A DNA stretch of 64,000 nt from the IMG/VR virus record IMGVR_UViG_3300036805_000175, positions 1 to 64,000 of that record, one strand, 5' to 3'. The notes below the pieces were generated by a model. That model searched no databases. It saw nothing but the letters and a program-made list of their open reading frames with translations, and was not told the origin of the DNA. Source of the DNA: a virus. Its lineage: Duplodnaviria > Caudoviricetes. Below are positions 1 to 64,000 of this stretch, one piece after another. How positions within the stretch are numbered: the first letter of the stretch is position 1; every line of letters begins with the position of its first letter. Both the position numbers and the translations under genes were made by a program.

Positions 1-552
1 CCCCTCCGGGGTGGTGCTCAGGACGGACATGTTGAAGAACTTCTCAATCTGGTCGTCCTTCAGCGCCTCCCCCGCCGGGATCACCGGGGACACAAGGAAG
101 ACGTGCGTTTCCTTCGTGGTCTCGCTGGGTGAAGAGTAGAAGCTGCCGAGCGGCCGCACGCACCCCACCCCAGCCGGCGCGTAGCCCGTCTCCTCGGCCA
201 GCTCCCGCAGCGCAGCCACCTCCAGGTCCTCCCCCGGTGCGACCTCGCCAGCAGGGAACTCGAGGGTGTACCGGCGCAGGTTGCGCCGGTACTGGTACAC
301 CATGACCAGATCGCCGCTCTCCACGACCGGGATCGCCAGCACGCTCGCCGGGGTGTCGACGTAGCACCAGTCCACTTCCTCGCCGGCTGGCATCCGCAGC
401 CGCTCGCGGACGAACCGCTTCGGGCTGTCCAGCAGGACCTCGGTCTTCACGGTCTCCGCATCGGCCAGGGACACCGCATGCCCCCGCCACGCCGGGTTCG
501 TGACCCAGGTGATGCCGTCCCGGTGCTCCACGTCCTTCTCGGTGATGATCAC
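1..552 (-). CDS. NUDIX hydrolase (ADP-ribose pyrophosphatase-like; pSAM2 Pif-like context), 3' end beyond window edge
   Basis: Not in the ORF track. Manual translation from GTG at 552 (TAGTG overlap with upstream stop) gives MIITEKDV...LEFPAGEVAPGEDLEVAALRELAEETGY, a complete Nudix box. Confidence 0.9.
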   Translation of the reverse strand, partial: MIITEKDVEHRDGITWVTNPAWRGHAVSLADAETVKTEVLLDSPKRFVRERLRMPAGEEVDWCYVDTPASVLAIPVVESGDLVMVYQYRRNLRRYTLEFPAGEVAPGEDLEVAALRELAEETGYAPAGVGCVRPLGSFYSSPSETTKETHVFLVSPVIPAGEALKDDQIEKFFNMSVLSTTPEG

Positions 553-1346
553 TATGCAGCCTCCCTGGCAAGGTCCCACGCCGCCTCGAAGTGCCGCTCG
601 TAGCGGCCGAACATCCGCGGCGCCGAGCGGGCGGTCAGCTCGAACGTTGGTGAGTTGGCCCCCGGCGAGAACCGCAGGTACGGCGTGACCAGCATCCGGT
701 CATCACCCCGCACCACGCTCACCGTCGGGTGCATGTCGTAGGTGCGGATCTGCAGTCCCTCACACGCGGCCCGCATCTGGCCGAACCGGGCCAGCCCGGC
801 GCGGATGCGGGCCGCGAGCGTCCCGGCCGGGTTGCCCTCCGCCTCGTCGATCCCGGTGATGCCGGCCCAGGCCGGGTCCAGCAGCAGCACCCGGATCGCG
901 CATCCCGCCGCGGTTGCCGCGGCCATGACCGTGGGTGTCTCGTCGTCCTCGGCGTACCCGAGCTCGGCCATCCCGTACAGCCACAGGTGAGTCCTGGCGC
1001 CGGCGACGGCATCATTCCAGTGCTGGCGCGGGATCAGCCCCCGGTCAGCCCACGGGGTCACGCCCTCGGGGGGGTCGCGGTCATCAGTCTGGGTGGCGAC
1101 CGCCGCGGCGAGCACCACATCCCCCGGCGGGGTGCCTGTGCCCTGCTCCCACCGGGATACCGTGCCCGGCCGCACGTCCCATCCGAGCATGCCGCTCAGG
1201 TAGCCGGCGAATCCGGCCGGGTCCAGCCTGAGCTTCTCCCTGGCCGCCTTGACCTGGGCGCTGGCGAGCCGGCGGAAGTCCGGCCGGTAGCCGGGGTGCC
1301 GGGCGAGGCTGATGACCTCGTGCTGGGTGCTAGCCGGTCTGCTCAT
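552..1346 (-). CDS. XRE-type HTH fused to DUF5919-like (PLD-like) C-terminal domain
   Basis: N-term VKAAREKLRL...PGTVSRWEQG HTH; C-term IRVLLLDP...RGDDRMLVTPYL...SPTFEL...YERHFEAAWD. Start 1346 chosen for a GGAGG RBS (ORF track starts at 1376). Confidence 0.7.
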   Translation of the reverse strand: MSRPASTQHEVISLARHPGYRPDFRRLASAQVKAAREKLRLDPAGFAGYLSGMLGWDVRPGTVSRWEQGTGTPPGDVVLAAAVATQTDDRDPPEGVTPWADRGLIPRQHWNDAVAGARTHLWLYGMAELGYAEDDETPTVMAAATAAGCAIRVLLLDPAWAGITGIDEAEGNPAGTLAARIRAGLARFGQMRAACEGLQIRTYDMHPTVSVVRGDDRMLVTPYLRFSPGANSPTFELTARSAPRMFGRYERHFEAAWDLAREAA

Positions 1347-1734
1347 CGGGCGCCTCCGTGCGCTGCGGCTGCTCATAGCCCAGCCGCGAGTACAGCTCCA
1401 TCATGCGGGCGTCCAGGTCGCCCAGGCCGTCCCGGACTTCCTCCCGCAGTTCCTCAAGCTCGCCGCGCAGACTGGCTGTCTCGCCGCCCGTGCCCGCTTT
1501 GCCAGCCGGGGCAGCGGCGGTGACGAACGTGCCCTTGCCCTGCAGCGTCTCCACGAGCCCCTCGTCGGCGAGGACATTGAGCGCCGCCCGGACGGTGGCG
1601 ATTCCCACGTGATGCCGAGCCGCCAGATCCCGCAGCGATGACCCCACCTGGTCGCCCGGACGGAGGTGGCCTGCGGTGATGCTGTCGCGTATCGCGCCGG
1701 CCACCGCACGGTAGAGAAGCCGCCGTTCTGCCAT
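1330..1734 (-). CDS. GntR-family repressor (KorSA/KorA-like)
   Basis: LYRAVAGAIRDSITAGHLRPGDQVGSSLRDLAARHHVGIATVRAALNVLADEGLVETLQGKGTFV, a classic GntR wHTH, plus a short coiled C-terminus. Confidence 0.9.
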   Translation of the reverse strand: MAERRLLYRAVAGAIRDSITAGHLRPGDQVGSSLRDLAARHHVGIATVRAALNVLADEGLVETLQGKGTFVTAAAPAGKAGTGGETASLRGELEELREEVRDGLGDLDARMMELYSRLGYEQPQRTEAPDEQTG

Positions 1735-1750
1735 ATGGCCAGCATAGGGG

Positions 1751-1831
1751 TGACGGCACAGTCAGCAAAGCCGCCACTTAGGTACTTAGACATGCGGCAG
1801 TGTTGACAGTGCCGTAAGTGTAGGTAAGACT
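1751..1831. promoter_or_regulatory. Divergent promoter/operator region
   Basis: TGACGGCACAGTCA (1751-1764) and TGACAGTGCCGTAA (1804-1817) are inverted relative to each other (12/14 match). TTGACA at 1803-1808 overlaps the second site. Confidence 0.65.
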
Positions 1832-1840
1832 AGGCACCAG

Positions 1841-2068
1841 ATGACCGATCTGGACACCCGGAGCGACCCCTTGAGTGCATCGGCTGTAGCCGCACCAGAG
1901 CAGGACCGCAGGATGCTCCTGCCCATCGCTGAGGTTTCCGAGCTGACCGGCGTATCGGTGCACACCCTCAAGCGGCGCGCGCCGACGAAGCGGATCGGCA
2001 CCCTGTGGCTCATCCCCCGCTCCTGGGTGGAGCACATCACGTCGTGGCCCAGCGAGGCCGTCTCATGA
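1841..2068 (+). CDS. Small HTH (excisionase/Cro-like) DNA-binding protein
   Basis: MLLPIAEVSELTGVSVHTLKRRAPTKRIGTLWLIPRSWVE resembles the HTH_17/Xis fold; divergent from GntR. Confidence 0.7.
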   Translation: MTDLDTRSDPLSASAVAAPEQDRRMLLPIAEVSELTGVSVHTLKRRAPTKRIGTLWLIPRSWVEHITSWPSEAVS

Positions 2069-2155
2069 TCCCCCAGGCACGCAAAACGACCCCGGGTGCT
2101 GGAACACCCGAGGCCGCAGAAGTGATCGATCCATTCCCTAGCAAGGAGCGATCTG

Positions 2156-2356
2156 ATGGCAACCGTACCAACGACCCGCCGGCAAGTCACGCACCCCTTC
2201 GCCCGGCTCGCCGCGGTCCTGCTGCGCCGCCGCTACGCCGAGGGCGACCCGGCACCGTGCACCGACCACCCGCCGCGCCGGCTGATCGCCGACCCGCGCG
2301 AGCCGGCTGCGGTGGCCTGCCCGCGGGACGGCCGGCACTTCCCGGCCGCAGCCTGA
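2156..2356 (+). CDS. Hypothetical protein
   Basis: ORF with AAGGAG RBS, coupled to the next gene. Confidence 0.45.
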   Translation: MATVPTTRRQVTHPFARLAAVLLRRRYAEGDPAPCTDHPPRRLIADPREPAAVACPRDGRHFPAAA

Positions 2357-2499
2357 TGCCGCTGTGCCTGCTGTGCGCGGGCGACAGGACGTGCCCGGAC
2401 TTCCCGGGCGTGTCCTGCCTGCGCTGCGCTGGCCTGGGCACCGACCCTGACCCGGCCGTTCCCGCTGTCGAGGGGTTTACCCAGGCAGGTGCGTCATGA
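2356..2499 (+). CDS. Small CxxC...CxxC (DnaJ-like Zn-ribbon) protein
   Basis: MPLCLLCAGDRTC...CLRCAGLGTDP; TGATG/ATGA coupling. Confidence 0.45.
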   Translation: MPLCLLCAGDRTCPDFPGVSCLRCAGLGTDPDPAVPAVEGFTQAGAS

Positions 2500-2774
2500 G
2501 CGGCGTCCTGCGGCTCGCGTCCACGCCGGACTGGCGGGATGGCGCGGCCTGCCTCGGGATGGACCAGGCCATCTTCTTCCCCGAGCTCGGCGCCAACCCG
2601 AACGCGGCCAAGCGCATCTGCGGGACCTGCACCGAGCGGGCGGCCTGCCTGGAGTTCGCCCTGTCCGTTGAGGCCCGCGGCCTGTCGCAAGGAAGGCCGC
2701 ACGGTGTCTACGGCGGCCTGTCCCCCACCGAGCGCCTGCCCCTGCTGCGCGAGTTGTGGGCGCGTGCCGCATGA
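2496..2774 (+). CDS. whiB: WhiB-family Fe-S transcription factor
   Basis: WRDGAAC...FFPE...AKRICGTC...ACLEFAL...GVYGGLSPTER. Confidence 0.92.
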   Translation: MSGVLRLASTPDWRDGAACLGMDQAIFFPELGANPNAAKRICGTCTERAACLEFALSVEARGLSQGRPHGVYGGLSPTERLPLLRELWARAA

Positions 2775-2976
2775 ACCCCACAGACGGCCGGCAGGCATCC
2801 GTCCTCACGCTGGCTGGCGCATCCGCGCCCGGCCCGCGCTGCGGGTGCCTGCTGGTCCAGAACGTCCCTGCGCACACCCGGGCCCTGGTGCAGGGGCAGC
2901 GGGCAGGCGCGATGAGTCACGGCCCCCGCGTGACCCGCGCCTGCCCGCCCAGGCCATCAGCGACGAGGAGCACCGC

Positions 2977-3183
2977 GTGATCGAAGCAGCCAGCAAGACC
3001 GCCCACCACCTGTCCATGACGCAGAGCGAGTGGGTGGCCAAGGTGTTCCTCGCCCTGGTGTTCCTCGCCGTGATCTGGGTGGTCTGGCGCGGCATCAAGC
3101 GCGCCCTGGGTGGCGGCAGTGCCACCTCCGGCCGCCGTTCCGCCTCCGGCCGCCGCGGCTCGTCCTACTCGTCCTGGCGCTGA
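2977..3183 (+). CDS. Small single-pass membrane protein (Spd-like)
   Basis: GAGGAG RBS, GTG start, hydrophobic VFLALVFLAVIWVVW followed by a basic tail. Confidence 0.55.
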   Translation: MIEAASKTAHHLSMTQSEWVAKVFLALVFLAVIWVVWRGIKRALGGGSATSGRRSASGRRGSSYSSWR

Positions 3184-3190
3184 GCCCCCC

Positions 3191-3721
3191 ATGGCCCACT
3201 ACCCGCCGATGAGCACCCGGCAGAAGGCCGCCCGCGCCGTTGCCGCCGGGGTGATGCTCGCTGCGTTCGCCCAGGCCGGCCACGCGCATGCGTCGGACAG
3301 CAGCGGGAGCGGCGGGAGCCACAAGACCAGCGCAGCGGCGCAGCGGGCCATCGCCTACGCGAAGGCGCAGCTCGGCAAGCCCTACGTCTGGGGTGGCACT
3401 GGGCCGGATGGGTTCGACTGCTCGGGGCTGACCGAGATGGCCTGGTCCGCGGCGGGTGTGAGTATCCCCCGCACGAGCGAGAAGCAGTGGGCCGGCCTGC
3501 GGCACGTACCGGCCAGCCAGCGCCGCCCAGGCGACCTGGTGTTCTTCGCTGGCGTCGATGGCACGTCCACGGCTCCTGGTCACGTCGGCCTCGTCATCGG
3601 CAAGCACAGCATGGTCGAGGCGTACGGCACCGGCTACCCGGTCCGCATCTCCCAGTACGGCACCGCGGCGTCCGCGCCCGGCGACGGCGACCCGGTCGGC
3701 TTCGCGGAGGTGCGCTCGTGA
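3191..3721 (+). CDS. Secreted NlpC/P60 cell-wall peptidase
   Basis: Signal peptide; AQLGKPYVWGGTGPDGFDCSGL, PGDLVFF, GHVGLVIG. Confidence 0.92.
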   Translation: MAHYPPMSTRQKAARAVAAGVMLAAFAQAGHAHASDSSGSGGSHKTSAAAQRAIAYAKAQLGKPYVWGGTGPDGFDCSGLTEMAWSAAGVSIPRTSEKQWAGLRHVPASQRRPGDLVFFAGVDGTSTAPGHVGLVIGKHSMVEAYGTGYPVRISQYGTAASAPGDGDPVGFAEVRS

Positions 3722-3936
3722 CCGCCGTCTGGCTCGCCGTGGCCGCCGCCGTGCTGTTCGTGCTGGCGTGGCCCAGGCACCGCCGTCCCACCGCCTATGC
3801 CCCGCCACCGGGCCCGCGGATGGCTGTCCGCTGCCCAGACTGCGGGCACGCCAATCCCGTACCTGGGCACAGGTTCCCCCGGGCCGGCACCTGCGGGCGC
3901 TGCGGCCACGGGTGGTCGACGGTGAGGACGCGCTGA
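3718..3936 (+). CDS. Small membrane protein with Zn-ribbon
   Basis: N-terminal TM segment; CPDCG...CGRCG. Confidence 0.5.
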   Translation: MTAVWLAVAAAVLFVLAWPRHRRPTAYAPPPGPRMAVRCPDCGHANPVPGHRFPRAGTCGRCGHGWSTVRTR

Positions 3937-4055
3937 TGGCCGCGGCAGGGTGGTGGGCGCAGCACGGGCCGCCCCTGGTAACCGGCGTGACGCTGTACGC
4001 CCTCATCGTCCTGATAGCGGTCGTGCTGCGTGTCAGGGGACGGTGGCATCGGTGA
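3936..4055 (+). CDS. Small membrane peptide
   Basis: TGATG coupling; LVTGVTLYALIVLIAVVL. Confidence 0.45.
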   Translation: MAAAGWWAQHGPPLVTGVTLYALIVLIAVVLRVRGRWHR

Positions 4056-4576
4056 GCCGCCCCCGCAGCCAGGCGATCAGCGGCCGGGAAGCCAAGATGG
4101 CCGCTGCCGTCGGCGTGCTCCTGGCCGTGCTCGCCAGCCACAGCGCGCACGCGGGCACCGGCCACCGCACACACGCCGCTGCGGGCATGGCGATCCCGGG
4201 CAGTCCTTCGGGCGGCTACACCCCGTCGAGCTGGGCGCACGCCATGCTGACCACCGCGGACCTGCCCCATACGCGCTGTAACCTCGCTGCGGTCACGTCC
4301 TGGGAGCGTGCCGAGGGTGGTAACTGGGCTAACACCGCCAAGGCGAACCCACTCAACACGACCATGCCCGAGCCCGGCTCCTGGGTGGTCAACAGCGACG
4401 GCGTGCGGGCCTACCCGTCATGGCGCACGGGCCTGCGGGCCACGGTCGCGACGCTCCGCAACGGCCGGTACTCCGGCGTCCTGGCCGCGCTGCACGCCGG
4501 GCACGACGCCCAGGCTGTCGCTGATGCCGTGGGGTCTTCGCCGTGGGGTACGGGCGGATTCGGGGCGAGCTGCTGA
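4052..4576 (+). CDS. Secreted putative lysozyme-like/transglycosylase cell-wall hydrolase
   Basis: Signal peptide; AVTSWERAEGG...NPLNTT...GVRAYPSWRTGLRATVATL...YSGVLAAL...SPWG, a motif set seen in actinobacterial phage muralytic domains. Confidence 0.55.
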   Translation: MSRPRSQAISGREAKMAAAVGVLLAVLASHSAHAGTGHRTHAAAGMAIPGSPSGGYTPSSWAHAMLTTADLPHTRCNLAAVTSWERAEGGNWANTAKANPLNTTMPEPGSWVVNSDGVRAYPSWRTGLRATVATLRNGRYSGVLAALHAGHDAQAVADAVGSSPWGTGGFGASC

Positions 4577-4869
4577 TGCGCTACCTCGCCGCCATCATCA
4601 TCGGTGCGCTGCTGAGCGCCCTCGTGGTGGGCCTGCTCGGCAGCCTCGGCCCGGTCACCGGCCTGCCGCACCTGCCCCACGGGCTGTGGGCGGACTACCT
4701 GGCGCTTGGCGGCGCGGCCGGGCTGGGTGTGATGGCCGTCTACGGCATCACGGCGTTCTTCATGAGCCTGTGCCTGCTGGTGGCCCAGTGGTGTGGCCGT
4801 CGCGTTCCCACCGCCGGGCCCGAGCCCGCACCGGAACCGCAGAAGGAGGAGTCGTGGGTGCCATTCTGA
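4576..4869 (+). CDS. Two-TM membrane protein (Spd-like)
   Basis: Two hydrophobic segments; coupled to neighbours. Confidence 0.55.
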   Translation: MRYLAAIIIGALLSALVVGLLGSLGPVTGLPHLPHGLWADYLALGGAAGLGVMAVYGITAFFMSLCLLVAQWCGRRVPTAGPEPAPEPQKEESWVPF

Positions 4870-5732
4870 CCGCCGCCGGGTGGGTGTTCCTGCCCGCACT
4901 GGCCGCGCTGGCCGCGCTGCTCGGCCACCAGGCGCTCGCCAAGGACCGGGATCACACCGAACTGGCCGCGACGGCGGCACTGATCACCACGTGCGGCGGC
5001 GTGTGCATCTGCGGTGTCCTCGGGCTGCTGCCGGGCATTCTCGCGATCATCCTCGCCGCTGGCGCGTTCATCGCCGCTGCGGTGCTGTCGGTGGACATGG
5101 TGCGCAAGGTCAGCGACCCGCACCCGGAGGCCAAGGTGCTCGGCGGCCTGGCGCTGGTGAGCTGGCTCGTGGTGCGGGACGCGTTCACGCGCGGACGGAA
5201 GGCGGCCGGGAAGCGCCGGCGGCCACCCGACGAGCTGGCACCGCGCCGCAAGCCGAAGACAGCGGATTCGCCAGCGCCGCCGAAGCGGCCCGATGTGCGT
5301 GCGGTCCCAGACCCGCGCCCGGCACCACCGCCGCGCAGTGCCCCGGCGCTGACCTCCGGGCCGCTGCCACGGGCTGTCGCGGAGGGCCGCGTCTCGCAGG
5401 CTTGGGCGCAGGTCATCTCCGGTATCGCGGACTTCGAGGCGGGCAGCGACGCGGAGTTCCTGGCCCACTGGCAGGAAACGGCGACCGGCATGGTCCACGT
5501 GGCCGACGCCATTATCGACCAGGCCGAGTACCACGCCGAGGAGGTCGGCCTGGCCCCGGTCATCGTCACCGCGATGTTCGACGGCTCCGAACTGGCCAGC
5601 GAGACCTCGTCCGGGTTTGCCGCAGTTCGTGAGCGGCTGCTTGAGGCATACCAGGGTGCCCGCGGCGACGCCGCAGCCGGCCATGACCTGCCGAAGGATG
5701 GACGCTGGGTCACCGGCGAGGATGCCGGATGA
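4854..5732 (+). CDS. Multi-pass membrane protein with acidic C-terminal helical domain (transfer accessory)
   Basis: GTG start after AGGAGG; about 4 N-terminal TM segments; ATGA overlap with traB. Confidence 0.6.
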   Translation: MGAILTAAGWVFLPALAALAALLGHQALAKDRDHTELAATAALITTCGGVCICGVLGLLPGILAIILAAGAFIAAAVLSVDMVRKVSDPHPEAKVLGGLALVSWLVVRDAFTRGRKAAGKRRRPPDELAPRRKPKTADSPAPPKRPDVRAVPDPRPAPPPRSAPALTSGPLPRAVAEGRVSQAWAQVISGIADFEAGSDAEFLAHWQETATGMVHVADAIIDQAEYHAEEVGLAPVIVTAMFDGSELASETSSGFAAVRERLLEAYQGARGDAAAGHDLPKDGRWVTGEDAG

Positions 5733-7894
5733 CGCCGCAGCCGCAGGATGAACTGGACGCCTGGCAGGCCGCAGGGCCGCAGTCCCGGCCGGAGTCCTCG
5801 AGCGCCTGGGCCTGGATGAAGCGCGCGCCCGTCGAAAGGCTCACCCTGCCCGTGGCCGGGGCTACCTGGCTCGCGGCGGACATCCTGCACGCCGTCGCCG
5901 TCAGCCCGCTCATTCCCGTCGCCGCGGCACTGCTGGCCGCACGCATTGGCTACAAGCGGGTGGGCCGCCACGTGAAGCGCATGGCCGCGCATCAGGGCCA
6001 CGAACCGGAGCGCAACTACCCCGCCGATACGGCGGCTGCCATCGGTGCTGCGGGCGGCTGGCTGGCCGCGGCGACCGCCTGGGGACCTGGCGGCATCCTT
6101 GGCTACGTGTGGCTGGGCGTCTCGTTCAGCGGGTACCTGTGGCTGCGGTTCTGGCATCCCGGCGTGCAGCACGCCCGGACGTGGCGGGCCCGGCGCCGGG
6201 CATGGACGGGTGGCGAGGCGCACTCGCTCGGCCTGCACGGCTCCCACATCACCCACTACAAGGAGACCAGGCTGGGCGAGTGGTTCCGGCTCGACGTCAC
6301 CGGAACGGGCCGGATGTCATCCTCACTGGCCGGGCGGCACACGGCCGAGCGGATCGCCCAGCGGCGGCGCCTGCCCGTCTCGCGGGTGCTCGTCACCCAG
6401 GGTGCCATCGCCGGAGACCTGGAGGTGTCCATCCGCGACCGCGACCCCTGGCACGAGCAGCGCCCGCACCCGCTGCTCGACCCGGACCCGCAGATCCCGC
6501 TCACCGTGGGCGGTTCCATCCTCGACCCCGCCGTGTTCGGTGCCGACCCGGAAGAAGGCCACCCGCTGGACCTGGCGCTGTTCGACCGGGACCTCGGCGC
6601 CCGGCGCATCCTGGTCATGGGCACGCCCGGCTACGCGGGCAAAACCGTGCTAATGAACTGTTTCCGCGAGCGGGTGACCGCTGCGGCCGACGCAGTGATG
6701 GTCAGCATCAACCTGTCCAAGGGCATCGAGGACCGCGCCTGGGCACCCGCCTGCCACCTGACCGCCATCGGCGCCCAGCAGGCCGGCCGCGCACAGCAGA
6801 TCATGGACCTGCTGGTGGCCGTCATCGACATCCGGCCCACCCTCCGCAGTCATGCGGTGTTCCGCCCCGGCACCGATGGCCCGGCGATCGTGCTGTTTCT
6901 GGACGAGGCCGACGTGGCCACCCCGCACATCAAGCAGCAGCTGCGGGACGTGCTGTCGAAGGGCCGCAGCGAGGGCATCACGGTCATCCTCGCCGCTCAG
7001 CGCGCCTATGGCGGGTGGATCGGCGGCCGGGACACCCGCTCCCTCGTGGACGCCGTCTGTGCCGGCACGGTCACCCGCACCCGGGAGACTGACCTCGCGG
7101 CCGGCTCGCTCGCTCACCTGCTGCCGGACATGACCGCCTACGGCGAGGGTTCCCCCGGCGTGTGGGGCATCGCCGAGATTACCGGCCGCACCCAGCGTGG
7201 CCGCTCGTTCCCGCTCACGGACCTGGACGACTCGCGCCGGTTCGCCCACGACCGGGCCCGCTCCCAGCCGGTGCTCGAGCCCGCTCTCGTGGCCGCGCTC
7301 CGGGAGCGCCTGGGTGACCTCTACGACGGCCTGCTCGGCTCGGACGCGTTTGCCGCATGGGCCGCAAGTTACCCGCCAGTAACCAGTGATGGTGAGCCCG
7401 CAGAAGTGCCCGCGCCCGGGACCACGCTGGCCCCTCCCCCGGACGGCATGCACACTGAGGAGCGCGAGACCGCCCGTGCTGCCACCGACGACCTGGAGGC
7501 GTGGCCCGTGCATGACGACCAGTTCCCCGCCACACCCGCGGACCGCCGCGCCATGCTCCGCAGCAGGATCGAGAACGCGAAGGCGGCGAACGCGCGCGCC
7601 GACGCCATCCAGGCCCAGATCGAGGCCGACGACCCGGCACAGGTGCGCGCGGCGTTCGACCGCGCCTGGGAGAAGCAGAAGGCCAGCACTCCGTTCCCTG
7701 AAGGAACCCGCAAGCGGCTGCTGGAACTGCTCGCTGACGGCACCACCAGCAGGCAGGCCGCCGCCGACCTCGGCGTGCCAGCCTCCCGGGCCCTCACCTG
7801 GCTGCACCGGCTCAGGGACGACCGGCTCGCCCGGCTCGAGGGCAAAGGCCGCGGCTCACGCTGGGTCGCCGCCGAGGATGGTGACGCAGCGTAG
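5729..7894 (+). CDS. TraB/TraSA-like FtsK/SpoIIIE-family conjugative DNA translocase
   Basis: N-terminal TM segments; P-loop ILVMGTPGYAGKT; Walker B IVLFLDEAD; LSKGRSEGITVILAAQR; C-terminal winged helix (TTSRQAAADLG...WLHRLRDDRLARLEGKGRGSRW). Confidence 0.82.
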   Translation: MTPQPQDELDAWQAAGPQSRPESSSAWAWMKRAPVERLTLPVAGATWLAADILHAVAVSPLIPVAAALLAARIGYKRVGRHVKRMAAHQGHEPERNYPADTAAAIGAAGGWLAAATAWGPGGILGYVWLGVSFSGYLWLRFWHPGVQHARTWRARRRAWTGGEAHSLGLHGSHITHYKETRLGEWFRLDVTGTGRMSSSLAGRHTAERIAQRRRLPVSRVLVTQGAIAGDLEVSIRDRDPWHEQRPHPLLDPDPQIPLTVGGSILDPAVFGADPEEGHPLDLALFDRDLGARRILVMGTPGYAGKTVLMNCFRERVTAAADAVMVSINLSKGIEDRAWAPACHLTAIGAQQAGRAQQIMDLLVAVIDIRPTLRSHAVFRPGTDGPAIVLFLDEADVATPHIKQQLRDVLSKGRSEGITVILAAQRAYGGWIGGRDTRSLVDAVCAGTVTRTRETDLAAGSLAHLLPDMTAYGEGSPGVWGIAEITGRTQRGRSFPLTDLDDSRRFAHDRARSQPVLEPALVAALRERLGDLYDGLLGSDAFAAWAASYPPVTSDGEPAEVPAPGTTLAPPPDGMHTEERETARAATDDLEAWPVHDDQFPATPADRRAMLRSRIENAKAANARADAIQAQIEADDPAQVRAAFDRAWEKQKASTPFPEGTRKRLLELLADGTTSRQAAADLGVPASRALTWLHRLRDDRLARLEGKGRGSRWVAAEDGDAA

Positions 7895-7899
7895 ACCCT

Positions 7900-8004
7900 A
7901 ATTGCGTGGGGGTGAATTGAATTGCTGAATTGCGTGACCTGCTACGACGGGGGCGCAACGCGCGCCCGTACGCGCGAGGGCGAAGCGATTCACGCCACGC
8001 AATT
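7900..8004. repeat. AATTG(CGTG) direct/inverted repeats immediately after traB
   Basis: AATTGCGTG at 7900-7908 and 7928-7936, AATTG at 7915 and 7920, inverted CACGCAATT at 7996-8004. Confidence 0.6.
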
Positions 8005-8093
8005 ACAGGTTACCCACAGTCACCGGGGGAGGGGAGCGCGTGTCGTGGACGGGAAACCCGGCAGCAGCGAGACGGGAAGTGGAGGATGAGGAG

Positions 8094-8864
8094 ATGAGCA
8101 GGTGCCAGCGGGAACCGCGGACCCCCGAGGCCGCGAACAAGTCCATCCGCAACGCCACCGCCGCTGTCGTGGTCGCCGTGGCCGCGTTCGCCGCAGTCAT
8201 CTCCTACCAGCACATCTACTTCGTCGCCCGCCATCACGGGCAGGATGGCAGCGCATCCGGGCTGCTGCCGCTGAGCGTGGACGGCCTGATTCTCGCCGCC
8301 TCCCTGGTGATGCTGCATGAGTCACGCGCCGGCCGGGACACCCCGCACCTGACGCGCTTCGCACTCTGGCTCGGCATCGTGGTCACGGTCGCGGCCAACG
8401 TCGGCTATGGCGTCCCCTTCGGCATCGTGGGTGCGCTCGTGTCCGCATGGCCGGCGCTGTCCTTCGTGCTCGCCGTGGAGATGCTGATGGGTCTCGTCCG
8501 GCGCTCCCGCAGTGCACCCGTGGCGCAGCCTGAGACCGCGCCGGAAGTACACACCGCACCCGGGTCCGGAACGGTCCTCCCGGCCGTACCTGAGCCCGTA
8601 CCCGCACCGGAGGCGCAGGCGCACCCGGAACGCACCCGTACCCGTACCCGCAAGCGCGCGCCGGCCGTACCCGTGACCGCCCGCGACCCGCTCCTCGAGT
8701 TCGCGGCTGAAGTGGCTTCGGGTACGGCACCGTCGGTGCGCCAGATCCGTACCCGGATGCATGTCGGCCAGGACCGCGCATACGAGATCCTGGGTGACCT
8801 GGAGAAGACCATCACCGAGGGAATGGCCATGGCATCGAACGGGAACGGGATGCAGCATGGATGA
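8094..8864 (+). CDS. DUF2637 (SpdA-like) membrane protein with C-terminal HTH-like tail
   Basis: AFAAVISYQHIY...LLPLSVDGLILAAS...ATVAANV...SAWPALSFVLAVEML; C-term PSVRQIRTRMHVGQDRAYEI. Confidence 0.85.
   Translation: MSRCQREPRTPEAANKSIRNATAAVVVAVAAFAAVISYQHIYFVARHHGQDGSASGLLPLSVDGLILAASLVMLHESRAGRDTPHLTRFALWLGIVVTVAANVGYGVPFGIVGALVSAWPALSFVLAVEMLMGLVRRSRSAPVAQPETAPEVHTAPGSGTVLPAVPEPVPAPEAQAHPERTRTRTRKRAPAVPVTARDPLLEFAAEVASGTAPSVRQIRTRMHVGQDRAYEILGDLEKTITEGMAMASNGNGMQHG
8556..8756 (+). repeat. Cluster of G(T/C)ACCCG direct repeats inside the DUF2637 gene
   Basis: GCACCCGG 8556 and 8621, GCACCCGT 8632, GTACCCG 8598, 8638, 8644, 8667 and 8749, GTACCTG 8586. Confidence 0.6.
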
Positions 8865-9102
8865 GCGCGGAACAGTCCGGTCCTTTGGTTGCCGGTACTG
8901 CGATGGTGCCCGCTCCCCGTGCACATGCAGCGAGGATTGCGGAGCACGCCCGGCGGATCCAGGCAGCGGCGGTCACTACTGCTCGAGGGGTGATGGCTTC
9001 GGGGAGTGGCGTGATGCCCAACTCGCGGCCAGCCGGTCCATGTCTAGTTGCTCCGAGCATCCAGACGGCAGTTGCTTCCGCCAGGACGGGATGCACTCGT
9101 GA
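8857..9102 (+). CDS. Cys-rich hypothetical protein
   Basis: CRYC...CTCSEDC; coupled to the upstream gene. Confidence 0.4.
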   Translation: MDERGTVRSFGCRYCDGARSPCTCSEDCGARPADPGSGGHYCSRGDGFGEWRDAQLAASRSMSSCSEHPDGSCFRQDGMHS

Positions 9103-9350
9103 GCGCGCCCGTCCCGGAGAACTTGCCCAGTTACCTGGACATGACCGAACCGGAGGCCAGGATCGAGCAGACGGGGAGATGGACCTACTCGGTCGGCATC
9201 ACCCATGGTGCCATGTACATCGGCCCGGGCCTGCATGGCGGCGGCTGGCTGGTGTTCGGCCGCGCCCGTGCGGAGCGGAAGGCCGCGCGCGAGCTTGCAC
9301 GGTACAAGCGTGACAGGGCACGCCACAAGGCCGCCTGGACGGTGCGCTGA
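9099..9350 (+). CDS. Hypothetical phage protein
   Basis: GTGA coupling; coding-like codon bias. Confidence 0.5.
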   Translation: MSAPVPENLPSYLDMTEPEARIEQTGRWTYSVGITHGAMYIGPGLHGGGWLVFGRARAERKAARELARYKRDRARHKAAWTVR

Positions 9351-9742
9351 TGCCCGAACGGGAACGGGGCGCACTCGTGACCGGCTGCACTGCGAGCCGG
9401 TTCGGTGATCACGACTACTCCGAGCCGCCGCACAACACCCCGGACGATCCCCGCGACGCTGAGGACACAACGCCGTGCCAGGCGCAACTCAGCCGCGCGC
9501 CATTCCCGCCGTGTGAGCATGAGCGCCGCTACGAACTGGTCGTCTACCAGCCGGGGTCGCATGACTGGATACGGATGTTCGCGTGCACGCCCTGCACCGC
9601 GACACTGCGCCAGTCCAAAGCCCGGATGCTGCTCGGGCCGCCGGGGAACCGGGAAGGCGTCGCCCGCATCTGCACCGCCCGGCAGGATGGTGACATGGCA
9701 GCCGGCTTCAAACGGGAATGGTGTACGGCATGGACGAGATGA
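9350..9742 (+). CDS. Hypothetical Cys/His-containing protein
   Basis: TGATG coupling. Confidence 0.45.
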   Translation: MPERERGALVTGCTASRFGDHDYSEPPHNTPDDPRDAEDTTPCQAQLSRAPFPPCEHERRYELVVYQPGSHDWIRMFACTPCTATLRQSKARMLLGPPGNREGVARICTARQDGDMAAGFKREWCTAWTR

Positions 9743-10131
9743 CCGCGTTCTGTGAGGCCCGGCTGGCTGAGGACGAGTGCATCGCGCAGGGTCTTGCCTC
9801 AGGAGCCATAGGCACCGACTTCTACAGCAGGAGCGGCGCGGACACAGACCTCTACTGGGGTTATATCGACCCGGCCCGCGTGCTCCGTGAGGTCGCGGCC
9901 AAGCGGGCGATCCTGGCCGAGCATGCGCCCGTGCCAGGCGTCACCGATGCGGGTATAGACGGACGTGTCTGCCGCGTCTGCTGGACGACCGGCCGTGAGC
10001 CGGGTGGCCGGTACCTGGAGGGCGATCCGTACCCGTGCCGGACCGTCCGGCACCTGCTCACCGAATGGGACGATCATCCCGGTTACCAGCCATCCTGGGC
10101 ACCCGACGGGAACGGGGCGGCGCATGGGTGA
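9730..10131 (+). CDS. DUF6221-like actinophage protein
   Basis: MTAFCEARLAEDE...DPARVLREVAAKRAIL...PCRTVRHL...DHPGYQPSWAP. Confidence 0.75.
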   Translation: MDEMTAFCEARLAEDECIAQGLASGAIGTDFYSRSGADTDLYWGYIDPARVLREVAAKRAILAEHAPVPGVTDAGIDGRVCRVCWTTGREPGGRYLEGDPYPCRTVRHLLTEWDDHPGYQPSWAPDGNGAAHG

Positions 10132-10492
10132 GGATGTGACTGCGACTGAACCGAACGTGACCCTGTTCAGCGATGGCCTGCTGTCCAAGTGGGGCTTCGG
10201 CGACGGCGATACGCCTGACGCTTGGTACGACTACTGCGACGAGCACAGCATTAACTGGAGCGACCTCAGTTACCCGCTCGTGGCCCTGGTGCGCGCATTC
10301 CTGCTGCCAGCGCTCGACCAGGATGTCGAGGTCGTGGAGATCGGCACGCACCACAACCCGATCCGGGCACGCACCGTCAACGGCGTGAATGTTGAGGACC
10401 GCTGGTACGAGATGGACGCTGGCATAGAACTGACGCCGGAATCCGTCACGGTGCCCATGGCCGAGGTTGTGCGCCTGGCACGCGCAGGCTGA
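10124..10492 (+). CDS. Hypothetical phage protein
   Basis: LFSDGLLSKWGFGDGD...THHNPIRA; strong codon bias. Confidence 0.6.
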   Translation: MGEDVTATEPNVTLFSDGLLSKWGFGDGDTPDAWYDYCDEHSINWSDLSYPLVALVRAFLLPALDQDVEVVEIGTHHNPIRARTVNGVNVEDRWYEMDAGIELTPESVTVPMAEVVRLARAG

Positions 10493-10751
10493 CGCCGGAA
10501 CTAGGCTTTGTTCCACCCCTCCGCCCCGCTCACTGTCTGGCCTGCCTGCGTGGTTCACCTCGTCCTGCCGCTTGCCATCCTCGCTGCTGATCTTCTGTTC
10601 CTGGTCCTGGTCCGCCATGGCCAGCGGGACCGCGACGAGGACGAGGACGGGGAGAGACCGGGTTGGCATCACCGTGACGGATGGTACAAAATGAGGCCCA
10701 TCCCTGTCTCAACCTGGGGTTGAGGGTTGCCGCCAAGGTCAGGAGTGACGA

Positions 10752-11612
10752 TTGCCGGTCCGCGAGCGGTACGAAGCCCAGGACACCGGCAGCGAGCAGC
10801 GGGAATGCGCACGCCGTGAATGGTGCCGCAAGTACACGCTCAAGACTGCGGACGGCCAGACCAGCCGCCGTGGGGCGCTGGGCTACCGCGCCTTCTGTGA
10901 ACTGGATGAGGCCGGTATTGGCGCCGCTCTCGGTGACCTGCCCGGCTACTACGTCTATCTCGGTGCCGAACTCGGGATGCCTGCCACCGATGGCCAGCAC
11001 CTGCATGTCCCGGCCGGCCCGCGGCTGCCCATCAGGCCCGACATCGACGCCCTGATGCGGCTGATCACCGAGACGCTGTGCTCATGGGAGGAACGCGTCC
11101 GCGCGGCGGCGAGGCTCACCACCCTGGACACGCAGCTGTCCCGCCACCGCCGCAGTGGCAAGGCTGTCCTGCAGGCCTCGCGCGTCCTGTCCGCGCACCT
11201 GGGCGTGCTGCTCGCGCTCGCCGCTGAGCCGATGACCCGGCTCAGTGACGGGATGGTGGCCACTGAAGACCTCAGCGGCGCGGACGCCGGCCTGGAGATC
11301 CTGCACCTGAAATACCGGGCCCGTTCGGCCCTGGGTGAGACGCGGCCGAAGCCAGAGGAACTGCTCGGCGTCCTGTGCCGCCGCAAGTCCTGCGACCTGC
11401 GCGCCCTCTACCGCGCCGACCCGCCGCAGCACGACGGCGCGGCCGCTTACTGGTCGGTGTGTGCGGCCTGCGGTGACCGGATGACCGAAGCCCAGTACCG
11501 CACCTGGACCCGCCGCTGCGCCGCCTACGAGCAGGCCAGCACCCGCCACGTGCCGGTCCTGGAGAACCTGCCCAGCGTGGCGGATGTTGGCGCTGTCACT
11601 GTTGACGTGTAA
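10752..11612 (+). CDS. Zn-ribbon-containing putative late-transcription regulator
   Basis: Helical core SWEERVR plus C-terminal CxxxxC...CxxCG; position upstream of the packaging genes. Confidence 0.45.
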   Translation: MPVRERYEAQDTGSEQRECARREWCRKYTLKTADGQTSRRGALGYRAFCELDEAGIGAALGDLPGYYVYLGAELGMPATDGQHLHVPAGPRLPIRPDIDALMRLITETLCSWEERVRAAARLTTLDTQLSRHRRSGKAVLQASRVLSAHLGVLLALAAEPMTRLSDGMVATEDLSGADAGLEILHLKYRARSALGETRPKPEELLGVLCRRKSCDLRALYRADPPQHDGAAAYWSVCAACGDRMTEAQYRTWTRRCAAYEQASTRHVPVLENLPSVADVGAVTVDV

Positions 11613-11689
11613 AGTCCGTGCCCAGGAGCACTATGCCCCGGCCAGGATCATCCGGACCGGGGCATTCGCGCATCTCAGGGAGGGCACGC

Positions 11690-11941
11690 GTGCGGATAAC
11701 CCGCGGCGACGGCCTGATTACCCGCGAGCAGGCAGCCGAGCTCTGCGGCGTCACGCCAGGCACCATCTCACAGTGGATCGGCCGCGGCTACGGCCCGAAG
11801 GACAGCCACCGCAGGCTTCCGGTGGCGAAACGGGAGAACGGCCGCATCCTGCTGGATCCGGTGGAGGTCGCGAAGGCCGACCACGCCACGGCCCGGCGGG
11901 CGCGTCGCATCGTCATCCGCGGGACCGCCTGCGCAGCCTGA
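11690..11941 (+). CDS. MerR/Xis-like HTH DNA-binding protein
   Basis: LITREQAAELCGVTPGTISQWIGRG...LLDPVEV. Confidence 0.7.
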   Translation: MRITRGDGLITREQAAELCGVTPGTISQWIGRGYGPKDSHRRLPVAKRENGRILLDPVEVAKADHATARRARRIVIRGTACAA

Positions 11942-12042
11942 CGCGGCAAGCGGAGGCATATGCCCCGGTGCCCGCTTACCCGCCGCTGAGCGATTGTAAG
12001 CCGTCGCAGGTCAGTGCGGCCCCGCGTAAACGGAGGCGAGTC

Positions 12043-12216
12043 GTGGCCGTCCTCGCTGACCGTGCCCGCAAGGCCCGCAAGGCGTCCTGGCTCGCCTGCG
12101 GCTGCTACGTCCGCCCCGGCCACCTGATCGCCCGCCTGCAGGGCCGCTGGGTGTGCATCGAGCACCTGCTGGCGGCCCGCCGTGAGCCTCACGCCGAACG
12201 GAGTGACCATGCCTGA
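12043..12216 (+). CDS. Small Zn-finger-like protein
   Basis: GGAGG RBS; LACGCYVRPGHLIARLQGRWVCIEH. Confidence 0.45.
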   Translation: MAVLADRARKARKASWLACGCYVRPGHLIARLQGRWVCIEHLLAARREPHAERSDHA

Positions 12217-12547
12217 CCCCATCAAGCCGCCTACGTCTAAGCCGGGCGGCGACGACAAGGCAGCCCACAGTGGCGGCCACGCCAAGCCCGCTGCGGCCAA
12301 GAGTGCACCGGCGGGCAAGCCGGATGAGCCCGCGCAGCCGGCCAAGCCCGGTGACCGCGACGACGGGCATCAGGACGACGAGGCGAAGCCTGCCCGGGAG
12401 AACGACCACCCCGCGAAGCCGGACGCGCCGCAGCCCGCACGCGACGACCGCCCGGACGGCTGGGCCGGTGACTGGCCGCCGTCGTCGCACGGCTCCAGCG
12501 GCAGCGCGAGCCCGCGCCAGCCCGGCCAGCCCACCGAGCATCCCTGA
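12209..12547 (+). CDS. Low-complexity Pro/Asp/Lys-rich protein
   Basis: Disordered composition; coupled at both ends. Confidence 0.45.
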   Translation: MPDPIKPPTSKPGGDDKAAHSGGHAKPAAAKSAPAGKPDEPAQPAKPGDRDDGHQDDEAKPARENDHPAKPDAPQPARDDRPDGWAGDWPPSSHGSSGSASPRQPGQPTEHP

Positions 12548-12649
12548 TGCGCTCCTGGCTGCGCTCGTGCCGCCGCCGCCGGCATGGACGCCGGCAGGTG
12601 CGCTCCCAGATCGAGTGGTGCCTGGACTACATCAGCCGCACCTACGGCG

Positions 12650-12835
12650 ATGCCTGACGGCGCACCGGCTGACCCGTTCGGCGGCCAGGGACTGGCCGAA
12701 GCCGCTGCGCAGATGGCCGAGATGTATACCGCGTTCTGCGCGGCCGGGATACCACCGCAGTCGGTGGCGGTGCTGCTCGGCACGTGGATGGCGACCGCCG
12801 GGAACGGCAACCAGCCCGGCGGTGACGGCACGTAG
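12650..12835 (+). CDS. Hypothetical protein
   Basis: MPDGAPADPF...QMAEMYTAFCAAGIP. Confidence 0.45.
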   Translation: MPDGAPADPFGGQGLAEAAAQMAEMYTAFCAAGIPPQSVAVLLGTWMATAGNGNQPGGDGT

Positions 12836-12844
12836 GCTCGGTAC

Positions 12845-13189
12845 ATGCCTGAGCTGGCCGCCATGGACGGGATGCCACCACCCGCAGACCTGCCGCGCGG
12901 CGATTGCGTCGTGACCACCCTGTACGGCGAGGACGGCTCAGAGACCGGCATCCGCATCGACCAGGCCGACCCGCGCGTGCTGATCAGTGAGGCACTCCTG
13001 GCCACTGTCGCCGATGACCCGCCGCCGTACGCGCGGCTGGACAGGCAGTGCACGCTGCCGGCCATGGGGCGCTGGGGCATAACCATCGGCGACCTGCTGA
13101 AGATCCAGGGCGTCAACCGGACGGTGATCTACCGCCTCGCCGAGTACGTCCCGCGCGTCCACGCCTACATCGGCGAATGGCCAGACTAG
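12845..13189 (+). CDS. Hypothetical phage protein
   Basis: ORF in operon with codon bias. Confidence 0.55.
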   Translation: MPELAAMDGMPPPADLPRGDCVVTTLYGEDGSETGIRIDQADPRVLISEALLATVADDPPPYARLDRQCTLPAMGRWGITIGDLLKIQGVNRTVIYRLAEYVPRVHAYIGEWPD

Positions 13190-13201
13190 GGACGGTGCCG
13201 A

Positions 13202-13519
13202 GTGACCACCCGCCCGCCACCGCTGTACGGCCGGGCGGGCAAGTGCGGCCTGAACATGGGTGCCACGGGCGAACCCGGCGAGCACGCCGCCAGTGCCTGC
13301 GACAAGCCCGTCCAGGTGATCGTCGAGTTCGGCTGTGTCCACGAGCACGTGTTCCGTGAGGGCAAGTGCGCCAGCCACGGCTACCTGCTCGCCTCCGGTG
13401 ACGCGCCGATGGTCTGCTCGGCCTGCTGGCAGGGCTGGGGCGGCGTCACACCGCACACCTGCCGGCTGCTCGGCCGCGTCGTCGCTGACCTCGAAGCCAC
13501 CCGGCAGTCCCGTGCCTGA
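13202..13519 (+). CDS. Cys/His-rich hypothetical protein
   Basis: GCVHEH...CASH...CSACW. Confidence 0.5.
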   Translation: MTTRPPPLYGRAGKCGLNMGATGEPGEHAASACDKPVQVIVEFGCVHEHVFREGKCASHGYLLASGDAPMVCSACWQGWGGVTPHTCRLLGRVVADLEATRQSRA

Positions 13520-13892
13520 ACCGTACGGCTGGGACCACACCCTCGCCAGGCGTGCCGCCGTCAAGGCCCTGCAGCCCGGCACACCGTGCCCCCGCTGCGG
13601 CTGGCCGATGCACCCCTCACTGCGGCAGGCCCGTGCCGCTGGCCTGCCCGCCCGGCTGTGGCGGCTCGACCTGGGCCACTGGCCCGGCCTCGCCTGCGGC
13701 GGCCCGCAGACCACCCGGCTCGAGCACACGTACTGCAACCGCAAGGCGGGGCAGCTCATCACCTCCACCCACCGCAGCAGCGCCAGCCCGCCACGCGGCC
13801 CGGCAGCGGGCAGCCAGGGAACCCGGCGTGGCCGCGGCAGCCCACCCCGGGCACGGCCCGTGACACCTGGTGTGCGCCGTGCACGGTGGTGA
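13512..13892 (+). CDS. Terminase-associated HNH endonuclease (HK97 gp74-like)
   Basis: CPRCGWPM...LDLGH...RLEHTYCNRKAG; directly upstream of the non-coding gap and terminase. Confidence 0.75.
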   Translation: MPEPYGWDHTLARRAAVKALQPGTPCPRCGWPMHPSLRQARAAGLPARLWRLDLGHWPGLACGGPQTTRLEHTYCNRKAGQLITSTHRSSASPPRGPAAGSQGTRRGRGSPPRARPVTPGVRRARW

Positions 13893-13976
13893 CGGCACGG
13901 CACACCTCACGCTCAGTGCCACCGGCGCAGCGGTTACAGCCAGGCATCCCCAGCAGGGTAACGCAGTGCTATCACC

Positions 13977-14289
13977 GCAGGTCAGATGGCCAAGCGTGAG
14001 CGGTGATGTAGCGTAGGCAGCGCGCAGAGCATCGGATGGTAATCACTCACCGTCACATACCAGGGCGACCATCGCACCGGCTACCCACCGTAACCGACGA
14101 GGATGGTGCACTGTAGCGCTCTGACCTGCACGAACATAGCGCAGACCGTTAGCGGCGCTAAGCAATAATGCGGCATTTTTTTCCAGGGGCAGCACGAGTG
14201 CCCGCAGTTTTTTGGAGCGTTTCTCTCCCCGATGGCGAGCGTCCGGCCAGCGGTCACACACCGCTACGGCCACGTTTCCGCAGGTCAGA
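13977..14289. other. Candidate cos/packaging-initiation region
   Basis: Non-coding gap between HNH and terS; three GCAGGTCAGA boxes (13977 +, 14120 -, 14280 +) bracket T-tracts (14176-14182, 14208-14213) and TTTCTCTCCCC. Confidence 0.55.
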
Positions 14290-14454
14290 GCCCTGTATCC
14301 GGCCCTTCCGCACCCTCCCGCTAGCTACGCTGTGTAACGCCCGGGGATTGGTCACCATCCGTGACCCCACGCCGTGGGTAACGGTGGGTGACATCCGGCC
14401 AGCCGGAGATAGTCACCGGGTGTCACTGCGGGCCGGAATCTCCTGACTGGGGGC

Positions 14455-14967
14455 ATGATGCCAGCGTCCGCGCGCACGCAGAAGCAGATCGCGGCCCGGC
14501 GGGCCCGTGTCGTGGCCCTGCGCGCCACCGGCATGAGCTGGGATGACATCGCCGCCGGGGTGGGGGTGCTCAATGCGGCAGTCGCACGCCGGGACGCCCA
14601 GGAGCACGCGGCTGCTGACGCCAGGACTGCGGCGGGCCCGCAGGCGGACCTGGCGGTTGAGCTTGAGCGGCTGGACATCGCCGAGCGTGCCGTCCAGCAG
14701 GTGCGGGAGGCCGCGTCGGCGCTGGCCTCGGCCAGCCCGGACGATGATGACGAGACCGGCGCGGCCGATGACGCGGACGCGATGGCGCTGACGCTGGTGC
14801 TGGGCGCGGTGGACCGGCTGATGCGGATCCACGACCGGCGGGCCCGCCTGCTGGCGCTCACCCCGGCGAAAGGTGCCCAGCCGGCGGGTGCGGGCAAGCC
14901 GAGCGCCATCGACGAGGTGGCCGCAGCGCGCAAGCGGCGGCGCACCCGGTACTCCGCGGCGCAATGA
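14455..14967 (+). CDS. Terminase small subunit
   Basis: N-terminal HTH (ALRATGMSWDDIAAGVG), AVDRLMRIHDRRARLL, acidic/basic tail SAIDEVAAARKRRR; ATGA overlap with terL. Confidence 0.8.
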   Translation: MMPASARTQKQIAARRARVVALRATGMSWDDIAAGVGVLNAAVARRDAQEHAAADARTAAGPQADLAVELERLDIAERAVQQVREAASALASASPDDDDETGAADDADAMALTLVLGAVDRLMRIHDRRARLLALTPAKGAQPAGAGKPSAIDEVAAARKRRRTRYSAAQ

Positions 14968-16655
14968 CGGTCACCACCCCGGCCCGGTCGCTGGTCACTG
15001 GGGAGCAGCGGCCCCGGCTGTTCTCCTGCCCGGCCTACGCCACGTCGGCGGGCGCGGACGTGATCGAGTTGGCCGGCAAGGCGGGCCTGTTCCTGGACGA
15101 CTGGCAGCGGTGGTTCCTCACCCAGGCGCAGGGCGAGCGGGACCCGGACGGCAAGTGGGCCGCGTTCGCGGTGGCGCTGATCTGCTCGCGGCAGAACGGC
15201 AAGGACGTGATCCTGGAGGCGCGGCAGCTCGCCGGGCTGTTCGCGTTCGGTGAGACGCTGATCATCCACACCGCGCATGAGTTCCGCACCGCACAGGAGG
15301 CGTTCCTGCGGATCCTGCAGCTGATCGAGGGCTACCCGGACCTTGACCAGGAGGTCGCGAAGGCCCCGGCCAGCCACGGCGAAGAGGGCATCATCCTCAA
15401 GCCGACCCCGACGGTCATCACGGGCGCGGGCGGGCACCAGATCACCCGGTCGCGGACGGCGCGGCTGCGGTTCCTGGCCCGGCACAAGGGCGCCGGCCGC
15501 GGGTTCACCGGGGACCTGGTGATCTACAACGAGGCGATGTACCTGGACTCCGGCCCGGTGGCGGCGTCGCTGCCGACGATGGCGACGCGGATGAGCCAGA
15601 CCGACGGCGGCCCGCAGGTGTGGTACACGGGCAGTGCCGGGGTGGGCGCGGCGAGCCAGCAGCTGGCGCGGGTGCGGGAACGCGGCATCGCCGGCGGCAC
15701 GTCGCTGTGTTTCGCCGAGTGGTCCATCGAGCTGTGCGACGAGGCGTGCCCGCCGCGCTGCGGCGCGCACGACGACCCGGGCACCGAGCAGGCCGCGGCG
15801 AAGGCGAATCCCGGCTACAACCTGCCCGGCCGGTACGACCCGGAGATGGTCCAGCGGTTCCGTGACGAGATGGACGAGCCCACGTTCCTGCGGGAGATCC
15901 TGGGCGTGGGCACCTACCCGGTGCCCGCCGAGGGCTGGGCGGTCATCCCAAAGACCTGGTGGGCTTCCACGATGGCGGGTGATGACCAGCGGGCCGCCCG
16001 GCCGGTGTTCGCGATCGACACCACGCCGGACCGGGCGTACACGTCGGTGGCGGCGTGCGGCACGCCCGGCGGCACGGATAAGCCGCGGATCGAGCTGTGT
16101 GACCACCGGGCCGGGCAGCGGTGGGCCGCCGCCTATGCCGCCAGCCTGGACGAGCGGCGCGGCCCCGGCGTGTGGATCGTGGACAAGGGTGCCGCCGCGG
16201 GGACGCTGATCGGCGCGCTGGAGGACGCCGGGCTGCGGGTGGAGTGCCCGACGGCGACCGATGTGGCGCACGCCTGCGGGCGGCTGTATGACGCGCTGCG
16301 CGACCGCGAGATCGACCACGCCTGCGACCGGGAGGTGCAGACCGGGCTGGCCGGGCTGGCGCAGCGGCGGCTCGGCGCCGGGTTCGCCTGGGACCAGCGC
16401 GCCGCCGTGGTGGACATCTCCGGCGTGTACGCGTACACGTTCGCGTTCTGGGGCTGGGAGAAGTTCGGCGGCCAGCCCGCGGACTATGACACCGGCGAGT
16501 CGGTCGGGTTCGGCCCGGCGCAGATCATCAGCCTGTTCACCTCCGGCACCTACGGGGCCGAGCAGATGCGGCGGATGCGCGGCCGCGGCCTGATCACCGA
16601 CGACATGCTGGCCGGGCTCGCCGCCGCGGGCGTGCACGTGCCGGCGGGCATCTGA
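14964..16655 (+). CDS. Terminase large subunit
   Basis: LDDWQRWFL, ICSRQNGKD, IIHTAHEFRTA, RGFTGDLVIYNEA, nuclease domain VFAIDTTPDR. Confidence 0.95.
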   Translation: MTVTTPARSLVTGEQRPRLFSCPAYATSAGADVIELAGKAGLFLDDWQRWFLTQAQGERDPDGKWAAFAVALICSRQNGKDVILEARQLAGLFAFGETLIIHTAHEFRTAQEAFLRILQLIEGYPDLDQEVAKAPASHGEEGIILKPTPTVITGAGGHQITRSRTARLRFLARHKGAGRGFTGDLVIYNEAMYLDSGPVAASLPTMATRMSQTDGGPQVWYTGSAGVGAASQQLARVRERGIAGGTSLCFAEWSIELCDEACPPRCGAHDDPGTEQAAAKANPGYNLPGRYDPEMVQRFRDEMDEPTFLREILGVGTYPVPAEGWAVIPKTWWASTMAGDDQRAARPVFAIDTTPDRAYTSVAACGTPGGTDKPRIELCDHRAGQRWAAAYAASLDERRGPGVWIVDKGAAAGTLIGALEDAGLRVECPTATDVAHACGRLYDALRDREIDHACDREVQTGLAGLAQRRLGAGFAWDQRAAVVDISGVYAYTFAFWGWEKFGGQPADYDTGESVGFGPAQIISLFTSGTYGAEQMRRMRGRGLITDDMLAGLAAAGVHVPAGI

Positions 16656-16672
16656 GACGGGGAGGACCCGGC

Positions 16673-16984
16673 ATGACGACGACCACGCCCGCGCCGCCGG
16701 TCCTCAACGGGGCCGGCCCGCGGCTGTCCCGCCGCCGCAGGGCCGCACGCTGGGCACGGTGGGCCCGTGACCGCGGCATCCGGGCCGCCAACCGGGTGGC
16801 TGCGTGGCGGTGGGCACCCGCACTCCCGGGCGTGGCCGGGGTGGTGCTCACCTCGATGGCCGCCGGCGGTGTCGTGGGCGAGGCGGTGAACTGGCTGTTC
16901 GGCCTGTGGGCCGGGGTGGGCTTGCTGGGCCTGTTCCTGCTGCGCATCGACCACCGCCTGCCACCGCCGCGCATGGAGCGGTAG
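16673..16984 (+). CDS. Small membrane protein preceding portal
   Basis: Two hydrophobic segments; a common position in actinophages. Confidence 0.6.
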   Translation: MTTTTPAPPVLNGAGPRLSRRRRAARWARWARDRGIRAANRVAAWRWAPALPGVAGVVLTSMAAGGVVGEAVNWLFGLWAGVGLLGLFLLRIDHRLPPPRMER

Positions 16985-18298
16985 ATGGGCCTGGTCTCCG
17001 GGGCCGCCGCAGCGCCGGGCACCGCCCTGATGGTCCCCGGGACGGGGGTCACGCAGGCGCAGGCCCGCGAACTGTGGGGCATCTCCAACCCGATGGACCT
17101 GGTGCCGCGGCGGCAGGCCGCGGGCGCCCCGCTGCCGGTGGTGAACGAGGACACGGCGCTGCGCAACAGCGCGGTGTGGGCGTGCCTGCGGATGCGCGCC
17201 GACCTGATCTCCACCTTCCCGGTCAACGTCTTCCGGATGGTGCGCCAGGGCGACGGGTCCAGCGTGCCCGTGTCGGTCCCCACGCCGCGGGTGCTGGCCA
17301 GCCCTGACGGCCCGGGGTCGCTGTGGCCGCAGTGGTGCTTCGCGTCGCAGTGGGACCTGGACCGGACCGGCAACAGCATCGGCCTGATCACCGAGCGCGA
17401 CGGCAACGGGCTGCCCACGGTGATCGAGCTGCAGTCCGCCACGTCGGTGTCGGTGCTGATGAACTACCGCAAGAAGATCGTGGGCTACCGGATCGCCGGG
17501 AACATCTACGACCCGGCCGACGTGTGGCACGAGAAGCAGTTCGTGGTCGGCGGCTTCCCGCTCGGCCTGTCCCCGGTCGCCTACGCCGCCTGGCAGGCGC
17601 TGTCCCGGGCGATGACCATCGACCAGTTCGCCATCGGCTGGTTCGCCGGCGGCGGCGTGCCGCGGGCGCGGCTGCGCAACCTGAACAAGCCCATCCCCGG
17701 CGCCGAGGCCGACGTCGTGAAGGAAGCCTGGCTGGCGAGCATCGCCACCGGGGAGCCGTTCGTGCACGGCACCGACTGGGAGTACGACCTGCTGCAGGCC
17801 AACGAGGCCGGCTCGTCGTGGCTGGACGCGCAGAAGGCCGGCGTGGTGGACGTGGCCCGGTACTTCGGCTGCCCGGCCGACCTGATCGACGCGGCCGTCA
17901 CCGGCGCCGCCCGGATCACCTACGCCAACGTCGCGCAGCGGCACGTGCAGCTGCTGGTGCTCAACATCGGCCCGGCCGTGGTCCGCCGGGAGGCGGCCCT
18001 GTCCACGCTGGTGCAGGCACCGCGGTACGTGAAGCTGAACACCAAGGCGCTGATGCGGCTCGACCCGCTGACCCAGGCGCAGATGCTGGACCTGCTGGTG
18101 CGCGGCAAGCAGCTCGCCCCGTCGGAGGCGCGCGAGTTCGACGACCGGCCGCCGTTCACCCAGGCGCAGATCGACGAGCTGGACCACTTCTTCCCGCCCA
18201 CCGCGCCGCCGCTGGCCCCGGCCCCGGTGGACGGCGTGCCGCAGGCCCCCTACAGCGAGCCGGTCACCGGGCCGGGCACCGCGCCGGGCGAACCCTAG
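16985..18298 (+). CDS. HK97-family portal protein
   Basis: SAVWACLRMRADLISTFP, GNSIGLI, GLSPV, VARYFGCPADLID, TYANV. Confidence 0.93.
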   Translation: MGLVSGAAAAPGTALMVPGTGVTQAQARELWGISNPMDLVPRRQAAGAPLPVVNEDTALRNSAVWACLRMRADLISTFPVNVFRMVRQGDGSSVPVSVPTPRVLASPDGPGSLWPQWCFASQWDLDRTGNSIGLITERDGNGLPTVIELQSATSVSVLMNYRKKIVGYRIAGNIYDPADVWHEKQFVVGGFPLGLSPVAYAAWQALSRAMTIDQFAIGWFAGGGVPRARLRNLNKPIPGAEADVVKEAWLASIATGEPFVHGTDWEYDLLQANEAGSSWLDAQKAGVVDVARYFGCPADLIDAAVTGAARITYANVAQRHVQLLVLNIGPAVVRREAALSTLVQAPRYVKLNTKALMRLDPLTQAQMLDLLVRGKQLAPSEAREFDDRPPFTQAQIDELDHFFPPTAPPLAPAPVDGVPQAPYSEPVTGPGTAPGEP

Positions 18299-18405
18299 AG
18301 CGGCCCGGCTCCCGGCTTTCACCACGTCCTCCGGGAGTTCTGGCCCTCCGGCCGGCCCGGGCCGCCTGAACGTCAACCCTATCCCCGGCACTTCGAGGGA
18401 GAACC

Positions 18406-19791
18406 ATGCACGGCTCCGACTGCGGCTGCGCCGACCGCGCCAACGGGCACAACCCGGACAGCATCGACTACCGGGCGTCCGTGGACAACTCGGCGTGGGA
18501 CGGCCCGGCGGCCATGTCGGGCTGCTCGAACTCCGGCACCCCGGCGTCGTGCTTCGGGTCCATCTGCGCCGGCAAGAAGGCTGGCGACACCGCCACCCAG
18601 GACGCGTGGGCGCTGCCGCACCACAAGCACCCCGGCGACCCGCCGAACGCCGCCGGGGTGCAGAACAGCCTGTCCCGGCTGCCGCAGACCCAGGGGCTGA
18701 CCAACGCCGCCGCGGCCAAGGCGCACCTGCAGGCGCACATGAAGGCCATCAACCCGGACTACGCCGGCGACGCCGCGGAACCGCCGCAGGCCGGGCCGCC
18801 CGCGCGTGCTGACGCCCGGGCGCGGGCACGGGCGGGCGTCCGGGAGTCGCGGCGGGACATCATGCCGAAGGTGGCCGCGGCCCGGGCCGCGTGGGCCAAC
18901 GACGGCCAGCACCACGCCCGCCGGGAGGCACCCAACCCGGGCGGGCGCACCCAGGGGTTCGGCTCCAAACTGCGCGCCGTCGCGGCGATGAAGGACGGCG
19001 GCCAGTTCTACGAGCTCGAGGGCACCGCGTCCGTGGTGGACCAGCCGTACGAGATGTATGACATGTTCGGCCCCTACGACGAGGTGATCACCAAGGGCAG
19101 CTTCGACGCCTCGCTGGCCACCGACGGCCTGGACGTGGCGTTCCTGCTCAACCACAAGGGCGTCACGATGGCCCGCACCACCAACGGCACCCTGTCGCTG
19201 TGGGCCAGCCCCGATCTCGCCGTCCGGGCCTACGTCAACGCCGGCCGGGCCGACGTCCGGGACATGGTGTCGGCCATCGCCGATGAGCTGATCACCGAGA
19301 TGAGCTTCGCGTTCTGGCTGCGCGGCGGCGAGTGGTCCGACGACTACATGACGTTCACCATCGACGAGGCCGACATCAACCGGGGCGACGTGTCCGCGGT
19401 CAACTACGGCGCCAACCCGTACACGTCCATCGCCGCCCGCACCGCCGAGCTGCTCGACGCGGTGGACCGGATGCCCGCCGGGCTGGCCCGGGAGATGACC
19501 GAGCGGCTCGCCGCCCGGCCGGACCTCACCGACCCGCGGATCGGCTGGGAACCCCCACAGGCCCGCGGGGACACGCCGGAGCAGCTGCGCGACGCCCTGC
19601 ACAGGCACGTCATCGGCTACCGGGTGGGCGGCAAGGTGCACGCCCCCACCGACGTGGACCTGGTGACCGACTGGGCCGACGCCGGCGTGCCGGACGACGT
19701 GTTCCCGGTGCCCGGAGGCGAGGCGAAGACCGGGCTGAGCGTGCAGATGCTCGCGCTGCAGCTCGAGTCCGACGACGACCTCGACCACTAG
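18406..19791 (+). CDS. HK97-type prohead protease with N- and C-terminal extensions
   Basis: LEGTASVVDQPY...EVITKGSFDASL...FLLNHKG...MARTTNGTL...EMSFAF...DVSAVNYGANPYTS. Confidence 0.88.
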   Translation: MHGSDCGCADRANGHNPDSIDYRASVDNSAWDGPAAMSGCSNSGTPASCFGSICAGKKAGDTATQDAWALPHHKHPGDPPNAAGVQNSLSRLPQTQGLTNAAAAKAHLQAHMKAINPDYAGDAAEPPQAGPPARADARARARAGVRESRRDIMPKVAAARAAWANDGQHHARREAPNPGGRTQGFGSKLRAVAAMKDGGQFYELEGTASVVDQPYEMYDMFGPYDEVITKGSFDASLATDGLDVAFLLNHKGVTMARTTNGTLSLWASPDLAVRAYVNAGRADVRDMVSAIADELITEMSFAFWLRGGEWSDDYMTFTIDEADINRGDVSAVNYGANPYTSIAARTAELLDAVDRMPAGLAREMTERLAARPDLTDPRIGWEPPQARGDTPEQLRDALHRHVIGYRVGGKVHAPTDVDLVTDWADAGVPDDVFPVPGGEAKTGLSVQMLALQLESDDDLDH

Positions 19792-19870
19792 CACCCCCCC
19801 CCCCGCAAGCCCACCCGCGCCCAGCGGGTGAACCGCCGCGCGATCCGCGTGGCGTGCAGTGCCGCCGCGC

Positions 19871-19948
19871 CGCCAGTCAGAGCGGCTGCGGCTCGTACCC
19901 GCCAGTCAGAGCGGGCAAGTCACCCGCCCGGGCCGCCAGTCAGAGCGG
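19871..19948 (+). repeat. Three perfect 15-bp direct repeats CGCCAGTCAGAGCGG upstream of the capsid gene
   Basis: Copies at 19871-19885, 19900-19914 and 19934-19948. Confidence 0.9.
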
Positions 19949-20004
19949 CCCCGGTGCCAGACGGCACGAACCTCACCGTTCACAACGCCCAGGAAGGCAC
20001 CGCA

Positions 20005-21522
20005 GTGAATCCCACCATCGACAGCCTGCTCGCGCAGGCCGAGGTCGAGAAGGAAGCCGCCGAGCACCGCCGTCAGCGGGCCCGCGCCGAGATCACCTAC
20101 ATCATCAACGCCGCCAACTCCGAGGGCCGCTCCCAGCTGAGCCCCGAAGAGGAGCAGAAGGCGTCCGACGCCCGCAAAGCCCGCGACCAGGCCCGCAAGG
20201 ACATCGCCGGCATCGAGGGCAAGATCGCCAACCTGCGTGATCTGCAGGCCGAGGAGAGCGAGTACGCCTCGGCGCAGCAGCGCACCCAGGCCGCCGGGCA
20301 GCCCATCGCCACCGAGCGTGGCGGCGACCCGGGCCGGGCCGGCGGCGGCGACGCGCCGCACTCCACCGGCGGCCAGGGCGGCCAGCGGGCGCCCGCCTAC
20401 GACCAGGTGCACCGGGTCGGCGCCGAGGCGCGCACCTACACCAGGGGCTCGGACCCGAACGGGCGGCAGTTCCTGATGGACGTGTGCCGGGCGCACATCC
20501 TGTCCGACCCGGCCGCGCAGGCCCGGCTGTCCCGGCACATGGCCGAGGAGCGGGTCGAGCGGACCGCCGAGCAGATGCAGCGCGCGGCCGGCGACAGCAC
20601 CACCGGCAACTGGGCCGGGCTGACCGTGCCGCAGTACCTGACCGACATGTACGCGCCGGTCGCCCGGGCGCTGCGCCCGTTCGCCGACATCTGCAACAAG
20701 CACCCGCTGCCCGCCAACGGCATGGCGCTGGACATCTCCCGGATCACCACCGGCACCGCGGTGACCCAGCAGGTGAACGAGCTCGACAACGCCTTCCAGC
20801 AGAGCGCGGACGACACGCTGCTGACCGTCCCCGTGCTCACCGCGGCCGGGCAGCAGAAGGTGTCCCGGCAGGCCATCGACCGGGGCACCGGCATCGAGGA
20901 CGTGCTGATGCAGGACCTGTTCGCCGCGTACGCCACGTCGCTGGACAACCAGCTCATCACCACCGCGAGCACGGGCCTGTCGGCGGTGGCGAACACCGTC
21001 ACGGCCAACACCACCACCAACCAGGTCCAGTCGGCCTACTCCAAGATCCTCGGTGCCATGTCCGGGGTGGAGGCGGCCCTGCTCAACATGGGCTACCCGA
21101 CGCACGCGGTCATGCACTCCCGCCGGTGGTACTGGTTCGCCTCCCAGCAGGTGAGCACGTTCCCGTTCGTGCAGCAGCCGGGGATGCCGTTCAACGCGAC
21201 CGGCGCCGCCGAGCCCGCCAGCCACTACAACAGCGGCGTCCGGGGGCACCTGCCGATCGGGCTCGAGGTCGTGGTGGACAACAACCTCGCCACCAACCTC
21301 GGCGCCGGCACCAACCAGGACGAGATCTACGTCGTCCCGGACCGGGAATGCCATTTGTGGGAGGATCCCTCGGCCCCTCTTTATATTCGTGCCGATCAGC
21401 CGGCGGCCCCGAGCCTCGGAGTTCTTTTGGTCACGTACGGTTACTTTGCCTTTACTTTTGCACGCTATTCCGGTGCAATCCAGAAAGTTTCTGGCACGGC
21501 ATTGTCTGTACCTGTGTTTTAA
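20005..21522 (+). CDS. Major capsid protein (HK97 fold, N-terminal coiled delta domain)
   Basis: GTG start after AGGAAGG; coiled N-term; GLTVPQYLTDMY, VSRQAIDRG, DLFAAYATSLDNQ. Confidence 0.9.
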   Translation: MNPTIDSLLAQAEVEKEAAEHRRQRARAEITYIINAANSEGRSQLSPEEEQKASDARKARDQARKDIAGIEGKIANLRDLQAEESEYASAQQRTQAAGQPIATERGGDPGRAGGGDAPHSTGGQGGQRAPAYDQVHRVGAEARTYTRGSDPNGRQFLMDVCRAHILSDPAAQARLSRHMAEERVERTAEQMQRAAGDSTTGNWAGLTVPQYLTDMYAPVARALRPFADICNKHPLPANGMALDISRITTGTAVTQQVNELDNAFQQSADDTLLTVPVLTAAGQQKVSRQAIDRGTGIEDVLMQDLFAAYATSLDNQLITTASTGLSAVANTVTANTTTNQVQSAYSKILGAMSGVEAALLNMGYPTHAVMHSRRWYWFASQQVSTFPFVQQPGMPFNATGAAEPASHYNSGVRGHLPIGLEVVVDNNLATNLGAGTNQDEIYVVPDRECHLWEDPSAPLYIRADQPAAPSLGVLLVTYGYFAFTFARYSGAIQKVSGTALSVPVF

Positions 21523-21584
21523 TCCTTAACCACTCCGTCATTCTAGAGTGGCTATTCTTCGCGCAATTCTTAGTCGCTTTCCCG

Positions 21585-21645
21585 TGGTACAATTAGCGGA
21601 GCCAGCGAACGGCTCCCGGCCGGGATGTGCCCCGGCCCGGGAGCC
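21585..21645 (+). promoter_or_regulatory. Extended -10 promoter and GC hairpin preceding the EndoVII gene
   Basis: TGGTACAAT at 21585-21593; hairpin GGCTCCCGG-CCGGG...CCCGG-C-CCGGGAGCC at 21611-21645. Confidence 0.5.
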
Positions 21646-21678
21646 TGCCGACCACCCGATCGAGACTCGGAGGCCGAC

Positions 21679-22359
21679 GTGCCCAGGGTACTGCAGCCCG
21701 CTACCTGTCCCTCGTGCGATGGCGAGTTTCTGCCAGCAGACCGCCTCGCGAAAGTGTCTGCCCAGGTCTACTGCTCACTCCAGTGCCGGGCGCGGTACAA
21801 GATCAGGCGGCGTAGCAGGTGCGCCCGCTGTAAGACCCGCAAGATCGAACGCGGTTCCTACTGCCGTCCCTGCCAGCGGGCCTACGATCAGGAGAATAAA
21901 GCCCGGTTCCGGCCCACCTGTGCAGCCTGCGGTGCCCTGCGGGAAAGCAATGCTAGCCATCCGTCCTACTGCCGGGCCTGCATAAGCGTAAAACGGGCCT
22001 CGGCAAAGCGGTGGCGGAAAACATGCAGGACCTGCGGGAAGTTGCGTGAGGACAGTTCGCATCCGTCCTATTGCCGTGCCTGCCAGTGGGCGGCATGGCT
22101 CCGGCAGAAATACAAGATCACGCTGGAAGAGTTCGCAGCTAAGGTGGCCGAGCAGGATGGCCGGTGTCCCATCGATGGCGAGATGCTGGACGTGAGCCTG
22201 GACGCGATGACTGGCCGCCGCAAGACCCGCGTGGATCACGACCACAGGACTGGCCGGTTCCGGGGCATCACGTGCCACCGCCACAACATCGGCATGGGCT
22301 ACTTCGCCGACGACCCGGCGCTGCTGCGGGCGGCGGCCAGCTACCTGGAGACGGCGTGA
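21679..22359 (+). CDS. Free-standing endonuclease VII-family (HNH) homing endonuclease with Zn-finger repeats
   Basis: YKITLEEF...QDGRCPI...VDHDHRTGRFRGITCHRHNIGMGYFADDP; tandem CxxCG...HPSYCRAC repeats. Confidence 0.88.
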   Translation: MPRVLQPATCPSCDGEFLPADRLAKVSAQVYCSLQCRARYKIRRRSRCARCKTRKIERGSYCRPCQRAYDQENKARFRPTCAACGALRESNASHPSYCRACISVKRASAKRWRKTCRTCGKLREDSSHPSYCRACQWAAWLRQKYKITLEEFAAKVAEQDGRCPIDGEMLDVSLDAMTGRRKTRVDHDHRTGRFRGITCHRHNIGMGYFADDPALLRAAASYLETA

Positions 22360-22533
22360 TAGCTGAGATCGTGGGTGGCCAGTTCGACGGCTCCCAATAC
22401 ATGCTGCCCTCTGGTGTGTATCCGGGCTCCACGATCGTCACGATTGAGCGCGACGGCCAGATCTGTGAACGTGGAGCCCGCTACCTGCCTCGCTGATTAC
22501 GCCATCCATCCTCCCGGACAGGAGATCCTGCAA

Positions 22534-22875
22534 GTGACCGCAACGCCGCTCTTGAGCTATGAGCTGATCACCGAGGACGTGCGCATACCCGCATCCGGGA
22601 ACACCTGGACCCCCAGTACTGCCGGTATCATCGTGGACCTGGACATTCCGGCCGACGGTTTCGTCGCCGGCTCCGGCGTCATCGTCCTGCAGGTGCTCAA
22701 CACCTCCGGCGATATGGTTGATGTCACCGATTATGAGACGGTCGCGGCGGCGGGTGACGTACACACGCACAGCGGCCCGCACCCCACCGACTCGGCCAAA
22801 TGGCGATTCCAGATTTACGCTGACGAGCAGATTCCTCTCGTGCACCTCTGGATGACCGTTCTCACCGGTCCCTAG
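22534..22875 (+). CDS. Hypothetical beta-rich protein (lower GC3)
   Basis: ORF 22375-22875; start uncertain (22471 or 22534). Confidence 0.5.
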   Translation: MTATPLLSYELITEDVRIPASGNTWTPSTAGIIVDLDIPADGFVAGSGVIVLQVLNTSGDMVDVTDYETVAAAGDVHTHSGPHPTDSAKWRFQIYADEQIPLVHLWMTVLTGP

Positions 22876-22877
22876 CC

Positions 22878-23429
22878 GTGAGGCTGGTCCGCTCCTGGCC
22901 GGCCGACGTGCCGGGCCACCATCCCCGCGTCGTCGACGGCCTGGAGCGGGTCATCACGGACGGCCCGGACTACCGGCCGCTGGCGGGGATCGATGACGAC
23001 CTGATCCACCTGGACTGGGACATGGCCGTCTGCCCGGAGGACCTGGCCCACTTCGCCGCGCACGCCCGCGAGGACCCCGGCGCGGTGCTCGTGGGCCCGT
23101 ACAGGATGTACGCGGGCAGCCTGCAGGGTGCCCGGCCGCGCGGGCTGGCCGCCGATGAGTGGGCGATGCGCCGGTACTGCGCCGGGCCGGCGGGCGCGGA
23201 GACGGCGATGCGGCACATCACCCCCGGCGACGGGGCGTGCCACCTGTTCGGGTTCGGCATGGTGTACTTCCCGGCCGGGCTGCTCGCAAAATTCTGTGCG
23301 GCGTTCCCGGGGGAGCCGCTGACCGACATCGGCTGGTCCGGCTGGCACAACCGCAACGTGAGCTATGAGGCGCGGCTGTGCTGGCACGTCCACCCGGTGC
23401 ACCTGAACTTCCCCCCGCCGTCGCTGTGA
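22878..23429 (+). CDS. Putative minimal GT-A-fold glycosyltransferase
   Basis: DDDLIHLDWDMAV (DxD after a beta strand), CHLFGFGMVYFP, DIGWSGWH...VHPVHL. Confidence 0.45.
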   Translation: MRLVRSWPADVPGHHPRVVDGLERVITDGPDYRPLAGIDDDLIHLDWDMAVCPEDLAHFAAHAREDPGAVLVGPYRMYAGSLQGARPRGLAADEWAMRRYCAGPAGAETAMRHITPGDGACHLFGFGMVYFPAGLLAKFCAAFPGEPLTDIGWSGWHNRNVSYEARLCWHVHPVHLNFPPPSL

Positions 23430-23493
23430 CCCCTTTGAGAGTGCAGGCTCCGGTAGGGTCTGCCGTAATGGCCATCACCGATGGGAGTGAGCC

Positions 23494-23712
23494 ATGAGCA
23501 CCGACCGGGCCGAGCATCTCGCGGACGAGCTGGCCGACGCGGAGACCGACGGTCGCAGCACGGACGCGCAGCGGATCGCCAAGCACGCCGAGGCCGAGCG
23601 GGAAGCCGCCGGCCGTGACCGCGGCGAGGCCGCCGCCGAGCGCGAGCAGCAGACCCGCAGCCGCCACACGCCGCCGAAGGGCCGCCGCCGCGCCGCCCCC
23701 GGCAGCACGTGA
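23494..23712 (+). CDS. Small charged capsid-associated protein
   Basis: GGGAG RBS; charged helical; ends PPKGRRR. Confidence 0.55.
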   Translation: MSTDRAEHLADELADAETDGRSTDAQRIAKHAEAEREAAGRDRGEAAAEREQQTRSRHTPPKGRRRAAPGST

Positions 23713-24098
23713 CCCCAGCGACCGCTGTGACCGAGTTCAAAATCGCCCAGCAGGCCAGCCCGGGGGAACGGTACGCGCCTGCCGCGTTCGATGCCCAGGT
23801 GGGCACCGGGATCCCGCTGAACCTGTACGGTGCCAAGGTCGCCACCGCCACCCTGACCGCCGCTGACGTGTCCGGGGACGGCACGTCGGTGCTGCTGACG
23901 CTGGACCTGGACGACACCGAGAACACCCGCCGCGGCGACCTGGCCCGCACGGTGCTGGAGATGATCCGCGGCGGTGGCCTGCCGTCCGCGTCGTTCCGGC
24001 TCCCCGGTGGTGTCACCCTGCACCCGCGCGAGGCGCAGGAGTACACCCACATCGAGGACGGTCCCGGCCCCGGCGCGCGCAAGGACGGGCTGACGTGA
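23709..24098 (+). CDS. Hypothetical protein
   Basis: GTGA-coupled ORF. Confidence 0.55.
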   Translation: MTPATAVTEFKIAQQASPGERYAPAAFDAQVGTGIPLNLYGAKVATATLTAADVSGDGTSVLLTLDLDDTENTRRGDLARTVLEMIRGGGLPSASFRLPGGVTLHPREAQEYTHIEDGPGPGARKDGLT

Positions 24099-24406
24099 CC
24101 CAGCCGCAGCCGGCCGGGCCGCCGCTGCTCGACCCGGGCAACCGGTGGATCACCCCGGAGCAGTGCGACCTGACCACCGGCCGCATGTACCTGACCGATA
24201 ACGCGACCGGGCTGCGGACTGAGTACGCGGTGCTGACGTTCCGGGCTGGCAACTCCACGATGACCCTGCTCGTCACGAAGGACGAGCTGCGGTCGTGGAT
24301 CGGCTCCCTGCGGGAGACGCACGGCAAGATGAGCAGCGTCGCCATCGCCACCCCGGGCGGCCCGCCGGTGCCACTGCCGGACGGGCTGCGCAAGGGCCGT
24401 GGCTGA
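24095..24406 (+). CDS. Hypothetical protein
   Basis: GTGA-coupled ORF. Confidence 0.55.
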   Translation: MTQPQPAGPPLLDPGNRWITPEQCDLTTGRMYLTDNATGLRTEYAVLTFRAGNSTMTLLVTKDELRSWIGSLRETHGKMSSVAIATPGGPPVPLPDGLRKGRG

Positions 24407-24548
24407 CGAGCCCGCCCCGCAGGGCACCCGCACCGAGACCACCGTGCGCACCTACGACGCGGACGGTGAGCTGACCGGCGAGACCGTCACCACCGTGACC
24501 AAGACCGAGCCGGAGCCTGAGGGCAAGCGGCCCGGGTTCTACCTGTAG
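24399..24548 (+). CDS. Small Thr-rich hypothetical protein
   Basis: MADEPAPQGTRTETTVRTYDADGELTGETVTTVTK..., translated manually. Confidence 0.45.
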   Translation: MADEPAPQGTRTETTVRTYDADGELTGETVTTVTKTEPEPEGKRPGFYL

Positions 24549-24592
24549 CGAGTCATTGCCCGCGCTCGGCTACTGAGGGAAAGGCCGCACTG

Positions 24593-25051
24593 ATGGCGCT
24601 CACCGCTCACGTCTTCCCGCAGTTCATCATCGGCATGAACGCGGGCAACATCGAGTTCGGGTCCGGCACATTCAAGGTGGCGCTCGGCAATGCCGCCGGG
24701 CCCATCACCCTGGCCACGGCCGGGATCTCCACGGCCACCCTGTTCACCGACTGGACGGCGATCGTGCCGGAGATCACCGGCACCGGCTACACCGCCGGCG
24801 GTGCCACGGTCTCCAGCCCCACGTTCACCGCCGGCGGCAGCAACGACAGCGTGGCCACGTGGACGACCGCGACGAACCCGTCGTGGTCCGGGGCAACGTT
24901 CACCGCCAACCAGGCCGTGTTCTACAAGTCGTCGGCGACCACGAACCAGCTGATCTGTTTCTGGGACTTCGGCGGCGCCGTCTCGGTGACCAGTTCCACG
25001 TTCACGCTGACGATCGCCGGCACCGGCATCCTGACCGCCACCGCGTCCTGA
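24593..25051 (+). CDS. Putative virion structural protein (widespread EITGTGYTAGG family)
   Basis: FKVAL...EITGTGYTAGGATV...LICFWDFGG...TFTLT. Confidence 0.65.
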   Translation: MALTAHVFPQFIIGMNAGNIEFGSGTFKVALGNAAGPITLATAGISTATLFTDWTAIVPEITGTGYTAGGATVSSPTFTAGGSNDSVATWTTATNPSWSGATFTANQAVFYKSSATTNQLICFWDFGGAVSVTSSTFTLTIAGTGILTATAS

Positions 25052-25064
25052 GAAAGGCAGCCTG

Positions 25065-25529
25065 ATGAGCGACCACATCTACGAGGGCGCCTGGACCTAC
25101 ACCTCCGGTGCCGCCGCGCACGCCATCGGTGAGATCATCCCGGCGTCGCTGGCCACCGGGAAGCGGCCCCCGGAGATCCGCGAGATCGGGGTCTTCAACC
25201 AGTCCGGCGTGGGTGCCCAGATTGGCCTCGGCCGCCCGGCAGCGATCGGTGTGACGCCGGGCACGCAGACCACCGTGCAGGCCGGGAACAGCATCGACAC
25301 TATCGCTGGCAACACGGTCATCGCCGCCTCGTGGGGCACCGCACCCACAACCCCGACGACGTTCATGCGCCGGGCCGACCTGCAGGCCGTGGCGGGCGCG
25401 GGCGTGATCTGGACGTGGCTGCCGGGTGAGTTCGTGCTGTGGTCGGGCGCGTCCATCAGCACGCTCGTCCTCTGGCAGCTATCCACGCTGGCGGTAACTT
25501 TCGACCTCTACTGCAAGGTAGCGGAGTGA
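25065..25529 (+). CDS. Putative virion structural protein
   Basis: Beta-rich Thr/Ala/Gly composition; GAAAGG RBS. Confidence 0.55.
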   Translation: MSDHIYEGAWTYTSGAAAHAIGEIIPASLATGKRPPEIREIGVFNQSGVGAQIGLGRPAAIGVTPGTQTTVQAGNSIDTIAGNTVIAASWGTAPTTPTTFMRRADLQAVAGAGVIWTWLPGEFVLWSGASISTLVLWQLSTLAVTFDLYCKVAE

Positions 25530-25533
25530 TTTA

Positions 25534-26667
25534 GTGCCGCAGTACGCCATGCAGGCGGGCAGCCGCATCGCCTCCATGCCCGGGATCGTGCCGCCGGTCA
25601 CGATCACCACCACCGGATCCACGTTCTCCCCGTGGGTGGTGGCGGCACCGGGGGTGACGGTCACCTGGTCATGTCCCAGCGCTGGAGTCACCGCCACCGG
25701 CCTGACACCCACGCTCAGCTTCGGCAGCGCGGCGTCGCGGGTGGTCTACATGACCGCCGTAGACGCGTTCGGCAACGACGCGCTGAACCAGATCACCCTG
25801 TTCAACATCGGGTTCAGCTCTGGGGATGACGTTGGCATCAACAGCCTGCCGTCGTCCTGCAACTGGCCCGTCCAGTCCGTCTCCGGGATCGCTAACGTGA
25901 ACTCGATGACCGGGCTGCAGCTTTTCCTCGCCGCCGGCAACACGGGGCTGACCGGCCCGGTCAGCTTCAACGGCATGACCAGACTGCTCAACATCGAGTG
26001 CTATGCGTCATCGTTCACGTCGGCCACCATTGCCGGCTGCACGTCGCTGGTGCGGTGTGTCATCGAGCAGAACCGGCTGACCACGTTCGACCCGTCCCCA
26101 GCGGCGGCGACGCTGCAGGAACTGCGGATCGCCTTCCAGCAGGGCGGCTCGATGACGCTGCCCGCATCGCTGCCCGCCTTCCCGAACCTGTACCACTGGT
26201 GCCTGCGCGACCAGGCCGTCGTCAACATGCCCAGTTTCGCCAGCGGGTTCCCGGCGCTCACCCAGCTGTGGATCTGGAACACCGGCCAGTCCGGCACGCT
26301 CACCGTCAACTCGGGCGTGCAGATGGACTCGGTCCTCGCCCACAACAACGCCTACACGGCGGCGAACCTGGGCAGCCTGTTCCCCTTCACCGGCGGCCAG
26401 CTCACCGGGCAGATCGCCATGGCCTCCAACGCGCTCACGTCGGTGACCATCAGCGGCGACGGGCAACTGTACAGCGTGGACTTCTCCGCCAACTCACTGC
26501 CGCAGGCCCAGGTGGACTCCATCCTGACGACGGTAAACGGGTACGGCACGGCGGACTCGCTCGGCCTGGTGGACGTGTCCGGCACGGGGAACGCCGCGCC
26601 GTCGGCCACGGGAACGTCAGCGGCGACGGCGCTGCGCGGCCGGAGCTGGACCGTCAACACCAACTAG
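25534..26667 (+). CDS. Leucine-rich-repeat (beta-solenoid) protein
   Basis: Repeated LxxLxLxxNxLT-like units (LVRCVIEQNRLT, LTQLWIWNTGQS, IAMASNALT, VDFSANSL); C-term VDSILTTV...LRGRSWTV. Confidence 0.7.
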   Translation: MPQYAMQAGSRIASMPGIVPPVTITTTGSTFSPWVVAAPGVTVTWSCPSAGVTATGLTPTLSFGSAASRVVYMTAVDAFGNDALNQITLFNIGFSSGDDVGINSLPSSCNWPVQSVSGIANVNSMTGLQLFLAAGNTGLTGPVSFNGMTRLLNIECYASSFTSATIAGCTSLVRCVIEQNRLTTFDPSPAAATLQELRIAFQQGGSMTLPASLPAFPNLYHWCLRDQAVVNMPSFASGFPALTQLWIWNTGQSGTLTVNSGVQMDSVLAHNNAYTAANLGSLFPFTGGQLTGQIAMASNALTSVTISGDGQLYSVDFSANSLPQAQVDSILTTVNGYGTADSLGLVDVSGTGNAAPSATGTSAATALRGRSWTVNTN

Positions 26668-26676
26668 GGGCCTGAC

Positions 26677-28221
26677 GTGGCGATCACCGTCGTCCAGACC
26701 GCCACCGGCACCGGGAACCCCCCCGTCAGCTTCGCCAGCAGCATCACGCCCGGCAACACGGTGATCCTGATCGCGCCGTGCTACAACACCAGCGGCAACC
26801 CCAACACGATCACCGGTGTGAAGCTGGGCGGCGGCACCGTCACCGGGACGGCCGCGTTCTTCAGCCCGGGCACCACGGGCACCGTCAACTCGCCCACCGG
26901 GTCCGGGAACGTTGCCTCCATCGCGATCTGGATGCTGCCCAATATCCAGCTGGCCGGGCAGACCCAGGTCGACTACACGCCCAGCGGAAGCCAGGTCGGC
27001 CAGGTCGCCTACGAGGTCGCCGGGCTCGGCACGTCGCCGTCGCTGGACAAGCCCGCTTCCGGCAGCGGCACCACCACGGGCACCGTAACGTCTGGCAGCA
27101 CCGGGGCCATCACCGGATCGCCGGAACTCATCGTCGGCGGTGCGATGATCTTCGCCGGGGCCACCGGCGCACCGGCGGGGTTCACCACCGCCAACCCGAC
27201 GGGTGACTGCTGGGCCGGCTACCAGATCGCCACGTCGCCCGGTGGTTCCTACACCTGGACACAGACCGGCAACGGCAACCCGTGGGCGGTCGCACTCGCC
27301 ACCATCCAGGGCACCCCGGTAGCACCCCCGCCGGTCTATGTGATCCTCAGCGCACCCTGGCGGCCAGCACCGCCGCCAGGCCGCGTGCCCACGCAGGTCG
27401 TCACCGGCCCGCTCCCGGCACCCCCGGCGAAGCTCGGCGGGATCACGCAGCCCGAGGCCGTCCCGTACCTGCTGCCCAGCGGCGTGGCACCGCAGGTCAT
27501 CACGTCGCTCGTGCCCAGCAGCCCCGGCTCCGTCACGGGCCAGCCGGCCGCGCTCGCTCTCGCCGCCCCGGCGGGTTCGGTCTCTGCGGGCGGCATCATC
27601 GCCGGGGCTACCGCCGCGTTCACCCTCGCCGCACCCGCTGGCACCGTCAGCGCGAGCGGTGGCGTGGCGGGAATCCCGGCCGCGCTGACGTTCACCGCAC
27701 CAGCCGGATCCGTTTCTGCCGGTGCCGCGGTGCAGGGTGCCACGGCATCGCTCACCCTGTCCGCCCCCGCTGGCGCGGCGGGTGCGGGTGCCGGTGCTGC
27801 AGGCAGCGCGGCCAGCCTCACTCTCGCCACCGTCCCCGGTTCAGTGTCGGCTGGCGCTGTCCTCACCGGGGCCACCGCCGGGCTGGTGGCCTCCGCTCCC
27901 GCTGGCACTGTGTCCGCTGGCGCGGCTATCGCCGGGCTGGCCGCACGGCTCGCCCTCGCCGCGAACCCAGGCACCGTCACCACGGGGGCCGGGGTGACCG
28001 GAGTGGCCGCGAGCGTGGCCCTCTCGGCTCCCGCAGGCAGCGTGAGCGCCGCAACTGCTGTCGCCGGGGCGACGGCCACAATGACCCTGGAGGCACCTCC
28101 TGGCCGTGCGTCCACAGCCGCCACGGATCCACTGATCAGCCTCATCCAGTCGTCCGGGGAGCCGCTGGCCATCACCCAGGGTGGCTCCGGGACGCTGCTC
28201 ACCCAGAGCGGGAGGCCGTGA
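26677..28221 (+). CDS. Fibre-like structural protein with 22-aa repeats
   Basis: N-term MAITVVQ beta domain, Pro-rich linker, about 9 repeats ending (A/S)APAG. Confidence 0.65.
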   Translation: MAITVVQTATGTGNPPVSFASSITPGNTVILIAPCYNTSGNPNTITGVKLGGGTVTGTAAFFSPGTTGTVNSPTGSGNVASIAIWMLPNIQLAGQTQVDYTPSGSQVGQVAYEVAGLGTSPSLDKPASGSGTTTGTVTSGSTGAITGSPELIVGGAMIFAGATGAPAGFTTANPTGDCWAGYQIATSPGGSYTWTQTGNGNPWAVALATIQGTPVAPPPVYVILSAPWRPAPPPGRVPTQVVTGPLPAPPAKLGGITQPEAVPYLLPSGVAPQVITSLVPSSPGSVTGQPAALALAAPAGSVSAGGIIAGATAAFTLAAPAGTVSASGGVAGIPAALTFTAPAGSVSAGAAVQGATASLTLSAPAGAAGAGAGAAGSAASLTLATVPGSVSAGAVLTGATAGLVASAPAGTVSAGAAIAGLAARLALAANPGTVTTGAGVTGVAASVALSAPAGSVSAATAVAGATATMTLEAPPGRASTAATDPLISLIQSSGEPLAITQGGSGTLLTQSGRP

Positions 28222-29096
28222 CCGTGGCATATGACATCGGGCAGACCTACCAGACCGCCATCGACGTCACCGACGCCGGCAACCTCCCGGCCACCCCGGA
28301 CCAGGCGGTGCTCACCGTCACCTGGTGGGACGCGGCCGGGCAGCAGGCCAGCGTGTACGCGCTGCATCCCACCGGCAGCCAGCAGCAGCTGCCCGATCCG
28401 GACCCGGCCGGGCATGTGGCGCTCAACTGGCAGTTCACTGAGGCCGCCACCTACTGCTTCGACTGGCAGGCCGACGGGCCCGGTGGTGTGTCCGCGCACT
28501 CCAGCGACTATGTGACCGCGCGCAAGTACATCGCCGCGCTGCCGCTCGCCGACGCGGCGGACTGGGTCGGCCTGTCCGACGCCCAGCAGATGCCCAAGCT
28601 GCGGGCGGCACTCGCGCTGGCCACCAAGATCGCCGAGGACGTGGTCGGCCCGACCGTGCCGCGCACCTACACCGACGACTGGATCCCCGGCACCACCCGG
28701 CCGGTGCTGCGGGTGCCCCGGCCGCCGCTGCCCACCAGTTCCTCGGTGACGGCGCTGCGGAGCGTGTATGACGGCGGCCCGGCGTGGGACCCGGCCGACC
28801 TGATCGTCAACCCGGCCGCCGGGACCATCCGGTGGAAAGCCGGGATGGACTTCTGGTACGGGCCGTGGTTCGTCACCTACACCGCCGGGCGGGCCGAGGT
28901 GAGCGAGAACATCGCCGGCGGCGTCCGGGAGATCCTGTGGGACCTGTGGGCGACGCAGCGGTACATCTTCGGGGACGCGCTGGAGCCGGACGCCGCCGAC
29001 ACGGCCGCGTTCGAGTCGCGGCTGCCGCCGGGCTGGGCGCCGCCGCGGCGGGCGATGGAACTGTTCGGCTCCGACACCCAGCCGTCATTCGGCTAG
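28218..29096 (+). CDS. Head-tail adaptor (gp6-like) with N-terminal Ig-like domain
   Basis: LPLADAADWVGL...KLRAALALATKIAEDVVGP...VTYTAG...GVREILWDLWATQR. Confidence 0.7.
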   Translation: MTVAYDIGQTYQTAIDVTDAGNLPATPDQAVLTVTWWDAAGQQASVYALHPTGSQQQLPDPDPAGHVALNWQFTEAATYCFDWQADGPGGVSAHSSDYVTARKYIAALPLADAADWVGLSDAQQMPKLRAALALATKIAEDVVGPTVPRTYTDDWIPGTTRPVLRVPRPPLPTSSSVTALRSVYDGGPAWDPADLIVNPAAGTIRWKAGMDFWYGPWFVTYTAGRAEVSENIAGGVREILWDLWATQRYIFGDALEPDAADTAAFESRLPPGWAPPRRAMELFGSDTQPSFG

Positions 29097-29142
29097 CCGG
29101 AGCATTTCCGGATTCACGCATAGGGATAGGCAGGAGCCTGCT

Positions 29143-29484
29143 GTGACCGCTTACGCCGCCGACCCGGTGTCCTTCGCCGGCACCACCCCCAATAAGCGCA
29201 CCGGCACCGCCTCGTCCGACAGCGTGCCGCAGGGCTGCCTGCTGCTGGTCATCAACACCACCGCCAACGTGCACAACCTTGACCTCGGCATCAACGCCAC
29301 CTACCGGGGCGTGCAGGTGACTAACAGCACCACCGCCGGGCTCGGCAAGATGCGGTACGCCATCGCCGCGAACGCGTCGCTTTACATCCGGGTGCCCCCG
29401 GACGCCGGCGATGCGAACGGGCAGTGCTCGATCGCCATCGACAACACCGCCTCCGACATCACGTACTACGTAATTGGGGTCTGA
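29143..29484 (+). CDS. Hypothetical structural protein
   Basis: AGGAG RBS; LLLVINT...TYYVIG. Confidence 0.55.
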   Translation: MTAYAADPVSFAGTTPNKRTGTASSDSVPQGCLLLVINTTANVHNLDLGINATYRGVQVTNSTTAGLGKMRYAIAANASLYIRVPPDAGDANGQCSIAIDNTASDITYYVIGV

Positions 29485-29486
29485 CC

Positions 29487-29789
29487 ATGGGATTCACCTT
29501 CGTTTCGGACACCGCTGTCGTCTCTGCCACTGAGGCAAACCAGGACGAGGGAATTGCCTGGGCTGCGGTGGAAGGGCCGGCCGGCTCGACCGGTGTCAAT
29601 GGCGGCGGGTGGGCTGTCGTTGCCAAAGACGATGGCACCTACAGTCAGGAGCCGTTGCCGCTGCCGGTCTACAGCAAGCCTGCACCGAACCCGGAATACC
29701 CCAACTACTGGTTTGTGGGGGTGCCCTGCCCGAAGACAGGTGGTGCCCCCATGCGGGTTTGGGGCCTGTTCTGGACGCCGGATGCCTGA
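29487..29789 (+). CDS. Hypothetical beta-rich protein (lower GC3)
   Basis: ORF; codon usage differs from neighbours. Confidence 0.5.
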   Translation: MGFTFVSDTAVVSATEANQDEGIAWAAVEGPAGSTGVNGGGWAVVAKDDGTYSQEPLPLPVYSKPAPNPEYPNYWFVGVPCPKTGGAPMRVWGLFWTPDA

Positions 29790-29825
29790 TCTGTACATCT
29801 TCACGTTCTGGAGGTAACAGCGATC

Positions 29826-30209
29826 ATGGCCGAACCGCTGGGCATGGCCTACCGGGCCACGCAGCCCATCACCGACCCGGACACCGGTGCCCGCGCCTAC
29901 AACACCGGCGACCTGGTGCACGAATCAGCGCTGGAGGACGGCGGCGGCCGGCTCGGCGTCAGGCTCGGCGTCAACGTCGAGCGGCGTGACCACGTGGCGG
30001 TGTCCCGGCCGGCGAAGAACGCGCCGGCCGCCCTGTGGGTGGAGTTCGCCGTGGCCGAGGGGATGGACAGGGCCGACGCGGAGGGGATGAGCCGCAAGGA
30101 TCTCATCAAGCTGTACGGCGAGGCGGACGACCAGGCCGCCGCGCCGGTGGTGACGCCGGCTGAGACGCCGGCCGGGGATGAGGGTGACGGGAATGCCGTC
30201 ACCGGTTGA
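29826..30209 (+). CDS. Hypothetical protein with Rho-N/HeH-like C-terminal motif
   Basis: WVEFAVAEGMDRADAEGMSRKDLIKLY. Confidence 0.55.
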   Translation: MAEPLGMAYRATQPITDPDTGARAYNTGDLVHESALEDGGGRLGVRLGVNVERRDHVAVSRPAKNAPAALWVEFAVAEGMDRADAEGMSRKDLIKLYGEADDQAAAPVVTPAETPAGDEGDGNAVTG

Positions 30210-30564
30210 GTCCGCCGGGCCCGGCATCACCATCGTGTGGAACCCGGCCGGGCTGGCCGACCTCATTTACAACCCGGACGGCCCGCTGAGCGAGTTCCTG
30301 CACGCCGCCGGGAAGATCGTCACCGCCGGGGCGCAGGCCCGCGCACTGGTGCGCACCGGGAAGATGCGCGACGAGATCACCTACGAGCTGGCCAGGTCCG
30401 CCAAGGGCTGCTACGTGAGCATCGTCTCCCCGGCCACCAACCCGGCCACCGGATTCCCCTACCCGCTGGTGCACGAATCCGCCCACCCGCGGGACCGCCG
30501 CCCGCACCGGTCGCTGGTGCCCGCCCTCGGCGACATCGCCAAGATCACCGAATCCTTGCTCTGA
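30193..30564 (+). CDS. HK97 gp10-like tail completion protein
   Basis: AQARALVRTGKMRDEI...YPLVHE...HRSLVPAL. Confidence 0.65.
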   Translation: MPSPVESAGPGITIVWNPAGLADLIYNPDGPLSEFLHAAGKIVTAGAQARALVRTGKMRDEITYELARSAKGCYVSIVSPATNPATGFPYPLVHESAHPRDRRPHRSLVPALGDIAKITESLL

Positions 30565-30577
30565 AAGGGGCTCACCC

Positions 30578-31126
30578 ATGACCACGACGCAGATCAAGGC
30601 CCAGCAGATCGCCTCCCTGTCGGTGGCCGCCGTGGTCGGCGGTGGCACGTTCGCCGCGGCCACCTATTTCTGGAAGGCCACCGCAGTGGGCCCGTGGGGC
30701 GAGTCCGGCGCGTCCGCGGAGGCGACGGTCGCGGTGGCGCTGAACGGGTCCGCGACGCTGACCATCGGTGCTGCCCCGGCCGGCACTCACCACCTCAACG
30801 TGTACCGGGGCACCGTCACCAACACGGAGAACAAGCTCATCGCCACGCTGCCGGCCGGCACCACCACGTTCACCGACACCGGCACGGCGGGCGTCACGGC
30901 CACCTGCCCGGCCACCGCGGCCGCGTTCGCGGCGCTCACCAAGTCCGGCGGTGTCCCCACCAAGGCCGGCGTGGCCGCGGTTGAGCCGGCCGGGCTGGCC
31001 GAGGGCCTCCAGCTGACCGCCTACGCCGGCGCGGTGGGCTGGTGCGCCAACATCCCCTCCACCACGTGGCAGCAGCGCAACCAGAAGTACATGGCCGCCG
31101 CCGGGCTCGCCCTGCAGGAAGTCTGA
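30578..31126 (+). CDS. Ig/FN3-like structural protein
   Basis: YFWKATAVGPWGESGAS...LNVYRG...TTTFTDTG. Confidence 0.6.
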   Translation: MTTTQIKAQQIASLSVAAVVGGGTFAAATYFWKATAVGPWGESGASAEATVAVALNGSATLTIGAAPAGTHHLNVYRGTVTNTENKLIATLPAGTTTFTDTGTAGVTATCPATAAAFAALTKSGGVPTKAGVAAVEPAGLAEGLQLTAYAGAVGWCANIPSTTWQQRNQKYMAAAGLALQEV

Positions 31127-31245
31127 GGCCGCCCAGGTACTGAGTCGGCATCCATAGACCCGCCAGCCCGGCCGGGCTGGCGAAGGGCCACGCACCGGAT
31201 GCGTGGCCGCTATCTGCCCGCCACCGCCCGTAAGGGAGCACGCCC

Positions 31246-31827
31246 ATGCCGGCTATCACCGTCGCCAAGACACCCATCGCCCGCGACCCCGGGTACCTGT
31301 ACTACGGGCCGCTGGCCACCTCCCTGCCGGCCAACACCGTCGCCGGGTCCGTGTTCACCGACACCTGGCCGGCCGGCTGGGCGCCGTGGGGGGTCACCCG
31401 GTCCGGGAGCGAGTTCCAGTACTCGGTGACCACCGACAACATCGAGGCCGCCGAGTACCTGGACCCGCTCGTCATCGTCACCACCGGCCGCGCCGCGCAG
31501 GTCGCGTTCGAGTGCATCATCCTGTCCGCGACCACGATGAAGCGGGCGCTGAACGGCGGCACCGTCACCACGTCCGGGTCCGGTGCGACCCTGCTCACCA
31601 CGGTCACCCCGCCCATCCCCGGCGCCGAGGTCCGGTCGATGGTCGGCTGGGAGGCGCAGGATGGCACCGAGCGGATGGTGATGGAGCAGGTGTTCCAGGC
31701 CGGCACGATCACCATCGGCCGCGCCAAGGGCAGCGCCAACGCGGGCGTGACCATGGAATTCCACGCAGAGCTTCCGAGTTCCGGGTTCCCTTTCCAGTAC
31801 TTCACGGCGGGTGCGGCGCGTGGCTAG
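31246..31827 (+). CDS. Major tail protein
   Basis: DPGYLYYGPLATSLPANT...WGVTRSGSEFQYSVTT; upstream of TAC and tape measure. Confidence 0.85.
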   Translation: MPAITVAKTPIARDPGYLYYGPLATSLPANTVAGSVFTDTWPAGWAPWGVTRSGSEFQYSVTTDNIEAAEYLDPLVIVTTGRAAQVAFECIILSATTMKRALNGGTVTTSGSGATLLTTVTPPIPGAEVRSMVGWEAQDGTERMVMEQVFQAGTITIGRAKGSANAGVTMEFHAELPSSGFPFQYFTAGAARG

Positions 31828-32401
31828 CGAGACGTGGCCGGGCGAGGCCGGGCCGAGGTTCGATGGCACCCACCAGGTGCAGGCGGAGATGGAAGGCGTC
31901 ACCCTCACCGGCAGCGTCCAGTTGCGCGGCAAGACCTACCGGCTCGGGTCGATGGGCGGCTCCAACGCGGTCGCCGGGATGCAGTTCGCCAAGGCGCAGC
32001 TGCTGAACCTGGACACGAGTGACCCGAAGGGCGGCGCCGCCCTGTGGGACATGCTCCGGTCCTGTTTCCTGGTCTCCCCGCCGTGCGGTGGCTGCGAGGC
32101 GTGCGACCGGGACGACTACGACTCCTGCAAGCAGCTGGACGAGGGCGACTGGCCGGTGTTCCAGCAGCGGGCGCTCGCCCTGTGCGTCCCGCTCGATGAC
32201 ATCTTCGATGTGCTGACCGGGGCGCTGGAGCAGATCGCGGCACGCCCTACCCCGCCGCCGTCCGGCTCCTCGTCACCGGATGCCACGACCTCGCCGAGAT
32301 CGAGGGCGAGCTCATCCGCACCGGTGCGGCAACTGCCGGCGGCGTTCCAGGCGGCGCAGGAGTCTGGGGACCTGATCGACGTGGCCCAGCTAGCCCGCTA
32401 G
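31820..32401 (+). CDS. Tail assembly chaperone (gpG-like)
   Basis: Position; ends RPTPPPSGSS... Confidence 0.75.
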   Translation: MASETWPGEAGPRFDGTHQVQAEMEGVTLTGSVQLRGKTYRLGSMGGSNAVAGMQFAKAQLLNLDTSDPKGGAALWDMLRSCFLVSPPCGGCEACDRDDYDSCKQLDEGDWPVFQQRALALCVPLDDIFDVLTGALEQIAARPTPPPSGSSSPDATTSPRSRASSSAPVRQLPAAFQAAQESGDLIDVAQLAR

Positions 32402-32586
32402 CGGGCCTGTCCATCCGGCTGTTCTGCAACCTCGTGTATGCCCGGCTGGCCGCAGCCTGCCCGGACGCGAAGACGCGGGACGAACTGGAGCACGAACTGT
32501 CCGCGCCGGCCCGGGGCTGGGGCGCGGTCGAAGCCGACCTGTGGGCGCGGGTCAGCGCCGCCCCCGACACCGACGACGGGGGGTGA
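32243..32586 (+). CDS. Tail assembly chaperone -1 frameshift extension (gpGT-like)
   Basis: At CGC CCT ACC (32243-32251) the -1 frame reads PYPAAVRLLVTGCHDLAEIEGELI...LFCNLVYARL...DDGG* and is open to 32586. Confidence 0.65.
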
Positions 32587-32594
32587 GCTAGGCC

Positions 32595-35500
32595 GTGGTG
32601 ATGCTGGGCGCGGTGCGGGTGGCGGTGCTGCCGGACCTGGCCGGGTTCACCCCCGCCGTCCGCCGCGGCGTCGCCGGGGCCAACCTCGGCGCCGAGGGCA
32701 AGAAGGCCGGGAAGGCGTACGGGTCCGGGCTGTCCGGGGCGCTCAAGTCGCTCAAGGGCACCCTGGCCGTGGCCGGGATCGCCGGGCTGGCCATCGGCAT
32801 CGACAAGTCCGTCAAGGCCGCCAGCGAGTTCCAGTCCCAGATGGAGAAGATCCACACCCAGGCCGGCGGCACGCAGCGGGACGTCACCAGCCTGTCCAAG
32901 GCCATCCTCGGCATGACGAACGCGCAGCAGGGACCGCAGCAGCTCGCCCAGGCCATGTTCCATCTCAAGTCCGTTGGCCTGGACAACGTCAACGCGATGA
33001 AGGCGCTGAAGGCCGCCTCCGACCTGGCGGCGGTCGGCGGCGCCGACCTCGAGGACACCACCAACGCGGTCGCCGGGGCGTGGCGGTCCGGGGTCAAGGG
33101 CGCGCAGACGTTCGGCCAGGCCGCCGCCACGGTCAACTCGATCGTCGGCGCCGGCAACGTCAAGATGGGTGACCTGGTCAACGCCATCGGCACCGGCATC
33201 CTGCCGTCCGCCCGGGCGTTCGGCGTCAGTTTCAAGTCCGTCGGGGCCGCGCTGGCGCTGATGACCGACGAGGGCATCCCCGCCCAGCAGGCCGCCACCC
33301 GGCTGCGGATGTCCCTGTCGCTGCTTGGCGCGCCGTCCAACGCGGCTGAGCAGCAGCTGAAGTCCATCGGCCTGACCGGCCTGAAGCTCGCCAACGACCT
33401 GCGCTCGCCGGGCGGGATCGTCGCGGCCATCGGTGACCTGAAGTCCCACCTGGAGGCGTCCGGGAAGTCGGCGTCCGCGCAGGCGCAGATCCTGTCCCAC
33501 GCGTTCGGCGGCGGCCGGTCCTCGTCCGCGATCCTCACCCTGATCAACAACTACGGCGTGCTGCAGCGCAAGCAGGACCAGGTCAACGCCGGCATCAGCA
33601 AGTTCGGCGAGGACGTGGCAGCGCAGAAGCAGACCGCCGAAGCCCAGTTCCACATCCTCGGCGCCAACGTGGAACGGCTCGGCATCAGCATCGGCAACGT
33701 GCTCCTCCCCGCCGCGGCGGGGTTCACGAAGTTCCTCAACACGTTCCTGGTTCCCGGGCTCGGCCATCTCGCCTCCGCGCTGACCGGCAGCGGGAAGGGC
33801 AGCACGATCCTGCGCGACTCCCTGTTCGGGGTGGCGGCGGCGTTCGCGGCGCTCAAGTCCATCGGCCTCGTCACCCGGCTGATCTCCAGCTCGGCCGCGT
33901 CGTTCGGCCGGCTCGCCCTGGTGTTCCGGTCAATGAAGGACGCCGCCGCCGCCGGCACGGGCATCAAGACTCTCGCATCCGGCGTTGGCACGCTCGCCGC
34001 CAGGCAGGGCACCGCCGTCGCCGGCGCAGGCGCGCTCGGCGCGGCCATCGGCGGCATCTCCCTGTCCGCCGCCGGGGCGACGCTCGGCCTCGGCGCGGTC
34101 GCCGCTGGCGTCGGCTATTACATCTACACGCAGCGGAACAGCCTCACCCTGTCCCAGCAGATCAACCGGCAGTTCGACACGGAACGGGCCAAGCTCGGCT
34201 TCAACGCCGCCGCCTATGACAAGCTGGCCGGCTCCATCGGCAAGCAGGCCAGGGCGCAGGAACAGGTCTCCCAGGGCGGTGGCCGGCTCGACGCTGTCGT
34301 GCAGAACAACACCGCCCGGATCACCACCTACGCCACCCAGCAGAACAAGGCCGTCACCGCCGGGAAGAATCTCAGCGACGCGCTCAACTCCATCCAGATC
34401 CGGATGAACACCAGCCGCGGCGATGCGATCAACCTGGCGCAGGCGGCCGGGGTGTCGGCGAAGCAGCTCGCCGCGGGCGGCGAGGCCGGCCGGAAAGCCG
34501 CCGCGAAGGTGGCCGCCTACGGGCAGGCCAACGAGGCGGCCGTGCAGCCGGTCAAGGGGCTGAACACCGACCTCCAGGTCACCTCCAACAAGGCGCTGTC
34601 GGCCACCGACCGGATCAACGGGCTGACCTCGGCGCTGGGCAAGCTACTTGACCCGCTCACCTCCAACTCGGACAACCTGGTCACGTTCTACAACGACCTC
34701 AAGACCGCCACCGGCAATCTGAGGGCCAGCGGCGGTGCGATGGGCTACCTGACCCAGAAGCAGCGGGACTCCCGGGGATCATTCAACGCCGTGCTGGGCG
34801 ACCTGGAGTCGCTGATCACCAACACCCACCAGTCCTCCACGCAGCTGGACGCGAACCGGAAGATGGTGGAGAAGGAGATCCCGCGGCTGTATGACCTGGC
34901 CGGGTCCAACAAGTCCGCCCGGGCCGAGGTGGCCGCACTGGCCAAGGCGGTCCGCGGGCAGACCGGCGACATCGGCGCCGGGCACGGCAACCGGGCCGAC
35001 CTCACGAAACAGACCGGGCAGGCCGGGCAGACCGCCAGCACCGCCAAGGGCGACATCACCCGGCTGGCCACCGCGATCCGGCACATCCCCTCCTTCGAGG
35101 GTTTCAAGCTGCAGATGACCGGTTCCGGCGCGTACACCATCCACGGGCCCGGGGCCAACTTCATCGGCCCGGCCACCGGCCGCGGCGGGGTGGGGTCGCG
35201 GCCCCGCGCCGGCGGCGGCCCGGTCACCGGCCCGGGCGGGCCCCGGGACGACCGGGCCGGCCTGTTCGCCCTGTCCAACAAGGAATGGGTGATCCAGGCC
35301 CGGTCGGCCAGCAAGTACGGCAGCACGGCGATGTCCGCCGTCAACGCCGGCACCGCCCAGATCGTCGTGCCCGGCCTGGCCGCCGGAGGCCTGGTGGAGG
35401 CGGGCAGCCAGGCGGTGCTGTCCGGCCAGTACGCGGTGAACATGACCGGCACGTTCAGGAAGGACCTCACTCACAGCATGGCCTCGGCGATGCGGGAGGC

Positions 35501-36119
35501 GATCAAGAAGGACAAGGCCGCAGCGGCGGCGGCGTTCGGCGCCGGCGAGCAGGGCGACACGGGAGCCCGGACGCGCAGCGCAGCGGTCGCGCAGGCATAC
35601 GCCGCGTCGCAGCTCGGCCGGTTCGGCTGGGGACCGGGCCAGATGGGGCCCCTCATCATGCTGTGGAACCAGGAATCAGGCTGGTCCGCCTATGCGGTCA
35701 ACCAGAGCAGCGGGGCGGCGGGCATCGCCCAGTCTCTCGGCCACGGCCCGGTCACCCTCGGCGACTACGTGGGGCAGATCAACTGGGGTCTCGGCTACAT
35801 CAAGTCCACCTACCTGTCACCCGCCGGGGCGTGGGCGCACGAGCAGGCATTCAACTGGTACGGCAACGGGCTGCGCGACGGCGTCTTCGACCGGCCGACA
35901 CTGATCGGCGTCGGCGAGCGCGGCCGGGAGCGGGTGAACATCGAGCCACTGTCCCGGCCGCAGTCACCGGCCACGGGCGGCTCTGCGGCCGGTGCACGGC
36001 AGCCGCAGACCATCGTCGGTGCCCAGTTCACCGGACCCGTCTACCTGCAGGACAAGACACAGGCGCTGCTGCTCGGCCAGCAGACCTCGTGGGCGATCAG
36101 CAAACGGAACTGGGGGTGA
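32595..36119 (+). CDS. Tape measure protein (TP901-type core) with C-terminal lytic transglycosylase-like domain
   Basis: 1174 aa Ala/Gly-rich helical protein; LMTDEGIPAQQAATRLR; LWNQESGW...QINWGLGYIKSTY. Confidence 0.95.
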   Translation: MVMLGAVRVAVLPDLAGFTPAVRRGVAGANLGAEGKKAGKAYGSGLSGALKSLKGTLAVAGIAGLAIGIDKSVKAASEFQSQMEKIHTQAGGTQRDVTSLSKAILGMTNAQQGPQQLAQAMFHLKSVGLDNVNAMKALKAASDLAAVGGADLEDTTNAVAGAWRSGVKGAQTFGQAAATVNSIVGAGNVKMGDLVNAIGTGILPSARAFGVSFKSVGAALALMTDEGIPAQQAATRLRMSLSLLGAPSNAAEQQLKSIGLTGLKLANDLRSPGGIVAAIGDLKSHLEASGKSASAQAQILSHAFGGGRSSSAILTLINNYGVLQRKQDQVNAGISKFGEDVAAQKQTAEAQFHILGANVERLGISIGNVLLPAAAGFTKFLNTFLVPGLGHLASALTGSGKGSTILRDSLFGVAAAFAALKSIGLVTRLISSSAASFGRLALVFRSMKDAAAAGTGIKTLASGVGTLAARQGTAVAGAGALGAAIGGISLSAAGATLGLGAVAAGVGYYIYTQRNSLTLSQQINRQFDTERAKLGFNAAAYDKLAGSIGKQARAQEQVSQGGGRLDAVVQNNTARITTYATQQNKAVTAGKNLSDALNSIQIRMNTSRGDAINLAQAAGVSAKQLAAGGEAGRKAAAKVAAYGQANEAAVQPVKGLNTDLQVTSNKALSATDRINGLTSALGKLLDPLTSNSDNLVTFYNDLKTATGNLRASGGAMGYLTQKQRDSRGSFNAVLGDLESLITNTHQSSTQLDANRKMVEKEIPRLYDLAGSNKSARAEVAALAKAVRGQTGDIGAGHGNRADLTKQTGQAGQTASTAKGDITRLATAIRHIPSFEGFKLQMTGSGAYTIHGPGANFIGPATGRGGVGSRPRAGGGPVTGPGGPRDDRAGLFALSNKEWVIQARSASKYGSTAMSAVNAGTAQIVVPGLAAGGLVEAGSQAVLSGQYAVNMTGTFRKDLTHSMASAMREAIKKDKAAAAAAFGAGEQGDTGARTRSAAVAQAYAASQLGRFGWGPGQMGPLIMLWNQESGWSAYAVNQSSGAAGIAQSLGHGPVTLGDYVGQINWGLGYIKSTYLSPAGAWAHEQAFNWYGNGLRDGVFDRPTLIGVGERGRERVNIEPLSRPQSPATGGSAAGARQPQTIVGAQFTGPVYLQDKTQALLLGQQTSWAISKRNWG

Positions 36120-36123
36120 CCTG

Positions 36124-37026
36124 TTGACGGTCGTCTCCATCACCCTGCATGACCCGGACACCGGGCTCACGTCGCAGGTGTGGCCGCGGCTGGGCGTCGC
36201 CTACCAGGGCTACCAGGTGCAGGGCACCCCGCGCGCCGTGACCGAATCCCGGACCGGCGGCGACGGGACGGTGGACGCCACCCGCAACCTGGACGACGCC
36301 GCCATCTCGCTGAACCTGCGGCTGTACGCCACCCCGCAGGCACTGATGGACGAGTTCGCCGCATTCCTGCACCCGCGCCGCCGGCCGCTGCTGATCGTCG
36401 AGGACACCGAGTGGGCGCAGCCGCGGCAGCTGCTGCTCCGGTCCGACACGCACACCACTCCCCGCGAGGTGGGGACCGGCATCACGAGGAACGTGCAGTT
36501 CCAGTGGCGCGGCCCTAACGGCATGTGGGAGCAGACCGGCGACCTGCTCGAGTTCGCGGTGCCGGTGACCCTCCCGGCGACCGACGGCCTGCACGTGCAG
36601 GCGTCCGGCGGGCTGCACTTCCCGTCCACCGGGCTCGACGTGAAGCCGACCGGGGCGGTGGGGGAATACGAGGCGGTCAACCCCGGCAGTGAGGATGTGC
36701 CCTGGCAGGGATTCCTCTACGGCCCGTGCGTGGGCCCGAAAATCGCCAACGACTCGGTGTTCAATGCGGACGGCAGCCAGGGGCAGGCGCTCGAGTTCAC
36801 CGACGACGTGGTACTGCAGGCCGGCGATTACCTGTGGCTGGACTCCACCGGGCAGGCGCTGATCAACTCCGACCCGGACTCCTCCGTGCTCACCAGCCTG
36901 GACACGGGCACGTCGGACTGGTGGCCAATCCAGCCCGGCACGAATCTGCTCCGTTATTACCCCACGACGGGCTCGGCCGGCGCGGTGGCGCTCATCTACT
37001 GCCGGCCCGGATGGTACCCGCAGTGA
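36124..37026 (+). CDS. Distal tail (Dit)-like protein
   Basis: Immediately after TMP; FLYGPCVGPKI, WWPIQPGTNLLRY. Confidence 0.8.
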   Translation: MTVVSITLHDPDTGLTSQVWPRLGVAYQGYQVQGTPRAVTESRTGGDGTVDATRNLDDAAISLNLRLYATPQALMDEFAAFLHPRRRPLLIVEDTEWAQPRQLLLRSDTHTTPREVGTGITRNVQFQWRGPNGMWEQTGDLLEFAVPVTLPATDGLHVQASGGLHFPSTGLDVKPTGAVGEYEAVNPGSEDVPWQGFLYGPCVGPKIANDSVFNADGSQGQALEFTDDVVLQAGDYLWLDSTGQALINSDPDSSVLTSLDTGTSDWWPIQPGTNLLRYYPTTGSAGAVALIYCRPGWYPQ

Positions 37027-37042
37027 CCCCTGGAGGTACCCG

Positions 37043-38008
37043 GTGACGCTCCACCAGCCGCTGCTGATGCAGCCTTCCACCGGGGATGCGGATCTCACCT
37101 GGTCCGGGCAGGAGATGCGGACGCTGCTGGCCGCGCTGCTCGGCCACCCAGACGGCTTCCAGAACGCCCGGGGCATCCTCGGCGGCGTCAACGGCATCGG
37201 CTTCTCGGTGGCGCAGCGCGGCGCCGGGGCGAACTTCAGCGTCGACATCCCTGCCGGCAAGGCCGTCGTGGTGGGCGGCGACATCACCAACCAGGGCTCG
37301 TACGTCATCTGGAACGACACCACGTTCAACCTGGCCGTGCCCAGCCCCGGATCGGGCACGGAGGTGCACCGGGTCGTCCTGCAGGTCCGGGACAAGCTCG
37401 TCAACGGCACGTGGACGACGTACGACTTCACGCCGGTGCTGCTCCCGGACACCGGCTCGGGCACCCCGGCCGAGCCCGCGTCGGCGGTGACGATCGCGTT
37501 CGTGTCCGTCGCGGCCGGGCAGGCGTCGGTGCAGAACGCGAACATCACCGACTACCGGGAACACGCGTCCACGGTCACCTGTTTCAAGGCGTCCGACACC
37601 TCCCGCGCCTCGACAACGTCGATGACCAAGGACCCGGACATCCAGCTGAACAACCTGGCCGCCGGGGCCACCTACGACGTGCGCGGGGTGATCTTCTACA
37701 CCGGCGGCACCGGCGGCAGCGAGGGCGACATCCAGTACACGTGGAACACGCAGAACTGCGGGTTCACCTACGGCAGCAGCCGGCAGAACCTCGCCGGGCC
37801 GGCGGCCGGGTTCGCCAACACCGACGCCGACACGGTCCAGGCGGCCACGACCGGCGTCTCGTCGCTGATGAACATCAGCATCCAGGGCACGCTCGTCACC
37901 ACCGCCAGCCCGGCGTTCTGCCGGTTCTCCTGGGCGCAGAACTCCAGTAACGCCACCAATACGACCGTGAAGGCCAAAAGCCAGCTCCGCGCCCGCAGGC
38001 AGTTCTAG
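37043..38008 (+). CDS. Minor tail protein
   Basis: FSVDIPAGKAVV...HRVVLQVRD...PASAVTIAFVSVAAG...NITDYR. Confidence 0.75.
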   Translation: MTLHQPLLMQPSTGDADLTWSGQEMRTLLAALLGHPDGFQNARGILGGVNGIGFSVAQRGAGANFSVDIPAGKAVVVGGDITNQGSYVIWNDTTFNLAVPSPGSGTEVHRVVLQVRDKLVNGTWTTYDFTPVLLPDTGSGTPAEPASAVTIAFVSVAAGQASVQNANITDYREHASTVTCFKASDTSRASTTSMTKDPDIQLNNLAAGATYDVRGVIFYTGGTGGSEGDIQYTWNTQNCGFTYGSSRQNLAGPAAGFANTDADTVQAATTGVSSLMNISIQGTLVTTASPAFCRFSWAQNSSNATNTTVKAKSQLRARRQF

Positions 38009-38010
38009 CC

Positions 38011-41000
38011 GTGGGGTTCGTGCAGAAGGCTGGGTCCGCATCGGGGTCCGGTGCGACCCTCACGGTCACCGTCGGCCAGGACGGCGGCGTGGCGGTCCCC
38101 GGCTTCGCCACGGTCGCGGCCGGGCACACCGCCATCCTGGGCATGTCGGCGGCCGGCGGCATCTACGCCGCCTCCGTGACCGACAGCCACGGCAACGCGT
38201 GGAACGTGGACTCCCCGGGGAGTCCCTCCACGACCGGCATCCGGTCCGGGCTGGCCTCCGCGCCCGTTGGCACGCCGCTGGCGGCCGGGGACACGGTCAC
38301 CATCACCTGGTCGGCCACGCCCACCGGTGGCGCGCAGGCCGGCCTGGCCGACTTCACCGGCATCGGCGTCTCCGGCACCCACGCCGCCACCGACCCGCAC
38401 GGCACCGCCGACCACATCTCCGCCGCCACGCTCAGCCTGGAAACCGCCGCGGCCGCGGGGCAGCTGGGCGAGACCGTCATCTCGGTGGCCGGGTCGTCAT
38501 CGGCCGCGGGCACCCTGTCGCCATCGGCCACCGACGCCGATTCCGGCGGTACCTGGGCCAGCCTGGGCTACCCGGCCGCGCCGGGCCGGCTGGACATCGC
38601 CTGGCAGGCCGCACCCGCCACGGGCACGCCGACCACGTTCGCGGTCACCTGGACGGACAGCGCCGGGCCGCCGCAGAACATGGACGCCTGCCTGGTCGCC
38701 TACCTGCCGGCGTCCGGACTGGTGATCGGCGGCACGCCCGGCGAGGGCAAGGCCGGCGACACGCTGACGTTCGTCCCGGACATCGAAGGCGGCACCGGCC
38801 CGTACACGCTCGCCCTCGCCTCCGGTGTCCTGCCGCCCGGCCTCACCCTCGTCGCGGGCGGCGGCGGTGGCGGCGGGCCGGTGGGGCAGTTCGGCAACAC
38901 CTACCACGTGCCCTCGCTCGGCAGCATCCAGGTGGCGACGGAGAAGTGGGTCGGCACCGCCGCCGGGTACGGGCCGCCGGACATGGTGGAACGCTGGCCG
39001 ACCGCCCGGAAGTGCTTCTTTGGCGCGTCGGACGGCACCGGGTCGCTGGCGAACTTCCCGCAGACCCTCGGTGATGACACCAAGGCCTGCGTGGACATGA
39101 ACATGACCGCGTTCCTGGTGTACAAGCCGGCCGTCAACAAGTCACTGACCACCTACGACGCCACCGTGGGCTCCGCGACCGGGGGGAACAGCCACGGCGG
39201 CACGCAGGCCGACTGGATCGCGCTGCGCGACTCGCTGAAGGCGCTGAAGGCCGCCAAGGTGGCCTGCGAGGCCGTGCTGTGGCATGAGATCGAGCACCAG
39301 CCGCTCACCCCCGTCCAGTACTGGTCGTGCCTGGCCTGGTATTCCAGCGCGGTCACCGCGGCGCTCGGCACCGGCCACCTGCACCATTCCTCGTCCGCGT
39401 CCTATGCCGGCAAACTCGTCTCCACCTTCCCCGGCAAGCCGAACTTCTCCAGCACCTGCTTCATCACCGGCAAGGTGTGGACGGACTGCTACACCCACTC
39501 CTGGCTCGGCGGCTACCGGCTCGACGGCCACGACACGCCGGGTGCCGGGGCACCGGCCGCAACCTCGCTGTACGGCCTGGCCATCCTGAACGGCCTCGGC
39601 CTCGGCGGGGTCATGGAACTTGGCATGGGCCAGGTACTCCACAAGGACAAGAACGGCAAGGTTGACCAGGTCCCCGGGGACACGCCGAAGTACGTGGACT
39701 ACCTGGCCAGGGCCGCGCTCGCCTATCCCGGCACCTCCTACTTCTGGTATGCGGACCCGACCGGGGCGACCGGCGGCACCAACGACGTGATCCCCGGCTT
39801 CGCGTCCGACGCGGACGGGTCGCTCGGCGGGTACGACGCCCGGCCGGCTCTGCGGAACCTGGCCGACGCGATCACCGGCGCCGGTGGTGGTGGCAGCACG
39901 CCGGAAGTGCAGGGCACGCCCACCGCGGACGGGTCGTGGACGGTCACGCTGCGGGTGACCGACTCCCTTGGCGCGACCGCGACGGCGAGTTTCACCTTCG
40001 TCATCGGCCCGGTCACCCCGCCACCGCCACCCCCGCCACCACCACCGATCCCGGTGCCGGTGCCCAGCCCGGGCAAGCCACCCATACCTAAGCCGTGGGT
40101 GTTCAAAATCTGCGCCCAGCAGCCGTCCGGGGCCGAACTCGCCCCGATCATGCAGGCCGCCACCCGCCAGCTGATCCTGCGCGCGGGTGCGGGGAACTAC
40201 CACGAGGCCACCGTGGACCTGTCTGGCGACGACAGCGCCGCCGCCTACGTGACCGAACTCGTCACCGACCTGCAGGTGCACCTCGGCGGCCAGGTGCTGT
40301 TCTGCGGCCGGATCGGCGGCGCTGGGGACTCCCTGCCCTCCGGGGGGGACTACCGGTTCACGCCGGCCGCGCTGGACTACCGGGAACTGCTGCGCCGCCG
40401 GTCCCTCGCGGTCAACGGCGGCCCCAACTACCAGGGCGTGGATGTCGCCGACATCGCCTGGGATCTGATCCAGCAGACGCAGAACACGCCGGCCGGGTGG
40501 CTTGGCATCGCCCGCGGGAAAGGCGCCGACGGGCTCGGGCAGAAGCGGTTCATCAACACGATCCGGCAGAACTTCGTCGGTGCCACCATCGACCAGCTCG
40601 CGCAGATGAACCCGGGCATGTTCGACTGGGACATCACCCCGTACGGGCCGGGTGACCTGCGGCTGGACATGTGGGCGCCCACCCGGGGCAAAGACCAGGG
40701 CGTGACGCTGCTGTACGGCGGCCCGCTGGTCGACTCGATCGACCGCACCACCGACCCGTCGGCGTTCGCCAACTCAGTGTTCGTCACCGGCCAGTCCACG
40801 TCGGCGCAGACCTCCATCGCGGCCGGCAGTGATACCGGAACGATCGCCAACATCGACCACTGGGGCAGCCCGGCCCCGGGCGAGCTGGACGTGGACGACG
40901 CGTCGTCGTTCACCGCCTCGGGCACGCTGATCGTGCACGACTCCGCGGCGGCGAACGCGCTCGTGGACTACACCAACCACGGGGACAACCGGTTCACCGG

Positions 41001-41463
41001 CTGCACTGTCCGCGGCTCACCCAGCGGCACGGTCACCAAGGGCAACTATGTGTTCCAGAAGCCCCTGGACCCGGTGCAGCTCGACGCCGCCGGGATCGCC
41101 GGCCGGCCGGAGGGCCGCTGGGACCAGGTGATCGGGTCGCAGGCCACCACGCAGGACGCGGTCAACGCCGCCGCCGCCTACGACCTGCAGCTTGGCGAGG
41201 TCGTCACGCCGTCCTACGTGATTGTGCTGAAGCCGGGCGCGTGGGCCGGGCCCAAGCACATCTGGCTGGGCGACTGGGTGACGGTGATCATCAGCCGCGG
41301 CCGGCTGAACGTCAGCGACCGGCTGCAGGTGTCCGAGATGGACTTCGACATCAGCCCGGACAACATCGAGACCGTCACGCTCACGCTTGGCCGGCCGCCG
41401 TTCAAGTGGGAGCGGCACATCGCGATCATCCTGCGGCGGCTCAGAAATTTGGAGGCCGAGTGA
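38011..41463 (+). CDS. Large tail protein: beta domain + Ig domain with inserted GH-like domain + Tal/gp37-like baseplate hub
   Basis: He_PIG-like GGTGPYT...LPPGLTL / GTPT...VTLRVTDS; insert with WHEIEH and VMELG; poly-Pro linker; C-term GPKHIWLGDWVTV...LGRPP. Confidence 0.7.
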   Translation: MGFVQKAGSASGSGATLTVTVGQDGGVAVPGFATVAAGHTAILGMSAAGGIYAASVTDSHGNAWNVDSPGSPSTTGIRSGLASAPVGTPLAAGDTVTITWSATPTGGAQAGLADFTGIGVSGTHAATDPHGTADHISAATLSLETAAAAGQLGETVISVAGSSSAAGTLSPSATDADSGGTWASLGYPAAPGRLDIAWQAAPATGTPTTFAVTWTDSAGPPQNMDACLVAYLPASGLVIGGTPGEGKAGDTLTFVPDIEGGTGPYTLALASGVLPPGLTLVAGGGGGGGPVGQFGNTYHVPSLGSIQVATEKWVGTAAGYGPPDMVERWPTARKCFFGASDGTGSLANFPQTLGDDTKACVDMNMTAFLVYKPAVNKSLTTYDATVGSATGGNSHGGTQADWIALRDSLKALKAAKVACEAVLWHEIEHQPLTPVQYWSCLAWYSSAVTAALGTGHLHHSSSASYAGKLVSTFPGKPNFSSTCFITGKVWTDCYTHSWLGGYRLDGHDTPGAGAPAATSLYGLAILNGLGLGGVMELGMGQVLHKDKNGKVDQVPGDTPKYVDYLARAALAYPGTSYFWYADPTGATGGTNDVIPGFASDADGSLGGYDARPALRNLADAITGAGGGGSTPEVQGTPTADGSWTVTLRVTDSLGATATASFTFVIGPVTPPPPPPPPPPIPVPVPSPGKPPIPKPWVFKICAQQPSGAELAPIMQAATRQLILRAGAGNYHEATVDLSGDDSAAAYVTELVTDLQVHLGGQVLFCGRIGGAGDSLPSGGDYRFTPAALDYRELLRRRSLAVNGGPNYQGVDVADIAWDLIQQTQNTPAGWLGIARGKGADGLGQKRFINTIRQNFVGATIDQLAQMNPGMFDWDITPYGPGDLRLDMWAPTRGKDQGVTLLYGGPLVDSIDRTTDPSAFANSVFVTGQSTSAQTSIAAGSDTGTIANIDHWGSPAPGELDVDDASSFTASGTLIVHDSAAANALVDYTNHGDNRFTGCTVRGSPSGTVTKGNYVFQKPLDPVQLDAAGIAGRPEGRWDQVIGSQATTQDAVNAAAAYDLQLGEVVTPSYVIVLKPGAWAGPKHIWLGDWVTVIISRGRLNVSDRLQVSEMDFDISPDNIETVTLTLGRPPFKWERHIAIILRRLRNLEAE

Positions 41464-41756
41464 GCACACCGCTGGGGCCACTGGACACGACCGTCATCAC
41501 CAGGATACTGCTGCCCGGTGCCGGTGACTGGGTGGATGTAGTTCCCGGCACCCTGTTCATCTTCAACAACCCGCAGTTCATTGTGCTCGGCTCCGACCCA
41601 GAAGTCCCGGATCTGGTCACCCCAGGTGGCCTATGGCTGACCTGGCAGGACAGTACCGGCGAAGTCCACGGGACGCCGGCAGGCAGCGTGCTCGACACCA
41701 TCTGGACGCCGCCGGTGCCGCTCAGCCAGCAAGACACCGCGAAGGAGGCCGGCTGA
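41460..41756 (+). CDS. Hypothetical tail-associated protein
   Basis: GTGA-coupled ORF. Confidence 0.5.
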   Translation: MSTPLGPLDTTVITRILLPGAGDWVDVVPGTLFIFNNPQFIVLGSDPEVPDLVTPGGLWLTWQDSTGEVHGTPAGSVLDTIWTPPVPLSQQDTAKEAG

Positions 41757-42043
41757 TGGCAGGGCACCGGGACATCCTGCTGGCGCGGGTGGCCGCACTG
41801 GAGGCGCGGCAGGCGCAGCTGGAACGCCGCCACGGCGCGCCCGCGCTCAGCGGCACCGTCATCGGGATACCGGGCCACGAGCCCGCGCCCGGCACCTGGG
41901 ACGCGCACGCCCGCACGGGCGTGTGCAGGCACTGCGAACTGCCCATCAGCGGCGGCACCGACAGCCACCACGGCTGGTCCACCCAGGCCGGCGGCACAGG
42001 CTGCCTGGCGCACCCGGACCTGGCAGGGAAGGATCACCTTTGA
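41756..42043 (+). CDS. Hypothetical protein (coiled N-term, CxxC)
   Basis: TGATG coupling. Confidence 0.45.
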   Translation: MAGHRDILLARVAALEARQAQLERRHGAPALSGTVIGIPGHEPAPGTWDAHARTGVCRHCELPISGGTDSHHGWSTQAGGTGCLAHPDLAGKDHL

Positions 42044-42351
42044 ACAAGCAGCAGGGTCACACCACCGGCCCGCAGTCGTTCCGGGTGCACGCCGAAGGGG
42101 ACCTGGCCACCGTCACCGCCCAGCTGGCCACCGCCGGCGACAGCGAGAGCGAACTGGCCGCGGGCTGCCGCAAGATGCTGGCCGGGCTGCTCGCTGATGC
42201 CCTCGCGGACGAGCCGCGCCCGGATACCGAGGGTGGCGCGGTGCCGTTCCGCTACGTCGCGTCGGCGTCGGGGCATCCCGGCGACCCGGAGGCGGGCAAG
42301 CCGCCATGGCTGAGCGTCATCGTGCACGCTGACACCCAGGAGAGCGAGTGA
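42040..42351 (+). CDS. Hypothetical protein
   Basis: TTGA-coupled ORF. Confidence 0.45.
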   Translation: MNKQQGHTTGPQSFRVHAEGDLATVTAQLATAGDSESELAAGCRKMLAGLLADALADEPRPDTEGGAVPFRYVASASGHPGDPEAGKPPWLSVIVHADTQESE

Positions 42352-43340
42352 GCAGTCCCCGCCCAGCCATGTTCCGCGCGGGCGGCATTCCCCGCGGGAT
42401 GCCGCTCCTCGGCTCAAGCACCCGCTGCCTGCTCGCGGATATCAGCGAATTCCAGCCCGACCTGCATGACGCCGCCTACCTGGCCTGGTCGAAGGCCATC
42501 ATCATCCGCGCCATGTACGGTGACGCACACGATGACCGGGCCTGGTTCGGCGGCGCGAGGCGTGCGGCCCTGCACGCAGGTGGCGTCCAATTCCTAGGCT
42601 TGTATCAGTACCTGGTCGCCGGCCAGGACGCCGCAGCACAGGCCCATGCCCTGGTGGACCTGCTCGGCCCGCTCAGGCCGGGCGAGGTGCCCATCTGCGA
42701 CCTGGAGGAAGGCGACGGCAACCAGGCCAGCCGGTACGGTGCCTGGCGGGCTGTCGTCGTCGGGGCCTACCCGCAACTGAAGGACACGCCGCTCGGCGGG
42801 CCGCTGCTGTACTCCGGGCTCAACTTCGCGGCCACGCACGGCCTGCGGCCGGACTGGGTGGCCGCCTACCAGTCCACCGCCCCGGCGATGCCGCATGTCC
42901 TCTGGCAGTTTTCCGCCAGCTTCCAGGTGCCCGGCGTCGGCATCGCGGACTGCTCCGTCTACCTGGGCACCGTGGCGGACCTGCGGGCGCTCGTCACCCC
43001 GAAGTCCAGGCCCGCGCCGAGGCCAGACCCCCAGCCTGCCCCCACTCCAGTCCCGGAGGACGAGCCGATGAACCTGGACACCACCATCCCGAGCCACCCC
43101 CTGCTGATCGACTTCGGCACGAAGACCCTGGACCTGCTCTCGGTGAACACCGAGGGCAGCCCGCTTGAGGTCACCGTCACCTTCCTCAACGAGGGGGCGA
43201 AGGCGAAGCCGTACACCCTGTCGTGGGGGACTGCGGACACCGTGGGCTCAGGCATCGAGGTGCCGGCGGGGATCAAGAAGGCCCGCATCGACATCATCTC
43301 CGGTGGCGGCCTGCCGCTGGGTGTGAGATTTAATCAGTGA
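42348..43340 (+). CDS. Endolysin, GH25 muramidase
   Basis: LADISEFQ, GLYQY, PICDLEEG, LWQFSAS...ADCSVYLGT; Pro linker and C-terminal domain. Confidence 0.88.
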   Translation: MSSPRPAMFRAGGIPRGMPLLGSSTRCLLADISEFQPDLHDAAYLAWSKAIIIRAMYGDAHDDRAWFGGARRAALHAGGVQFLGLYQYLVAGQDAAAQAHALVDLLGPLRPGEVPICDLEEGDGNQASRYGAWRAVVVGAYPQLKDTPLGGPLLYSGLNFAATHGLRPDWVAAYQSTAPAMPHVLWQFSASFQVPGVGIADCSVYLGTVADLRALVTPKSRPAPRPDPQPAPTPVPEDEPMNLDTTIPSHPLLIDFGTKTLDLLSVNTEGSPLEVTVTFLNEGAKAKPYTLSWGTADTVGSGIEVPAGIKKARIDIISGGGLPLGVRFNQ

Positions 43341-43912
43341 CCACACTCGACGCAGCCCCCGGTGATGTGCTGGCGGTCAGCGCCGGGCCGTGGTGGTGCC
43401 GCAAGGTGATCGAGCTCGGCGAGCGGATGCGCGGCCTCGCCGCACCCGTCAACCACGTGATCGTGATCACTCATCAGGACGCACTCGGCAGGTGGATCGG
43501 CGTTCAGGGGCAGCCCGGCGGGGTCGGTCCCGTGGACTGCACGCCATACCTGGCTGCCAAGGTCACGCGCTCCAACCATCTCCAGCCGAAGCCGGCACCG
43601 GGCAGCCCGGAGATGACCGCATTCCTGGCGGACTGCGTAAACGCGCTGGGCATCCGGTACGACTGGGCGGGGATCGATGACGACCTGCTCGACGCCCTGC
43701 ACTTGCACGACCTGACCGCACTAGTGGACCGGCTGTGGCGGTGGCCGGCCAAGCACGGGATGCTGCCGGGCGAGGTCGTCTGCTCGTCGCTGGCGGCTGA
43801 GCTTTATGCGCTGGCCGGCTGGCCGCACCCCGATCTCGGGGACGAGCGGCAATGCGAGCCATCGTCGTGGTGGCGATGGAACGACGGCGAGCAGTGGCGG
43901 CATGCTGCGTGA
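43337..43912 (+). CDS. Permuted papain-like (YiiX/YebB, NlpC/P60 superfamily) enzyme
   Basis: PGDVL...NHVIVI...GIRYDW...VVCSSLAAELYALAG (His before Cys, permuted order). Confidence 0.6.
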   Translation: MTTLDAAPGDVLAVSAGPWWCRKVIELGERMRGLAAPVNHVIVITHQDALGRWIGVQGQPGGVGPVDCTPYLAAKVTRSNHLQPKPAPGSPEMTAFLADCVNALGIRYDWAGIDDDLLDALHLHDLTALVDRLWRWPAKHGMLPGEVVCSSLAAELYALAGWPHPDLGDERQCEPSSWWRWNDGEQWRHAA

Positions 43913-44013
43913 TCTGCTCACCGGCACACTGCTGGCGGCGGTAGTGCTGACGCTGGCGGTGATCGCCTGGGGTGTGCGGTCCGCACGGCAGGCACGGCTC
44001 GAGGAGGACGGCA

Positions 44014-44310
44014 GTGGACGCTCACCAGCTCGCAACCCTGATCGCGGTCCCTTTGCTGACCGGGACGGTGATCCCGCAGCTGACGGTCCTGGTCACCAAG
44101 GCCACGGTGGCGAAGGGGATCCGGAACCTGATCACCCTCGCCCTGGCCGCGCTGTCCGGCGCGCTGGCCACGGTCACGTGGGGCAGCACCGAGCGGTGGC
44201 AGGATTACGTGATCGCCATCGGCACCGCCGCCCTGGCGTCGCTGATCACGCATGAGGCGGGGATGACCGGGCCGCTGGACCGGGCCACAGCCCGCCGCGG
44301 GCTCGGCTGA
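44014..44310 (+). CDS. Putative holin
   Basis: GAGGAGG RBS; 3 hydrophobic segments; follows the endolysin. Confidence 0.65.
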   Translation: MDAHQLATLIAVPLLTGTVIPQLTVLVTKATVAKGIRNLITLALAALSGALATVTWGSTERWQDYVIAIGTAALASLITHEAGMTGPLDRATARRGLG

Positions 44311-44378
44311 CCCACTCAGGCGGCAGGCGGTGCGCCCGGTTCCCATAGGCCCAGCAGCGGCCAGGACGGGCGGGGGCT

Positions 44379-44828
44379 ATGGGTGCTGGGCCTGAGTCCC
44401 GCCGGCCGCCCCTGATGGCGCGGAGACCGGGACGCGTCATCGTCTGGTACGCGTGCGTCCTGCATTACGCCTGGAGCGTCCTGCTGGCGGTCAGCCCCGC
44501 AGCCATGCACTCCACGCCCGTGTCCGCCGTGGTCGCCGTGTCCGGCGGCCGGCGGGGCGCGCTGGCCGCGCTGGCCGCCTGCGCGTCTGCCGCACTGGCG
44601 GCCCCGCTGGCCCGCCGCGGCTGGCTGCTGCCGGTGCTGCTCGTCCCGCAGCAGACCCTGCTGCTGATGAGCGCCGGCGCGGCCCTGCACGCCACCGCCG
44701 CGGGCCACTACGCGGACGGCGTGCCCCGGCCGTGGCCGTTCATCCTCGGCGATCAGCTGCCGGTCATCCTGACCGCCCTCCTGTACACGGCCGCCCTGCT
44801 GTCCTACCGGGTGCCGCATGAGCGGTAA
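44379..44828 (+). CDS. Multi-pass membrane protein
   Basis: About 4 hydrophobic segments. Confidence 0.55.
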   Translation: MGAGPESRRPPLMARRPGRVIVWYACVLHYAWSVLLAVSPAAMHSTPVSAVVAVSGGRRGALAALAACASAALAAPLARRGWLLPVLLVPQQTLLLMSAGAALHATAAGHYADGVPRPWPFILGDQLPVILTALLYTAALLSYRVPHER

Positions 44829-45363
44829 CGCCGTGCTGCTGATCACCGTCACGGCGGTGTTCATCTCACTGATCACTGTGGTGGCGATGCAGCGGGCGGC
44901 CTGGGAGAGAGGGAATACCGTGCCCCGGTTGCCCCGTAAGATCCCGCGCCCCATCGGCGCGTCCGGATCGCACATGCTGGTCATGGGACTCACCTACGCC
45001 ATCTACGCGCTGTCGCTGGTATTCCAGGGCATCCGCTGGCACCGCACACCCGCCTACCGCAACCTGCTGATCATCATGCCCACCGGCACATGGGGCGTGT
45101 TTTTCGGCGTGACAGCCGTTCTGCTGCTAGCCGGGGCCTTCTGGTCCCGGCCTCCGTGGCTGGCCTACACGGCGATCGTGCTGGCGGTCATGCTCACCTC
45201 CTCCTGGGATGTGGCATTCATCGTCCGCTGGGCGACCAGCTCCAGCACCACCCCGGAAACCTGGACGAGCTGGACCGTGTTCAACTACGTGCTCCTGCGC
45301 GCCGGGATTCTCATCGAGAGGGAGCGCGGCCGGCCGGCCTTCCTGCCCGGTGCCGATGGCTAG
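44818..45363 (+). CDS. Multi-pass membrane protein
   Basis: About 5 hydrophobic segments. Confidence 0.6.
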   Translation: MSGNAVLLITVTAVFISLITVVAMQRAAWERGNTVPRLPRKIPRPIGASGSHMLVMGLTYAIYALSLVFQGIRWHRTPAYRNLLIIMPTGTWGVFFGVTAVLLLAGAFWSRPPWLAYTAIVLAVMLTSSWDVAFIVRWATSSSTTPETWTSWTVFNYVLLRAGILIERERGRPAFLPGADG

Positions 45364-45718
45364 CCCGGAAGTCCTCACCGAGTGGCTCGCCGTGGGCTTC
45401 GCCGCTGTCGGCGCTGTCGTCGCCGTCGTGACGGTACGGCGCCAGTCCCGCAAGGACGCCACCCGCGAGGAACAGGACCGCGACGCCACCGACGTCGCGT
45501 CCTGGACAAGCCTGAACACCGCTCTCGACAGGGAGATCCAGCGGTTGCACGCCGAGCAGGACCGGATGCGCGAGAACTCGGAGCGCAAACTGCGCCAGCA
45601 GCGGGAGGACTACGAGCAGCAGCTGACCGTGGCGAACGCGCGGATAGCCGAACTGGAACGGGACGTGGAGAGCCTGCGGCGGCTGCTCCGGCCACCGGGC
45701 GGCGGCGCGGGCCAGTGA
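45356..45718 (+). CDS. TM + coiled-coil lysis-cassette protein
   Basis: N-terminal TM then a heptad coiled coil. Confidence 0.6.
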   Translation: MASPEVLTEWLAVGFAAVGAVVAVVTVRRQSRKDATREEQDRDATDVASWTSLNTALDREIQRLHAEQDRMRENSERKLRQQREDYEQQLTVANARIAELERDVESLRRLLRPPGGGAGQ

Positions 45719-46089
45719 GCACCGACCCGCTGCTGCTGCTGATGCTCGCGGTGTCCTGCGCCAGCCTCATCCTGCAAAGCGCCGCCCTCGCTCACCTGTG
45801 GCGGCAGCAGGCCTCCTATGACGCCGAGCGGCGGGCCGGCCGCGGCTACGTCCGCACCGCCGCCTGCCGGGTCCTGGCCGCCTGCATCTACACCGCAGCC
45901 GCGGCCCTGGGCGTGGCCCGGGTGCGCATCCCCGGTGCCGGCATCCTCGGCCCCGAGGCGCTGGTCGTCTTTACGGTGGTCCAGGCGATCTGGCTGGCCA
46001 ATTCCGCGATGGACATCCGGGTCCGGCAACTGCTGCGCAAGCGTGGCAGCAACCTGTCCGCAGATGCGGAGCGGCTACGGGAATCGTGA
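45715..46089 (+). CDS. Membrane protein
   Basis: 3 hydrophobic segments. Confidence 0.55.
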   Translation: MSTDPLLLLMLAVSCASLILQSAALAHLWRQQASYDAERRAGRGYVRTAACRVLAACIYTAAAALGVARVRIPGAGILGPEALVVFTVVQAIWLANSAMDIRVRQLLRKRGSNLSADAERLRES

Positions 46090-46101
46090 GGGAGCCAGCC
46101 C

Positions 46102-46419
46102 GTGTCCGGGATACCCGTCGAGCTCGTCATCACCGGCGGCGTGGTGCAGCTCCAGAAATGCGGCCTGTACGCCCACGCTGTACCGATTCTCAACAGCCAC
46201 CACGTTTGCCCGGAGTCCTGGTGGCTGGCCGCCGGGAAGCCTGTTGCCTCCCCGTTGTTCAGCCTCTGCCCGGACTGCCACGAAGCGGTGCATGTGGCGA
46301 TCGACGCCCAGATCCGGGGCCTGGGCACCTCGCTGCTGCCGCCGCGGTGCGTGAAGCTCGCCGCTGAGGCGTTCCCCATCGCCGAAGCGAACGGGCTCAC
46401 CCCGGCACTGACCCTGTAG
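46102..46419 (+). CDS. HNH-like small protein
   Basis: SHHVCPESW...LCPDCHEAVH. Confidence 0.55.
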   Translation: MSGIPVELVITGGVVQLQKCGLYAHAVPILNSHHVCPESWWLAAGKPVASPLFSLCPDCHEAVHVAIDAQIRGLGTSLLPPRCVKLAAEAFPIAEANGLTPALTL

Positions 46420-46434
46420 GAAGGAAACCAGAAC

Positions 46435-47376
46435 GTGACGACAGCCACCGCCGGCTACACCATCTACCGGCAGCACATCCCCGAGCACGTCGTGCCGGGC
46501 AAGCGGCTCGGCCGGCACATCCGGGTGGACTCCCGGTCGGCCGCCTACCGGTACCAGCACTCCGGCCGCGCCGCGGCCGGGCAGGTGCTGCTGGACCGGG
46601 CCATCGCCATCCTGGATCAGGGCGACCTCGGGTCGTGCACGGGAAATGCGGAAACCGGCGCGCTGGGCACCGCCCCCTGCTTCGGTGTGCTGCCCGCAGG
46701 CAAGACGTGGAAGACGGCACTGAATGAGACCTTCGCGGTCGGCGTCTATTCCGACGCGGAAAAGCTCGACGGTGGCACCGGCTACCCGCCGGAGGACGAG
46801 GGCTCGGACGGCACGTCGGTAATGACGGTCGCGCTGAAGCGGGGGCTGATCTCCGGGTTCACCCACGCGATGACCGTCGCCGAGGTCAGCGATGCAGTGC
46901 AGTCCGGCTACCCGGTCATCATCGGCGCCTACTGGTATGACAGCTTCGACACCCCGGATTCCTCCGGCGTGATCCAGCTGGCCAAGGGGGCGCAGGTCCG
47001 CGGCGGCCACGAATGGCTGCTGCGCGGTGACGACCCGGACGCTCAGCAGTTCCGTGCCGACAACTCCTGGGGCACGTCGTGGGGCGCGGCAGGCTCGTTC
47101 ACGGTGCCCTACGCCGTGCTGGACAGGCTGCTCGGCGAGCAGGGCGACGGGCAGGTGCCAGTCCCGCTGACCGACCCGGCACCCACCCCGCAGCCCACGC
47201 CCACGCCATCACCGACCCCGGCGCCCACGCCTGGGCCGCTGCCGGCGGACGTGGCCACCTACCTGGCCGACCCGGAACTGGCCGACTGGGCCGCCCGCAA
47301 CCATGTGGGGGAGAACCGGTACGCCGCCAGGGCATACACGGCACTGAAGGACGCTTACCCGGCCGCCAAGATGTAG
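46435..47376 (+). CDS. Papain-family (C1) cysteine peptidase
   Basis: DQGDLGSCTGNA (Gln/Cys), RGGHEWLL (His), NSWGTSWG (Asn). Confidence 0.88.
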   Translation: MTTATAGYTIYRQHIPEHVVPGKRLGRHIRVDSRSAAYRYQHSGRAAAGQVLLDRAIAILDQGDLGSCTGNAETGALGTAPCFGVLPAGKTWKTALNETFAVGVYSDAEKLDGGTGYPPEDEGSDGTSVMTVALKRGLISGFTHAMTVAEVSDAVQSGYPVIIGAYWYDSFDTPDSSGVIQLAKGAQVRGGHEWLLRGDDPDAQQFRADNSWGTSWGAAGSFTVPYAVLDRLLGEQGDGQVPVPLTDPAPTPQPTPTPSPTPAPTPGPLPADVATYLADPELADWAARNHVGENRYAARAYTALKDAYPAAKM

Positions 47377-47396
47377 CCTGCGATACGCCAAGACAC

Positions 47397-47444
47397 AGCA
47401 CCGCCCCGGCTGGTCCTTCGGGACCGGGCCGGGGCGGTGCTTTT
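47397..47444 (+). terminator. Rho-independent terminator ending the late operon
   Basis: AGCACCGCCCCGGC-TGGTCC-TTCG-GGACC-GG-GCCGGGGCGGTGCT-TTT; cUUCGg loop; between convergent genes. Confidence 0.9.
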
Positions 47445-47458
47445 GCGTTGCCCCAGGC

Positions 47459-47815
47459 TCAGTGGGTGAAGCCGCAGGTGGCGTCGAGCGGCCGGGTGAT
47501 GGTGGCAGCCTGTTTCGCCCAGTTGGCAGCCTCGGTGACCGCGTGCACGCTGCTGTCCGATATGGGGCCGTTCTCGCGGGCCTGCCAGGAGGCCATCTGC
47601 CCGGCGGCGTGCGCGAACGTGGCCAGCTGCGGCTCATGCCAGCGGGTGGCGGCCTGGGTGAGGATGGCGGTGCGGTGGGCCTGGGTGAGGGGAGAGTGCT
47701 CGGCGGTGTGCAGCGCCGGGCACCAGCCGGGCGGGCCGCCGCCACATGCGGTGAGGGCTGCTGCGGCGATGAGGGCGGCGGCGAGAGCGGCGCAGGCCCG
47801 CAGGAGCGTCTTCAC
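47459..47815 (-). CDS. Lipoprotein
   Basis: MKTLLRACAALAAALIAAAALTAC lipobox. Confidence 0.75.
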   Translation of the reverse strand: MKTLLRACAALAAALIAAAALTACGGGPPGWCPALHTAEHSPLTQAHRTAILTQAATRWHEPQLATFAHAAGQMASWQARENGPISDSSVHAVTEAANWAKQAATITRPLDATCGFTH

Positions 47816-48093
47816 CGGTGCTTCGCCTTGCGGCGGGGATGCCTGGCGAGCTCGGCCCGGGCGTAGGTGCCCACCCCGGCCTCATCCAGCACCGCCAGCA
47901 GCTCGGCGTCCTTGTCCCGCAGGCGGGCGCGGCGGGCCGGCCGGTAGGCGGTGACCGGGCCGGCACCCGTGGAGACGCCGTCACCGCCGGGCCCCGTCCA
48001 TACCCGCAGCCACCGCGGGCCCAAACCAGCACGCAGCCCGCGCCGGCTGATCCTCAGCCGCAGGCCCCGGGCCGGCCACAGGTACACGCTCAT
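47812..48093 (-). CDS. Hypothetical protein with C-terminal HTH-like motif
   Basis: GAGTT/GGGAG RBS; LLAVLDEAGVGTYARAELARHP. Confidence 0.5.
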   Translation of the reverse strand: MSVYLWPARGLRLRISRRGLRAGLGPRWLRVWTGPGGDGVSTGAGPVTAYRPARRARLRDKDAELLAVLDEAGVGTYARAELARHPRRKAKHR

Positions 48094-48267
48094 CGGAAAC
48101 TCCCTCCCCGTGTCAGTTAGACGAACGAGCGGCCCGCAGGTTTACCGCGCGCCGTAATCGATTTGGCAGCCAGCGCCGGCCGAACCTGGGGCAGGCGCAC
48201 AGGGCACAATCCGTGGCAGCCCGGTAATGTTCGTGGGCGTCTCGCTGGTGACCGCAGTGGCGGCAGT

Positions 48268-48579
48268 TCATGACTCGCCAGCCTCCCGGGTCGGCCCGTA
48301 CTTCGCGTCCAGGCGTGCCAGGCGGAGATCCTCGTCCTGGCGCATCTCGCTGACCAGCCGGGCACGCAAGCCGTGCAACTGCCGCATCATCCTGTCGATG
48401 TCCTCAACCGCATCGTGGCCGCCCTTGATCGCCTCGGCGGGGCGATCACCCAGCGGCGGGATCCGGTGGCACCCGGGGGTGGGCGGGTTCTCGTAGCCGA
48501 GATCCGCCCATACCCCGACATGCCAGTTGATCAGTCCGGCCAGTTCCACAAGGCCGGCCGACGGGTCGGGGGCGGTCAT
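48268..48579 (-). CDS. Hypothetical protein
   Basis: ATGA-coupled ORF. Confidence 0.5.
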   Translation of the reverse strand: MTAPDPSAGLVELAGLINWHVGVWADLGYENPPTPGCHRIPPLGDRPAEAIKGGHDAVEDIDRMMRQLHGLRARLVSEMRQDEDLRLARLDAKYGPTREAGES

Positions 48580-48974
48580 GGCTGGCCGTCCTCAGGTACC
48601 TCAATGGCGATGACGGGCTTGCCGGGAGCCATGCGCTCAAGTTCGGCAAACGGATTCATGTGCATGTGATCCTCAGGGGCGAGCGGGGTCACGTCACGGG
48701 TCTCGCCGTGCTCAGCAACGACACCGGCCAGCCACTCCGCTACCGCCTCCTCGCCGCTGAACTCTTCCGGGACTTCGACTGCGGCAAGATCGGGGAAGTG
48801 CTCGCGCAGCGACGGGGCGCACTCGTCCATGGCGCGCGGCAGCTGGTGGGTGAACAGATTGTCGCCGGTCATGAAGTTGCAGATGTCGTAGACGCCGTCC
48901 ACGTGGCGTGGCGAGACGAGCCTGCCCGTGGTGACGGTCAGGATGTCCCCGACGTGGAAACTGCGGGTTGTCAC
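48576..48974 (-). CDS. Conserved actinophage hypothetical protein
   Basis: FHVGDILTVTTGRLVS...MTGDNLFTHQLPRA; start at GTG about 48974. Confidence 0.6.
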   Translation of the reverse strand: MTTRSFHVGDILTVTTGRLVSPRHVDGVYDICNFMTGDNLFTHQLPRAMDECAPSLREHFPDLAAVEVPEEFSGEEAVAEWLAGVVAEHGETRDVTPLAPEDHMHMNPFAELERMAPGKPVIAIEVPEDGQP

Positions 48975-49186
48975 TCCACCACCTCCAGTAACTCCGGGTG
49001 ATGCGCGCACACCAGGACCGGTGCCCCGGAGGGTGTGTGGCCGATGGTCACCGCGTCGCACGCGAGGTGGCTGCGGCAGTTGCGGACGGCACAGCGGCGG
49101 CCGTTGCGCTGGGCGCGGGTCAGGGAACGCGGGTCGATGACGGGGGCACTCGTGGGAGCGCGTACGCTCCCGCTGGTCAAGGCCAT
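48971..49186 (-). CDS. Small Cys/His protein divergent from integrase (possible RDF)
   Basis: LTRAQRNGRRCAVRNC...VCAHH. Confidence 0.5.
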   Translation of the reverse strand: MALTSGSVRAPTSAPVIDPRSLTRAQRNGRRCAVRNCRSHLACDAVTIGHTPSGAPVLVCAHHPELLEVVE

Positions 49187-49233
49187 GTCTGTAATTAGAC
49201 ACCGCTGGATACCAGTGTGTCAATATAGACAGC
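49187..49233. promoter_or_regulatory. Divergent promoter region with imperfect dyad (possible att/operator)
   Basis: Minus strand TTGACA (49223-49218), 18 nt, TCTAAT (49199-49194), ATG 7 nt downstream; dyad GACAC..CTGG-ATA-CCAG.GTGTC. Confidence 0.5.
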
Positions 49234-50730
49234 ATGACAGGTTACCTCTGGGGCATCTACACACGCATCTCTGACGCCCGGCGCGATAAGCGCGAAGGCG
49301 CGGACCGGGGTGTCGCACGGCAGGAGAAGGAGGTCCGGGAACGGATCACCGAGATTGACCCGGCCGCTGTGGTCGTGGCCGTCTTCACCGACAATGACAA
49401 GTCAGCCTACAGCGGCAAGCCGCGCCCGGCCTATGACGCGCTGCTCAGCGCCGTCCGCGAGGGCCGCGTTAACGCCATCTGCGCCTGGCACACCGACCGG
49501 CTGCACCGCTCCCCGGCCGAACTTGAGCACTACATCAACATTACGCAGGATGTGCCGACGTACACGGTGAAGGCCGGGATGCTCGACCTGTCCACCGCCT
49601 CGGGCCGGATGACCGCCCGCATCCTCGGAGCCGTCGCGCGGCACGAGTCCGAGCACAAGGCCGAGCGCATCCTGTCCAAGCACCGCGAGCTTGCTGCGGC
49701 GGGCAGGTCCACCGGGGGAGGGTTCCGGCCCTACGGCTACGTGCGCGTCTACGACCGCCCGGAACTCCCGCACCGGATCATCCGCGAGGACATCGTCCCG
49801 GAGGAAGCGGAGATCATCCGCGAGTGCGCCCGGCGCATCCTCGGCGGAGAGGGCCTGTACACCGTCGTAAATGACCTGAACGCCCGCGGCATCCCCACTT
49901 CGGCCGGTGCCCGGTGGTCCACCAGGAGCCTGGCACGGATGCTCGCCTCGGCGCGCATCGCCGGGCAGCGCGAGCACCGGCCACGCGGCCGGGACGAGAT
50001 CAAGCGCGCACTCACCGGCGAGGTCACCGCCACCGGCAAGTGGGCGCCCATCATCTCCGTGCCCCAGTCCGAGGCCCTGCGGAACAAGCTCAATGACACA
50101 GAGCGCCGCACATCCCCGGGGCGCACGGGGCGCTACCTGTGCGCCGGGGGAGTGCTGGTGTGCGGCCAGTGCGGCAAGAAGCTGAGCGGGCGGTCGCGCG
50201 GCGCGGGGAAGGGGGCGATGTACAGCTGCGTCGGCCACCAGGGCGGGGAGCCGTGCTGCGGGCGCATCCACGTCGACGCCCCCGGTGCCGACTACGTGGT
50301 CACCGGGTGGGTGTCGGTGCGGCTGGCGCGCCCGGCCTACCGGGAATGGCTGGAGCGCCGCGACGACAAGCCGGACGAGAGCAAGCTGCGGGCCGAGCTC
50401 GACGAGGTCCGGGAGAAAGAGAAGGAACTGGCCGCCGACTGGGCGGAGGGCAGGATCGGCAGCGCGGAGCGGTTCAAGTCCCGCGACACGCTCGAGGCCA
50501 GGGCCGCCCGCATTCAGGCGCAGCTGTCCCGGGCCAGCGCCACGCTCGTGCTGGACGGCATCCCGCCGGGCCCGGCGGACCTGCAGGCGTGGCTGCTGGA
50601 CGGCGCGGTGCCCGTGGCGCGGCGGCGCGCGGTCGTCCTCGCCGTGCTGGAGAAGGTCACCGTCTCACCCGCAGTCAAGGGGCGCGGGCGGTTCGACCCT
50701 GAGCGGCTGGACCCCCGGTGGAAGGCGTGA
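49234..50730 (+). CDS. int: Large serine recombinase (integrase)
   Basis: YTRIS catalytic Ser, FTDNDKSAY, TDRLHR, recombinase domain, Zn ribbon CGQCG...YSC...C, coiled coil. Confidence 0.95.
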   Translation: MTGYLWGIYTRISDARRDKREGADRGVARQEKEVRERITEIDPAAVVVAVFTDNDKSAYSGKPRPAYDALLSAVREGRVNAICAWHTDRLHRSPAELEHYINITQDVPTYTVKAGMLDLSTASGRMTARILGAVARHESEHKAERILSKHRELAAAGRSTGGGFRPYGYVRVYDRPELPHRIIREDIVPEEAEIIRECARRILGGEGLYTVVNDLNARGIPTSAGARWSTRSLARMLASARIAGQREHRPRGRDEIKRALTGEVTATGKWAPIISVPQSEALRNKLNDTERRTSPGRTGRYLCAGGVLVCGQCGKKLSGRSRGAGKGAMYSCVGHQGGEPCCGRIHVDAPGADYVVTGWVSVRLARPAYREWLERRDDKPDESKLRAELDEVREKEKELAADWAEGRIGSAERFKSRDTLEARAARIQAQLSRASATLVLDGIPPGPADLQAWLLDGAVPVARRRAVVLAVLEKVTVSPAVKGRGRFDPERLDPRWKA

Positions 50731-51227
50731 ACACGGTGGACTCCTGGGAAGACCGCCACCGCTCCGAGACGGCACTTTACCGCTACTACGACCGCGGCGG
50801 CTGCCTGCTGTACCTCGGGATCGCAGCGAACGCCCGGGCGCGGATGTTCCAGCACGCGCTCTGCGCTCCGTGGTTCGCCCAGGCGGCAGCCGTGAGCACG
50901 GAATACTTCACCAGCAGGGAAGATGCGGCTGCCGCCGAGACCGCTGCCATCGGGCGCGAACTACCACTGTGGAACCGTACCGGGCCAGGAGGCAAGATCG
51001 TCCAGCAGTTGACGGCACTGTGGGCCGGGGCGCCGCTTAACCGCCGGGGCGAAGATGGGCGCCTGACCGAAGACGCGAGGCTTGACCTCGCGAACCGCGT
51101 CCGCAGGCGGCGGCAGTTCGCGCGGCATCTTGCCTGCGACTGGTGCGTATCGCACATCGTGCACGAACTGGGCTCACAAGACTGGCGCGCTGTCGCGACC
51201 GAAGGTGGTGCACCACCCGGGCCATAG
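50727..51227 (+). CDS. GIY-YIG-family nuclease-like protein
   Basis: TALYRYYDRGGCLLYLGIA...RMFQH...AAAAETAAIGRELPLWN. Confidence 0.75.
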   Translation: MNTVDSWEDRHRSETALYRYYDRGGCLLYLGIAANARARMFQHALCAPWFAQAAAVSTEYFTSREDAAAAETAAIGRELPLWNRTGPGGKIVQQLTALWAGAPLNRRGEDGRLTEDARLDLANRVRRRRQFARHLACDWCVSHIVHELGSQDWRAVATEGGAPPGP

Positions 51228-51314
51228 GGAGGCCAGAACCACCGGGACATAATCCCGATTGCCCCTTCCGCGCGCCTCCAGCCGGTAGAGGATAATGCAC
51301 GTTATACTGGTGTC

Positions 51315-51587
51315 ATGCGGCGACTGCTTACCATCGACGGGCATGCCCGGAGACTTGATGACGGATTCGAGAGTGACCTGAAGGTTGCAGTACCGGGCCG
51401 GTGGATCCGCGGTGGCCTCTTCTATGGCTCCGCGCCTGGTTCCCACATGATGGGCAGGCACATGGCATTCTGGCGGACCCAGTGGGGCGGCATGCATGGG
51501 TGGAACTTCCGCTTCGGCCGGTGGCCGGAGCCGTGCATCACCATGCTCCTGCACACCCGGCCCACCCGCCAAGGCGAGCCACAATGA
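51315..51587 (+). CDS. Hypothetical protein (likely leaderless; TATACT at 51303-51308)
   Basis: Trp/Gly-rich ORF; ATGA overlap with the recombinase. Confidence 0.45.
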   Translation: MRRLLTIDGHARRLDDGFESDLKVAVPGRWIRGGLFYGSAPGSHMMGRHMAFWRTQWGGMHGWNFRFGRWPEPCITMLLHTRPTRQGEPQ

Positions 51588-52585
51588 CCGGTGCCAAACT
51601 CGTCCCCGTCCACCGGGCCGCATTCTGGCTCACCGCCGGACCCCGCGATGCGTCCCGTCTCGCCACCCTGACGGCCACGTGGCTGGCCCGCCGTGCGGAG
51701 AGCACCCAGCGCGAGTACCGCAAAGACCTCGGCCACTGGATGGACTGGTGCGACCGCTGCGGAGTCTCGCCCTTGTCGGCGCGCATGGTGCACATGGACG
51801 CCTGGATCGCATGGCAGCGCCAGAACGGCATCAGCGGCAGCGGCAAGCCCGCGGCCGAGGCCAGCATCGCCCGCCGCGTCGCCTGCATCTCGTCCTGGTA
51901 CAAGTACCTGATCCGCAACACGAAGGACGACCCGGCCCCGCTGGTGACCACCAACCCGGCGGACACCGACGGGCGCCCTGACATCGACCCTGACAACTCC
52001 ACGACGGTAGGGCTGAGTACTGCCGAGGCTGACCGGCTCATCGCTGCAGCGGACACTGAGGGGCCGCGCACGTCGGCCCTGATCCGGCTGCTGCTCTACG
52101 GCGGCCTGCGGTGCGGGTCGGCCATCGGCGCGGACGTGGCCGACCTCGGGCACGACTCCGGGTTCCGGATCCTGACGGTCCGGATGAAAGGCAGGAAGGT
52201 CCGGCGCGTGCCCATCCCGCCGTCGCTGGGCGATGCGCTCGACGCGATGCTCGCGGAGCGGGGGAACCCTGCCGGGGGGCCGCTGTTCGCCACCCGGACC
52301 GGTGAGCGCCTGGGTGAGCCGTACCTCTACGTGCTGGTGCAGCGGCTGGCCCGCACCGCGCGGATTCCCTCAGCCGGGAATCTCTCCCCGCACTCGCTGC
52401 GCCACACCTTCGCCACCGACTACCTGAACGCTGGCGGCAACCTGCGTGACCTCCAGGACGCGATGGGGCACGCCGACCCGCGGACCACCCGGCGCTATGA
52501 CCGGTCGCGGCACAACCTCGACCGGCATCCGGCTCATGTGCTCGCCACGCGCTACGGCGCACGGCCAGCCGAATCGAACGGCTGA
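51584..52585 (+). CDS. Tyrosine recombinase (Xer/resolvase-like)
   Basis: SAM-like N domain; GLRCGS (R), RMKGRK, SPHSLRHTFAT, MGHADPRTTRRYD (Y). Confidence 0.93.
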   Translation: MTGAKLVPVHRAAFWLTAGPRDASRLATLTATWLARRAESTQREYRKDLGHWMDWCDRCGVSPLSARMVHMDAWIAWQRQNGISGSGKPAAEASIARRVACISSWYKYLIRNTKDDPAPLVTTNPADTDGRPDIDPDNSTTVGLSTAEADRLIAAADTEGPRTSALIRLLLYGGLRCGSAIGADVADLGHDSGFRILTVRMKGRKVRRVPIPPSLGDALDAMLAERGNPAGGPLFATRTGERLGEPYLYVLVQRLARTARIPSAGNLSPHSLRHTFATDYLNAGGNLRDLQDAMGHADPRTTRRYDRSRHNLDRHPAHVLATRYGARPAESNG

Positions 52586-52649
52586 ACCTACCCGCCCTCC
52601 CGGGACAGGAACTCCTGTGCCTGCGCCCACGCGATCTCCTGTGCCTCCG

Positions 52650-52952
52650 TCAGCCATCGGTGCTCCCCTCCCCCAGCAGGGCAGCCGAGACAGCCTCAAC
52701 GGTCGGGCAGGGCCACTTGTAAGTGCATTCGGCGCACTTGGCCACCAGGATGCTTCCCGGCATTGAGTGGTGCAGCGCCAGAACTGCGTCAGCGACGGCA
52801 AGGAGCCGGGGCACGTCGGCAAGCGCAAGCTGATCCGAGGCAGACCGCCGGCTCGAAGCCCGTGCTGGATGAAGGTCCGGGCCGGGATCTGCGGCGACCT
52901 CATAGCGTTCCCGGATCCCGTCCAGGGCTGCGGTCACGTCTGCGTCAGGCAT
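52650..52952 (-). CDS. Hypothetical phage protein
   Basis: VPRLLAV...CAECTYKWPCPT. Confidence 0.55.
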   Translation of the reverse strand: MPDADVTAALDGIRERYEVAADPGPDLHPARASSRRSASDQLALADVPRLLAVADAVLALHHSMPGSILVAKCAECTYKWPCPTVEAVSAALLGEGSTDG

Positions 52953-53241
52953 CCTTCGTCTCCTCGTGCACTGCGGGGTATTCCAGGGTCAGGTGACGTT
53001 CGCTGGCCAGCACGGCACACGCCGGGCAGAGGACCGGGGTGCCCTCCCGCATCACGATCACAACCGGCTGGACGCTGCGGACCCGCTTCGTGCAGATCGC
53101 GGCGAGCGGTGTCCCGATGCCGGTGAACCGGTGGCTGGGGCCGGGCCAGGACATCGGCTCCAGCAGGGTGGGCGGGACCATGGCCACGTGGGTGATCTTG
53201 TAGCCGAAGCCGGATACGACGACAGGAATGGGGTCAGGCAT
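52945..53241 (-). CDS. Hypothetical protein
   Basis: Coupled ORF, CPAC motif. Confidence 0.5.
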   Translation of the reverse strand: MPDPIPVVVSGFGYKITHVAMVPPTLLEPMSWPGPSHRFTGIGTPLAAICTKRVRSVQPVVIVMREGTPVLCPACAVLASERHLTLEYPAVHEETKDA

Positions 53242-53716
53242 CGGGCCGCTCTCCCAGGTACGCGCGGGCCACGGCGAGCGGGTACCTCTCCATCACCGGG
53301 TCGGACTGCGGGAACACCTGGGCATCGATCAGCGCGGCCTCGCGCTCCAGCCAGTCAGCGACGGCCAGGGCCACGGCAGGATGCCAGGAGGCGACGTGCT
53401 CGGCAGCCGGCCTGTAGGCCGTGCATCCCGCGAGACCCTCGCACACGCCGTCGATGACGATGCCTTTGCCGTGCTCAAGCTGGCCACTCAGCGTGTTGCC
53501 GGCCTCGTCCTGCACAAAGCCAACGGCCCACGAACTATCCTTCTCCCCGGTCATCTCCCATGCCCATGGCCCTGGCGCGATCTTCTCGGCGTGCTCCCTC
53601 ATTAGCTTGGCCGCAGCCCTGAGTTCGGTTGCGGGGGTAACTGGATCAGCTCCTCGCTGTTCGGCACGAAAGGCGGCGGGACTGAACCCTCCTGGCCTGT
53701 TGTCGCGGTCAGTCAT
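53234..53716 (-). CDS. Ead/Ea22-like phage protein
   Basis: ELRAAAKLMRE...PGPW...AEHVASWHPAVALAVADWLE. Confidence 0.55.
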   Translation of the reverse strand: MTDRDNRPGGFSPAAFRAEQRGADPVTPATELRAAAKLMREHAEKIAPGPWAWEMTGEKDSSWAVGFVQDEAGNTLSGQLEHGKGIVIDGVCEGLAGCTAYRPAAEHVASWHPAVALAVADWLEREAALIDAQVFPQSDPVMERYPLAVARAYLGERPDA

Positions 53717-53960
53717 CGGGCTTCTCCCCCTCGGTGCGTTCTCCGGGCTCGTCGTAGTGCAGCGTGACCGTGATGGCCACCTCGTCACCGCTGGCGAGGT
53801 CGAACAGCATCTCGGGCAGGTGCCGGGCGCAGGTCTCGGCAGGACTCCAGCCTTCTACGGCGTCGCCGTCGGCGCGCTCCAGGCGGTAGCGGGAGCGATC
53901 GCCACACTCGGTCGGCCCGTCCATGTGCTCGACGTACATCTCGCAGCGTGGAATGGCCAT
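53709..53960 (-). CDS. Hypothetical protein
   Basis: Coupled ORF. Confidence 0.45.
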   Translation of the reverse strand: MAIPRCEMYVEHMDGPTECGDRSRYRLERADGDAVEGWSPAETCARHLPEMLFDLASGDEVAITVTLHYDEPGERTEGEKPDD

Positions 53961-53962
53961 CG

Positions 53963-54310
53963 CTACAGCCCCGGATCCGCGTCGCTGATGACGTGACCGC
54001 TGGCGTCTACGGCACCGGAGATGTCTGGCGTCTCGCGGAGCAGCCGGGATAGCGCGTGCTCGGGAGCCGGGGCGACCTCAATCTCTACGCTGTGACTGGC
54101 CGCGAACTTCTCCGCATGTGTGGTGCAGACATAGCGTTGCGACCAGGCCACCCGGCCGGCGCGCCCGGTCACGTAGTTGTAGTAGGTCGCGTGAGTCGCA
54201 GGCTCCTGGCATTTGCCGATGCGGCACTTCTCCCAGCCAAGCCGCTTGTTGCGGGCCATCTCGTCATCGGTGAGCGGGCGTACGGAGTGGCCCCAGGAAC
54301 GGCTCATCAC
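53963..54310 (-). CDS. Hypothetical Zn-binding protein
   Basis: CRIGKC...VCTTHAEKF. Confidence 0.5.
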   Translation of the reverse strand: MMSRSWGHSVRPLTDDEMARNKRLGWEKCRIGKCQEPATHATYYNYVTGRAGRVAWSQRYVCTTHAEKFAASHSVEIEVAPAPEHALSRLLRETPDISGAVDASGHVISDADPGL

Positions 54311-54540
54311 TTCTCCTCGGTGCGCTTGTTCTCCAGGTCGGCCGCCGCATCCCCGCTGCCGATGTATCTGCGGCACTCCCCCGGGCTGGTGAAGAACGCG
54401 AGCGGCGAGGCGTGGTTGTCGTGCCAGACGGCGTACAGGCGGCGGCGCTGGCCCTCCCACAGGTCGTAGGTGAAGGGACCGATGCGGCCCCAGGTGCCAC
54501 GGTCGCAGTCGGGGGGACGCTTGGTCAGGGTGGAGGTCAT
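54307..54540 (-). CDS. Hypothetical protein
   Basis: Coupled ORF. Confidence 0.45.
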   Translation of the reverse strand: MTSTLTKRPPDCDRGTWGRIGPFTYDLWEGQRRRLYAVWHDNHASPLAFFTSPGECRRYIGSGDAAADLENKRTEEK

Positions 54541-54543
54541 CGG

Positions 54544-54816
54544 TCAGTCCTCGTCGTCCGGGTAGCGGTAACCGGTGCATCGCTGCGCGCCGAGCCCGTG
54601 CGGCGGGTGATTGCCGGGGATAGAACAGTGGGCACGTTCCAGGCCGGCAGCGCGGCGAGCTTCGTCCTCGGTGGCGAACGTGCCGGCGTGGTGGCCGTCG
54701 TGGAAGGTGTGCCCGCAGTCGCAGTCACGGAAGGCGCCGAACAGGTCCGGGTAGCCCTCGGTGCCGGACAGGGCGCGCGTAACGTGCGCGGCACCCGGCG
54801 CGGTGGGGTCACTCAT
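54544..54816 (-). CDS. Hypothetical protein
   Basis: Coupled ORF. Confidence 0.4.
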   Translation of the reverse strand: MSDPTAPGAAHVTRALSGTEGYPDLFGAFRDCDCGHTFHDGHHAGTFATEDEARRAAGLERAHCSIPGNHPPHGLGAQRCTGYRYPDDED

Positions 54817-55007
54817 CGCGGAACCTCGATTTCAAGCGGGGTGGCACGCCGCTCGGAGCCCTCCCCCGGACGGCAGGACACGCTGCCGCCCCGGACGTGG
54901 TACCAGGCGCCGGATGGCCCGGGGTTCTCGACCTTGAACAGCCTGCGCCGGCAGAGCTGGCAGATGACGATCCGCTTGGTGCGCTCGGTCCTGTCCGCAG
55001 TGTTCAT
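54813..55007 (-). CDS. Small Zn-ribbon protein
   Basis: TAGGAG RBS; CQLC...WYH...C. Confidence 0.5.
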   Translation of the reverse strand: MNTADRTERTKRIVICQLCRRRLFKVENPGPSGAWYHVRGGSVSCRPGEGSERRATPLEIEVPR

Positions 55008-55124
55008 CTGTGCTCCTAGATTGCCGTTTACGTAAAGACACGATACCCTGGTGGCATGACGAACGCAACCCCGTCCGGGCAGGTGAGCACGGATACCTGT
55101 AAAGACGTGTGCGATGATCGGCCC

Positions 55125-55301
55125 ATGCCCCGGCCAGCGACAGGACAGACGCCCGTGCGCAACATCCGCGTGCCTGGCCGTATCTGGCGTGCTGCGCAGG
55201 AGAAAGCCAGCGCGGAGGGGCGCACGATGACCGATGTGCTCGTGGCCTACCTGCGGCGGTACATCTCCACTCCCCCGCGCAGGCGGGCTGGCGATGACTG
55301 A
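55125..55301 (+). CDS. Ribbon-helix-helix DNA-binding protein
   Basis: TPVRNIRVPGRIWRAAQEKASAEGRTMTDVLVAYLRRY. Confidence 0.8.
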   Translation: MPRPATGQTPVRNIRVPGRIWRAAQEKASAEGRTMTDVLVAYLRRYISTPPRRRAGDD

Positions 55302-55812
55302 GCGTACGGCGGTCTACCGGCTGTTTGCGGAGGATGACTCGCTGCTCTACGTCGGGATCAGCGATAACTTCGGCAGGCGATGGAAGCAGCACGCGCATGC
55401 CCAGCCTTGGTGGCCGGGGGTCAAACGGCAAACGGTTGAATGGTTCGATACGCGCGAAGATGCAAGGGCGGCGGAGACGCGAGCTATCCACGATGAGTGC
55501 CCGACTCATAACTGGCAAGAAGTTCCGGCGTCTCTGCGGCAGCCTAAACCACCCCGGCCGCCACTCCCGCGCCCACCTGTGTGGACCGACTATGAGCGGG
55601 CGCAGGCCGTTGGCCAGATTCGCGACTTGCTGACGCGCCCCGACCTGTCGCATGCAGCCACGCGCCTCATGGCGGCAAGCGTGCTCTCGACCGGCCGCGC
55701 CGAACTCCCGCGAGGTGCGCAACTGCGCCTCATTGCACGGAGTTGCGGGGTCAGTGTGGCCAATGCGTACAAGATCATTGCCGAACTTGACGGTCGGCGG
55801 CGCGCCGAGTAG
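55294..55812 (+). CDS. GIY-YIG nuclease with C-terminal HTH
   Basis: TAVYRLF...LLYVGIS...RRWKQH...ARAAETRAIHDECPTHN; C-term IARSCGVSVANAYKII. Confidence 0.8.
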   Translation: MTERTAVYRLFAEDDSLLYVGISDNFGRRWKQHAHAQPWWPGVKRQTVEWFDTREDARAAETRAIHDECPTHNWQEVPASLRQPKPPRPPLPRPPVWTDYERAQAVGQIRDLLTRPDLSHAATRLMAASVLSTGRAELPRGAQLRLIARSCGVSVANAYKIIAELDGRRRAE

Positions 55813-56119
55813 AGCGGGCATCATCACAGCGTCGCCTCCTCGTTGATCCTGCGCCAGTTACGGCTACCCAGGTCGGTGAGACGCTCCCGGCCATCCGGCC
55901 ACCGGGCCACGACCACCTGCGCTCCGACGAAAAGCAGCATGATGCGTGCGCGCCTCGTGTCTTCGTCGCCCTCCAGCACGGTCCCGGGTCCCCACTCGTT
56001 ACGCCGCGCCCACTGAGCACTCCCGGGCCACCGGCAGGGATTGCAGCTAAAGTCGGCGGTGGCGGGGCAGCCCCACGCTGTGTGACGCTCGTGCCACTGG
56101 CGCACCCGGAGTGAATTGC

Positions 56120-56347
56120 TCACCACATCGCCCCCTGCTCGTCGGCGATGCCACGGCAGCCACGGCAAACCGAATCGCCCGGCCGCATCTCCTCCTCGGC
56201 AATGGGCACCCACAGCTCAGCCACCAGGAGCGGGAGCCCACACCGGGTGGCGCCATCGGACGGCTCGGGCTTCTCGCTGGCGGCCACGGCCGGATCCCGC
56301 AGGTGCAGGACAGTGACCACCTTCGAGGCTGGCGCGCAAAAAGTCAT
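56120..56347 (-). CDS. Small Zn-finger protein
   Basis: TRCG...CRGC. Confidence 0.5.
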   Translation of the reverse strand: MTFCAPASKVVTVLHLRDPAVAASEKPEPSDGATRCGLPLLVAELWVPIAEEEMRPGDSVCRGCRGIADEQGAMW

Positions 56348-56703
56348 CTCGCCCCCTGTGGCTGCGGTTTGAACACCGGGCGCGGCCTGGCGGACTCGCG
56401 GACCTTGCGGACGAGAGCGTCACGAAGGGCCTTCGACTTCGCGCCGATGAGGGCGGCCACCTTGCGCCGCTTGCGGCGTCTCCACCACCAGACCGCAATC
56501 GCAGCGATGAGAGAGACGCCCGAGCCGGCAGCGGGCAGCCATGAGCGCTCCAGTACCAGCACGGCAGTACACACGATGGCGATGGCGATCCAGTCGGCCG
56601 TGAAGGTACGGGCCCGGATGGGCCACAGCCGGTAGAGCACCTGCCAGATCACGGCGGCACCTGGTGGCCACAGGACCAGCGCGGCAAACTTGAGCAAGAT
56701 CAC
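56344..56703 (-). CDS. Membrane protein
   Basis: 3 TM segments and a basic tail. Confidence 0.55.
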   Translation of the reverse strand: MILLKFAALVLWPPGAAVIWQVLYRLWPIRARTFTADWIAIAIVCTAVLVLERSWLPAAGSGVSLIAAIAVWWWRRRKRRKVAALIGAKSKALRDALVRKVRESARPRPVFKPQPQGAR

Positions 56704-56987
56704 GCCGCTCTCCTCGTCGCCGCGGTCCTGAACTTCGCCACCTCGGCCACCGAATCCGGGGTCGCGGGCAGTCCCAGTGCCGCGTTCAGCAGGTCGGCCA
56801 GGATGATCGCCACCGCGTGCTTCTCGGGCACCGTCCGGGCGTTGCGGTGGAGCAGGATCGCTATCCCGGCCTGGTCGCGGGCGGCCACACAGCGGCGCAG
56901 GTCCAGCGCGGCCGGTCCCATCCGGACGGACAGGCGTTCCCGGGCGTTGGCGTGGTCCTCGGCGGCGTCACGGGCGAAGCGGTTCAT
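56700..56987 (-). CDS. Hypothetical protein
   Basis: MNRFARDAAEDH...AIILADL. Confidence 0.45.
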   Translation of the reverse strand: MNRFARDAAEDHANARERLSVRMGPAALDLRRCVAARDQAGIAILLHRNARTVPEKHAVAIILADLLNAALGLPATPDSVAEVAKFRTAATRRAA

Positions 56988-57000
56988 CGCCAGTGGTGGC

Positions 57001-57684
57001 CTAGCCACGGGTGGCCTTCGGGGGATGTATGGGCGTGACGAAGTTGCTCGTGACAGACCCACGAGTGCGGGCATAGAAGTCGGCCGCACGCTCAGTGGCG
57101 AAGGTGCCGTAGGTCTTACCGTCCGCGCCGAGCTTGACCACGTAGCCGCCGTGGCGCACTTGCAGGCCGGCCGTCTTGGCGACAGCCCGCAACAGTGCCG
57201 CCATCCGGGCCAGGGGCAGCGGCTGGGCTTCCCGCCTAGGCGCCTTCTTCACCGCAGTGAGCTTCCCGCCGCGCGGCACGAGCAGGCCCCAGCCTTCCGG
57301 CAGTTCATCATCACGCACGATGGACTTGTCGGCCGCCGCCAGCCACCAGTAGTTCGTGAACGGGACGAACTCCTCGGCCTTCCACGGGTCTTTCAGTTCA
57401 CGCAGCCAGTCAGACCGGCTGACCTTGACCTCTACGCCGTGGATAGCGATATTGCTGCTCGCCCATGTGTCAACAGCTACGAAGTCGGCAGTGCGGCAGT
57501 CGAACCCCGCCTTGGCGCGGACGTGCTCGGCGCGGACATACCGGTCGGCCTGGACGGCGCCGTTGTAGGACTGCTGGCCGAACCGCTTGTGGAGCAGGTC
57601 CAGCATCCCGCGCTCGGTCAACGTGATCGGCTTGGGCATCCCCTTGGAAGAGGTCTCGTCTTCGACGTCGAACAGCGGCTCCAT
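57001..57684 (-). CDS. MmcB-like PD-(D/E)XK nuclease
   Basis: RTADFVAVD...IHGVEVKVSRSDWLRELKDPWK...NYWWL...ELPEGWGLL. Confidence 0.8.
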   Translation of the reverse strand: MEPLFDVEDETSSKGMPKPITLTERGMLDLLHKRFGQQSYNGAVQADRYVRAEHVRAKAGFDCRTADFVAVDTWASSNIAIHGVEVKVSRSDWLRELKDPWKAEEFVPFTNYWWLAAADKSIVRDDELPEGWGLLVPRGGKLTAVKKAPRREAQPLPLARMAALLRAVAKTAGLQVRHGGYVVKLGADGKTYGTFATERAADFYARTRGSVTSNFVTPIHPPKATRG

Positions 57685-57881
57685 CACGGCTTCCACTTCC
57701 CCACCCGCCGCGCTGTGGCCGCGTCTTCCCGGGCCTGGGCGTCACGCTCCCGCTGGAACATGTCTGGCTGGCCCTGGGATGCACGCTGCGGCTCCAGGAT
57801 GGCGGCGGCTATCTCGTCAGCGACACGGAGGCGGTGCTGACGGAGCATGGCGGCTATCGCGGTGCGCTTGGCGCGGTTCAC
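57684..57881 (-). CDS. Hypothetical protein
   Basis: GTGA/ATGA coupling. Confidence 0.4.
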   Translation of the reverse strand: MNRAKRTAIAAMLRQHRLRVADEIAAAILEPQRASQGQPDMFQRERDAQAREDAATARRVGKWKP

Positions 57882-58210
57882 GGCTGCTCCCGTATCAGGT
57901 CCGCGAACGGCCGGCCAGTCTGCACCAGGACGCTGCCCAGTCCCCCGCCAGGCGGGTGAGTGCGCCCGGCGCAGGTGGCATGAACAGACTCAGCGAGGGC
58001 AGCGATGCGCTCCCGCTCGGCCGCGCGGACCTTCGCCATCTCGGTGCACTCGTCGCCATGGTCCAGGACACTCTCGGCGCTGGTGCCGTGCAGATCGGCA
58101 CTAGTGAGCTGGGCACCGCAGCCAGGGCAGGCCCAGACTTGCGTGTCGGTCCAGTGGAGCGGGATGCAGTCGCTGGGCGCGTCGGTCAGGGTGAGCAACT
58201 GGGTAATCAT
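57878..58210 (-). CDS. Hypothetical Zn-ribbon protein
   Basis: CPGCG...H...C. Confidence 0.5.
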   Translation of the reverse strand: MITQLLTLTDAPSDCIPLHWTDTQVWACPGCGAQLTSADLHGTSAESVLDHGDECTEMAKVRAAERERIAALAESVHATCAGRTHPPGGGLGSVLVQTGRPFADLIREQP

Positions 58211-58629
58211 GGCGAGTCCTCGTGGTCCACGGTTACGTTGGCGCGCCGGTAGCGCTTCCGCTCGTCGGCGCGGATGATCGGCTCAGCGGCGAAGAGGGCG
58301 ATGCGCGATGCGATGCGCCACCGGTCGCGCTCGAAGCGGCTCTCAGGCTGCGGGAGGTCGTCAAGCGCCGCGTCAACCGCATCGAGCACCCCGGGCGGCA
58401 AGGGCTTCGCATCCCTCAGATCGTCGCTGAGCCGTTTGGCTTCCCCGGGGTCCAGTTGTACAGGCTCAGCCTCAGGCTGACCGTGAGCGTTGCCCCGAGC
58501 CCAGATCCGGGCCAGGTTCGCCGCGTCCCGGTAGCAGAAGATGAAACTCTCCGTGCGCATGCCGTCCGCGAGGGAGTCGAAGTGCGCAGCGAGGGACAGG
58601 AGCGCCTCGCGGGCTGTGGGCTCGCTCAC
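58207..58629 (-). CDS. Hypothetical protein
   Basis: MSEPTAREALL...; coupled ORF. Confidence 0.45.
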   Translation of the reverse strand: MSEPTAREALLSLAAHFDSLADGMRTESFIFCYRDAANLARIWARGNAHGQPEAEPVQLDPGEAKRLSDDLRDAKPLPPGVLDAVDAALDDLPQPESRFERDRWRIASRIALFAAEPIIRADERKRYRRANVTVDHEDSP

Positions 58630-59036
58630 GGCTTCGCTCCCGTCGCTGAGGCCCGTGCCCGCGCCTCCAGGAACCGGCACGCAGCCGCGCACCCGTTCAC
58701 CCCGGCTACTGCGGCAGCCAGAGCGGCGGCATCCGCGGGGTGCCGGAGCGCAATCCGGCCCTGGAGGCCCTGAAGGTCGGTGAGGAGTGCTGAGGCCCGG
58801 GATGCGAGAGTGCCGAGCTTGTCGGCTAGCGGGGACGGGGTGACGCTCATGCCACGCTCCTTCGGGTCATGGCGCTGCAAGCTGCCCGTGCTGGCACGGA
58901 GCCGCCGCTCGTACCGCTCCGCCGTCCGCCGGCTCAGGCCCATCCGGGCCGCCGCCCGCTCAGGCGTCTCCCCGAAGTCACGGGTCAGTTCCCGGTAGTC
59001 CTCCAGCCGGGCCAGCGTCCGCGCCAGCGTGCCCAT
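58626..59036 (-). CDS. HTH-containing protein
   Basis: ETPERAAARMGLSRRTAERYERR. Confidence 0.5.
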   Translation of the reverse strand: MGTLARTLARLEDYRELTRDFGETPERAAARMGLSRRTAERYERRLRASTGSLQRHDPKERGMSVTPSPLADKLGTLASRASALLTDLQGLQGRIALRHPADAAALAAAVAGVNGCAAACRFLEARARASATGAKP

Positions 59037-59041
59037 GCACG

Positions 59042-59380
59042 TCACCGTTCCGCCCTCCTCGCCTCGAGCATCGCCTCGAGCCCGGCCCGCGCGGCCCGGT
59101 ACTCCTCGTTCGGCGGGACACCGCAGCGAGGGACACCCAGCGCCGTCACATGCCCGGCACGGTCGTCCCGGACACGCCCCAGGATGCCGGCCGGCGTCAC
59201 CCGGACCGGGGTGCAGCGGTAGTGCTCGAACACCGCGGCCATGGCCTCGTCCAGGCTCAGGTTCGGCACCCACGGGTTACCCAGGCTGTCCGCCCACGTG
59301 GCCAGGGACGCCTCCGGGTCCAGCGTCTCGTCCCAGCTGCGGGCGAACTCCAGCAGTTCGCGCACCTCGGCCTCGGTCAC
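59042..59380 (-). CDS. G39P/lambda-P-like helicase loader/inhibitor
   Basis: MTEAEVRELL...ATWADSL...LDEAMAAVFEHY...TPAGI; downstream of the replication genes. Confidence 0.55.
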   Translation of the reverse strand: MTEAEVRELLEFARSWDETLDPEASLATWADSLGNPWVPNLSLDEAMAAVFEHYRCTPVRVTPAGILGRVRDDRAGHVTALGVPRCGVPPNEEYRAARAGLEAMLEARRAER

Positions 59381-59604
59381 GCGACATCGCCTCCGAACAT
59401 GGCAGGCTGGATCGGTTTGTCCAGGCGCTTGCGGATCAGCTCGGCGTAGGCCGGGTCCTTCTCGATCAGCAGGCAGCGGAAGCCCTCCACGATGCACGCC
59501 TCGGCCGTCGTGCCGCTGCCCGCGAACGGGTCCAGGACAAGACCATCCGGCGGCGTGATGAGCCGCACCAGCCACGCCATGAGGTCGACAGGCTTGACGG
59601 TCAA
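59377..59604 (-). CDS. C-terminal fragment of N4/N6 DNA methyltransferase (SAM-binding motif I)
   Basis: TVKPVDLMAWLVRLITPPDGLVLDPFAGSGTT...LIEKDPAY. Confidence 0.85.
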   Translation of the reverse strand: MTVKPVDLMAWLVRLITPPDGLVLDPFAGSGTTAEACIVEGFRCLLIEKDPAYAELIRKRLDKPIQPAMFGGDVA

Positions 59605-59699
59605 GTCGGATGGGCAATGTGCCCACCCGTCTCCGGCATCACCTCCTCGAAGTAGGCGTGCAGGTGCGCGGGGACTTGTTCGGGGCGCAGGTCACGCAT
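59601..59699 (-). pseudogene. Middle fragment of the split methyltransferase
   Basis: MRDLRPEQVPAHLHAYFEEVMPETGGHIAHPT*; would join TVKP as HPTVKP without a 5-nt insertion. Confidence 0.5.
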
Positions 59700-59745
59700 A
59701 ACTCATCACCGCGATTGGCTTAATGATCCTTGATAGGCTGGGCGA

Positions 59746-60501
59746 ATGGCGAAGGGACAGCTTGGCTACAAGATCCGTACGATCCGCTGCGCTGGCTGCC
59801 CGGCCGTAGTGACTGGGCACTTCCCACCCGGCCAGCGCTACTGCTCGGCCGCCTGCTACTGGGCGGCTGACCGCCCGAAACGGCGGACTGGGCAGACGCT
59901 CAACTGCGGGCAGTGTGGCCACCCGTTCTACGTCCCGCGCGGCCGGGCCGGCACGGCGCGGTTCTGCTCGGCCGCCTGCCAGATTGCGTGGCAGGGACGC
60001 AACAAGACGGAGCACATCTGCAAGGTTTGCGGTGCGGCGTTCCACTGGTCGCCAAGTCGCAGCGGCGGCGGCAAGTACAACATCACGTACTGCTCGCTGT
60101 CCTGCCGCGATGCCGACCCCGAGCGCACGGCCATGCTCCGCGAGATGAATGCAGTTCAGCAGACACGCCGCACCACGAATGCCGAGCGCATCGGCTACGG
60201 GCTGTTGTCCGCGCTCGGTATCGCCCATGAGCCACAGGCCATGTTCGCCGGGAAGTTCTGCGTCGACGCGCTGCTGCCCAGTTATCGCGCCGTGGTGCAG
60301 TTTGACGGCGACTACTGGCACGACCGCAAGGGCACTAGCGCTGAGCCGAGGATCAGGCACAGAGTGGCGCTCGACGGTTCCCAGGACGCTTACATGCGCG
60401 CCTGCGGCTGGACTGTCCTGCGGCTCTGGGAATCCGACCTCAAGGGCGAGCCGGCCATGTGCGCGGAGAAGATTAGGCAGCATCTACGCCTGCCTTCCTG
60501 A
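59746..60501 (+). CDS. Vsr/DUF559-like homing endonuclease with three Zn-finger repeats, antisense within the MTase
   Basis: 3x CxxC...(Y/F)CSxxC; KFCVDALL...VQFDGDYWH...GWTVLRLWESDL; TGATAGGCT extended -10 at 59731-59739. Confidence 0.82.
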   Translation: MAKGQLGYKIRTIRCAGCPAVVTGHFPPGQRYCSAACYWAADRPKRRTGQTLNCGQCGHPFYVPRGRAGTARFCSAACQIAWQGRNKTEHICKVCGAAFHWSPSRSGGGKYNITYCSLSCRDADPERTAMLREMNAVQQTRRTTNAERIGYGLLSALGIAHEPQAMFAGKFCVDALLPSYRAVVQFDGDYWHDRKGTSAEPRIRHRVALDGSQDAYMRACGWTVLRLWESDLKGEPAMCAEKIRQHLRLPS

Positions 60502-61684
60502 GTTCCGCCATCACGTAGGCGCGCTCATCCTCGGTCAGGTCGGCACGCAGCCGCAGGACGGTGTTCTTGATCCGCGGCCGCTCGGCACTGCCGGCCTTGG
60601 GCTCGTAGCGGAACACGGGGAAGAACCGGGACGCGCCGCCTGAGTCGGCATACATGCTGCCCGGTGTGCCGGCCCCGGGGAAACTGGTCGCTCTAGGATT
60701 GCCGTTTGGCCCGTGATCTACGGCGCTGTAGACGCCGCTGCTCTTGAGCTTCCCGCTCTGCCGGTCCAGTTCCTCTGCGGCTTCTGGGCCGAGCAGGACG
60801 TTCGGCGGCCAGCGGCCCATGCCGTCATGAGGCGCAGGCTGCACGGCCCCGGCCCCATCCGTGCCGCCTGCAAGACGGCCAGCCGCATATGTCCTCGTCC
60901 CCGCCGCCCGCTTGTCCTGCGGGGAACCCACCCGGCACCCGCCTACGTTCACCGCCCCCGTGCCGTGCTCCACCACGTTCGCGGCAACGGTCCCCCGGAG
61001 TGGCTTACGGGCGAGCCACCACATCTCGTGGCCCGGCTTGAGCGCGGTTCCCCAGCCGTCCCAGCGGGCGGCGTTCTCAGTAGCGGGAGCGGTCACGGGA
61101 ATCTCGCCCGGCAGGCCAAGACGGTCACCGTAGACCTCTGGTGAGGCGTTCGGTCGGGCACGGGCACCTCGCGTCCCGTCTGGGAACTGCGGGCGTGTGC
61201 CGACTACCTCTCGCGCAGCACCGGCCGCCCTGTCGATGGCCTTGGACACGTCCAGCGACTTCGGGAAGCCCGAGCCGAACAGGTGCGTCACGCAGTCGCG
61301 GATCTCCAGCCCGGCGTCCTCGATCGCCCAGGCCGTCCAGTGCGAGGTGCGCGGGATGGACCAGACCAGAGCGTGCGCGCCGGGCTTCATCACGCGCATC
61401 GCCTCGGCCAGGACGGCGGTCAGCCACTCCACGAAAGCCCCGCGCTCGCCGTGCCCGTACTCCGGGCCACGGGCAGACGTGTGGCCGGACACGTCACCAC
61501 GGCCCACGTCGGCAGGGTTGCGGGCCCGGCGGAAGTCATCCCACTCGCGGCCCATGAACGCAATTCCCGCTGGAGGGTCGGTGACTACCGCGTCGACGCT
61601 GGCAGCCTCCAGGGTGGGCAGCACAGTGAGGCAGTCCCCGAGGTGCAGCGTCACCCGGTCGTCCGCCCAGTATGCCTCGGTCAT
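60473..61684 (-). CDS. N-terminal part of beta-class N4/N6 DNA methyltransferase
   Basis: LHLGDCLTVL...VVTDPPAG...FGSGFPKSLD...WGTALKP...GRWPPN...SRFFPVFRYEPKA; lacks motif I. Confidence 0.88.
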   Translation of the reverse strand: MTEAYWADDRVTLHLGDCLTVLPTLEAASVDAVVTDPPAGIAFMGREWDDFRRARNPADVGRGDVSGHTSARGPEYGHGERGAFVEWLTAVLAEAMRVMKPGAHALVWSIPRTSHWTAWAIEDAGLEIRDCVTHLFGSGFPKSLDVSKAIDRAAGAAREVVGTRPQFPDGTRGARARPNASPEVYGDRLGLPGEIPVTAPATENAARWDGWGTALKPGHEMWWLARKPLRGTVAANVVEHGTGAVNVGGCRVGSPQDKRAAGTRTYAAGRLAGGTDGAGAVQPAPHDGMGRWPPNVLLGPEAAEELDRQSGKLKSSGVYSAVDHGPNGNPRATSFPGAGTPGSMYADSGGASRFFPVFRYEPKAGSAERPRIKNTVLRLRADLTEDERAYVMAELRKAGVDAA

Positions 61685-62355
61685 GCCGCGCTCCCGTACC
61701 GCCGGTCGCTGCCCTTGAGCACGACGCGCGTGGTCATCTCCGTGAGCCGGGACGCCACCCGCTCCCCCAGCGCGCCGGCCAGGTCACGCGGCGGGATGTT
61801 CGAGGTGAACAGGGTCGGCAGCGCGTGCTCGTAGCGGTGGTTCACCAGCCGGTAGTTGACCTCCTCCACCCATTCGCTGCTCTTGGCCGCGCCCAGGTCG
61901 TCCAGCACCAGCAGGCCAGCGCCGCCGACCGCGGCGAACTCGGCCTCGGAGTCGACGCCGTGCCGTGGCCGCATCCGCGCGTACAGGTCGGCGGCCGGGA
62001 TGGCCACCCACCGGGAGCGGATGCCGCACGCGGCCAGCCCGCGGATGACGCCGTACGCCTCATGCGTTTTGCCCGTCCCCGTGGGCCCGAGCAGCAGCAG
62101 CGAGGGACCGCCGTCGACGGAGGCGACCACGCGCCGCCGGGCCAGGGCGTGCCGCACCAGCACGGCCACCCACGTGCGCACACCCTCGTCGGTGGCCAGG
62201 GCCGTGGCGTAGCGGGCCGGGATGCGCGACATGGCCTGGCTGAACGCCTCGGCGGCACCGTAGTCGCCGTCGTCGGCGGCCAGGGACGCGGAGTCGATGC
62301 CGCTGCCGGCCAGGAACTCCTCGCGCCATGCGGCGAGGTCGCTGGGAAGGTTCAC
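61681..62355 (-). CDS. DnaC/IstB-like AAA+ helicase loader
   Basis: LLLLGPTGTGKTH, LLVLDDLGAAK, NHRYEHALPTLFTSN, GERVASRL. Confidence 0.92.
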   Translation of the reverse strand: MNLPSDLAAWREEFLAGSGIDSASLAADDGDYGAAEAFSQAMSRIPARYATALATDEGVRTWVAVLVRHALARRRVVASVDGGPSLLLLGPTGTGKTHEAYGVIRGLAACGIRSRWVAIPAADLYARMRPRHGVDSEAEFAAVGGAGLLVLDDLGAAKSSEWVEEVNYRLVNHRYEHALPTLFTSNIPPRDLAGALGERVASRLTEMTTRVVLKGSDRRYGSAA

Positions 62356-63230
62356 CGGGGACGCAACTCCTCGTTGTAGACGGACGGGTCGGCGGGGTTG
62401 CGGAAGGTCTGGTGACCCTGCTCGCTGGTCCCGCCACCACCGTTGGTTATGCCGTTGACGAAGCTCGCCAGCGTGGACGGATGCTTGGCCGCGATACGCC
62501 ACTGCTCAAGGCCGGCCCGGATGTCGTCCGTTTCCTGGCCCTCGTCGAGCAGCTTCTTGAGCTCTGCGGATATCTGGCCGATCACCCGGTCGGGTGGGCG
62601 CTTGCGGCAGGCGCGAATCCATTCAGCGACGAGCGTTCCGGCTGTCGCCGTTGTGGCTTGCTCGGTCCGCGCTGCCTGCGCCGGCGTAGCCGGAACGGGT
62701 TTGGGTTCGGGTATGGGCGCTATCTCGTTAGAGATAGCCCGGTGCGCCGGCGCGCGCGAGCCATCACTTGCCATCGGCTTGCCAGCAACGTCATGGCTAC
62801 CCTTTGGCAAGTTGTCAGGATTGGATGGCAAATTGCTATCGGGCTTTGACTCCGGGCCATCCGCGTCACGCTTGGCCCACCGCGCCTGAGCACCGCGCCG
62901 GCCTGCTTGCGCCCGTGCCTCACGCGTCTTCGGCGTCGGCAGGTACTGGTCGAAGTCGTGGATCAGCCACCCGTCGCCCTCGTCGCGGGATTCCCAGAGT
63001 TCTTCCTTGACGAGCAGCGCGGCGAGCTCGCGCGCACCCGGCCCGAGGTAGCGCCGCGGCAGGTGCGCGGGAAGCAGGCCCGGCGTCTTGCCTTTGCGGA
63101 GCGTGTTGCGGTGCGCCCAGGTCAGGCAGAGAGTCCATAGGCCGATAGCGGCACCGCCCTGCTCGTGGTCGAGCAAGGCGAGCACCTTGGGGTGGTCGTC
63201 GAACGCATCGTCAATGCGCGCCCACGCCAT
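62352..63230 (-). CDS. Phage replication initiator (replisome organizer)
   Basis: MAWARIDDAFDDHPKV...GLWTLCL...LVKEELWE...GWLIHDFDQY; low-complexity middle; directly upstream of dnaC-like gene. Confidence 0.85.
   Translation of the reverse strand: MAWARIDDAFDDHPKVLALLDHEQGGAAIGLWTLCLTWAHRNTLRKGKTPGLLPAHLPRRYLGPGARELAALLVKEELWESRDEGDGWLIHDFDQYLPTPKTREARAQAGRRGAQARWAKRDADGPESKPDSNLPSNPDNLPKGSHDVAGKPMASDGSRAPAHRAISNEIAPIPEPKPVPATPAQAARTEQATTATAGTLVAEWIRACRKRPPDRVIGQISAELKKLLDEGQETDDIRAGLEQWRIAAKHPSTLASFVNGITNGGGGTSEQGHQTFRNPADPSVYNEELRPR
62760..62840. repeat. Iteron-like repeats inside the initiator gene (candidate ori)
   Basis: CTTGCCA at 62767 and 62778, inverted TGGCAAG 62805, dyad GATGGCAA-A-TTGCTATC 62824-62840. 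Confidence 0.55.
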
Positions 63231-63419
63231 CAGCAGGTGGCTTCCTCGTGCCAGGAACCCTTCGAGAGCACTCAGGGCACCTCTCCAGTCGGGTGTCATT
63301 GGTTGGCCTACGATCTGTGCGAACATCTCCGTTCTGTTATACCATCACGGAGACCGGCTCGTAAGAGCGTAGCGGATATCATGGGGTTCTGCACACTGGC
63401 CAGAACGGGAAGACATGTC

Positions 63420-63680
63420 ATGATGGAGTGCGTGAGCGACCTGACCGAAGCGCGCCTGACCAAGGCGGCCCGCACCTATGCCCGGCTGCGGGACCAGTTC
63501 TCTGACGCCCGCAAGGAACTGACTGCGGCGATCGTGGCCGAGCGCAGGGAAGGCGCGAAGATCGAGGACATCACGGCCCGGGTGCCGATCCGGCAGACCC
63601 AGGTGAACCGCATCCTCGAGGCGGCCGGCCTTACCGAGAAGCGGCCCCGGCCGCTGCGCTCCGTTGACGACGGCTCCTGA
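63420..63680 (+). CDS. Small helical/HTH regulator
   Basis: ARKELTAAIVAERREGAKIEDITARVPIRQTQVNRIL; start may be 63432. Confidence 0.65.
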   Translation: MMECVSDLTEARLTKAARTYARLRDQFSDARKELTAAIVAERREGAKIEDITARVPIRQTQVNRILEAAGLTEKRPRPLRSVDDGS

Positions 63681-63807
63681 CTTCATCCGGCCATCTCCCT
63701 CGCTGCCCGTGCGTTCTGGTCCAGCAGCGCGATAGCTGCCTGGGTGTCCTCAGGCAGCGGCTCAGGCGCAGCGAGGACGACATGCGGGAAGGGCACTCCG
63801 GCGGGGC

Positions 63808-64000
63808 TCACGCGGCGACCTCCGTCCGCACACGGTCAAGCAGCAACGACAGGGCCAGGGCCGCCTGGGCCGGGACCACCCCGTTGCCGAGAGCCTTGAG
63901 CTGGGCGTTGCGGGACAGGCCGGGCACGTCCGTGACCCAGCCCGCAGGCAGGCCCATTAGCCACTCGACGAACGCCGGGCTCAGCCGCTGCCCAGTTCGT
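63808..64000 (-). CDS. C5-cytosine DNA methyltransferase, C-terminal end (partial)
   Basis: Manual translation RLSPAFVEWLMGLPAGWVT...QLKALGNGVVPAQA (motifs IX/X). Confidence 0.85.
   Translation of the reverse strand, partial: RTGQRLSPAFVEWLMGLPAGWVTDVPGLSRNAQLKALGNGVVPAQAALALSLLLDRVRTEVAA

Follow-up and report, generated by a model that had tools for sequence, protein, structure and literature searches.

Introduction

Can a temperate phage carry, beside the genes for its virion, an apparatus that passes its genome from cell to cell as naked double-stranded DNA? The question is raised by the first rightward operon of the window analysed here, 64,000 nt corresponding to bases 1-64000 of a 76.6-kb virus record (~76.5 kb as a circle). 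The initial annotation described this region as the transfer module of an actinomycete integrative conjugative element (AICE) joined to a complete siphovirus. The reading favoured here, to which a joint probability of about 0.55 is given, is that the operon encodes a TraB/Spd-like dsDNA translocation apparatus and belongs to the complete genome of a temperate siphovirus that carries integrases and infects an uncultured high-GC actinomycete.

The element and its gene order

The ends of the record share a 126-bp overlap, so the record is probably a closed circle; the 3' end of the NUDIX gene crosses the circular junction, and the joined contig ends give a complete in-frame ORF. IMG/VR labels the record linear, with a CheckV completeness of 80%. 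Megablast of window positions 1-20000 against phages and plasmids gave nothing useful. A profile search of genome contigs, in which three MAG loci were found, indicated uncultured Actinomycetota as hosts, which may or may not be mycelial, and this counts against the transfer reading.

The features of the element are collected in Table 1. From the module the rightward genes continue into those for terminase, portal, capsid, tape measure and lysis, and the earlier description was borne out: the module belongs integrally to a genome that is complete and of siphovirus type, and it shares the orientation of the virion genes. A siphovirus has a long tail that does not contract, and the genes expected for such a phage (TerL, portal, prohead protease, major head, major tail and tape measure) are present. 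The tape measure protein (1174 aa) carries a transglycosylase domain, and the match of the lysin to GH25 lies under the Pfam cutoff (8e-5, 23.5 vs 27 bits).

Table 1. Features of the module, the virion block and the integrases, with positions in the window.
Feature	Position	Strand	Basis and remarks
NUDIX hydrolase, Pif-like position	1-579	-	PF00293 3.1e-13
HTH_31 + DUF5919 regulator	552-1376	-	Pfam; candidate second repressor
GntR-family regulator	1330-1734	-	PF00392 1.5e-15; KorA/TraR-like position
Small HTH protein, Cro/Xis-like, first rightward gene	1841-2068	+	Weak MerR/HTH_17 matches, sub-cutoff
WhiB-like regulator	2496-2774	+	PF02467 2e-15
Secreted NlpC/P60 peptidoglycan endopeptidase	3110-3721	+	PF00877 1.4e-23; signal-peptide-like N-terminus; likely start ~3191
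Secreted lysozyme-like (GH73-like) protein, 160 aa	4094-4576	+	Fold; invariant Glu
Small membrane protein, ~3 TM	4543-4869	+	Hydropathy; Spd-like by position alone
Membrane protein, 292 aa, Pro-rich linker, conserved C-terminal domain	4854-5732	+	
TraB-like DNA translocase (predicted), 721 aa	5729-7894	+	N-terminal membrane helices, beta domain, FtsK/TcpA-fold ATPase, C-terminal winged helix
Intergenic AT-richer repeat site	7895-8039		AATTGCGTG x2 direct and x1 inverted; candidate clt or operator
DUF2637 protein, four TM, C-terminal HTH	8040-8864	+	PF10935 1.3e-16; phrog_733; hydropathy
CCGTACCCG array	8554-8755		6 exact and 3 one-mismatch copies, both strands, inside DUF2637 linker; candidate clt
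DNA-binding protein, phrog_1568	10752-11612	+	phrog_1568 3.3e-12; travels with module
Non-coding gap, early genes to terS (~0.5 kb)	13900-14454		GC down to 0.585; terminator-like hairpin 14187-14212
Virion and lysis block	14455-47376	+	terS-like, TerL, portal, S78 protease, major head, EndoVII, major tail, tape measure, minor tails, GH25-like lysin
Serine recombinase, large	49234-50730	+	Pfam Resolvase/Recombinase/Zn_ribbon_recom
Tyrosine integrase	51401-52585	+	Pfam Phage_integrase

It had been stated that neither an integrase nor a terminator separates the module from the virion genes. The first half of this statement holds, no integrase or att-like repeat being found between them; the second half does not, as a terminator-like hairpin lies in the low-GC gap before terS. 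The HNH gene that had been placed ahead of the terminase was withdrawn: the ORF 14168-14446 appears non-coding, and an HNH-like motif occurs instead in the frame 13335-13892. Composition is the sole basis of the gene calls between 8.9 and 14 kb. Homologues of the phrog_1568 protein were found 4-6 kb downstream of the pump gene in six related loci. When the small ORFs of the related loci were compared with those of the window, the sole match was the HTH gene 11618-11941.

RepSA was not found in the record, in agreement with the initial annotation, and neither was Prim-Pol; the control for the RepSA search also matched nowhere. The record gave no match to ParB_N or AAA_31 (ParA-like). The proposal of replication by an initiator and DnaC is half wrong, because the supposed initiator, a 403-aa protein at 60473-61684, is a DNA methyltransferase.

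Regulators, wall hydrolases and membrane proteins

The NUDIX, GntR and small HTH proteins, the membrane proteins, the two secreted hydrolases, the 721-aa ATPase and the DUF2637 protein were all recovered where they had been placed, by Pfam, fold or hydropathy. The module occupies the divergent regulatory region of the phage. The GntR gene is transcribed divergently from the pump operon, the same layout as that of korA/tra in pIJ101, and a divergent GntR gene occurs in four related loci as well; homologues of the HTH_31-DUF5919 regulator adjoin the module in two. The WhiB gene, which the first reading of the sequence had overlooked, is kept at the module head in six related loci.

The phage has a lysin of its own and the transglycosylase domain of the tape measure protein, and the two secreted hydrolases come in addition to these. 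The NlpC/P60 endopeptidase has homologues in two related loci. The 160-aa protein has 137 homologues, none of them with a Pfam family, and Foldseek gave nothing below E 0.3. The top 16 VIA matches of its AF2 model (pLDDT 82) were all wall hydrolases (best Z 7.4), and the weak Foldseek and ESM leads concur with this fold. TraB systems are not known to include secreted hydrolases, which counts against the transfer reading.

The small membrane protein had no sequence homologues in the related loci. The family of the 292-aa membrane protein lies directly upstream of the pump gene in ten loci, a 300-aa protein of locus L004 showing 37% identity (3e-34). The stop codon of the 292-aa gene overlaps the ATG of the pump gene (ATGA), and through this overlap the two genes are predicted to be coupled. 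The DUF2637 protein, which occupies an equal position in two related loci, gave no tblastn match in cultured phages and no similarity to SpdB of pIJ101 (E 1.0). None of the small proteins of the module resembles a known Spd protein, and this also has to be counted against transfer.

The predicted DNA pump

The predicted architecture of the pump matches that of TraB, which consists of a membrane N-terminus, an ATPase and a wHTH (PMC4447253). In the AF2 model (pLDDT 83) helices were located at residues 26-166 and the wHTH at 658-714, and Foldseek matched the model to TcpA (4e-12) and the FtsK motor (4e-11). The family profile matched FtsK in the PDB (1e-5) as well as ArsR/MarR-type wHTH domains at profile positions 590-675, while a single-sequence phmmer search of the PDB gave noise. 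Alignment by hhalign with Tra/KilA of pIJ101 (96.6%, E 6.8e-10) covered 300 columns, including the pre-ATPase domain, whereas no more than 200 columns were aligned with the E. coli FtsK motor. Walker A (G304-K305), Walker B (D392-E393) and the QR motif (Q424-R425) are invariant across 28 members of the pump family. As judged from modelled fold and profile homology, the pump is thus an FtsK/SpoIIIE-type ATPase.

The initial annotation had proposed a comparison with the FtsK_SpoIIIE profile as a check. PF01580 did not match the protein at E<=0.01, nor even when the record was searched in six frames at E<=10; pIJ101 Tra, unlike the pump, is matched at 9e-10, and this weighs against the transfer reading. 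On sequence comparison the pump is a divergent family relative to this profile. The family is almost confined to viral contigs, and BLAST against 72,556 plasmids gave no significant homologue (best E 1e-3). A tblastn search of cultured phages gave one weak match, with 21.5% identity along 37% of the protein (E 5e-4), phrog_12531 was matched at E 0.006, and NCBIfam gave no match for the pump or its partners.

Repeat arrays near the pump gene

The published clt sites are short repeats bound by the wHTH of TraB (PMC4447253, PMC3583192). Repeat units of 8-9 bp are found in arrays just downstream of the pump gene. The comparison of 17 loci showed 8-mer arrays to be 7.4-fold denser at -0.4 to +2 kb of the pump stop codon than elsewhere (P=2e-9; 12/17 loci). 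The six exact copies of CCGTACCCG lie within 160 bp, vs three elsewhere in the window (four in the whole 76.5-kb record). They occur in two reading phases, with one copy inverted, which argues that selection acts on the DNA. The motif AATTGCGTG was also found in the equivalent gap of L004, and the pumps of L004 and the window have the recognition helix RALTWL in common. A covariation of recognition helix and repeat was considered and proved not to be clean, the window and L010 having a common CCGTAC core yet different helices. The arrays may be loading sites of the pump; they could alternatively be iterons, a centromere or operators.

Alternative explanations

The linkage of the two parts might be accidental if an independent AICE or small conjugative element had recently inserted into a prophage, each part moving separately, or if an AICE contig and a phage contig had been joined in assembly. 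The GntR, NUDIX, FtsK-like pump and membrane proteins do form the classical AICE set (PMC2440964, PMC3218068), and the record holds two integrases; these, however, lie ~41 kb from the module, adjoining the lysis genes, and no direct repeat of at least 17 bp was found flanking the module, which makes a nested AICE or a chimera unlikely. The absence of a Prim-Pol or RepSA match, the position of the module at the divergent regulatory region of the phage and a GC content without a break across the boundary also speak against insertion. The module recurs in ten or more further viral genomes, where it lies upstream of different packaging and head modules; in L003, L004 and G002-G007 it co-occurs with Phage_portal, SPP1_portal, Terminase_6N or HK97-capsid genes. 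It keeps the same place in phages whose pumps are down to 37-58% identical. (A tblastx comparison of the module with the related loci without a low-complexity filter gave matches everywhere in high-GC DNA and was discarded.) Insertion is therefore judged very improbable. A chimera would be in keeping with the metagenomic origin of the record, its linear label and its estimated completeness; since the same linkage is seen in independent assemblies from other samples (L003, L004/L005, G002-G007), the end overlap closes the contig and restores the NUDIX ORF, and composition shows no break, this is the most improbable of the explanations.

A weightier alternative, although an unlikely one, is that the module forms an early-gene membrane complex of the phage that acts without intercellular transfer, in superinfection exclusion or defence against incoming DNA, in steering septation or development of the host jointly with WhiB, or in segregation of an episomal or replicating genome to compartments or spores. 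Many actinophages carry FtsK-like and WhiB-like genes, virulent Streptomyces phages among them (PMC13587820; bioRxiv 10.1101/2024.02.16.580700), and in the latter conjugation makes little sense; this, too, weighs against transfer. The almost solely viral distribution of the family without a significant plasmid homologue, the resemblance of the pump fold to HerA defence ATPases and a weak PADLOC match to mad8 (3.5e-6) point in the same direction, but the last spans no more than 46 residues of the Walker B stretch. A sequence-specific pump with nearby repeats would fit segregation equally well, as in FtsK/KOPS. On the other hand, the complete kil/kor-like set of GntR and NUDIX genes, membrane partners and arrays next to the pump has a closer match in transfer regions than in the exclusion and defence systems described so far; exclusion or segregation would not readily account for two secreted wall hydrolases, and the homology to pIJ101 Tra reaches beyond the ATPase core.

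Proposed mechanism and implications

From the gene content, folds, invariant motifs, enriched arrays and recurrence in many phage genomes we infer DNA binding, pumping and intercellular or intramycelial transfer. The GntR repressor would hold the operon silent, as KorA/TraR do for tra/kilA, and may be assisted in this by the HTH_31-DUF5919 protein and the NUDIX enzyme. On expression, the NlpC/P60 endopeptidase and the GH73-like glycosidase would locally open the wall, and the small membrane proteins, the 292-aa protein and the DUF2637 protein would form the envelope part of the apparatus. Through the winged helix at its C-terminus, the membrane-anchored FtsK-fold ATPase would load onto the phage genome at AATTGCGTG and/or CCGTACCCG and pump unprocessed dsDNA across a septum or into a neighbouring cell.

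It is tentatively suggested that a widespread group of uncultured temperate actinophages might possess two routes of spread, as virions and in a conjugation-like manner, a deep-branching TraB-like pump hidden from the FtsK_SpoIIIE profile, wall hydrolases and cognate repeats moving the genome as naked dsDNA between cells or compartments. If the pump works as in plasmids, such phages would blur the boundary that separates viruses from conjugative elements; a prophage could spread to further cells with no need for receptors, particles or lysis, and models of host range, immunity and gene flow in soil actinomycetes would change. Since the family escapes the Pfam profile used for AICEs and Streptomyces-type conjugation, surveys based on that profile miss these modules. 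Homologues of SpdB2 in actinophages have been proposed to spread phage DNA (PMC4447253). The single experimental precedent is pZL12, a ParAB plasmid-phage, for which the summary of Zhong 2010 given in PMC3583192 states that transfer requires a tra gene and two neighbouring genes; an integrating lineage with a different pump, wall hydrolases and recurrent arrays would broaden this picture.

Comparison with known systems

The Tra(KilA)/KorA-clt-Spd regions of the Streptomyces plasmids pIJ101, pSVH1 and pWTY27 likewise contain a membrane-anchored FtsK-like ATPase with a C-terminal wHTH (PMC4447253, PMC3583192), a divergent GntR regulator, translationally coupled small membrane proteins and, at the pump gene or behind it, arrays of short direct repeats. 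Unlike these regions, the phage module has a pump that PF01580 does not detect and no similarity to SpdA, SpdB or KilB, it adds two secreted wall hydrolases, WhiB and DUF2637, and it resides in a 76.5-kb phage without a plasmid Rep rather than in a plasmid of 9-30 kb.

The AICEs pSAM2, SLP1 and pMEA300 resemble the element in having a Kor-type GntR gene next to a Pif-like NUDIX gene, a likeness at the domain level, as well as one FtsK-like translocase, membrane proteins of Spd-like type and an integrase of their own (PMC2440964, PMC3218068). The likeness to AICEs claimed at the outset thus stands for the gene set and the kil/kor-like layout, which mirror Streptomyces plasmid and AICE transfer regions, but the element falls outside the AICE definition: AICEs are compact (9-24 kb), virion-free and bounded by att sites adjoining the integrase, whereas here a full virion module is present in 76.5 kb, RepSA and Prim-Pol were not found, the integrases are far from the module and the pump goes undetected by the FtsK_SpoIIIE profile that defines AICEs.

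Cultured actinophages, too, encode FtsK-type ATPases, such as gp112 of Streptomyces phage Elmer and phrog_12531, often with WhiB in the genome (PMC13587820); the similarity of the pump to these proteins is low (values given above), and, unlike for the phage described here, a kil/kor-like module with repeat arrays has not been described for them in the literature consulted. Like pZL12/phiZL12, pSLE1 and PhiNon1, the element combines virion genes and a tra-type transfer gene, here of predicted function, on one actinomycete element, and pSLE1 too carries two integrases (PMC4487206). In contrast to pZL12 and pSLE1, which have ParA/ParB and plasmid replication, the record has no ParB_N or ParA-like gene, and its pump has no BLAST-level match in the plasmid collection. 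PhiNon1, whose 49 kb examined gave no homologue of the pump, has a portal and a capsid of ~50% identity to those of the element and a DUF2637 protein.

Gene content of the module

Since raw ORF lists are useless at a G+C content such as this (about 70% along the DNA and unchanged where the module ends), genes were called by third-position G+C and then checked against families and relatives. The early genes are collected in the table together with the other features discussed here, and include a WhiB gene that the initial annotation had overlooked.

Features of the early module, of the surrounding phage genome and of compared loci (window coordinates unless a locus is named)
Feature	Position	Direction	Basis or remark
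NUDIX protein	1-579	leftward	family match
HTH_31-DUF5919 protein	552-1376	leftward	family match
GntR protein	1330-1734	leftward	family match
Small HTH protein	1841-2068	rightward	weak MerR/HTH_17 matches
WhiB protein	2496-2774	rightward	family match
NlpC/P60 endopeptidase with signal peptide	3110-3721	rightward	family match
Secreted 160-aa protein	4094-4576	rightward	homologues, predicted structure
Membrane protein, about three TM segments	4543-4869	rightward	
292-aa membrane protein	4854-5732	rightward	stop overlaps ATG of next gene
721-aa ATPase (pump)	5729-7894	rightward	
Post-pump gap	7895-8039		AATTGCGTG, two direct copies and one inverted
DUF2637 protein, four TM segments and C-terminal HTH	8040-8864	rightward	
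Terminator-like hairpin	14187-14212		
Endonuclease VII and zinc-ribbon gene	21625-22359		GC 0.64
Tape measure protein	32595-36119		1174 aa
Large serine recombinase and tyrosine integrase	49234-52585		adjoin each other
DNA methyltransferase	60473-61684	minus strand	phrog_67, 4.7e-31
DnaC/IstB-like ATPase	61681-62502		
Repeats CCGTACGG(G/A)	L010:12752-13520		at least 16 copies
Repeats TGGACCTGTT	L004:4298-4394		five copies, about 21-bp spacing
pIJ101 Tra/KilA	L028:3897-5843		

Two secreted wall hydrolases had been proposed for this region. The NlpC/P60 endopeptidase is confirmed by its family, and the case for the 160-aa protein rests on fold leads and on a Glu residue that is invariant across its family, whose 137 homologues are all labelled "hypothetical" and lack a Pfam family. 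Its predicted model (pLDDT 82) gave nothing under E 0.3 in Foldseek; lysozyme-like wall hydrolases nevertheless made up all of the ten best Foldseek rows, all of the sixteen best VIA rows (AtlA GH73 matching with Z 7.4 and rmsd 3.0 over 113 residues) and likewise the ESM-atlas leads. This agreement, together with the invariant Glu, lends moderate support to a pair of putative hydrolases in the module. In the tape measure protein, residues 1014-1089 form a C-terminal transglycosylase-like domain (phrog_12661), and the phage thus owns entry and lysis wall enzymes beyond these two.

The pump and its relatives

Pfam FtsK_SpoIIIE did not match the pump, not even when all six frames of the entire record were searched at E<=10, and no NCBIfam model did so either. 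A word-based search returned 29 relatives; with a full profile, 219 cluster representatives scored below 1e-30. Compared with the PDB, the family profile matched the FtsK motor (1e-5) over a stretch spanning Walker B and the "AGQR" motif, and its C-terminus matched winged helices of the ArsR/MarR type. In the AF2 model (pLDDT 83), N-terminal helices (residues 26-166) and a beta domain precede the RecA-like ATPase, and a winged helix lies at the C-terminus; its Foldseek neighbours are the pCW3 coupling protein TcpA (4e-12), FtsK (4e-11) and EccC. Across 28 family members no substitution is seen in Walker A (G304-K305), Walker B (D392-E393) or Q424-R425.

In hhalign the family aligned with Tra/KilA of the Streptomyces plasmid pIJ101 (96.6%, E 6.8e-10, 300 columns), the alignment extending some 140 residues beyond the ATPase core on its N-terminal side, and with the E. 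coli FtsK motor (95.1%, 200 columns); a 687-aa hypothetical protein of a 28-kb linear Streptomyces plasmid was a remote relative (98.6%). PF01580 is matched by pIJ101 Tra itself at 9e-10. These comparisons with named references argue for the pump being a more divergent branch with a predicted TraB architecture. The pIJ101 protein is listed in RefSeq merely as a "helix-turn-helix domain-containing protein", and the plasmid is typed as non-mobilizable by MOB-suite, an example of how Streptomyces-type transfer passes unflagged in standard pipelines.

Repeat arrays downstream of the pump gene

The AATTGCGTG repeats of the post-pump gap occur also in the equivalent gap of the related locus L004, and the pumps of both loci have the recognition helix RALTWL in common. 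About 700 bp further on, at 8554-8755, where the DUF2637 gene encodes a Pro-rich linker, lies an array of CCGTACCCG, with six exact and three one-mismatch copies in 200 bp; exact copies outside the array number three in the 64-kb window, with a fourth in the record's final 12.7 kb. The copies are read in two phases (PVP/AVP and TRTR/IRTR) and one is inverted, so that it is the DNA motif which is conserved and not a peptide repeat. Allowing one mismatch, the window holds 78 copies of CCGTACCCG, where shuffled sequence predicts 33 +/- 5.8, an enrichment exceeding the local array.

When an array was defined as an 8-mer present at least four times in 300 bp, arrays in 17 non-redundant loci were 7.4 times as dense from 0.4 kb before to 2 kb after the pump stop codon as elsewhere (21 in 40 kb against 20 in 282 kb, P=2e-9). 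At least one lay near the stop codon in 12 of the 17 loci, the motifs varying by lineage. The published clt sites are arrays of 7-8-bp repeats situated at or just after tra and read by the TraB winged helix (PMC4447253, PMC3583192); by analogy, the arrays of the window resemble this arrangement and are candidate sites for the pump. Possibly they are instead iterons, a centromere or operators. The L010 repeats occupy the 3' end of that locus's DUF2637 gene and the sequence following it, and have a core similar to CCGTACCCG, yet the recognition helices of the two pumps differ. Those of L004, upstream of the GntR genes, are iteron- or operator-like.

The phage genome around the module

The record is a single virus sequence of 76,653 bp, of which the window is bases 1-64000; IMG/VR classes it as "linear" and CheckV puts it at 80% complete. 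Bases 1-126 are repeated exactly at 76519-76644, the terminal 9 bases deviate at 3 positions of the NUDIX gene, all synonymous, and joining the ends regains the complete NUDIX reading frame. The record looks like a circle; a k=127 assembly graph yields such ends when the molecule is closed or terminally redundant and has a short variant tip.

The remainder is, from its gene content, a full siphovirus-type genome, with TerL (38% identity to that of Rhodococcus phage REQ1), portal, S78 protease, major head, major tail, tape measure and minor tail proteins; a GH25 match stayed under the Pfam gathering cutoff (8e-5, 23.5 vs 27 bits). The two integrase genes follow the lysis genes, and no attP was identified. 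The Endonuclease VII and zinc-ribbon gene, directly after the major head gene, lies in a low-GC patch, as for a homing endonuclease. A scan of the 64-kb window found no tRNA genes. Of the replication pair named in the initial annotation, the DnaC/IstB-like ATPase is borne out and alone fits such a role, the "initiator" being a DNA methyltransferase instead.

Between the module and terS there are small co-directional early genes, including DUF6221, a phrog_1568 DNA-binding protein and an HTH protein, and then a 0.5-kb low-GC gap that contains the terminator-like hairpin. This gap looks like a normal early/late boundary and not an att junction.

Recurrence and interpretation

Conserved synteny of the pump module was found in other viral contigs, in which pump relatives of 33-58% identity stand in the same order: divergent GntR, WhiB, hydrolase, a membrane protein of about 290 aa and the pump, after which DUF2637 and a phrog_1568 gene often come. 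The packaging and head genes beside them differ: Phage_portal in locus L003 and viral genomes G005-G007, Terminase_6N with SPP1_portal in loci L004/L005, HK97 capsid in genomes G002 and G004, and SPP1 portal in G003. Among the contigs are proviruses, such as the IMG entries G002 and G003, as well as the IMG/VR record L010, which is 70.7 kb long, has direct terminal repeats and is rated 100% complete. This recurrence is the decisive evidence for a genuine link between module and phage. It makes it improbable that an AICE is nested in a prophage, for which flanking direct repeats of at least 17 bp were also not found, and it makes an assembly chimera improbable as well.

The preferred reading, with a probability of roughly 0.55, is a TraB/Spd-like apparatus moving the phage genome as dsDNA between compartments or cells. 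GntR would control it in a kil/kor manner, the two hydrolases would make the wall passable, and the genome would cross septa or reach neighbouring cells. The main rival, a tentative but serious one, is a sequence-specific membrane pump with another early role, such as exclusion, control of host development with WhiB, or genome segregation; in its favour, virulent Streptomyces phages carry FtsK-like and WhiB genes (PMC13587820; bioRxiv 10.1101/2024.02.16.580700). A role in defence finds little support, PADLOC yielding just a 46-residue mad8 match.

An experimental precedent for phage-borne transfer genes is pZL12 (Zhong 2010, cited by PMC3583192 and PMC4487206), and Thoma et al. proposed that actinophage SpdB2 homologues spread phage DNA (PMC4447253). 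The element falls outside the definition of an AICE, because no Prim-Pol or RepSA was found and the record, at 76.5 kb with virion genes, has its integrases 41 kb from the module. A strict plasmid-phage of the pZL12 type is ruled out, there being no ParB_N or ParA-like gene in the record and no BLAST-level match of the pump among 72,556 plasmids. The plasmid-phage-like PhiNon1 of Nonomuraea gerenzanensis shares portal and major head proteins (about 50% identity) and a DUF2637 protein (39%) with the window, and no pump homologue was seen in the 49 kb examined there. What is new is the combination: a divergent pump family escapes PF01580, its conserved partners include two wall hydrolases, maintenance is integrative and not of the ParAB kind, the whole recurs in the genomes of many uncultured phages, and the pump gene is linked statistically to arrays downstream of it. 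The hosts seem to be uncultured Actinomycetota of soil or bog; a search of 185,579 species genomes yielded only three loci, each in a MAG, and one homologue carries the label Streptosporangiaceae.

Follow-up and report, generated by a model that had tools for sequence, protein, structure and literature searches.

In the 64,000-nt stretch of a tailed-phage genome analysed here (Duplodnaviria; Caudoviricetes; IMG/VR record IMGVR_UViG_3300036805_000175, positions 1 to 64,000; hereafter the window), the major capsid protein gene changes its codon usage abruptly 58 codons before its end and is followed by an endonuclease gene, which raises the question of whether the two features arrived together and, if so, by what route. 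An earlier note, made from the sequence of this DNA, proposed that the endonuclease targets the capsid 3' end of related phages and that the altered segment is the immune allele carried with it. The comparisons described below lead us to favor this reading, namely intronless homing of a cassette together with a co-converted, probably resistant capsid tail allele in a soil actinomycete phage, with a probability of roughly 0.7. The features of the locus are collected in Table 1.

Table 1. Features of the capsid-endonuclease locus (window coordinates).
Feature	Position	Strand	Remarks
Major capsid protein gene, native part	20005..21345	+	GC3 ~0.98; phrog_2263 major head protein, 4e-46
Recoded capsid tail, last 58 codons and stop	21346..21522	+	GC3 0.50; presumed co-converted donor allele
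Candidate recognition region encoding ECHLWEDP	21346..21369	+	GAATGCCATTTGTGGGAGGATCCC
Cassette leader	21523..21678	+	A/T-rich spacer, stem-loop 21530-21551, -10-like TGGTACAAT, GC hairpins, box TGCCGACCACCCGA, GGAGG
Free-standing EndoVII-type (DHHRN) endonuclease, 226 aa	21679..22359	+	PF02945; GC3 0.78
46-aa ORF	22356..22496	+	overlaps endonuclease stop (GTGA); called by independent gene caller, Logan contig
113-aa ORF	22534..22875	+	AGGAG 9 nt ahead of start; also called as 113 aa on another assembly
Native downstream flank gene	22878..23429	+	GC3 0.95

The capsid gene, for which more than 200 relatives were found, probably starts at GTG 20005, with AGGAAGG ahead of it. Exactly as counted in the earlier note, 29 of the last 58 codons (21346-21519) end in A or T, compared with 1 of 342 in 20320-21345 (the lone codon at 21052; Fisher p = 7e-27), and the switch is abrupt, since A/T-ending codons set in with the GAA at 21346. 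Among 10,569 58-codon windows, drawn from the 39 ORFs of the 64-kb window that reach both 150 aa and a GC3 of 0.85, the capsid tail has the highest count of A/T-ending codons, the runner-up having 24. The G+C content falls from ~0.71 to 0.44 (21425-21574), stays at 0.62-0.68 to ~22900 and is ~0.72-0.78 on both sides; the low-GC island spans 21346-22877 between flanks with a GC3 of 0.95-0.99. The encoded protein reads as a normal capsid C-terminus, as had been claimed: counted from the E of ECHLWEDP it has 58 residues, the same length as in 109 of 131 relatives, and it is 62-74% identical to the tails of relatives. At the codon level, the family consensus is matched by 33% of the comparable tail codons vs 78% in the gene body. 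The stop codon at 21520-21522 lies in the capsid frame, and a frameshift extension at the TTTTAA end was ruled out, as the alternative frame closes at 21529.

The insert is 1.35 kb long (21523-22877) and separates the capsid gene from what is, in many relatives, its immediate downstream neighbor. In many nuclease-free relatives, a homolog of this downstream gene, which gave at least 48 tblastn matches among the loci, begins 1-40 nt past the capsid stop and thereby marks the empty site (tblastn offsets of 1-39 nt in L078, L043, L048, L055, L070, L047, L076 and others). The leader contains the A/T-rich spacer, the -10-like TGGTACAAT (21585-21593) and the hairpin (21598-21616) that the earlier note had described, as well as a second, stronger hairpin overlapping the first (21611-21645), the conserved box TGCCGACCACCCGA (21646-21659) and GGAGG (21669-21673). 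The order TAGAAT/TACAAT, GC hairpin, box and GGAG-CCGAC-start recurs in four other loci (L165, L166, L164, L059), and compensatory changes are found in 11 of the 22 predicted base pairs; the z-score of the leader fold is -1.6. On the plus strand of 21200-23000, neither a two-hexamer sigma-70-type promoter nor a T-tailed terminator was found; given the promoter result, the function of the leader as a promoter is putative, and TGGTACAAT is an extended -10 by sequence resemblance. Downstream of the endonuclease gene, the 46-aa ORF, for which a homology search gave no informative homolog, may be translationally coupled cargo. The 113-aa ORF is probably cargo of the insert as well: it lies within the low-GC island, in frame with a longer ORF from GTG 22375 with a GC3 of 0.74. 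This longer ORF (22375-22872) had no Pfam or PHROG match, and the 113-aa ORF has a single homolog (40%) among 5.8 billion proteins and was not present in any capsid relative.

The neighboring gene is of EndoVII type, as the earlier note had stated, with a match to Endonuclease_7 (PF02945) of 52.6 bits (cut-off 23.6; 4.4e-14; residues 158-242 of the 244-aa ORF) and matches to the endonuclease VII families phrog_2914 and phrog_2633 (1e-23). In a scan of the whole 76.6-kb record it was the sole PF02945 gene (55.6 bits), and a 30-nt DNA match at 7625-7654 was accordingly rejected as a second EndoVII gene. The catalytic motif VDHDH...FRG...HRHN retains an intact DH-H-R-N, and D204, H205, H207, R213 and N221 (numbered from ATG 21625) are invariant across 10 homologs; these residues correspond to D40, H41, H43, R54 and N62 of T4 EndoVII (PMC6083498). 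The motif fills the last ~85 residues behind N-terminal zinc-ribbon repeats, and a C-terminal position of the motif is characteristic of the endonuclease clade, an N-terminal one of the resolvase clade (PMC6083498). A Holliday-junction resolvase of the T4 gp49 type, for which one would expect an N-terminal catalytic domain, no array for sequence-specific DNA binding and a stable place in the replication or recombination module, was therefore rejected, as the motif follows the zinc ribbons and the gene lies among head genes and is sporadic. An intron-encoded homing endonuclease was likewise rejected, since the capsid reading frame runs unbroken to the usual C-terminus; Rfam gave no match in 20800-23200 at E <= 1. 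In the zinc site CX2-4C...CX2C, the first Cys of each pair is kept in the window and the second is replaced, by Asp in CPID and by His in CHRH. The corresponding residues are CPIG/CHRH in L165, and in group B, for which the second site alone was read, CPEH. CPID/CHRH may represent an alternative ligand set or a weakened zinc site, and with these non-canonical ligands in place of CxxC, activity of the enzyme is not assured. The best homolog is 43% identical over the full length and among solved structures Hpy99I comes closest (E = 0.015); a pattern scan of viral contigs gave no confirmed match. In one detail the reading is corrected: the start is most likely GTG 21679 (226 aa), not ATG 21625 (244 aa), because the alignment of leader and start is conserved in the four other loci, homologs open with MPRV.QPATCP, and an independent gene call on another assembly also gives 226 aa. 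The window's endonuclease forms a 99/99 clade with those of L165 and L166, and the nearest EndoVII homologs with upstream sequence (L164, L165, L166) each follow a low-GC3-tailed capsid gene of the same family.

As the collections contain no close relative of this phage, the link between nuclease and tail was tested across the capsid family, in 72 prophages and 131 metagenomic loci made non-redundant. A blastn search with 19800-23500 gave no match among 50,697 phage records, and the best capsid relatives anywhere are 63-66% identical in amino acids (L003, L004, L083). An EndoVII or HNH ORF occupies the post-capsid site in 28 of the 131 loci, and the tree of the capsid body requires 22 or more changes of state. 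The nuclease gene is thus of sporadic occurrence at a single locus, lying between conserved genes with empty sites in relatives, the pattern by which intronless homing is recognized. The median drop in tail GC3 is 0.167 with the nuclease vs 0.004 without it (Mann-Whitney p = 8e-9), and a drop of at least 0.15 is seen in 14 of 27 loci with the nuclease vs 8 of 91 without (Fisher p = 4e-6). In 18 phylogenetically independent pairs, ~8 are concordant vs ~0.4 discordant (median p = 0.016). The prophage set, in which just one of 72 loci carries a nuclease (L182), too few to repeat the association test, served only as a nuclease-free control, and its 71 nuclease-free loci contain no drop above 0.15. 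The combination of high-GC3 body, low-GC3 tail and nuclease recurs on at least 10 independent contigs from other samples. Recoded tails also occur at several loci that lack the nuclease (L047, L079, L098, L071), an observation that the earlier note had named as speaking against homing; such tails are few, the median drop among nuclease-free loci is ~0.00, and L047, L079 and L098 fit a loss of the nuclease or a co-conversion without the gene. Conversely, the group B EndoVII genes (L005, L006, L017, L019, L087, L081) occupy the same site behind an unrecoded tail with the consensus 24-mer discussed below, so that ECHLWEDP need not be the target of every nuclease found at this site. The distribution shows that the capsid 3' end of the family is a recurrent entry point, used by nucleases of at least three lineages, two of them EndoVII and one HNH. 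Other cargo at the same junction includes methyltransferases (L054, L035), an fn3 gene (L042) and further ORFs (L098, L071).

Two exact pairs of occupied and empty sites were found, L031/L028 and L081/L119. L031, which carries the nuclease, and L028, with a 29-nt empty site, come from one shared metagenome and are 95.1% and 97.1% identical in the two flanks, whereas their capsid tails are ~76% identical, 30 codons differing synonymously and 8 non-synonymously. The mismatch density goes up from 3-4 to 17-30 per 100 nt across the final ~220 nt of the capsid gene, and the divergent tract is one-sided, with none on the far side of the insert. In this pair, divergence between nuclease-bearing and nuclease-free alleles is thus confined to the capsid 3' end, as the earlier note had predicted, and comparison of the two contigs demonstrates a co-conversion tract toward the capsid side. 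The demonstrated tract is that of L031/L028; in the window, which has no relative closer than 66% in amino acids, the putative corresponding tract is visible only as a change in composition.

The recoding of the window opens on the sequence encoding ECHLWEDP. Among 103 nuclease-free relatives, this 24-mer has the highest conservation (0.943) of any 24-nt window across the final 1,224 nt of the capsid gene. The window's GAATGCCATTTGTGGGAGGATCCC has five silent differences from the family consensus GAGTGCCACCTGTGGGAGGACCCG, so that the allele of this carrier departs from the 24-mer conserved in cassette-free genomes. Nuclease-bearing loci carry on average 2.6 mismatches to the consensus vs 1.3 in nuclease-free ones (p = 7e-4), and one nuclease-bearing locus (L124) has a 24-mer identical to that of the window. 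The excess of A/T-ending codons in nuclease-bearing loci starts at the E codon of ECHLWEDP and climbs again across the last ~20 capsid codons beside the cassette. We infer that the 24-mer is the candidate target of an active enzyme, which would cut at or near it, and that the silent changes would give resistance. The L031/L028 tract opens ~46 nt ahead of the 24-mer, and the cut site therefore cannot be equated with it.

Under intronless homing, a cassette-free relative present in a mixed infection would have its capsid gene cut by the enzyme within or close to the near-invariant ECHLWEDP-coding sequence, which lies ~175 bp before the point of insertion. Repair would then use the cassette-bearing genome as template, and since the repair is proposed to take everything between cut and cassette, the last 58 capsid codons would be copied along. 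The copied tail would keep the protein and change the silent sites, which would make the carrier's own allele a poor substrate, and it would be visible as an abrupt fall in GC3 because it is set in a genome with a GC3 of ~0.98. The sporadic gene, the low-GC3 tails, the conserved 24-mer and the contig pair support the proposal of the earlier note that a free-standing homing endonuclease spreads here with a co-converted allele. Part of the composition is left unexplained by simple hitch-hiking from one donor, as the tail (GC3 0.50) is richer in A/T-ending codons than the endonuclease gene (0.78), and the tail is the lower of the two in nearly all group A loci too. A donor was sought through shared silent sites between the window's tail and 108 other tails, the chance expectation being taken from the codon usage of each tail; matches were at chance level (best z ~2.4, mean 0.1), so a donor lineage was not identified.

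One account of the difference in composition, which we consider doubtful, is an arms race among nuclease lineages at the capsid 3' end, with selection maintaining the silent recoding. Such selection would explain why the tail, though part of a highly expressed gene, stays below the endonuclease gene in GC3, since at a GC3 of ~0.98 most silent changes lower it. Divergence of the stretch from cut site to cassette would then suppress crossovers there and may keep resistance site and nuclease gene linked, L047, L079 and L098 may be escapees, and the leader, with its alternative hairpins, may time expression. The consensus-codon match of the tail, 0.33 compared with 0.41-0.56 in lower-GC relatives, fits an ordinary donor with a GC3 of ~0.5, for which reason a "maximal recoding" of the tail was rejected and the value cannot separate selection from descent.

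A different origin of the island, by mosaic recombination with a lower-GC relative at the conserved capsid 3' end and with no cut by this enzyme, appears unlikely to us. The EndoVII gene might then be a passenger or have another phage role, for example as a junction resolvase, and it is the only PF02945 gene of the record; possible donors exist in lower-GC family members (GC3 ~0.6: L051, L064, L038, L142) whose consensus match comes near that of the window's tail, and the other cargo at the same junction and the recoded tails at nuclease-free loci agree with exchange of this kind. It speaks against exchange alone, however, that the link between recoded tail and nuclease survives in independent pairs, that L031 and L028 diverge on the capsid side only or that the recoding opens on the most conserved 24-mer, and an enzyme with a C-terminal motif and N-terminal zinc ribbons, encoded by a sporadic rather than a conserved gene, is unlike the resolvase-type EndoVII.

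The recoding could also have been selected for a function in DNA or RNA, such as promoter or regulatory signals of the cassette, translation or mRNA structure, instead of being inherited from a donor. The conserved leader, the low GC3 of the tail relative to the nuclease gene in group A and the second rise in A/T-ending codons near the cassette would suit such a function, and in T4 the promoters of segA, segG, mobC and mobD are placed within the 3' part of the preceding gene (PMC2988022). We nevertheless regard this as very unlikely, since 174 nt far exceeds the length of a promoter, the first A/T peak falls on the conserved 24-mer, ~150 nt away from the cassette, the scan found no two-hexamer promoter, the leader fold has a modest z-score, and the cassette-free loci L047 and L079 keep their recoded tails. 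An assembly chimera, in which short sequences common to two related phages, near 21337 and 22922, would have let the contig switch from one to the other, is the most improbable of the explanations considered. When the probable source run was assembled independently into unitigs, one contig corresponded to exactly 21337-22922 and had overlaps of only 30 nt with its neighbors, and the sequence just upstream is common to many related capsid variants, which would suit a chimera. The unitig depths are nevertheless alike across the joins (9.0, 8.93 and 11.3), both joins are in frame with the gene order intact, the same architecture of body, tail and nuclease is repeated on the independent contigs elsewhere, and L031 and L028 stay collinear to either side of the insert. 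In contigs of one run, probably from the source sample, neither a join skipping the island nor a cassette-free variant of this phage was found, although contigs cannot show absence.

Intronless homing is a mechanism of a known kind, of which the window is a clear example. For free-standing endonucleases of T4, a cleavage site apart from the insertion site is described, with the DNA between them co-converted (PMC2988022), and the window resembles them in having a gene between conserved genes that is present or absent among relatives, a predicted cut inside the neighboring conserved gene with co-conversion of the intervening DNA, and a leader with hairpins and a sequestered ribosome-binding site (PMC2988022). 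It differs in that its enzyme has an EndoVII/His-Me finger fold in place of GIY-YIG, that it belongs to a high-GC actinomycete phage, and that it is known from sequence alone, its tract being a composition break. The closest positional counterpart is segD of T4, a free-standing endonuclease gene directly after the major capsid gene 23 and before gene 24; it is of the GIY-YIG family, with activity and target not determined, and a recoded capsid end is not described in the portion cited (PMC2988022). F-CphI of cyanophage S-PM2 shares DHHRN residues, a C-terminal EndoVII motif, the free-standing form and a conserved phage gene as target, a likeness by motif description (PMC6083498); F-CphI is tied to a group I intron site in psbA, whereas the locus in the window has no intron and an inferred capsid target. 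Homing endonuclease genes are known to cluster beside essential genes, with capsid genes in 31% of T5orf172 neighborhoods (Barth et al., 2023; PMC10448857); those cases concern the T5orf172 and IPA-HNH families in other hosts, and the window contributes to that picture a footprint resolved to the base and a 24-nt candidate site. Distant relatives of the window's capsid (~30% in amino acids) are found in Cluster J mycobacteriophages. To go by the title of work from Pope and colleagues in 2013 (cited in PMC10448857), capsid and tail genes of that cluster reportedly contain introns, so that these capsid genes are also invaded by mobile elements, although in the window a free-standing gene follows the capsid gene in place of an intron.

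To our knowledge, experiments on free-standing homing endonucleases rest mainly on T4-like phages. The present case offers an uncharacterized EndoVII/DHHRN enzyme, a 24-nt candidate site in a capsid gene that hundreds of Streptomyces-type phages and prophages have in common, a predicted resistant allele and two natural contigs that differ by a nuclease gene. Because any silent change stands out against a GC3 of ~0.98, the footprint of homing can be read straight from the sequence, and an abrupt local fall in GC3 could serve to detect similar events in other high-GC phage genomes. The recurrent entry at the capsid 3' end bears, moreover, on how mosaic boundaries form in the structural modules of actinophages.

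The break in codon usage at the 3' end of the capsid gene stood up to an exact recount of the figures in the earlier note: in the capsid frame, 29 of the last 58 codons (21346-21519, the tail) end in A or T, against one of 342 at 20320-21345 (Fisher p = 7e-27), and the change is abrupt, since A/T-ending codons begin with GAA at 21346. Of the 10,569 58-codon stretches in 39 GC-rich ORFs across the 64 kb, the tail has the most A/T-ending codons, and the next has 24; this second richest stretch lies in a minus-strand ORF that may be spurious or a further foreign segment. The G+C content is 0.44 near the capsid stop, ~0.62-0.68 thereafter to ~22900, and 0.72-0.78 in the flanks. The encoded protein is nevertheless the ordinary capsid C-terminus it had been taken for, as the distance from the E of ECHLWEDP to the capsid end is 58 residues in 109 of 131 relatives as well, with 62-74% identity in the tail.

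Homologues of the gene at 22878-23429 sit 1-40 nt past the capsid stop in many relatives, and the sequence between stop and downstream gene is therefore an insert (see table). The cargo at this junction varies among relatives, including methyltransferases, an fn3-domain protein, an HNH endonuclease and unknown ORFs, and the junction is a general insertion hot spot.

Features of the capsid-endonuclease locus (window positions unless a locus is named; GC3, G/C at third codon positions)
Feature	Position	Remarks
Major head protein (capsid) gene	start probably GTG 20005; end 21522	phrog_2263, 4e-46; GC3 of body 0.99
Capsid tail	21346-21519	GC3 0.50
Low-GC island	21346-22877	capsid tail plus insert
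Insert	21523-22877	1,355 nt
Aligned leader segments	21585-21684; L165:404-481; L166:300-372; L164:155-244; L059:5476-5554	
Leader element 1	21585-21593	TAGAAT or TACAAT; window TGGTACAAT
Leader element 2	21611-21645	long GC hairpin; smaller hairpin 21598-21616 overlaps
Leader element 3		box TGCCGA(A/C)C.CCCGA
Leader element 4		GGAG, CCGAC, start codon
EndoVII-family endonuclease gene	start most likely GTG 21679	PF02945, 52.6 bits (cut-off 23.6); PHROG endonuclease VII families, 1e-23; GC3 0.78
Zinc-ribbon modules (N-terminal half)	21679-22100	form C..C(G)...(S)HPSYCR.C
46-aa ORF	22356-22496	overlaps endonuclease stop; gene call on other assembly
ORF including 113-aa gene	from GTG 22375	GC3 0.74
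113-aa ORF	22534-22875	gene call on other assembly
Downstream gene	22878-23429	GC3 0.95
Varied cargo at junction	L054:4271-4837; L035:2641-3129; L042:5561-6010; L052:2593-3246; L098:2328-2750	
Tandem copies of downstream-gene homologue	L059:6230-7323	two copies, 3' of endonuclease
Variant of ECHLWEDP	L083:1765-1941	EAHFWEDP
HNH-domain matches in phage record	G000 67703-67858 (-); window 46153-46293 (+)	24 and 18 bits
ORF with second A/T3-richest 58-codon stretch	61684-62502 (-)	24/58

That an EndoVII gene follows the capsid gene was borne out by Pfam and PHROG, and the other motifs named in the earlier note lie where they had been placed. The start at GTG 21679, with GGAGG at 21669, is the most likely one because GGAG(G)CCGAC-start is kept in four relatives (L165, L166, L164, L059), two homologues open with MPRV.QPATCP, and an independent gene caller gives 226 aa on another assembly. 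Catalytic D, H, H, R and N are invariant between the window enzyme and nine homologues. This motif defines the DHHRN family of F-CphI (PMC6083498), and its C-terminal position in the window enzyme, after tandem zinc-ribbon modules, is like that in the endonuclease clade of the same study and unlike that in its resolvase clade. Among proteins of solved structure, the restriction enzyme Hpy99I is the best match (E = 0.015). Non-canonical structural zinc ligands (CPID, CHRH) leave endonuclease activity in some doubt. The window enzyme has ~3-4 zinc ribbons, two homologues of 302-304 aa (P0001, P0002) have more, and those of L165 and L166 include a further N-terminal one that the window enzyme lacks; the modules may form a modular DNA-reading array. 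Pfam, PHROG and homologue searches gave no known family or useful homologue for the 46-aa and 113-aa ORFs.

The leader elements occur in common order in five loci (the window, L165, L166, L164, L059), and in their alignment 11 of 22 predicted pairs retain pairing through two-sided changes. The ribosome-binding site lies within the second predicted helix, and the two overlapping hairpins are mutually exclusive, which resembles a switch. Because a strict two-hexamer promoter scan gave no match, we only infer promoter and regulatory roles, by analogy with T4 endonuclease genes.

A nucleotide search of the phage collection gave no match to the window locus; capsids of cultured phages, those of cluster J mycobacteriophages, are only ~30% identical, the best metagenomic capsids 63-66%, and the closest endonuclease homologue has a full-length identity of 43%. 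As no near relative exists, loci with and without the endonuclease were compared across the capsid family, in 131 non-redundant viral and metagenomic loci and 72 prophage loci (Streptomyces, Kitasatospora, Amycolatopsis, Frankia, Micromonospora and others). An EndoVII or HNH ORF immediately follows the capsid gene in 28/131 loci (the calls of L031 and L052 were confirmed with Pfam). Measured against the 200 codons upstream, the median GC3 drop of the tail is 0.167 with a nuclease and 0.004 without (Mann-Whitney p = 8e-9), and drops of at least 0.15 occur in 14/27 nuclease-bearing loci versus 8/91 others (p = 4e-6), the window's drop (0.50) being the largest of all. On a tree of the capsid body only, nuclease presence changed at least 22 times, and in 18 pairs that are independent on this tree a low-GC3 tail accompanies the nuclease in ~8, runs the opposite way in ~0.4 and shows no change in 10 (sign test, median p = 0.016). 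Prophages in cultured actinomycetes (L170-L241) almost never carry a nuclease here (1/72), unlike the contigs L003-L162, and no nuclease-free prophage locus has a drop above 0.15. The three nearest endonuclease homologues with known upstream DNA (L164, L165, L166) each lie behind a family capsid gene with a low-GC3 tail, and two are followed by the downstream-gene homologue; the window enzyme forms a 99/99 clade with those of L165 and L166.

A natural pair is formed by two loci of the same metagenome (IMG/VR 3300026304), L031 and L028, which share 95.1% identity across the 3,827 nt that end at the capsid stop and 97.1% across 381 nt downstream, with a post-capsid gap of 683 nt including an EndoVII gene in L031 and of 29 nt in L028. 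Mismatches rise from 3-4 per 100 nt to 17 and 30 in the 3'-terminal ~220 nt of the capsid gene, from a point ~46 nt before the E codon, and no divergent tract is found on the far side of the insert. Divergence confined to the capsid 3' end, which had been predicted for alleles with and without the endonuclease, was thus seen in these relatives, with 30 codons differing synonymously and 8 non-synonymously. The same pattern is described for the free-standing endonucleases of T4, which cleave at a distance from their insertion site and whose inheritance involves co-conversion tracts (PMC2988022).

Across nuclease-bearing loci, the A/T3 excess begins at the E codon of ECHLWEDP and has maxima at codons 0-17 and in the last ~20 codons adjoining the cassette, whereas the profile is flat in nuclease-free loci. 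In 103 nuclease-free relatives, GAGTGCCACCTGTGGGAGGACCCG is the most conserved 24-nt stretch within the 3'-terminal 1,224 nt of the capsid gene (mean conservation 0.943), and it maps exactly to window position 21346, where the window has GAATGCCATTTGTGGGAGGATCCC, with five differences, all silent. Nuclease-bearing loci differ from this consensus at 2.6 positions on average and nuclease-free ones at 1.3 (p = 7e-4); the window variant recurs identically in nuclease-bearing L124 and nearly so in L165. In L083, one of the three nearest capsid relatives, EAHFWEDP replaces the otherwise invariant ECHLWEDP, with normal GC3 and no nuclease.

An assembly chimera was also considered as a source of the island. 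When the probable source run was assembled independently into unitigs, one contig covered exactly 21337-22922 (depth 8.93), matching the island almost exactly, and joined its neighbours (depths 9.0 and 11.3) by 30-nt overlaps, which alone are compatible with a chimera; this is nonetheless unlikely because the same architecture recurs on many independent contigs. Summed depth is 3-4x greater immediately upstream, with variant letters at 21286-21336, which suggests that the soil sample also contains related capsid genes and fits a real genome amid related phages. Plain recombination would also yield nuclease-free loci with recoded tails, and such loci exist: L047 and L079, in which nothing separates capsid gene and downstream gene, and L098, where another ORF occupies the place of L031's nuclease, all with 3-6 changes in the 24-mer. 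The expectation that relatives lacking the endonuclease would not share the low-GC3 tail holds for the median and fails for some, these three among them. Their tails may be resistant alleles that survived nuclease loss or spread without the nuclease, and fit both nuclease loss and co-conversion without it. Group B EndoVII genes (products of 178-186 aa; L005, L006, L017, L019, L087, L081) occupy this junction as well, behind a tail that is not recoded and a 24-mer that mostly matches the consensus, and the L081/L119 pair, which differs by the insert, is 94.8% identical in the tail and 97.4% in the body; group B enzymes must have their cut site elsewhere, lack activity or leave short conversion tracts. 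In the window and most loci of the other subgroup, group A, A/T3 in the tail exceeds that of the nuclease gene, which simple hitch-hiking does not predict. Silent sites common to the window tail and any sampled tail are no more than expected by chance, and no donor was identified.

The comparative evidence backs the proposal that the endonuclease carries a co-converted capsid allele, with enzyme activity and exact site as predictions, and at the sequence level supports intronless homing as in T4. The T4 segD endonuclease gene sits between genes 23 and 24 (PMC2988022), and capsid genes occur in 31% of T5orf172 endonuclease neighbourhoods in a survey (PMC10448857), so that the window, where the endonuclease gene likewise adjoins a capsid gene, is a further example of an already known arrangement and probably of known intronless homing; EndoVII-type proteins are annotated in ~900 phage records. 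The footprint is unusually clear here and yields a concrete prediction of a 24-nt target.

Follow-up and report, generated by a model that had tools for sequence, protein, structure and literature searches.

What becomes of a DNA methylase gene when a nuclease gene comes to lie within it on the opposite strand? This question is raised by a locus in the window (the whole stretch of viral DNA that was analyzed, 64,000 nucleotides), for which an earlier note proposed a DNA methylase split by an antisense Vsr-like nuclease. The ORFs of that proposal were placed correctly, and matches to PF01555 and PHROG 67 on both sides of the nuclease bear it out. Our preferred reading, to which we give a probability of about two in three, is that a mobile homing-endonuclease cassette invaded a beta-class N6/N4 methylase gene and left behind three co-oriented ORFs.

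The ORF map reveals that the methylase, which is encoded on the minus strand, consists of three ORFs and not two. The N fragment (60473-61684, minus strand; 403 amino acids) contains the motif IV region, the target-recognition part and ...FRYEPKAGSAERP, and then a tail. It matches PF01555 weakly (profile positions 1-74) and PHROG 67 at positions 114-284. The C fragment (59377-59604, minus strand; 75 amino acids) carries the remainder of motif X (VKPVDLMAWLV) and, as had been claimed for this segment, the SAM-binding motif I, with the FxGxG of AdoMet-binding enzymes present as DPFAGSGTT; it matches PF01555 at positions 164-220 (E 5e-15) and PHROG 67 at positions 284-348. Since the PHROG 67 matches of the two fragments meet at position 284, the N and C pieces abut within a single profile, and their motif order (IV ... 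X, I) is that of the beta-class methylases of PF01555. Both parts lie where the earlier note placed them, but a third piece had been overlooked, a middle ORF of 32 amino acids (59601-59699, minus strand; PHROG 7789, E 1.3e-5). It starts at the ATG at which methylase-like sequence had been said to resume, which the ORF map confirms, and encodes a cassette N-peptide (...VPxHLxxYFEEV...) followed by host-derived residues ending in ...AHPT and a TGA. The C fragment begins with a TTG that overlaps this stop codon in a different frame (TTGA), with no obvious ribosome-binding site ahead of it in the window sequence, and its own stop overlaps the GTG of the next gene (GTGA).

The nuclease gene (59746-60501, plus strand) separates the N fragment from the middle ORF. 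The stop codon of the N fragment, a TAA at 60473-60475, had been described as lying inside the 3′ end of this gene and is indeed 29 nt within it. Antisense to the nuclease, in the codon-aligned frame, runs a further ORF of 263 amino acids (59692-60483, minus strand), which we call the bridge ORF; its ends overlap the stop of the N fragment (by 11 nt) and the ATG of the middle ORF (by 8 nt), and it belongs to PHROG 25269, a family consisting of such annotated ORFs. Together, the N fragment, bridge ORF, middle ORF and C fragment occupy all three frames. The openness of the bridge ORF in the high-GC window is not significant by synonymous shuffling, which cannot test it at high GC (P 0.2); in the low-GC relatives L013 and L016, openness of the antisense frame is selected. 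It is possible that this ORF is translated as a "bridge" or that it is a by-product of high GC content.

The nuclease (251 amino acids) comprises three CxxC...CSxxC zinc-finger modules and a Vsr-like catalytic domain (residues about 135-250). Its Pfam matches (MTES_1575, DUF559 and Vsr) are all weak. A profile built from 13 relatives matched the structures 1CW0 (Vsr; E 3.6e-7) and 3HRL (1e-4), and Foldseek searches with the predicted structure (pLDDT 87) matched 1CW0, 1VSR, 3R3P (TM on target 0.78) and 3HRL. Residues D174, Y190/W191/H192 and D210/D214, which align to Vsr D51, F67/W68/H69 and D97, are invariant in the nuclease alignment, as are the zinc-finger cysteines. The modeling thus shows a predicted fold of the Vsr / I-Bth0305I type in which the predicted catalytic residues are intact, in agreement with the earlier assignment of a Zn-finger/Vsr-like nuclease.

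How might an antisense gene in this position be expressed? The extended -10 that had been noted for it is present as a -10-like element of the form TGnTAGGCT (59731-59745, plus strand), with TGATAGGCT located 6 nt upstream of the nuclease ATG, and TAGNNT hexamers precede the ATG by 6-7 nt in Seagreen, Malithi, L008 and L009 and by 10 nt in L010; however, a simple sigma-70 consensus and terminator scan found no promoter or terminator at the locus. The element is a possible leaderless promoter. Regulatory hairpins have been reported for other free-standing nucleases; unlike these, the 5′ region of this nuclease contains no hairpin beyond chance in a fold test (z 0.9).

If the nuclease gene arrived by invasion, where did it enter? 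Alignment to an uninterrupted homolog, as the earlier note had suggested, defines the insertion point, since the uninterrupted allele of Quico and the split allele of Seagreen are near-identical up to ...ERPS and then again from GTCAA (VKP) onward. The same layout is present in 85 Mycobacterium-phage records, with two subfamilies represented among the Mycobacterium phages, and, with N-fragment identity down to 27%, in diverse metagenomic phages. Only 17 of the 85 junction-bearing Mycobacterium-phage records contain a whole nuclease, and a remnant is found in 9. Homologs that are split alike and lack the nuclease, which had been named as evidence that would count against a splitting nuclease, do exist in Harley and Zilizebeth, but these alleles miss 705 nt and retain the nuclease 3′ codons, as expected of deletion derivatives. 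Because nuclease remnants are retained, the nuclease-less split alleles examined are best viewed as products of deletion and decay. Relatives of the nuclease also occur without any methylase nearby, and in L011, L012, L017 and L019 the nuclease is convergent to an intact methylase. As a clue to the target, VKPxDLM-coding sequence adjoins the 5′ side of the nuclease in the split family, in L031 and in orphan remnants in L011 and L012. At the level of sequence, these comparisons show where the cassette is bounded, that a single cassette has spread through divergent methylases and that it decays by deletion. Its patchy occurrence, flanks that have recombined, the presence of identical cassettes in methylases that differ widely and the decay series are what one would expect of a homing endonuclease gene, in line with the selfish character that had been ascribed to the nuclease.

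The cassette has four parts. In methylase orientation, it begins with ~90 nt specifying a conserved C-terminal tail and a stop codon, followed by the opposite-strand nuclease gene, with the -10-like element right before its ATG, by a new ATG with ~20 codons of conserved N-peptide and, ~100 nt on, by a short stop-containing insert exactly at HPT|VKP in motif X. The nuclease would cut cassette-free methylase genes near the VKPxDLM-coding sequence, after which the cassette would be copied in through recombinational repair. The tail and N-peptide would then dock, allowing the methylase fragments to reassemble non-covalently, and the HPT|VKP insert would protect the carrier from its own nuclease. 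The family seems to have three answers to the problem posed by a single target motif: to split the gene and supply portable peptides, to bring along a replacement 3′ gene end or, in relatives, to be read through on the opposite strand.

The two peptides are the least familiar parts of this cassette. The tail, about 32 amino acids in length (60476-60571, minus strand; motif hRLRxDLTxEExxYVxxELxKxGV), ends the N fragment, and the N-peptide is about 22 amino acids long. Every tail-bearing database protein in our first search terminated at the tail. A profile search with the tail yielded 195 clusters; among the 145 best matches analyzed, the motif was C-terminal in at least 118, and 132 were methylase-like. 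Tail and N-peptide travel with the cassette, occurring at no fewer than five positions and in two methylase subfamilies. In L031, the pair flanks the nuclease inside a different methylase type, and in L087, the sole HNH case, it flanks an antisense HNH nuclease. In P0227, tail and N-peptide are fused in one chain as an uninterrupted 45-amino-acid insert with no nuclease nearby; a region search with this contiguous module returned P0227 alone. The N fragment folded alone gives a poor model (mean pLDDT 53) whose only confident part is a helix predicted in the tail at residues 385-397, and net charges of the tail and N-peptide are inconsistently complementary. We tentatively suggest that the two form a docking pair for non-covalent fragment reassembly. 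A more elaborate proposal, which we regard as doubtful, is that they make a heterodimeric helix-loop-helix-like clamp and that the 5-9-nt insert is a miniature gene-60-like protective gap, crossed by re-initiation or a hop. If true, the clamp would achieve non-covalently what a split intein achieves by ligation, and antisense homing nucleases of different kinds (Vsr-like and HNH) could break methylase genes at numerous positions and yet spare the enzymes' function. Protein engineers, too, would have reason to take note of a portable pair of peptides able to reassemble split enzymes.

How, then, would the C fragment be produced? The second break is a 5-nt insert, TGACC (59599-59603, minus strand), which separates the Thr codon that ends HPT from the GTC that opens VKP; uninterrupted alleles read HPTVKP. 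Inserts of 5, 7, 8 or 9 nt occur at the same point in eight lineages, where they are co-inherited with the nuclease and lie inside the recombined tract, and all eight variants have the pattern Thr codon, stop, RCC codon. We lean slightly toward production of the C fragment by re-initiation or from its own start codon, for which Mycobacterium phages have GGAGG-N6-GTG available. Re-initiation leaves L026 unexplained, since its insert keeps the frame and is not followed by a start codon. A short ribosomal hop seems to us a distinctly less probable route. A classical -1 frameshift was rejected, as no slippery heptamer is present and the offset between frames varies by lineage (+1, +2, 0). By analogy with the 50-nt gap of T4 gene 60, which acts in this way for MobA, the insert could destroy the nuclease's own target, an idea that we entertain without favoring it; because L031 has no second break, insert-based self-immunity is not universal. 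The T4 mobA cassette and the 50-nt coding gap of gene 60 were reportedly described by Bonocora et al. in 2011.

Is the methylase functional? The nuclease insertion may simply have killed the gene, leaving a pseudogene whose fragments in the window are decaying, non-methylating remnants. The catalytic motif IV region assigned to the N part is present (about 61568-61579, minus strand) but reads DPPA, not DPPY, such that the aromatic fourth residue of (D/N/S)PP(Y/F/W/H) is replaced by Ala; all 15 aligned relatives have DPPY. A non-aromatic residue at this position is reported to impair catalysis in mutant studies. The AFGG.RT.HR motif, kept by the relatives, is also altered or lost in the window N fragment, and the dispersal of the gene over three frames and the lack of an obvious ribosome-binding site before the TTG would likewise be in keeping with a pseudogene. 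However, all three methylase ORFs are intact in the window and in six or more lineages whose synonymous divergence has reached saturation, and split alleles outlast loss of the nuclease. Moreover, between Seagreen and Malithi, synonymous (Sd) differences exceed nonsynonymous (Nd) differences in the tail (Sd 12 / Nd 3), the C fragment (Sd 13 / Nd 1) and the nuclease (Sd 83 / Nd 36); the middle ORF, with 3 synonymous versus 5 nonsynonymous differences, is uninformative. As judged from these codon changes, tail, C fragment and nuclease are shown to be under purifying selection in relatives; for the tail and C fragment in Mycobacterium phages this selection is strong, the opposite of the relaxed selection that would have marked a simple pseudogene. 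Since the fragments are under purifying selection in relatives, the methylase family probably works as separate polypeptides, and split alleles with an intact DPPY are found in Fishburne, Seagreen and Harley. Thus, of the two fates that had been considered, reassembly in trans or death, the family leans toward the first (dN/dS), whereas the window copy, given its DPPA, is undecided and may be catalytically weak or dead. We consider it unlikely that the locus is merely a pseudogene.

It is less probable still that the split, or the tail/N-peptide module, predates the nuclease and that free-standing nucleases, Vsr-like or HNH, landed there later, much as such genes commonly settle between other genes. 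Such an order of events would fit the contiguous module of P0227, the presence of two unrelated nuclease types in the same module, and the many Mycobacterium phages in which the gene is split without a nuclease. Nonetheless, the nuclease-less split alleles examined retain nuclease 3′ coding sequence, no protein in the first search continued beyond the tail, and module and nuclease occur together at several host positions, all of which speak against this order.

We also give very little weight to the idea that the pieces are rejoined into one polypeptide through an intron, a split intein or a programmed frameshift, even though both group I introns and the gap between the halves of split inteins are known to house Vsr-like nucleases (PMC2677866, PMC3239194) and the break-2 pattern, constant in 8 of 8 variants, would permit a short hop restoring HPTVKP. 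No Rfam family, including the group I and group II introns, matched positions 59000-62000 at E values up to 1, and the conservation of the tail and N-peptide is at the protein level, which is not expected of intron sequence. These peptides, at about 32 and 22 amino acids, lack intein features; a split intein was rejected because, across eight lineages and 145 database matches, the N junction is devoid of a conserved Cys/Ser/Thr and the C junction of an HN motif plus nucleophile. The absence of an evident intron or intein, noted from the outset, therefore stands. The use of all three frames by the N fragment, bridge, middle ORF and C fragment, and the GGAGG-N6-GTG that Mycobacterium phages supply for the C fragment, also speak against rejoining. 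An in-frame "stealth" insertion of the ShiLan type, in which the host frame would run on through the insert, was rejected, as the N fragment ends at the TAA at 60473 and the antisense, middle and C ORFs are in other frames.

Finally, it is scarcely credible that the nuclease works together with the methylase, as a restriction enzyme or a Vsr-type mismatch-repair nuclease would, rather than being a selfish element: despite its weak Pfam match to the REase_MTES_1575 family and its placement, convergent to an intact methylase in four relatives in the manner of type II restriction-modification pairs, it sits inside the methylase gene in the window, has been removed wholly or in part from most Mycobacterium-phage alleles with the methylase pieces left in place, has relatives with no neighboring methylase, and resembles antisense VSR-like endonucleases found inside inteins of unrelated phage genes (10.1101/2025.01.02.630785).

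The cassette is mostly unrecognized across many actinophage genomes and metagenome contigs; in most deposited genomes the wrong strand has been annotated, as a "hypothetical protein," and the parts of the methylase appear as genes with no connection to one another. Since culturable Mycobacterium smegmatis phages exist with a whole cassette, a decayed cassette and an empty site, the system is directly testable. Seagreen, Kari and Fishburne carry the nuclease, whereas uninterrupted alleles are found in Quico (gp82), ThulaThula (gp61) and Shauna1 (gp72).

In the literature searched, we found no prior description of a methylase split by a cassette with an antisense nuclease, but parts of the arrangement have precedents. 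The fractured genes of marine phage metagenomes (Dassa 2009; PMC2677866) likewise affect conserved phage enzymes: the gene is interrupted where it stands, its halves enclose a free-standing nuclease gene of Vsr-like or GIY-YIG type, the endonuclease ORF overlaps the neighboring fragment, and both halves carry extra peptides. There, however, those peptides are split-intein halves through which the protein is ligated, and every gene is on the same strand, whereas here there are no intein blocks, the nuclease is on the plus strand and the methylase pieces are on the minus strand. A second break is present here, and a DNA methylase is not among the enzyme types listed in that study. Antisense VSR-like nucleases within full inteins of actinophages (bioRxiv 10.1101/2025.01.02.630785) share with ours an extra N-terminal region, a Vsr core matching 1CW0/3R3P and an orientation opposite to the host gene, and the low-GC relatives described here similarly keep the codon-aligned antisense frame open. 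In that case the host frame is a self-splicing intein in polymerase, capsid, terminase or thymidylate synthase genes. The methylase gene considered here lacks an intein and is physically split.

Selfish elements other than introns and inteins have entered the same actinophage methylase family time and again, as the ShiLan domain and its hidden HNH endonuclease attest (PMC9957025, PMC11855218). That element is an in-frame insert with an out-of-frame, same-strand HNH gene at another place in the methylase, and a Vsr nuclease, an antisense gene and a C-terminal split go unmentioned in both papers. That separate methylase fragments can reassemble into an active enzyme is known from M.AquI and M.EcoHK31I, which are natural two-subunit enzymes, and from engineered split M.SssI and M.HhaI (PMC3404938, PMC2836561); these are C5 methylases with other split positions and no mobile element, in contrast to the beta-class N6/N4 enzyme considered here.

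Further parallels are genes split by free-standing nucleases. The halves of Aeh1 NrdA, whose gene is split by mobE, were shown to work as separate polypeptides (PMC2988022), and gp43 is split by a GIY-YIG gene (PMC2988022; PMC2677866). In both, an HNH or GIY-YIG nuclease on the same strand leaves two pieces and no conserved portable peptide pair has been reported at several insertion sites, whereas here an antisense Vsr-like nuclease leaves three pieces and such a pair is present. In T4, as here, a nuclease gene, mobA, splits a host gene (39/60), and a short stop-containing insert that belongs to the same mobile cassette follows right after the take-off codon, a few dozen codons into the downstream piece (bioRxiv 10.1101/2022.08.31.505936). 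The gene 60 gap is 50 nt rather than the 5-9 nt seen here, where no bypass signals were identified and several lineages have a separate start codon available. The cassette is a new variant of the intein-less "fractured genes" represented by Aeh1 nrdA/mobE and T4 mobA/gene 60.

Three minus-strand ORFs in the window, which belongs to a 76.6-kb IMG/VR virus record of high GC content, jointly make up one beta-class N6/N4 DNA methylase. The N fragment (60473-61684, 403 aa) contains the motif IV region plus a long variable stretch; after ...FRYEPKAGSAERP comes a terminal tail of 30-odd residues. A middle ORF (59601-59699, 32 aa) terminates in ...AHPT and TGA, and the C fragment (59377-59604, 75 aa; TVKPVDLMAWLV...DPFAGSGTT) starts at a TTG that overlaps this TGA. 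The nuclease, a plus-strand ORF of 251 aa (59746-60501), lies between the N fragment and the middle ORF. The N and C fragments cover positions 1-74 and 164-220 of the Pfam PF01555 profile and positions 114-284 and 284-348 of PHROG 67, and thus abut in one profile. These placements bear out the earlier note's methylase split around an opposite-strand nuclease, with the N-fragment stop inside the nuclease 3′ end (overlap 29 nt); its count of two parts becomes three with the 32-aa middle ORF. Since the neighboring minus-strand genes encode an IstB/DnaC-like ATPase (61681-62502; PF01695, E 3e-8) and what looks like the C-terminal end of a C5 cytosine methylase (63808-64000), the split gene lies within a replication/modification module holding at least one further methylase.

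Alignment to uninterrupted homologs places the insertion between ERPS and VKP codons. The uninterrupted alleles of prophiGD51-1, Quico and ThulaThula read ...ERPSANGVAHPTVKPLDLMRW..., and the DNAs of Quico and Seagreen are near-identical through the ERPS codons and again from GTCAA (VKP) on. Between these points Seagreen carries the tail-coding segment with its stop, the nuclease in antisense, a new start codon (ATG) followed by ~20 codons of new peptide, the ...VAHPT codons and a 7-nt insert; the ~20 nt following VKP are also cassette-specific. By this comparison, both the tail and the conserved start of the middle ORF (the N-peptide) are parts of the cassette. The methylases hosting this cassette differ widely in their bodies, and some contain an intein or other inserts, yet cassette and flanks are near-identical from one to the next, a pattern that fits lateral spread with co-conversion.

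Three CxxC...CSxxC modules and a core of E147, D174, QFDGDYWH, D210/D214 and RxWE are invariant in an alignment of 13 nuclease relatives. The nuclease profile finds E. coli Vsr (1CW0) at E 3.6e-7, in an alignment that covers Vsr's catalytic Asp, His and Asp as well as its intercalating aromatic pair, and weakly matches I-Bth0305I. Structures matched by an AlphaFold model (pLDDT 87) are those of Vsr, a DUF559 protein and the I-Bth0305I catalytic domain, the last with a TM of 0.78 on target. As had been proposed, the protein is a predicted member of the Vsr-like homing endonuclease family (Dassa et al., 2009, PMC2677866; Taylor et al., 2011, PMC3239194). The extended -10 attributed to it fared less evenly: a TGnTAGGCT element does lie 6 nt upstream of the ATG, and a consensus promoter scan found no promoter at the nuclease. 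TAGNNT hexamers occur 6-7 nt before the nuclease ATG in four relatives and 10 nt before it in another (L010), a spacing at which the element would fit a candidate leaderless promoter.

Identical gene order was found by blastn of public genome records in Mycobacterium phages of Fishburnevirus and Cheoctovirus. The middle-ORF junction is present in 85 phage-collection records; among these, the nuclease is full-length in 17 (61% identity to that of the window) and reduced to its last 66 codons in 9. Homologs split without a nuclease do exist: compared with Malithi, Harley and Zilizebeth have a deletion of exactly 705 nt that begins 17 nt before the nuclease ATG and ends within the RLWE|SDL motif. 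Since the nuclease 3′ codons are kept, these alleles arose by deletion from nuclease-bearing ones, the outcome expected when a homing element decays. In Mycobacterium phage Bobi (locus L041), Megiddo, Atcoo, Brusacoram and Thespis, only the last 66 nuclease codons remain, and the N, middle and C ORFs are all intact; this remnant is a second deletion state, independent of that in Harley and Zilizebeth. Most records annotate an antisense ORF in place of the nuclease, and only those of Kari and Seagreen name an endonuclease. In GenBank the antisense ORF is a "hypothetical protein" (PHROG 25269; e.g., Willsammy gp53, Malithi gp54), and PHROG 7789, a family of unknown function, consists of the 30-aa middle ORF. 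The N fragment of Mycobacterium phage Willsammy (gp52; L002:2482-4662) also holds a previously described intein in its GSGFPKS motif (PMC9957025), so that two different selfish elements occupy one gene.

Is the split methylase reassembled in trans or dead, the two outcomes the earlier note allowed? For Seagreen versus Malithi, a pair with unsaturated synonymous sites, dN/dS values of 0.07 (tail region), 0.02 (C fragment) and 0.10 (nuclease) show purifying selection on all three; the middle ORF, with 30 codons, is uninformative. Since all pieces also remain open in lineages diverged to synonymous saturation, and activity is known for two-subunit as well as engineered split methylases (PMC3404938, PMC2836561), the family likely functions in trans. 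Function of the window's own copy is less sure because its motif IV reads DPPA instead of DPPY and its AFGG.RT.HR motif is altered, whereas the other non-mycobacteriophage sequences of the alignment, P0002-P0004, retain DPPY and AFGG.RT.

The tail forms the protein end in every tail-bearing protein of the first search. A tail profile searched against 1.84 billion representative proteins (E ≤0.001) yielded 195 clusters; in at least 118 of the best 145, the set analysed, the motif sits at the very C terminus, and 132 of the 145 resemble beta-class methylases once it is masked. Most of them break after KAxxxER, with further breaks after SPPY, GLEPTPxCG, LNLGDSY and VWTI in a second methylase subfamily. 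In locus L031 the tail, a Vsr-like nuclease and the N-peptide split this second subfamily right before VKPKDLMGIPW. The L031 methylase (3591-4924) seems to be broken further upstream also, with its SPPY-bearing N terminus in another frame (~4234-4371) adjoining an HNH gene (4370-4924). The same pair (N-peptide IPEHLRRFF) surrounds an antisense HNH/NUMOD3-type nuclease in L087 and L088, splitting an SPPY-type methylase after LNLGSSY (L087:2501-4725); the pair thus accompanies more than one nuclease family. In P0227, an intact 454-aa methylase (L084:2501-3865), tail and N-peptide are fused as one in-frame 45-aa insert (residues ~90-133) after GLEPTPDCG, and no nuclease gene lies within 2.5 kb. 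The tail contains a confidently predicted helix, and purifying selection constrains its protein sequence (Sd 12, Nd 3, Seagreen versus Malithi). The two peptides would, we infer, assist reassembly of the methylase fragments.

How is the C fragment expressed? Eight lineages all share at break 2, the HPT|VKP junction, a Thr codon, a stop (TTA in L009), 0-3 nt, ACC/GCC and GTN AAR CCN. The insert measures 5 nt in the window, 7 in Seagreen, Malithi, L008 and L010, 8 in L009 and L013, and 9 in L026. L013 comes from a phage with 44% GC, and its N fragment shares only 27% identity with the window's. The C fragment starts at a TTGA overlap in the window and L013, a GTGA overlap in L009, a GTG 4 nt past the stop in L010, and GGAGG-N6-GTG within the middle ORF in the Mycobacterium phages and L008 (there GAGGTGG). 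These starts are best read as separate initiation or re-initiation; alternatively, HPTVKP would be restored if the Thr-tRNA made a short hop from ACY to RCC. In L026 (2470-2600, minus strand) break 2 is in frame (HPT, TGA, AAG GCC, VKP) with no ATG, GTG or TTG for ~25 codons after it, and expression would need readthrough, a hop or a non-standard start.

VKPxDLM-coding sequence adjoins the nuclease 5′ side in three settings: the split family, L031, and the pair L011 and L012, where it survives as an orphan fragment downstream of the nuclease; in these two an intact methylase lies upstream, with the nuclease convergent behind it. The orphans are TVKPIDLMKW in L012 (2841-2963, minus strand) and a decayed ...PALLMRWL in L011 (~2900-2990, minus strand). 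It looks as if this element brought a replacement 3′ gene end, displacing the original.

The low-GC nucleases of L013 (2797-3681) and L016 (2977-3708) contain 0-1 TTA/CTA/TCA codons versus ~9.5 expected (chance of none, 1e-5 and 1.5e-6, respectively). As the complements of these codons are stops, their avoidance keeps a codon-aligned antisense frame of 278-300 codons open; L017 and L019 do not show it. In the window, the corresponding antisense ORF (59692-60483) overlaps the N fragment and middle ORF and could couple translation of both, its openness being insignificant at 67% GC. The open frame in low-GC relatives agrees with reported antisense VSR-like nucleases within inteins (10.1101/2025.01.02.630785).

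Earlier work describes genes fractured by free-standing nucleases, homing nucleases of the Vsr-like type, antisense nucleases in inteins and other selfish inserts in this methylase family (PMC2677866, PMC2988022, PMC9957025, PMC11855218). The literature searched contains no mention of the nuclease, the methylase split or the peptide pair, which is possibly a novel, testable reassembly device. Finally, the short insert at break 2 may be likened to the gene 60 coding gap of T4; by analogy with mobA and that gap (bioRxiv 10.1101/2022.08.31.505936; PMC2988022), we propose that it would disrupt the nuclease's own target.
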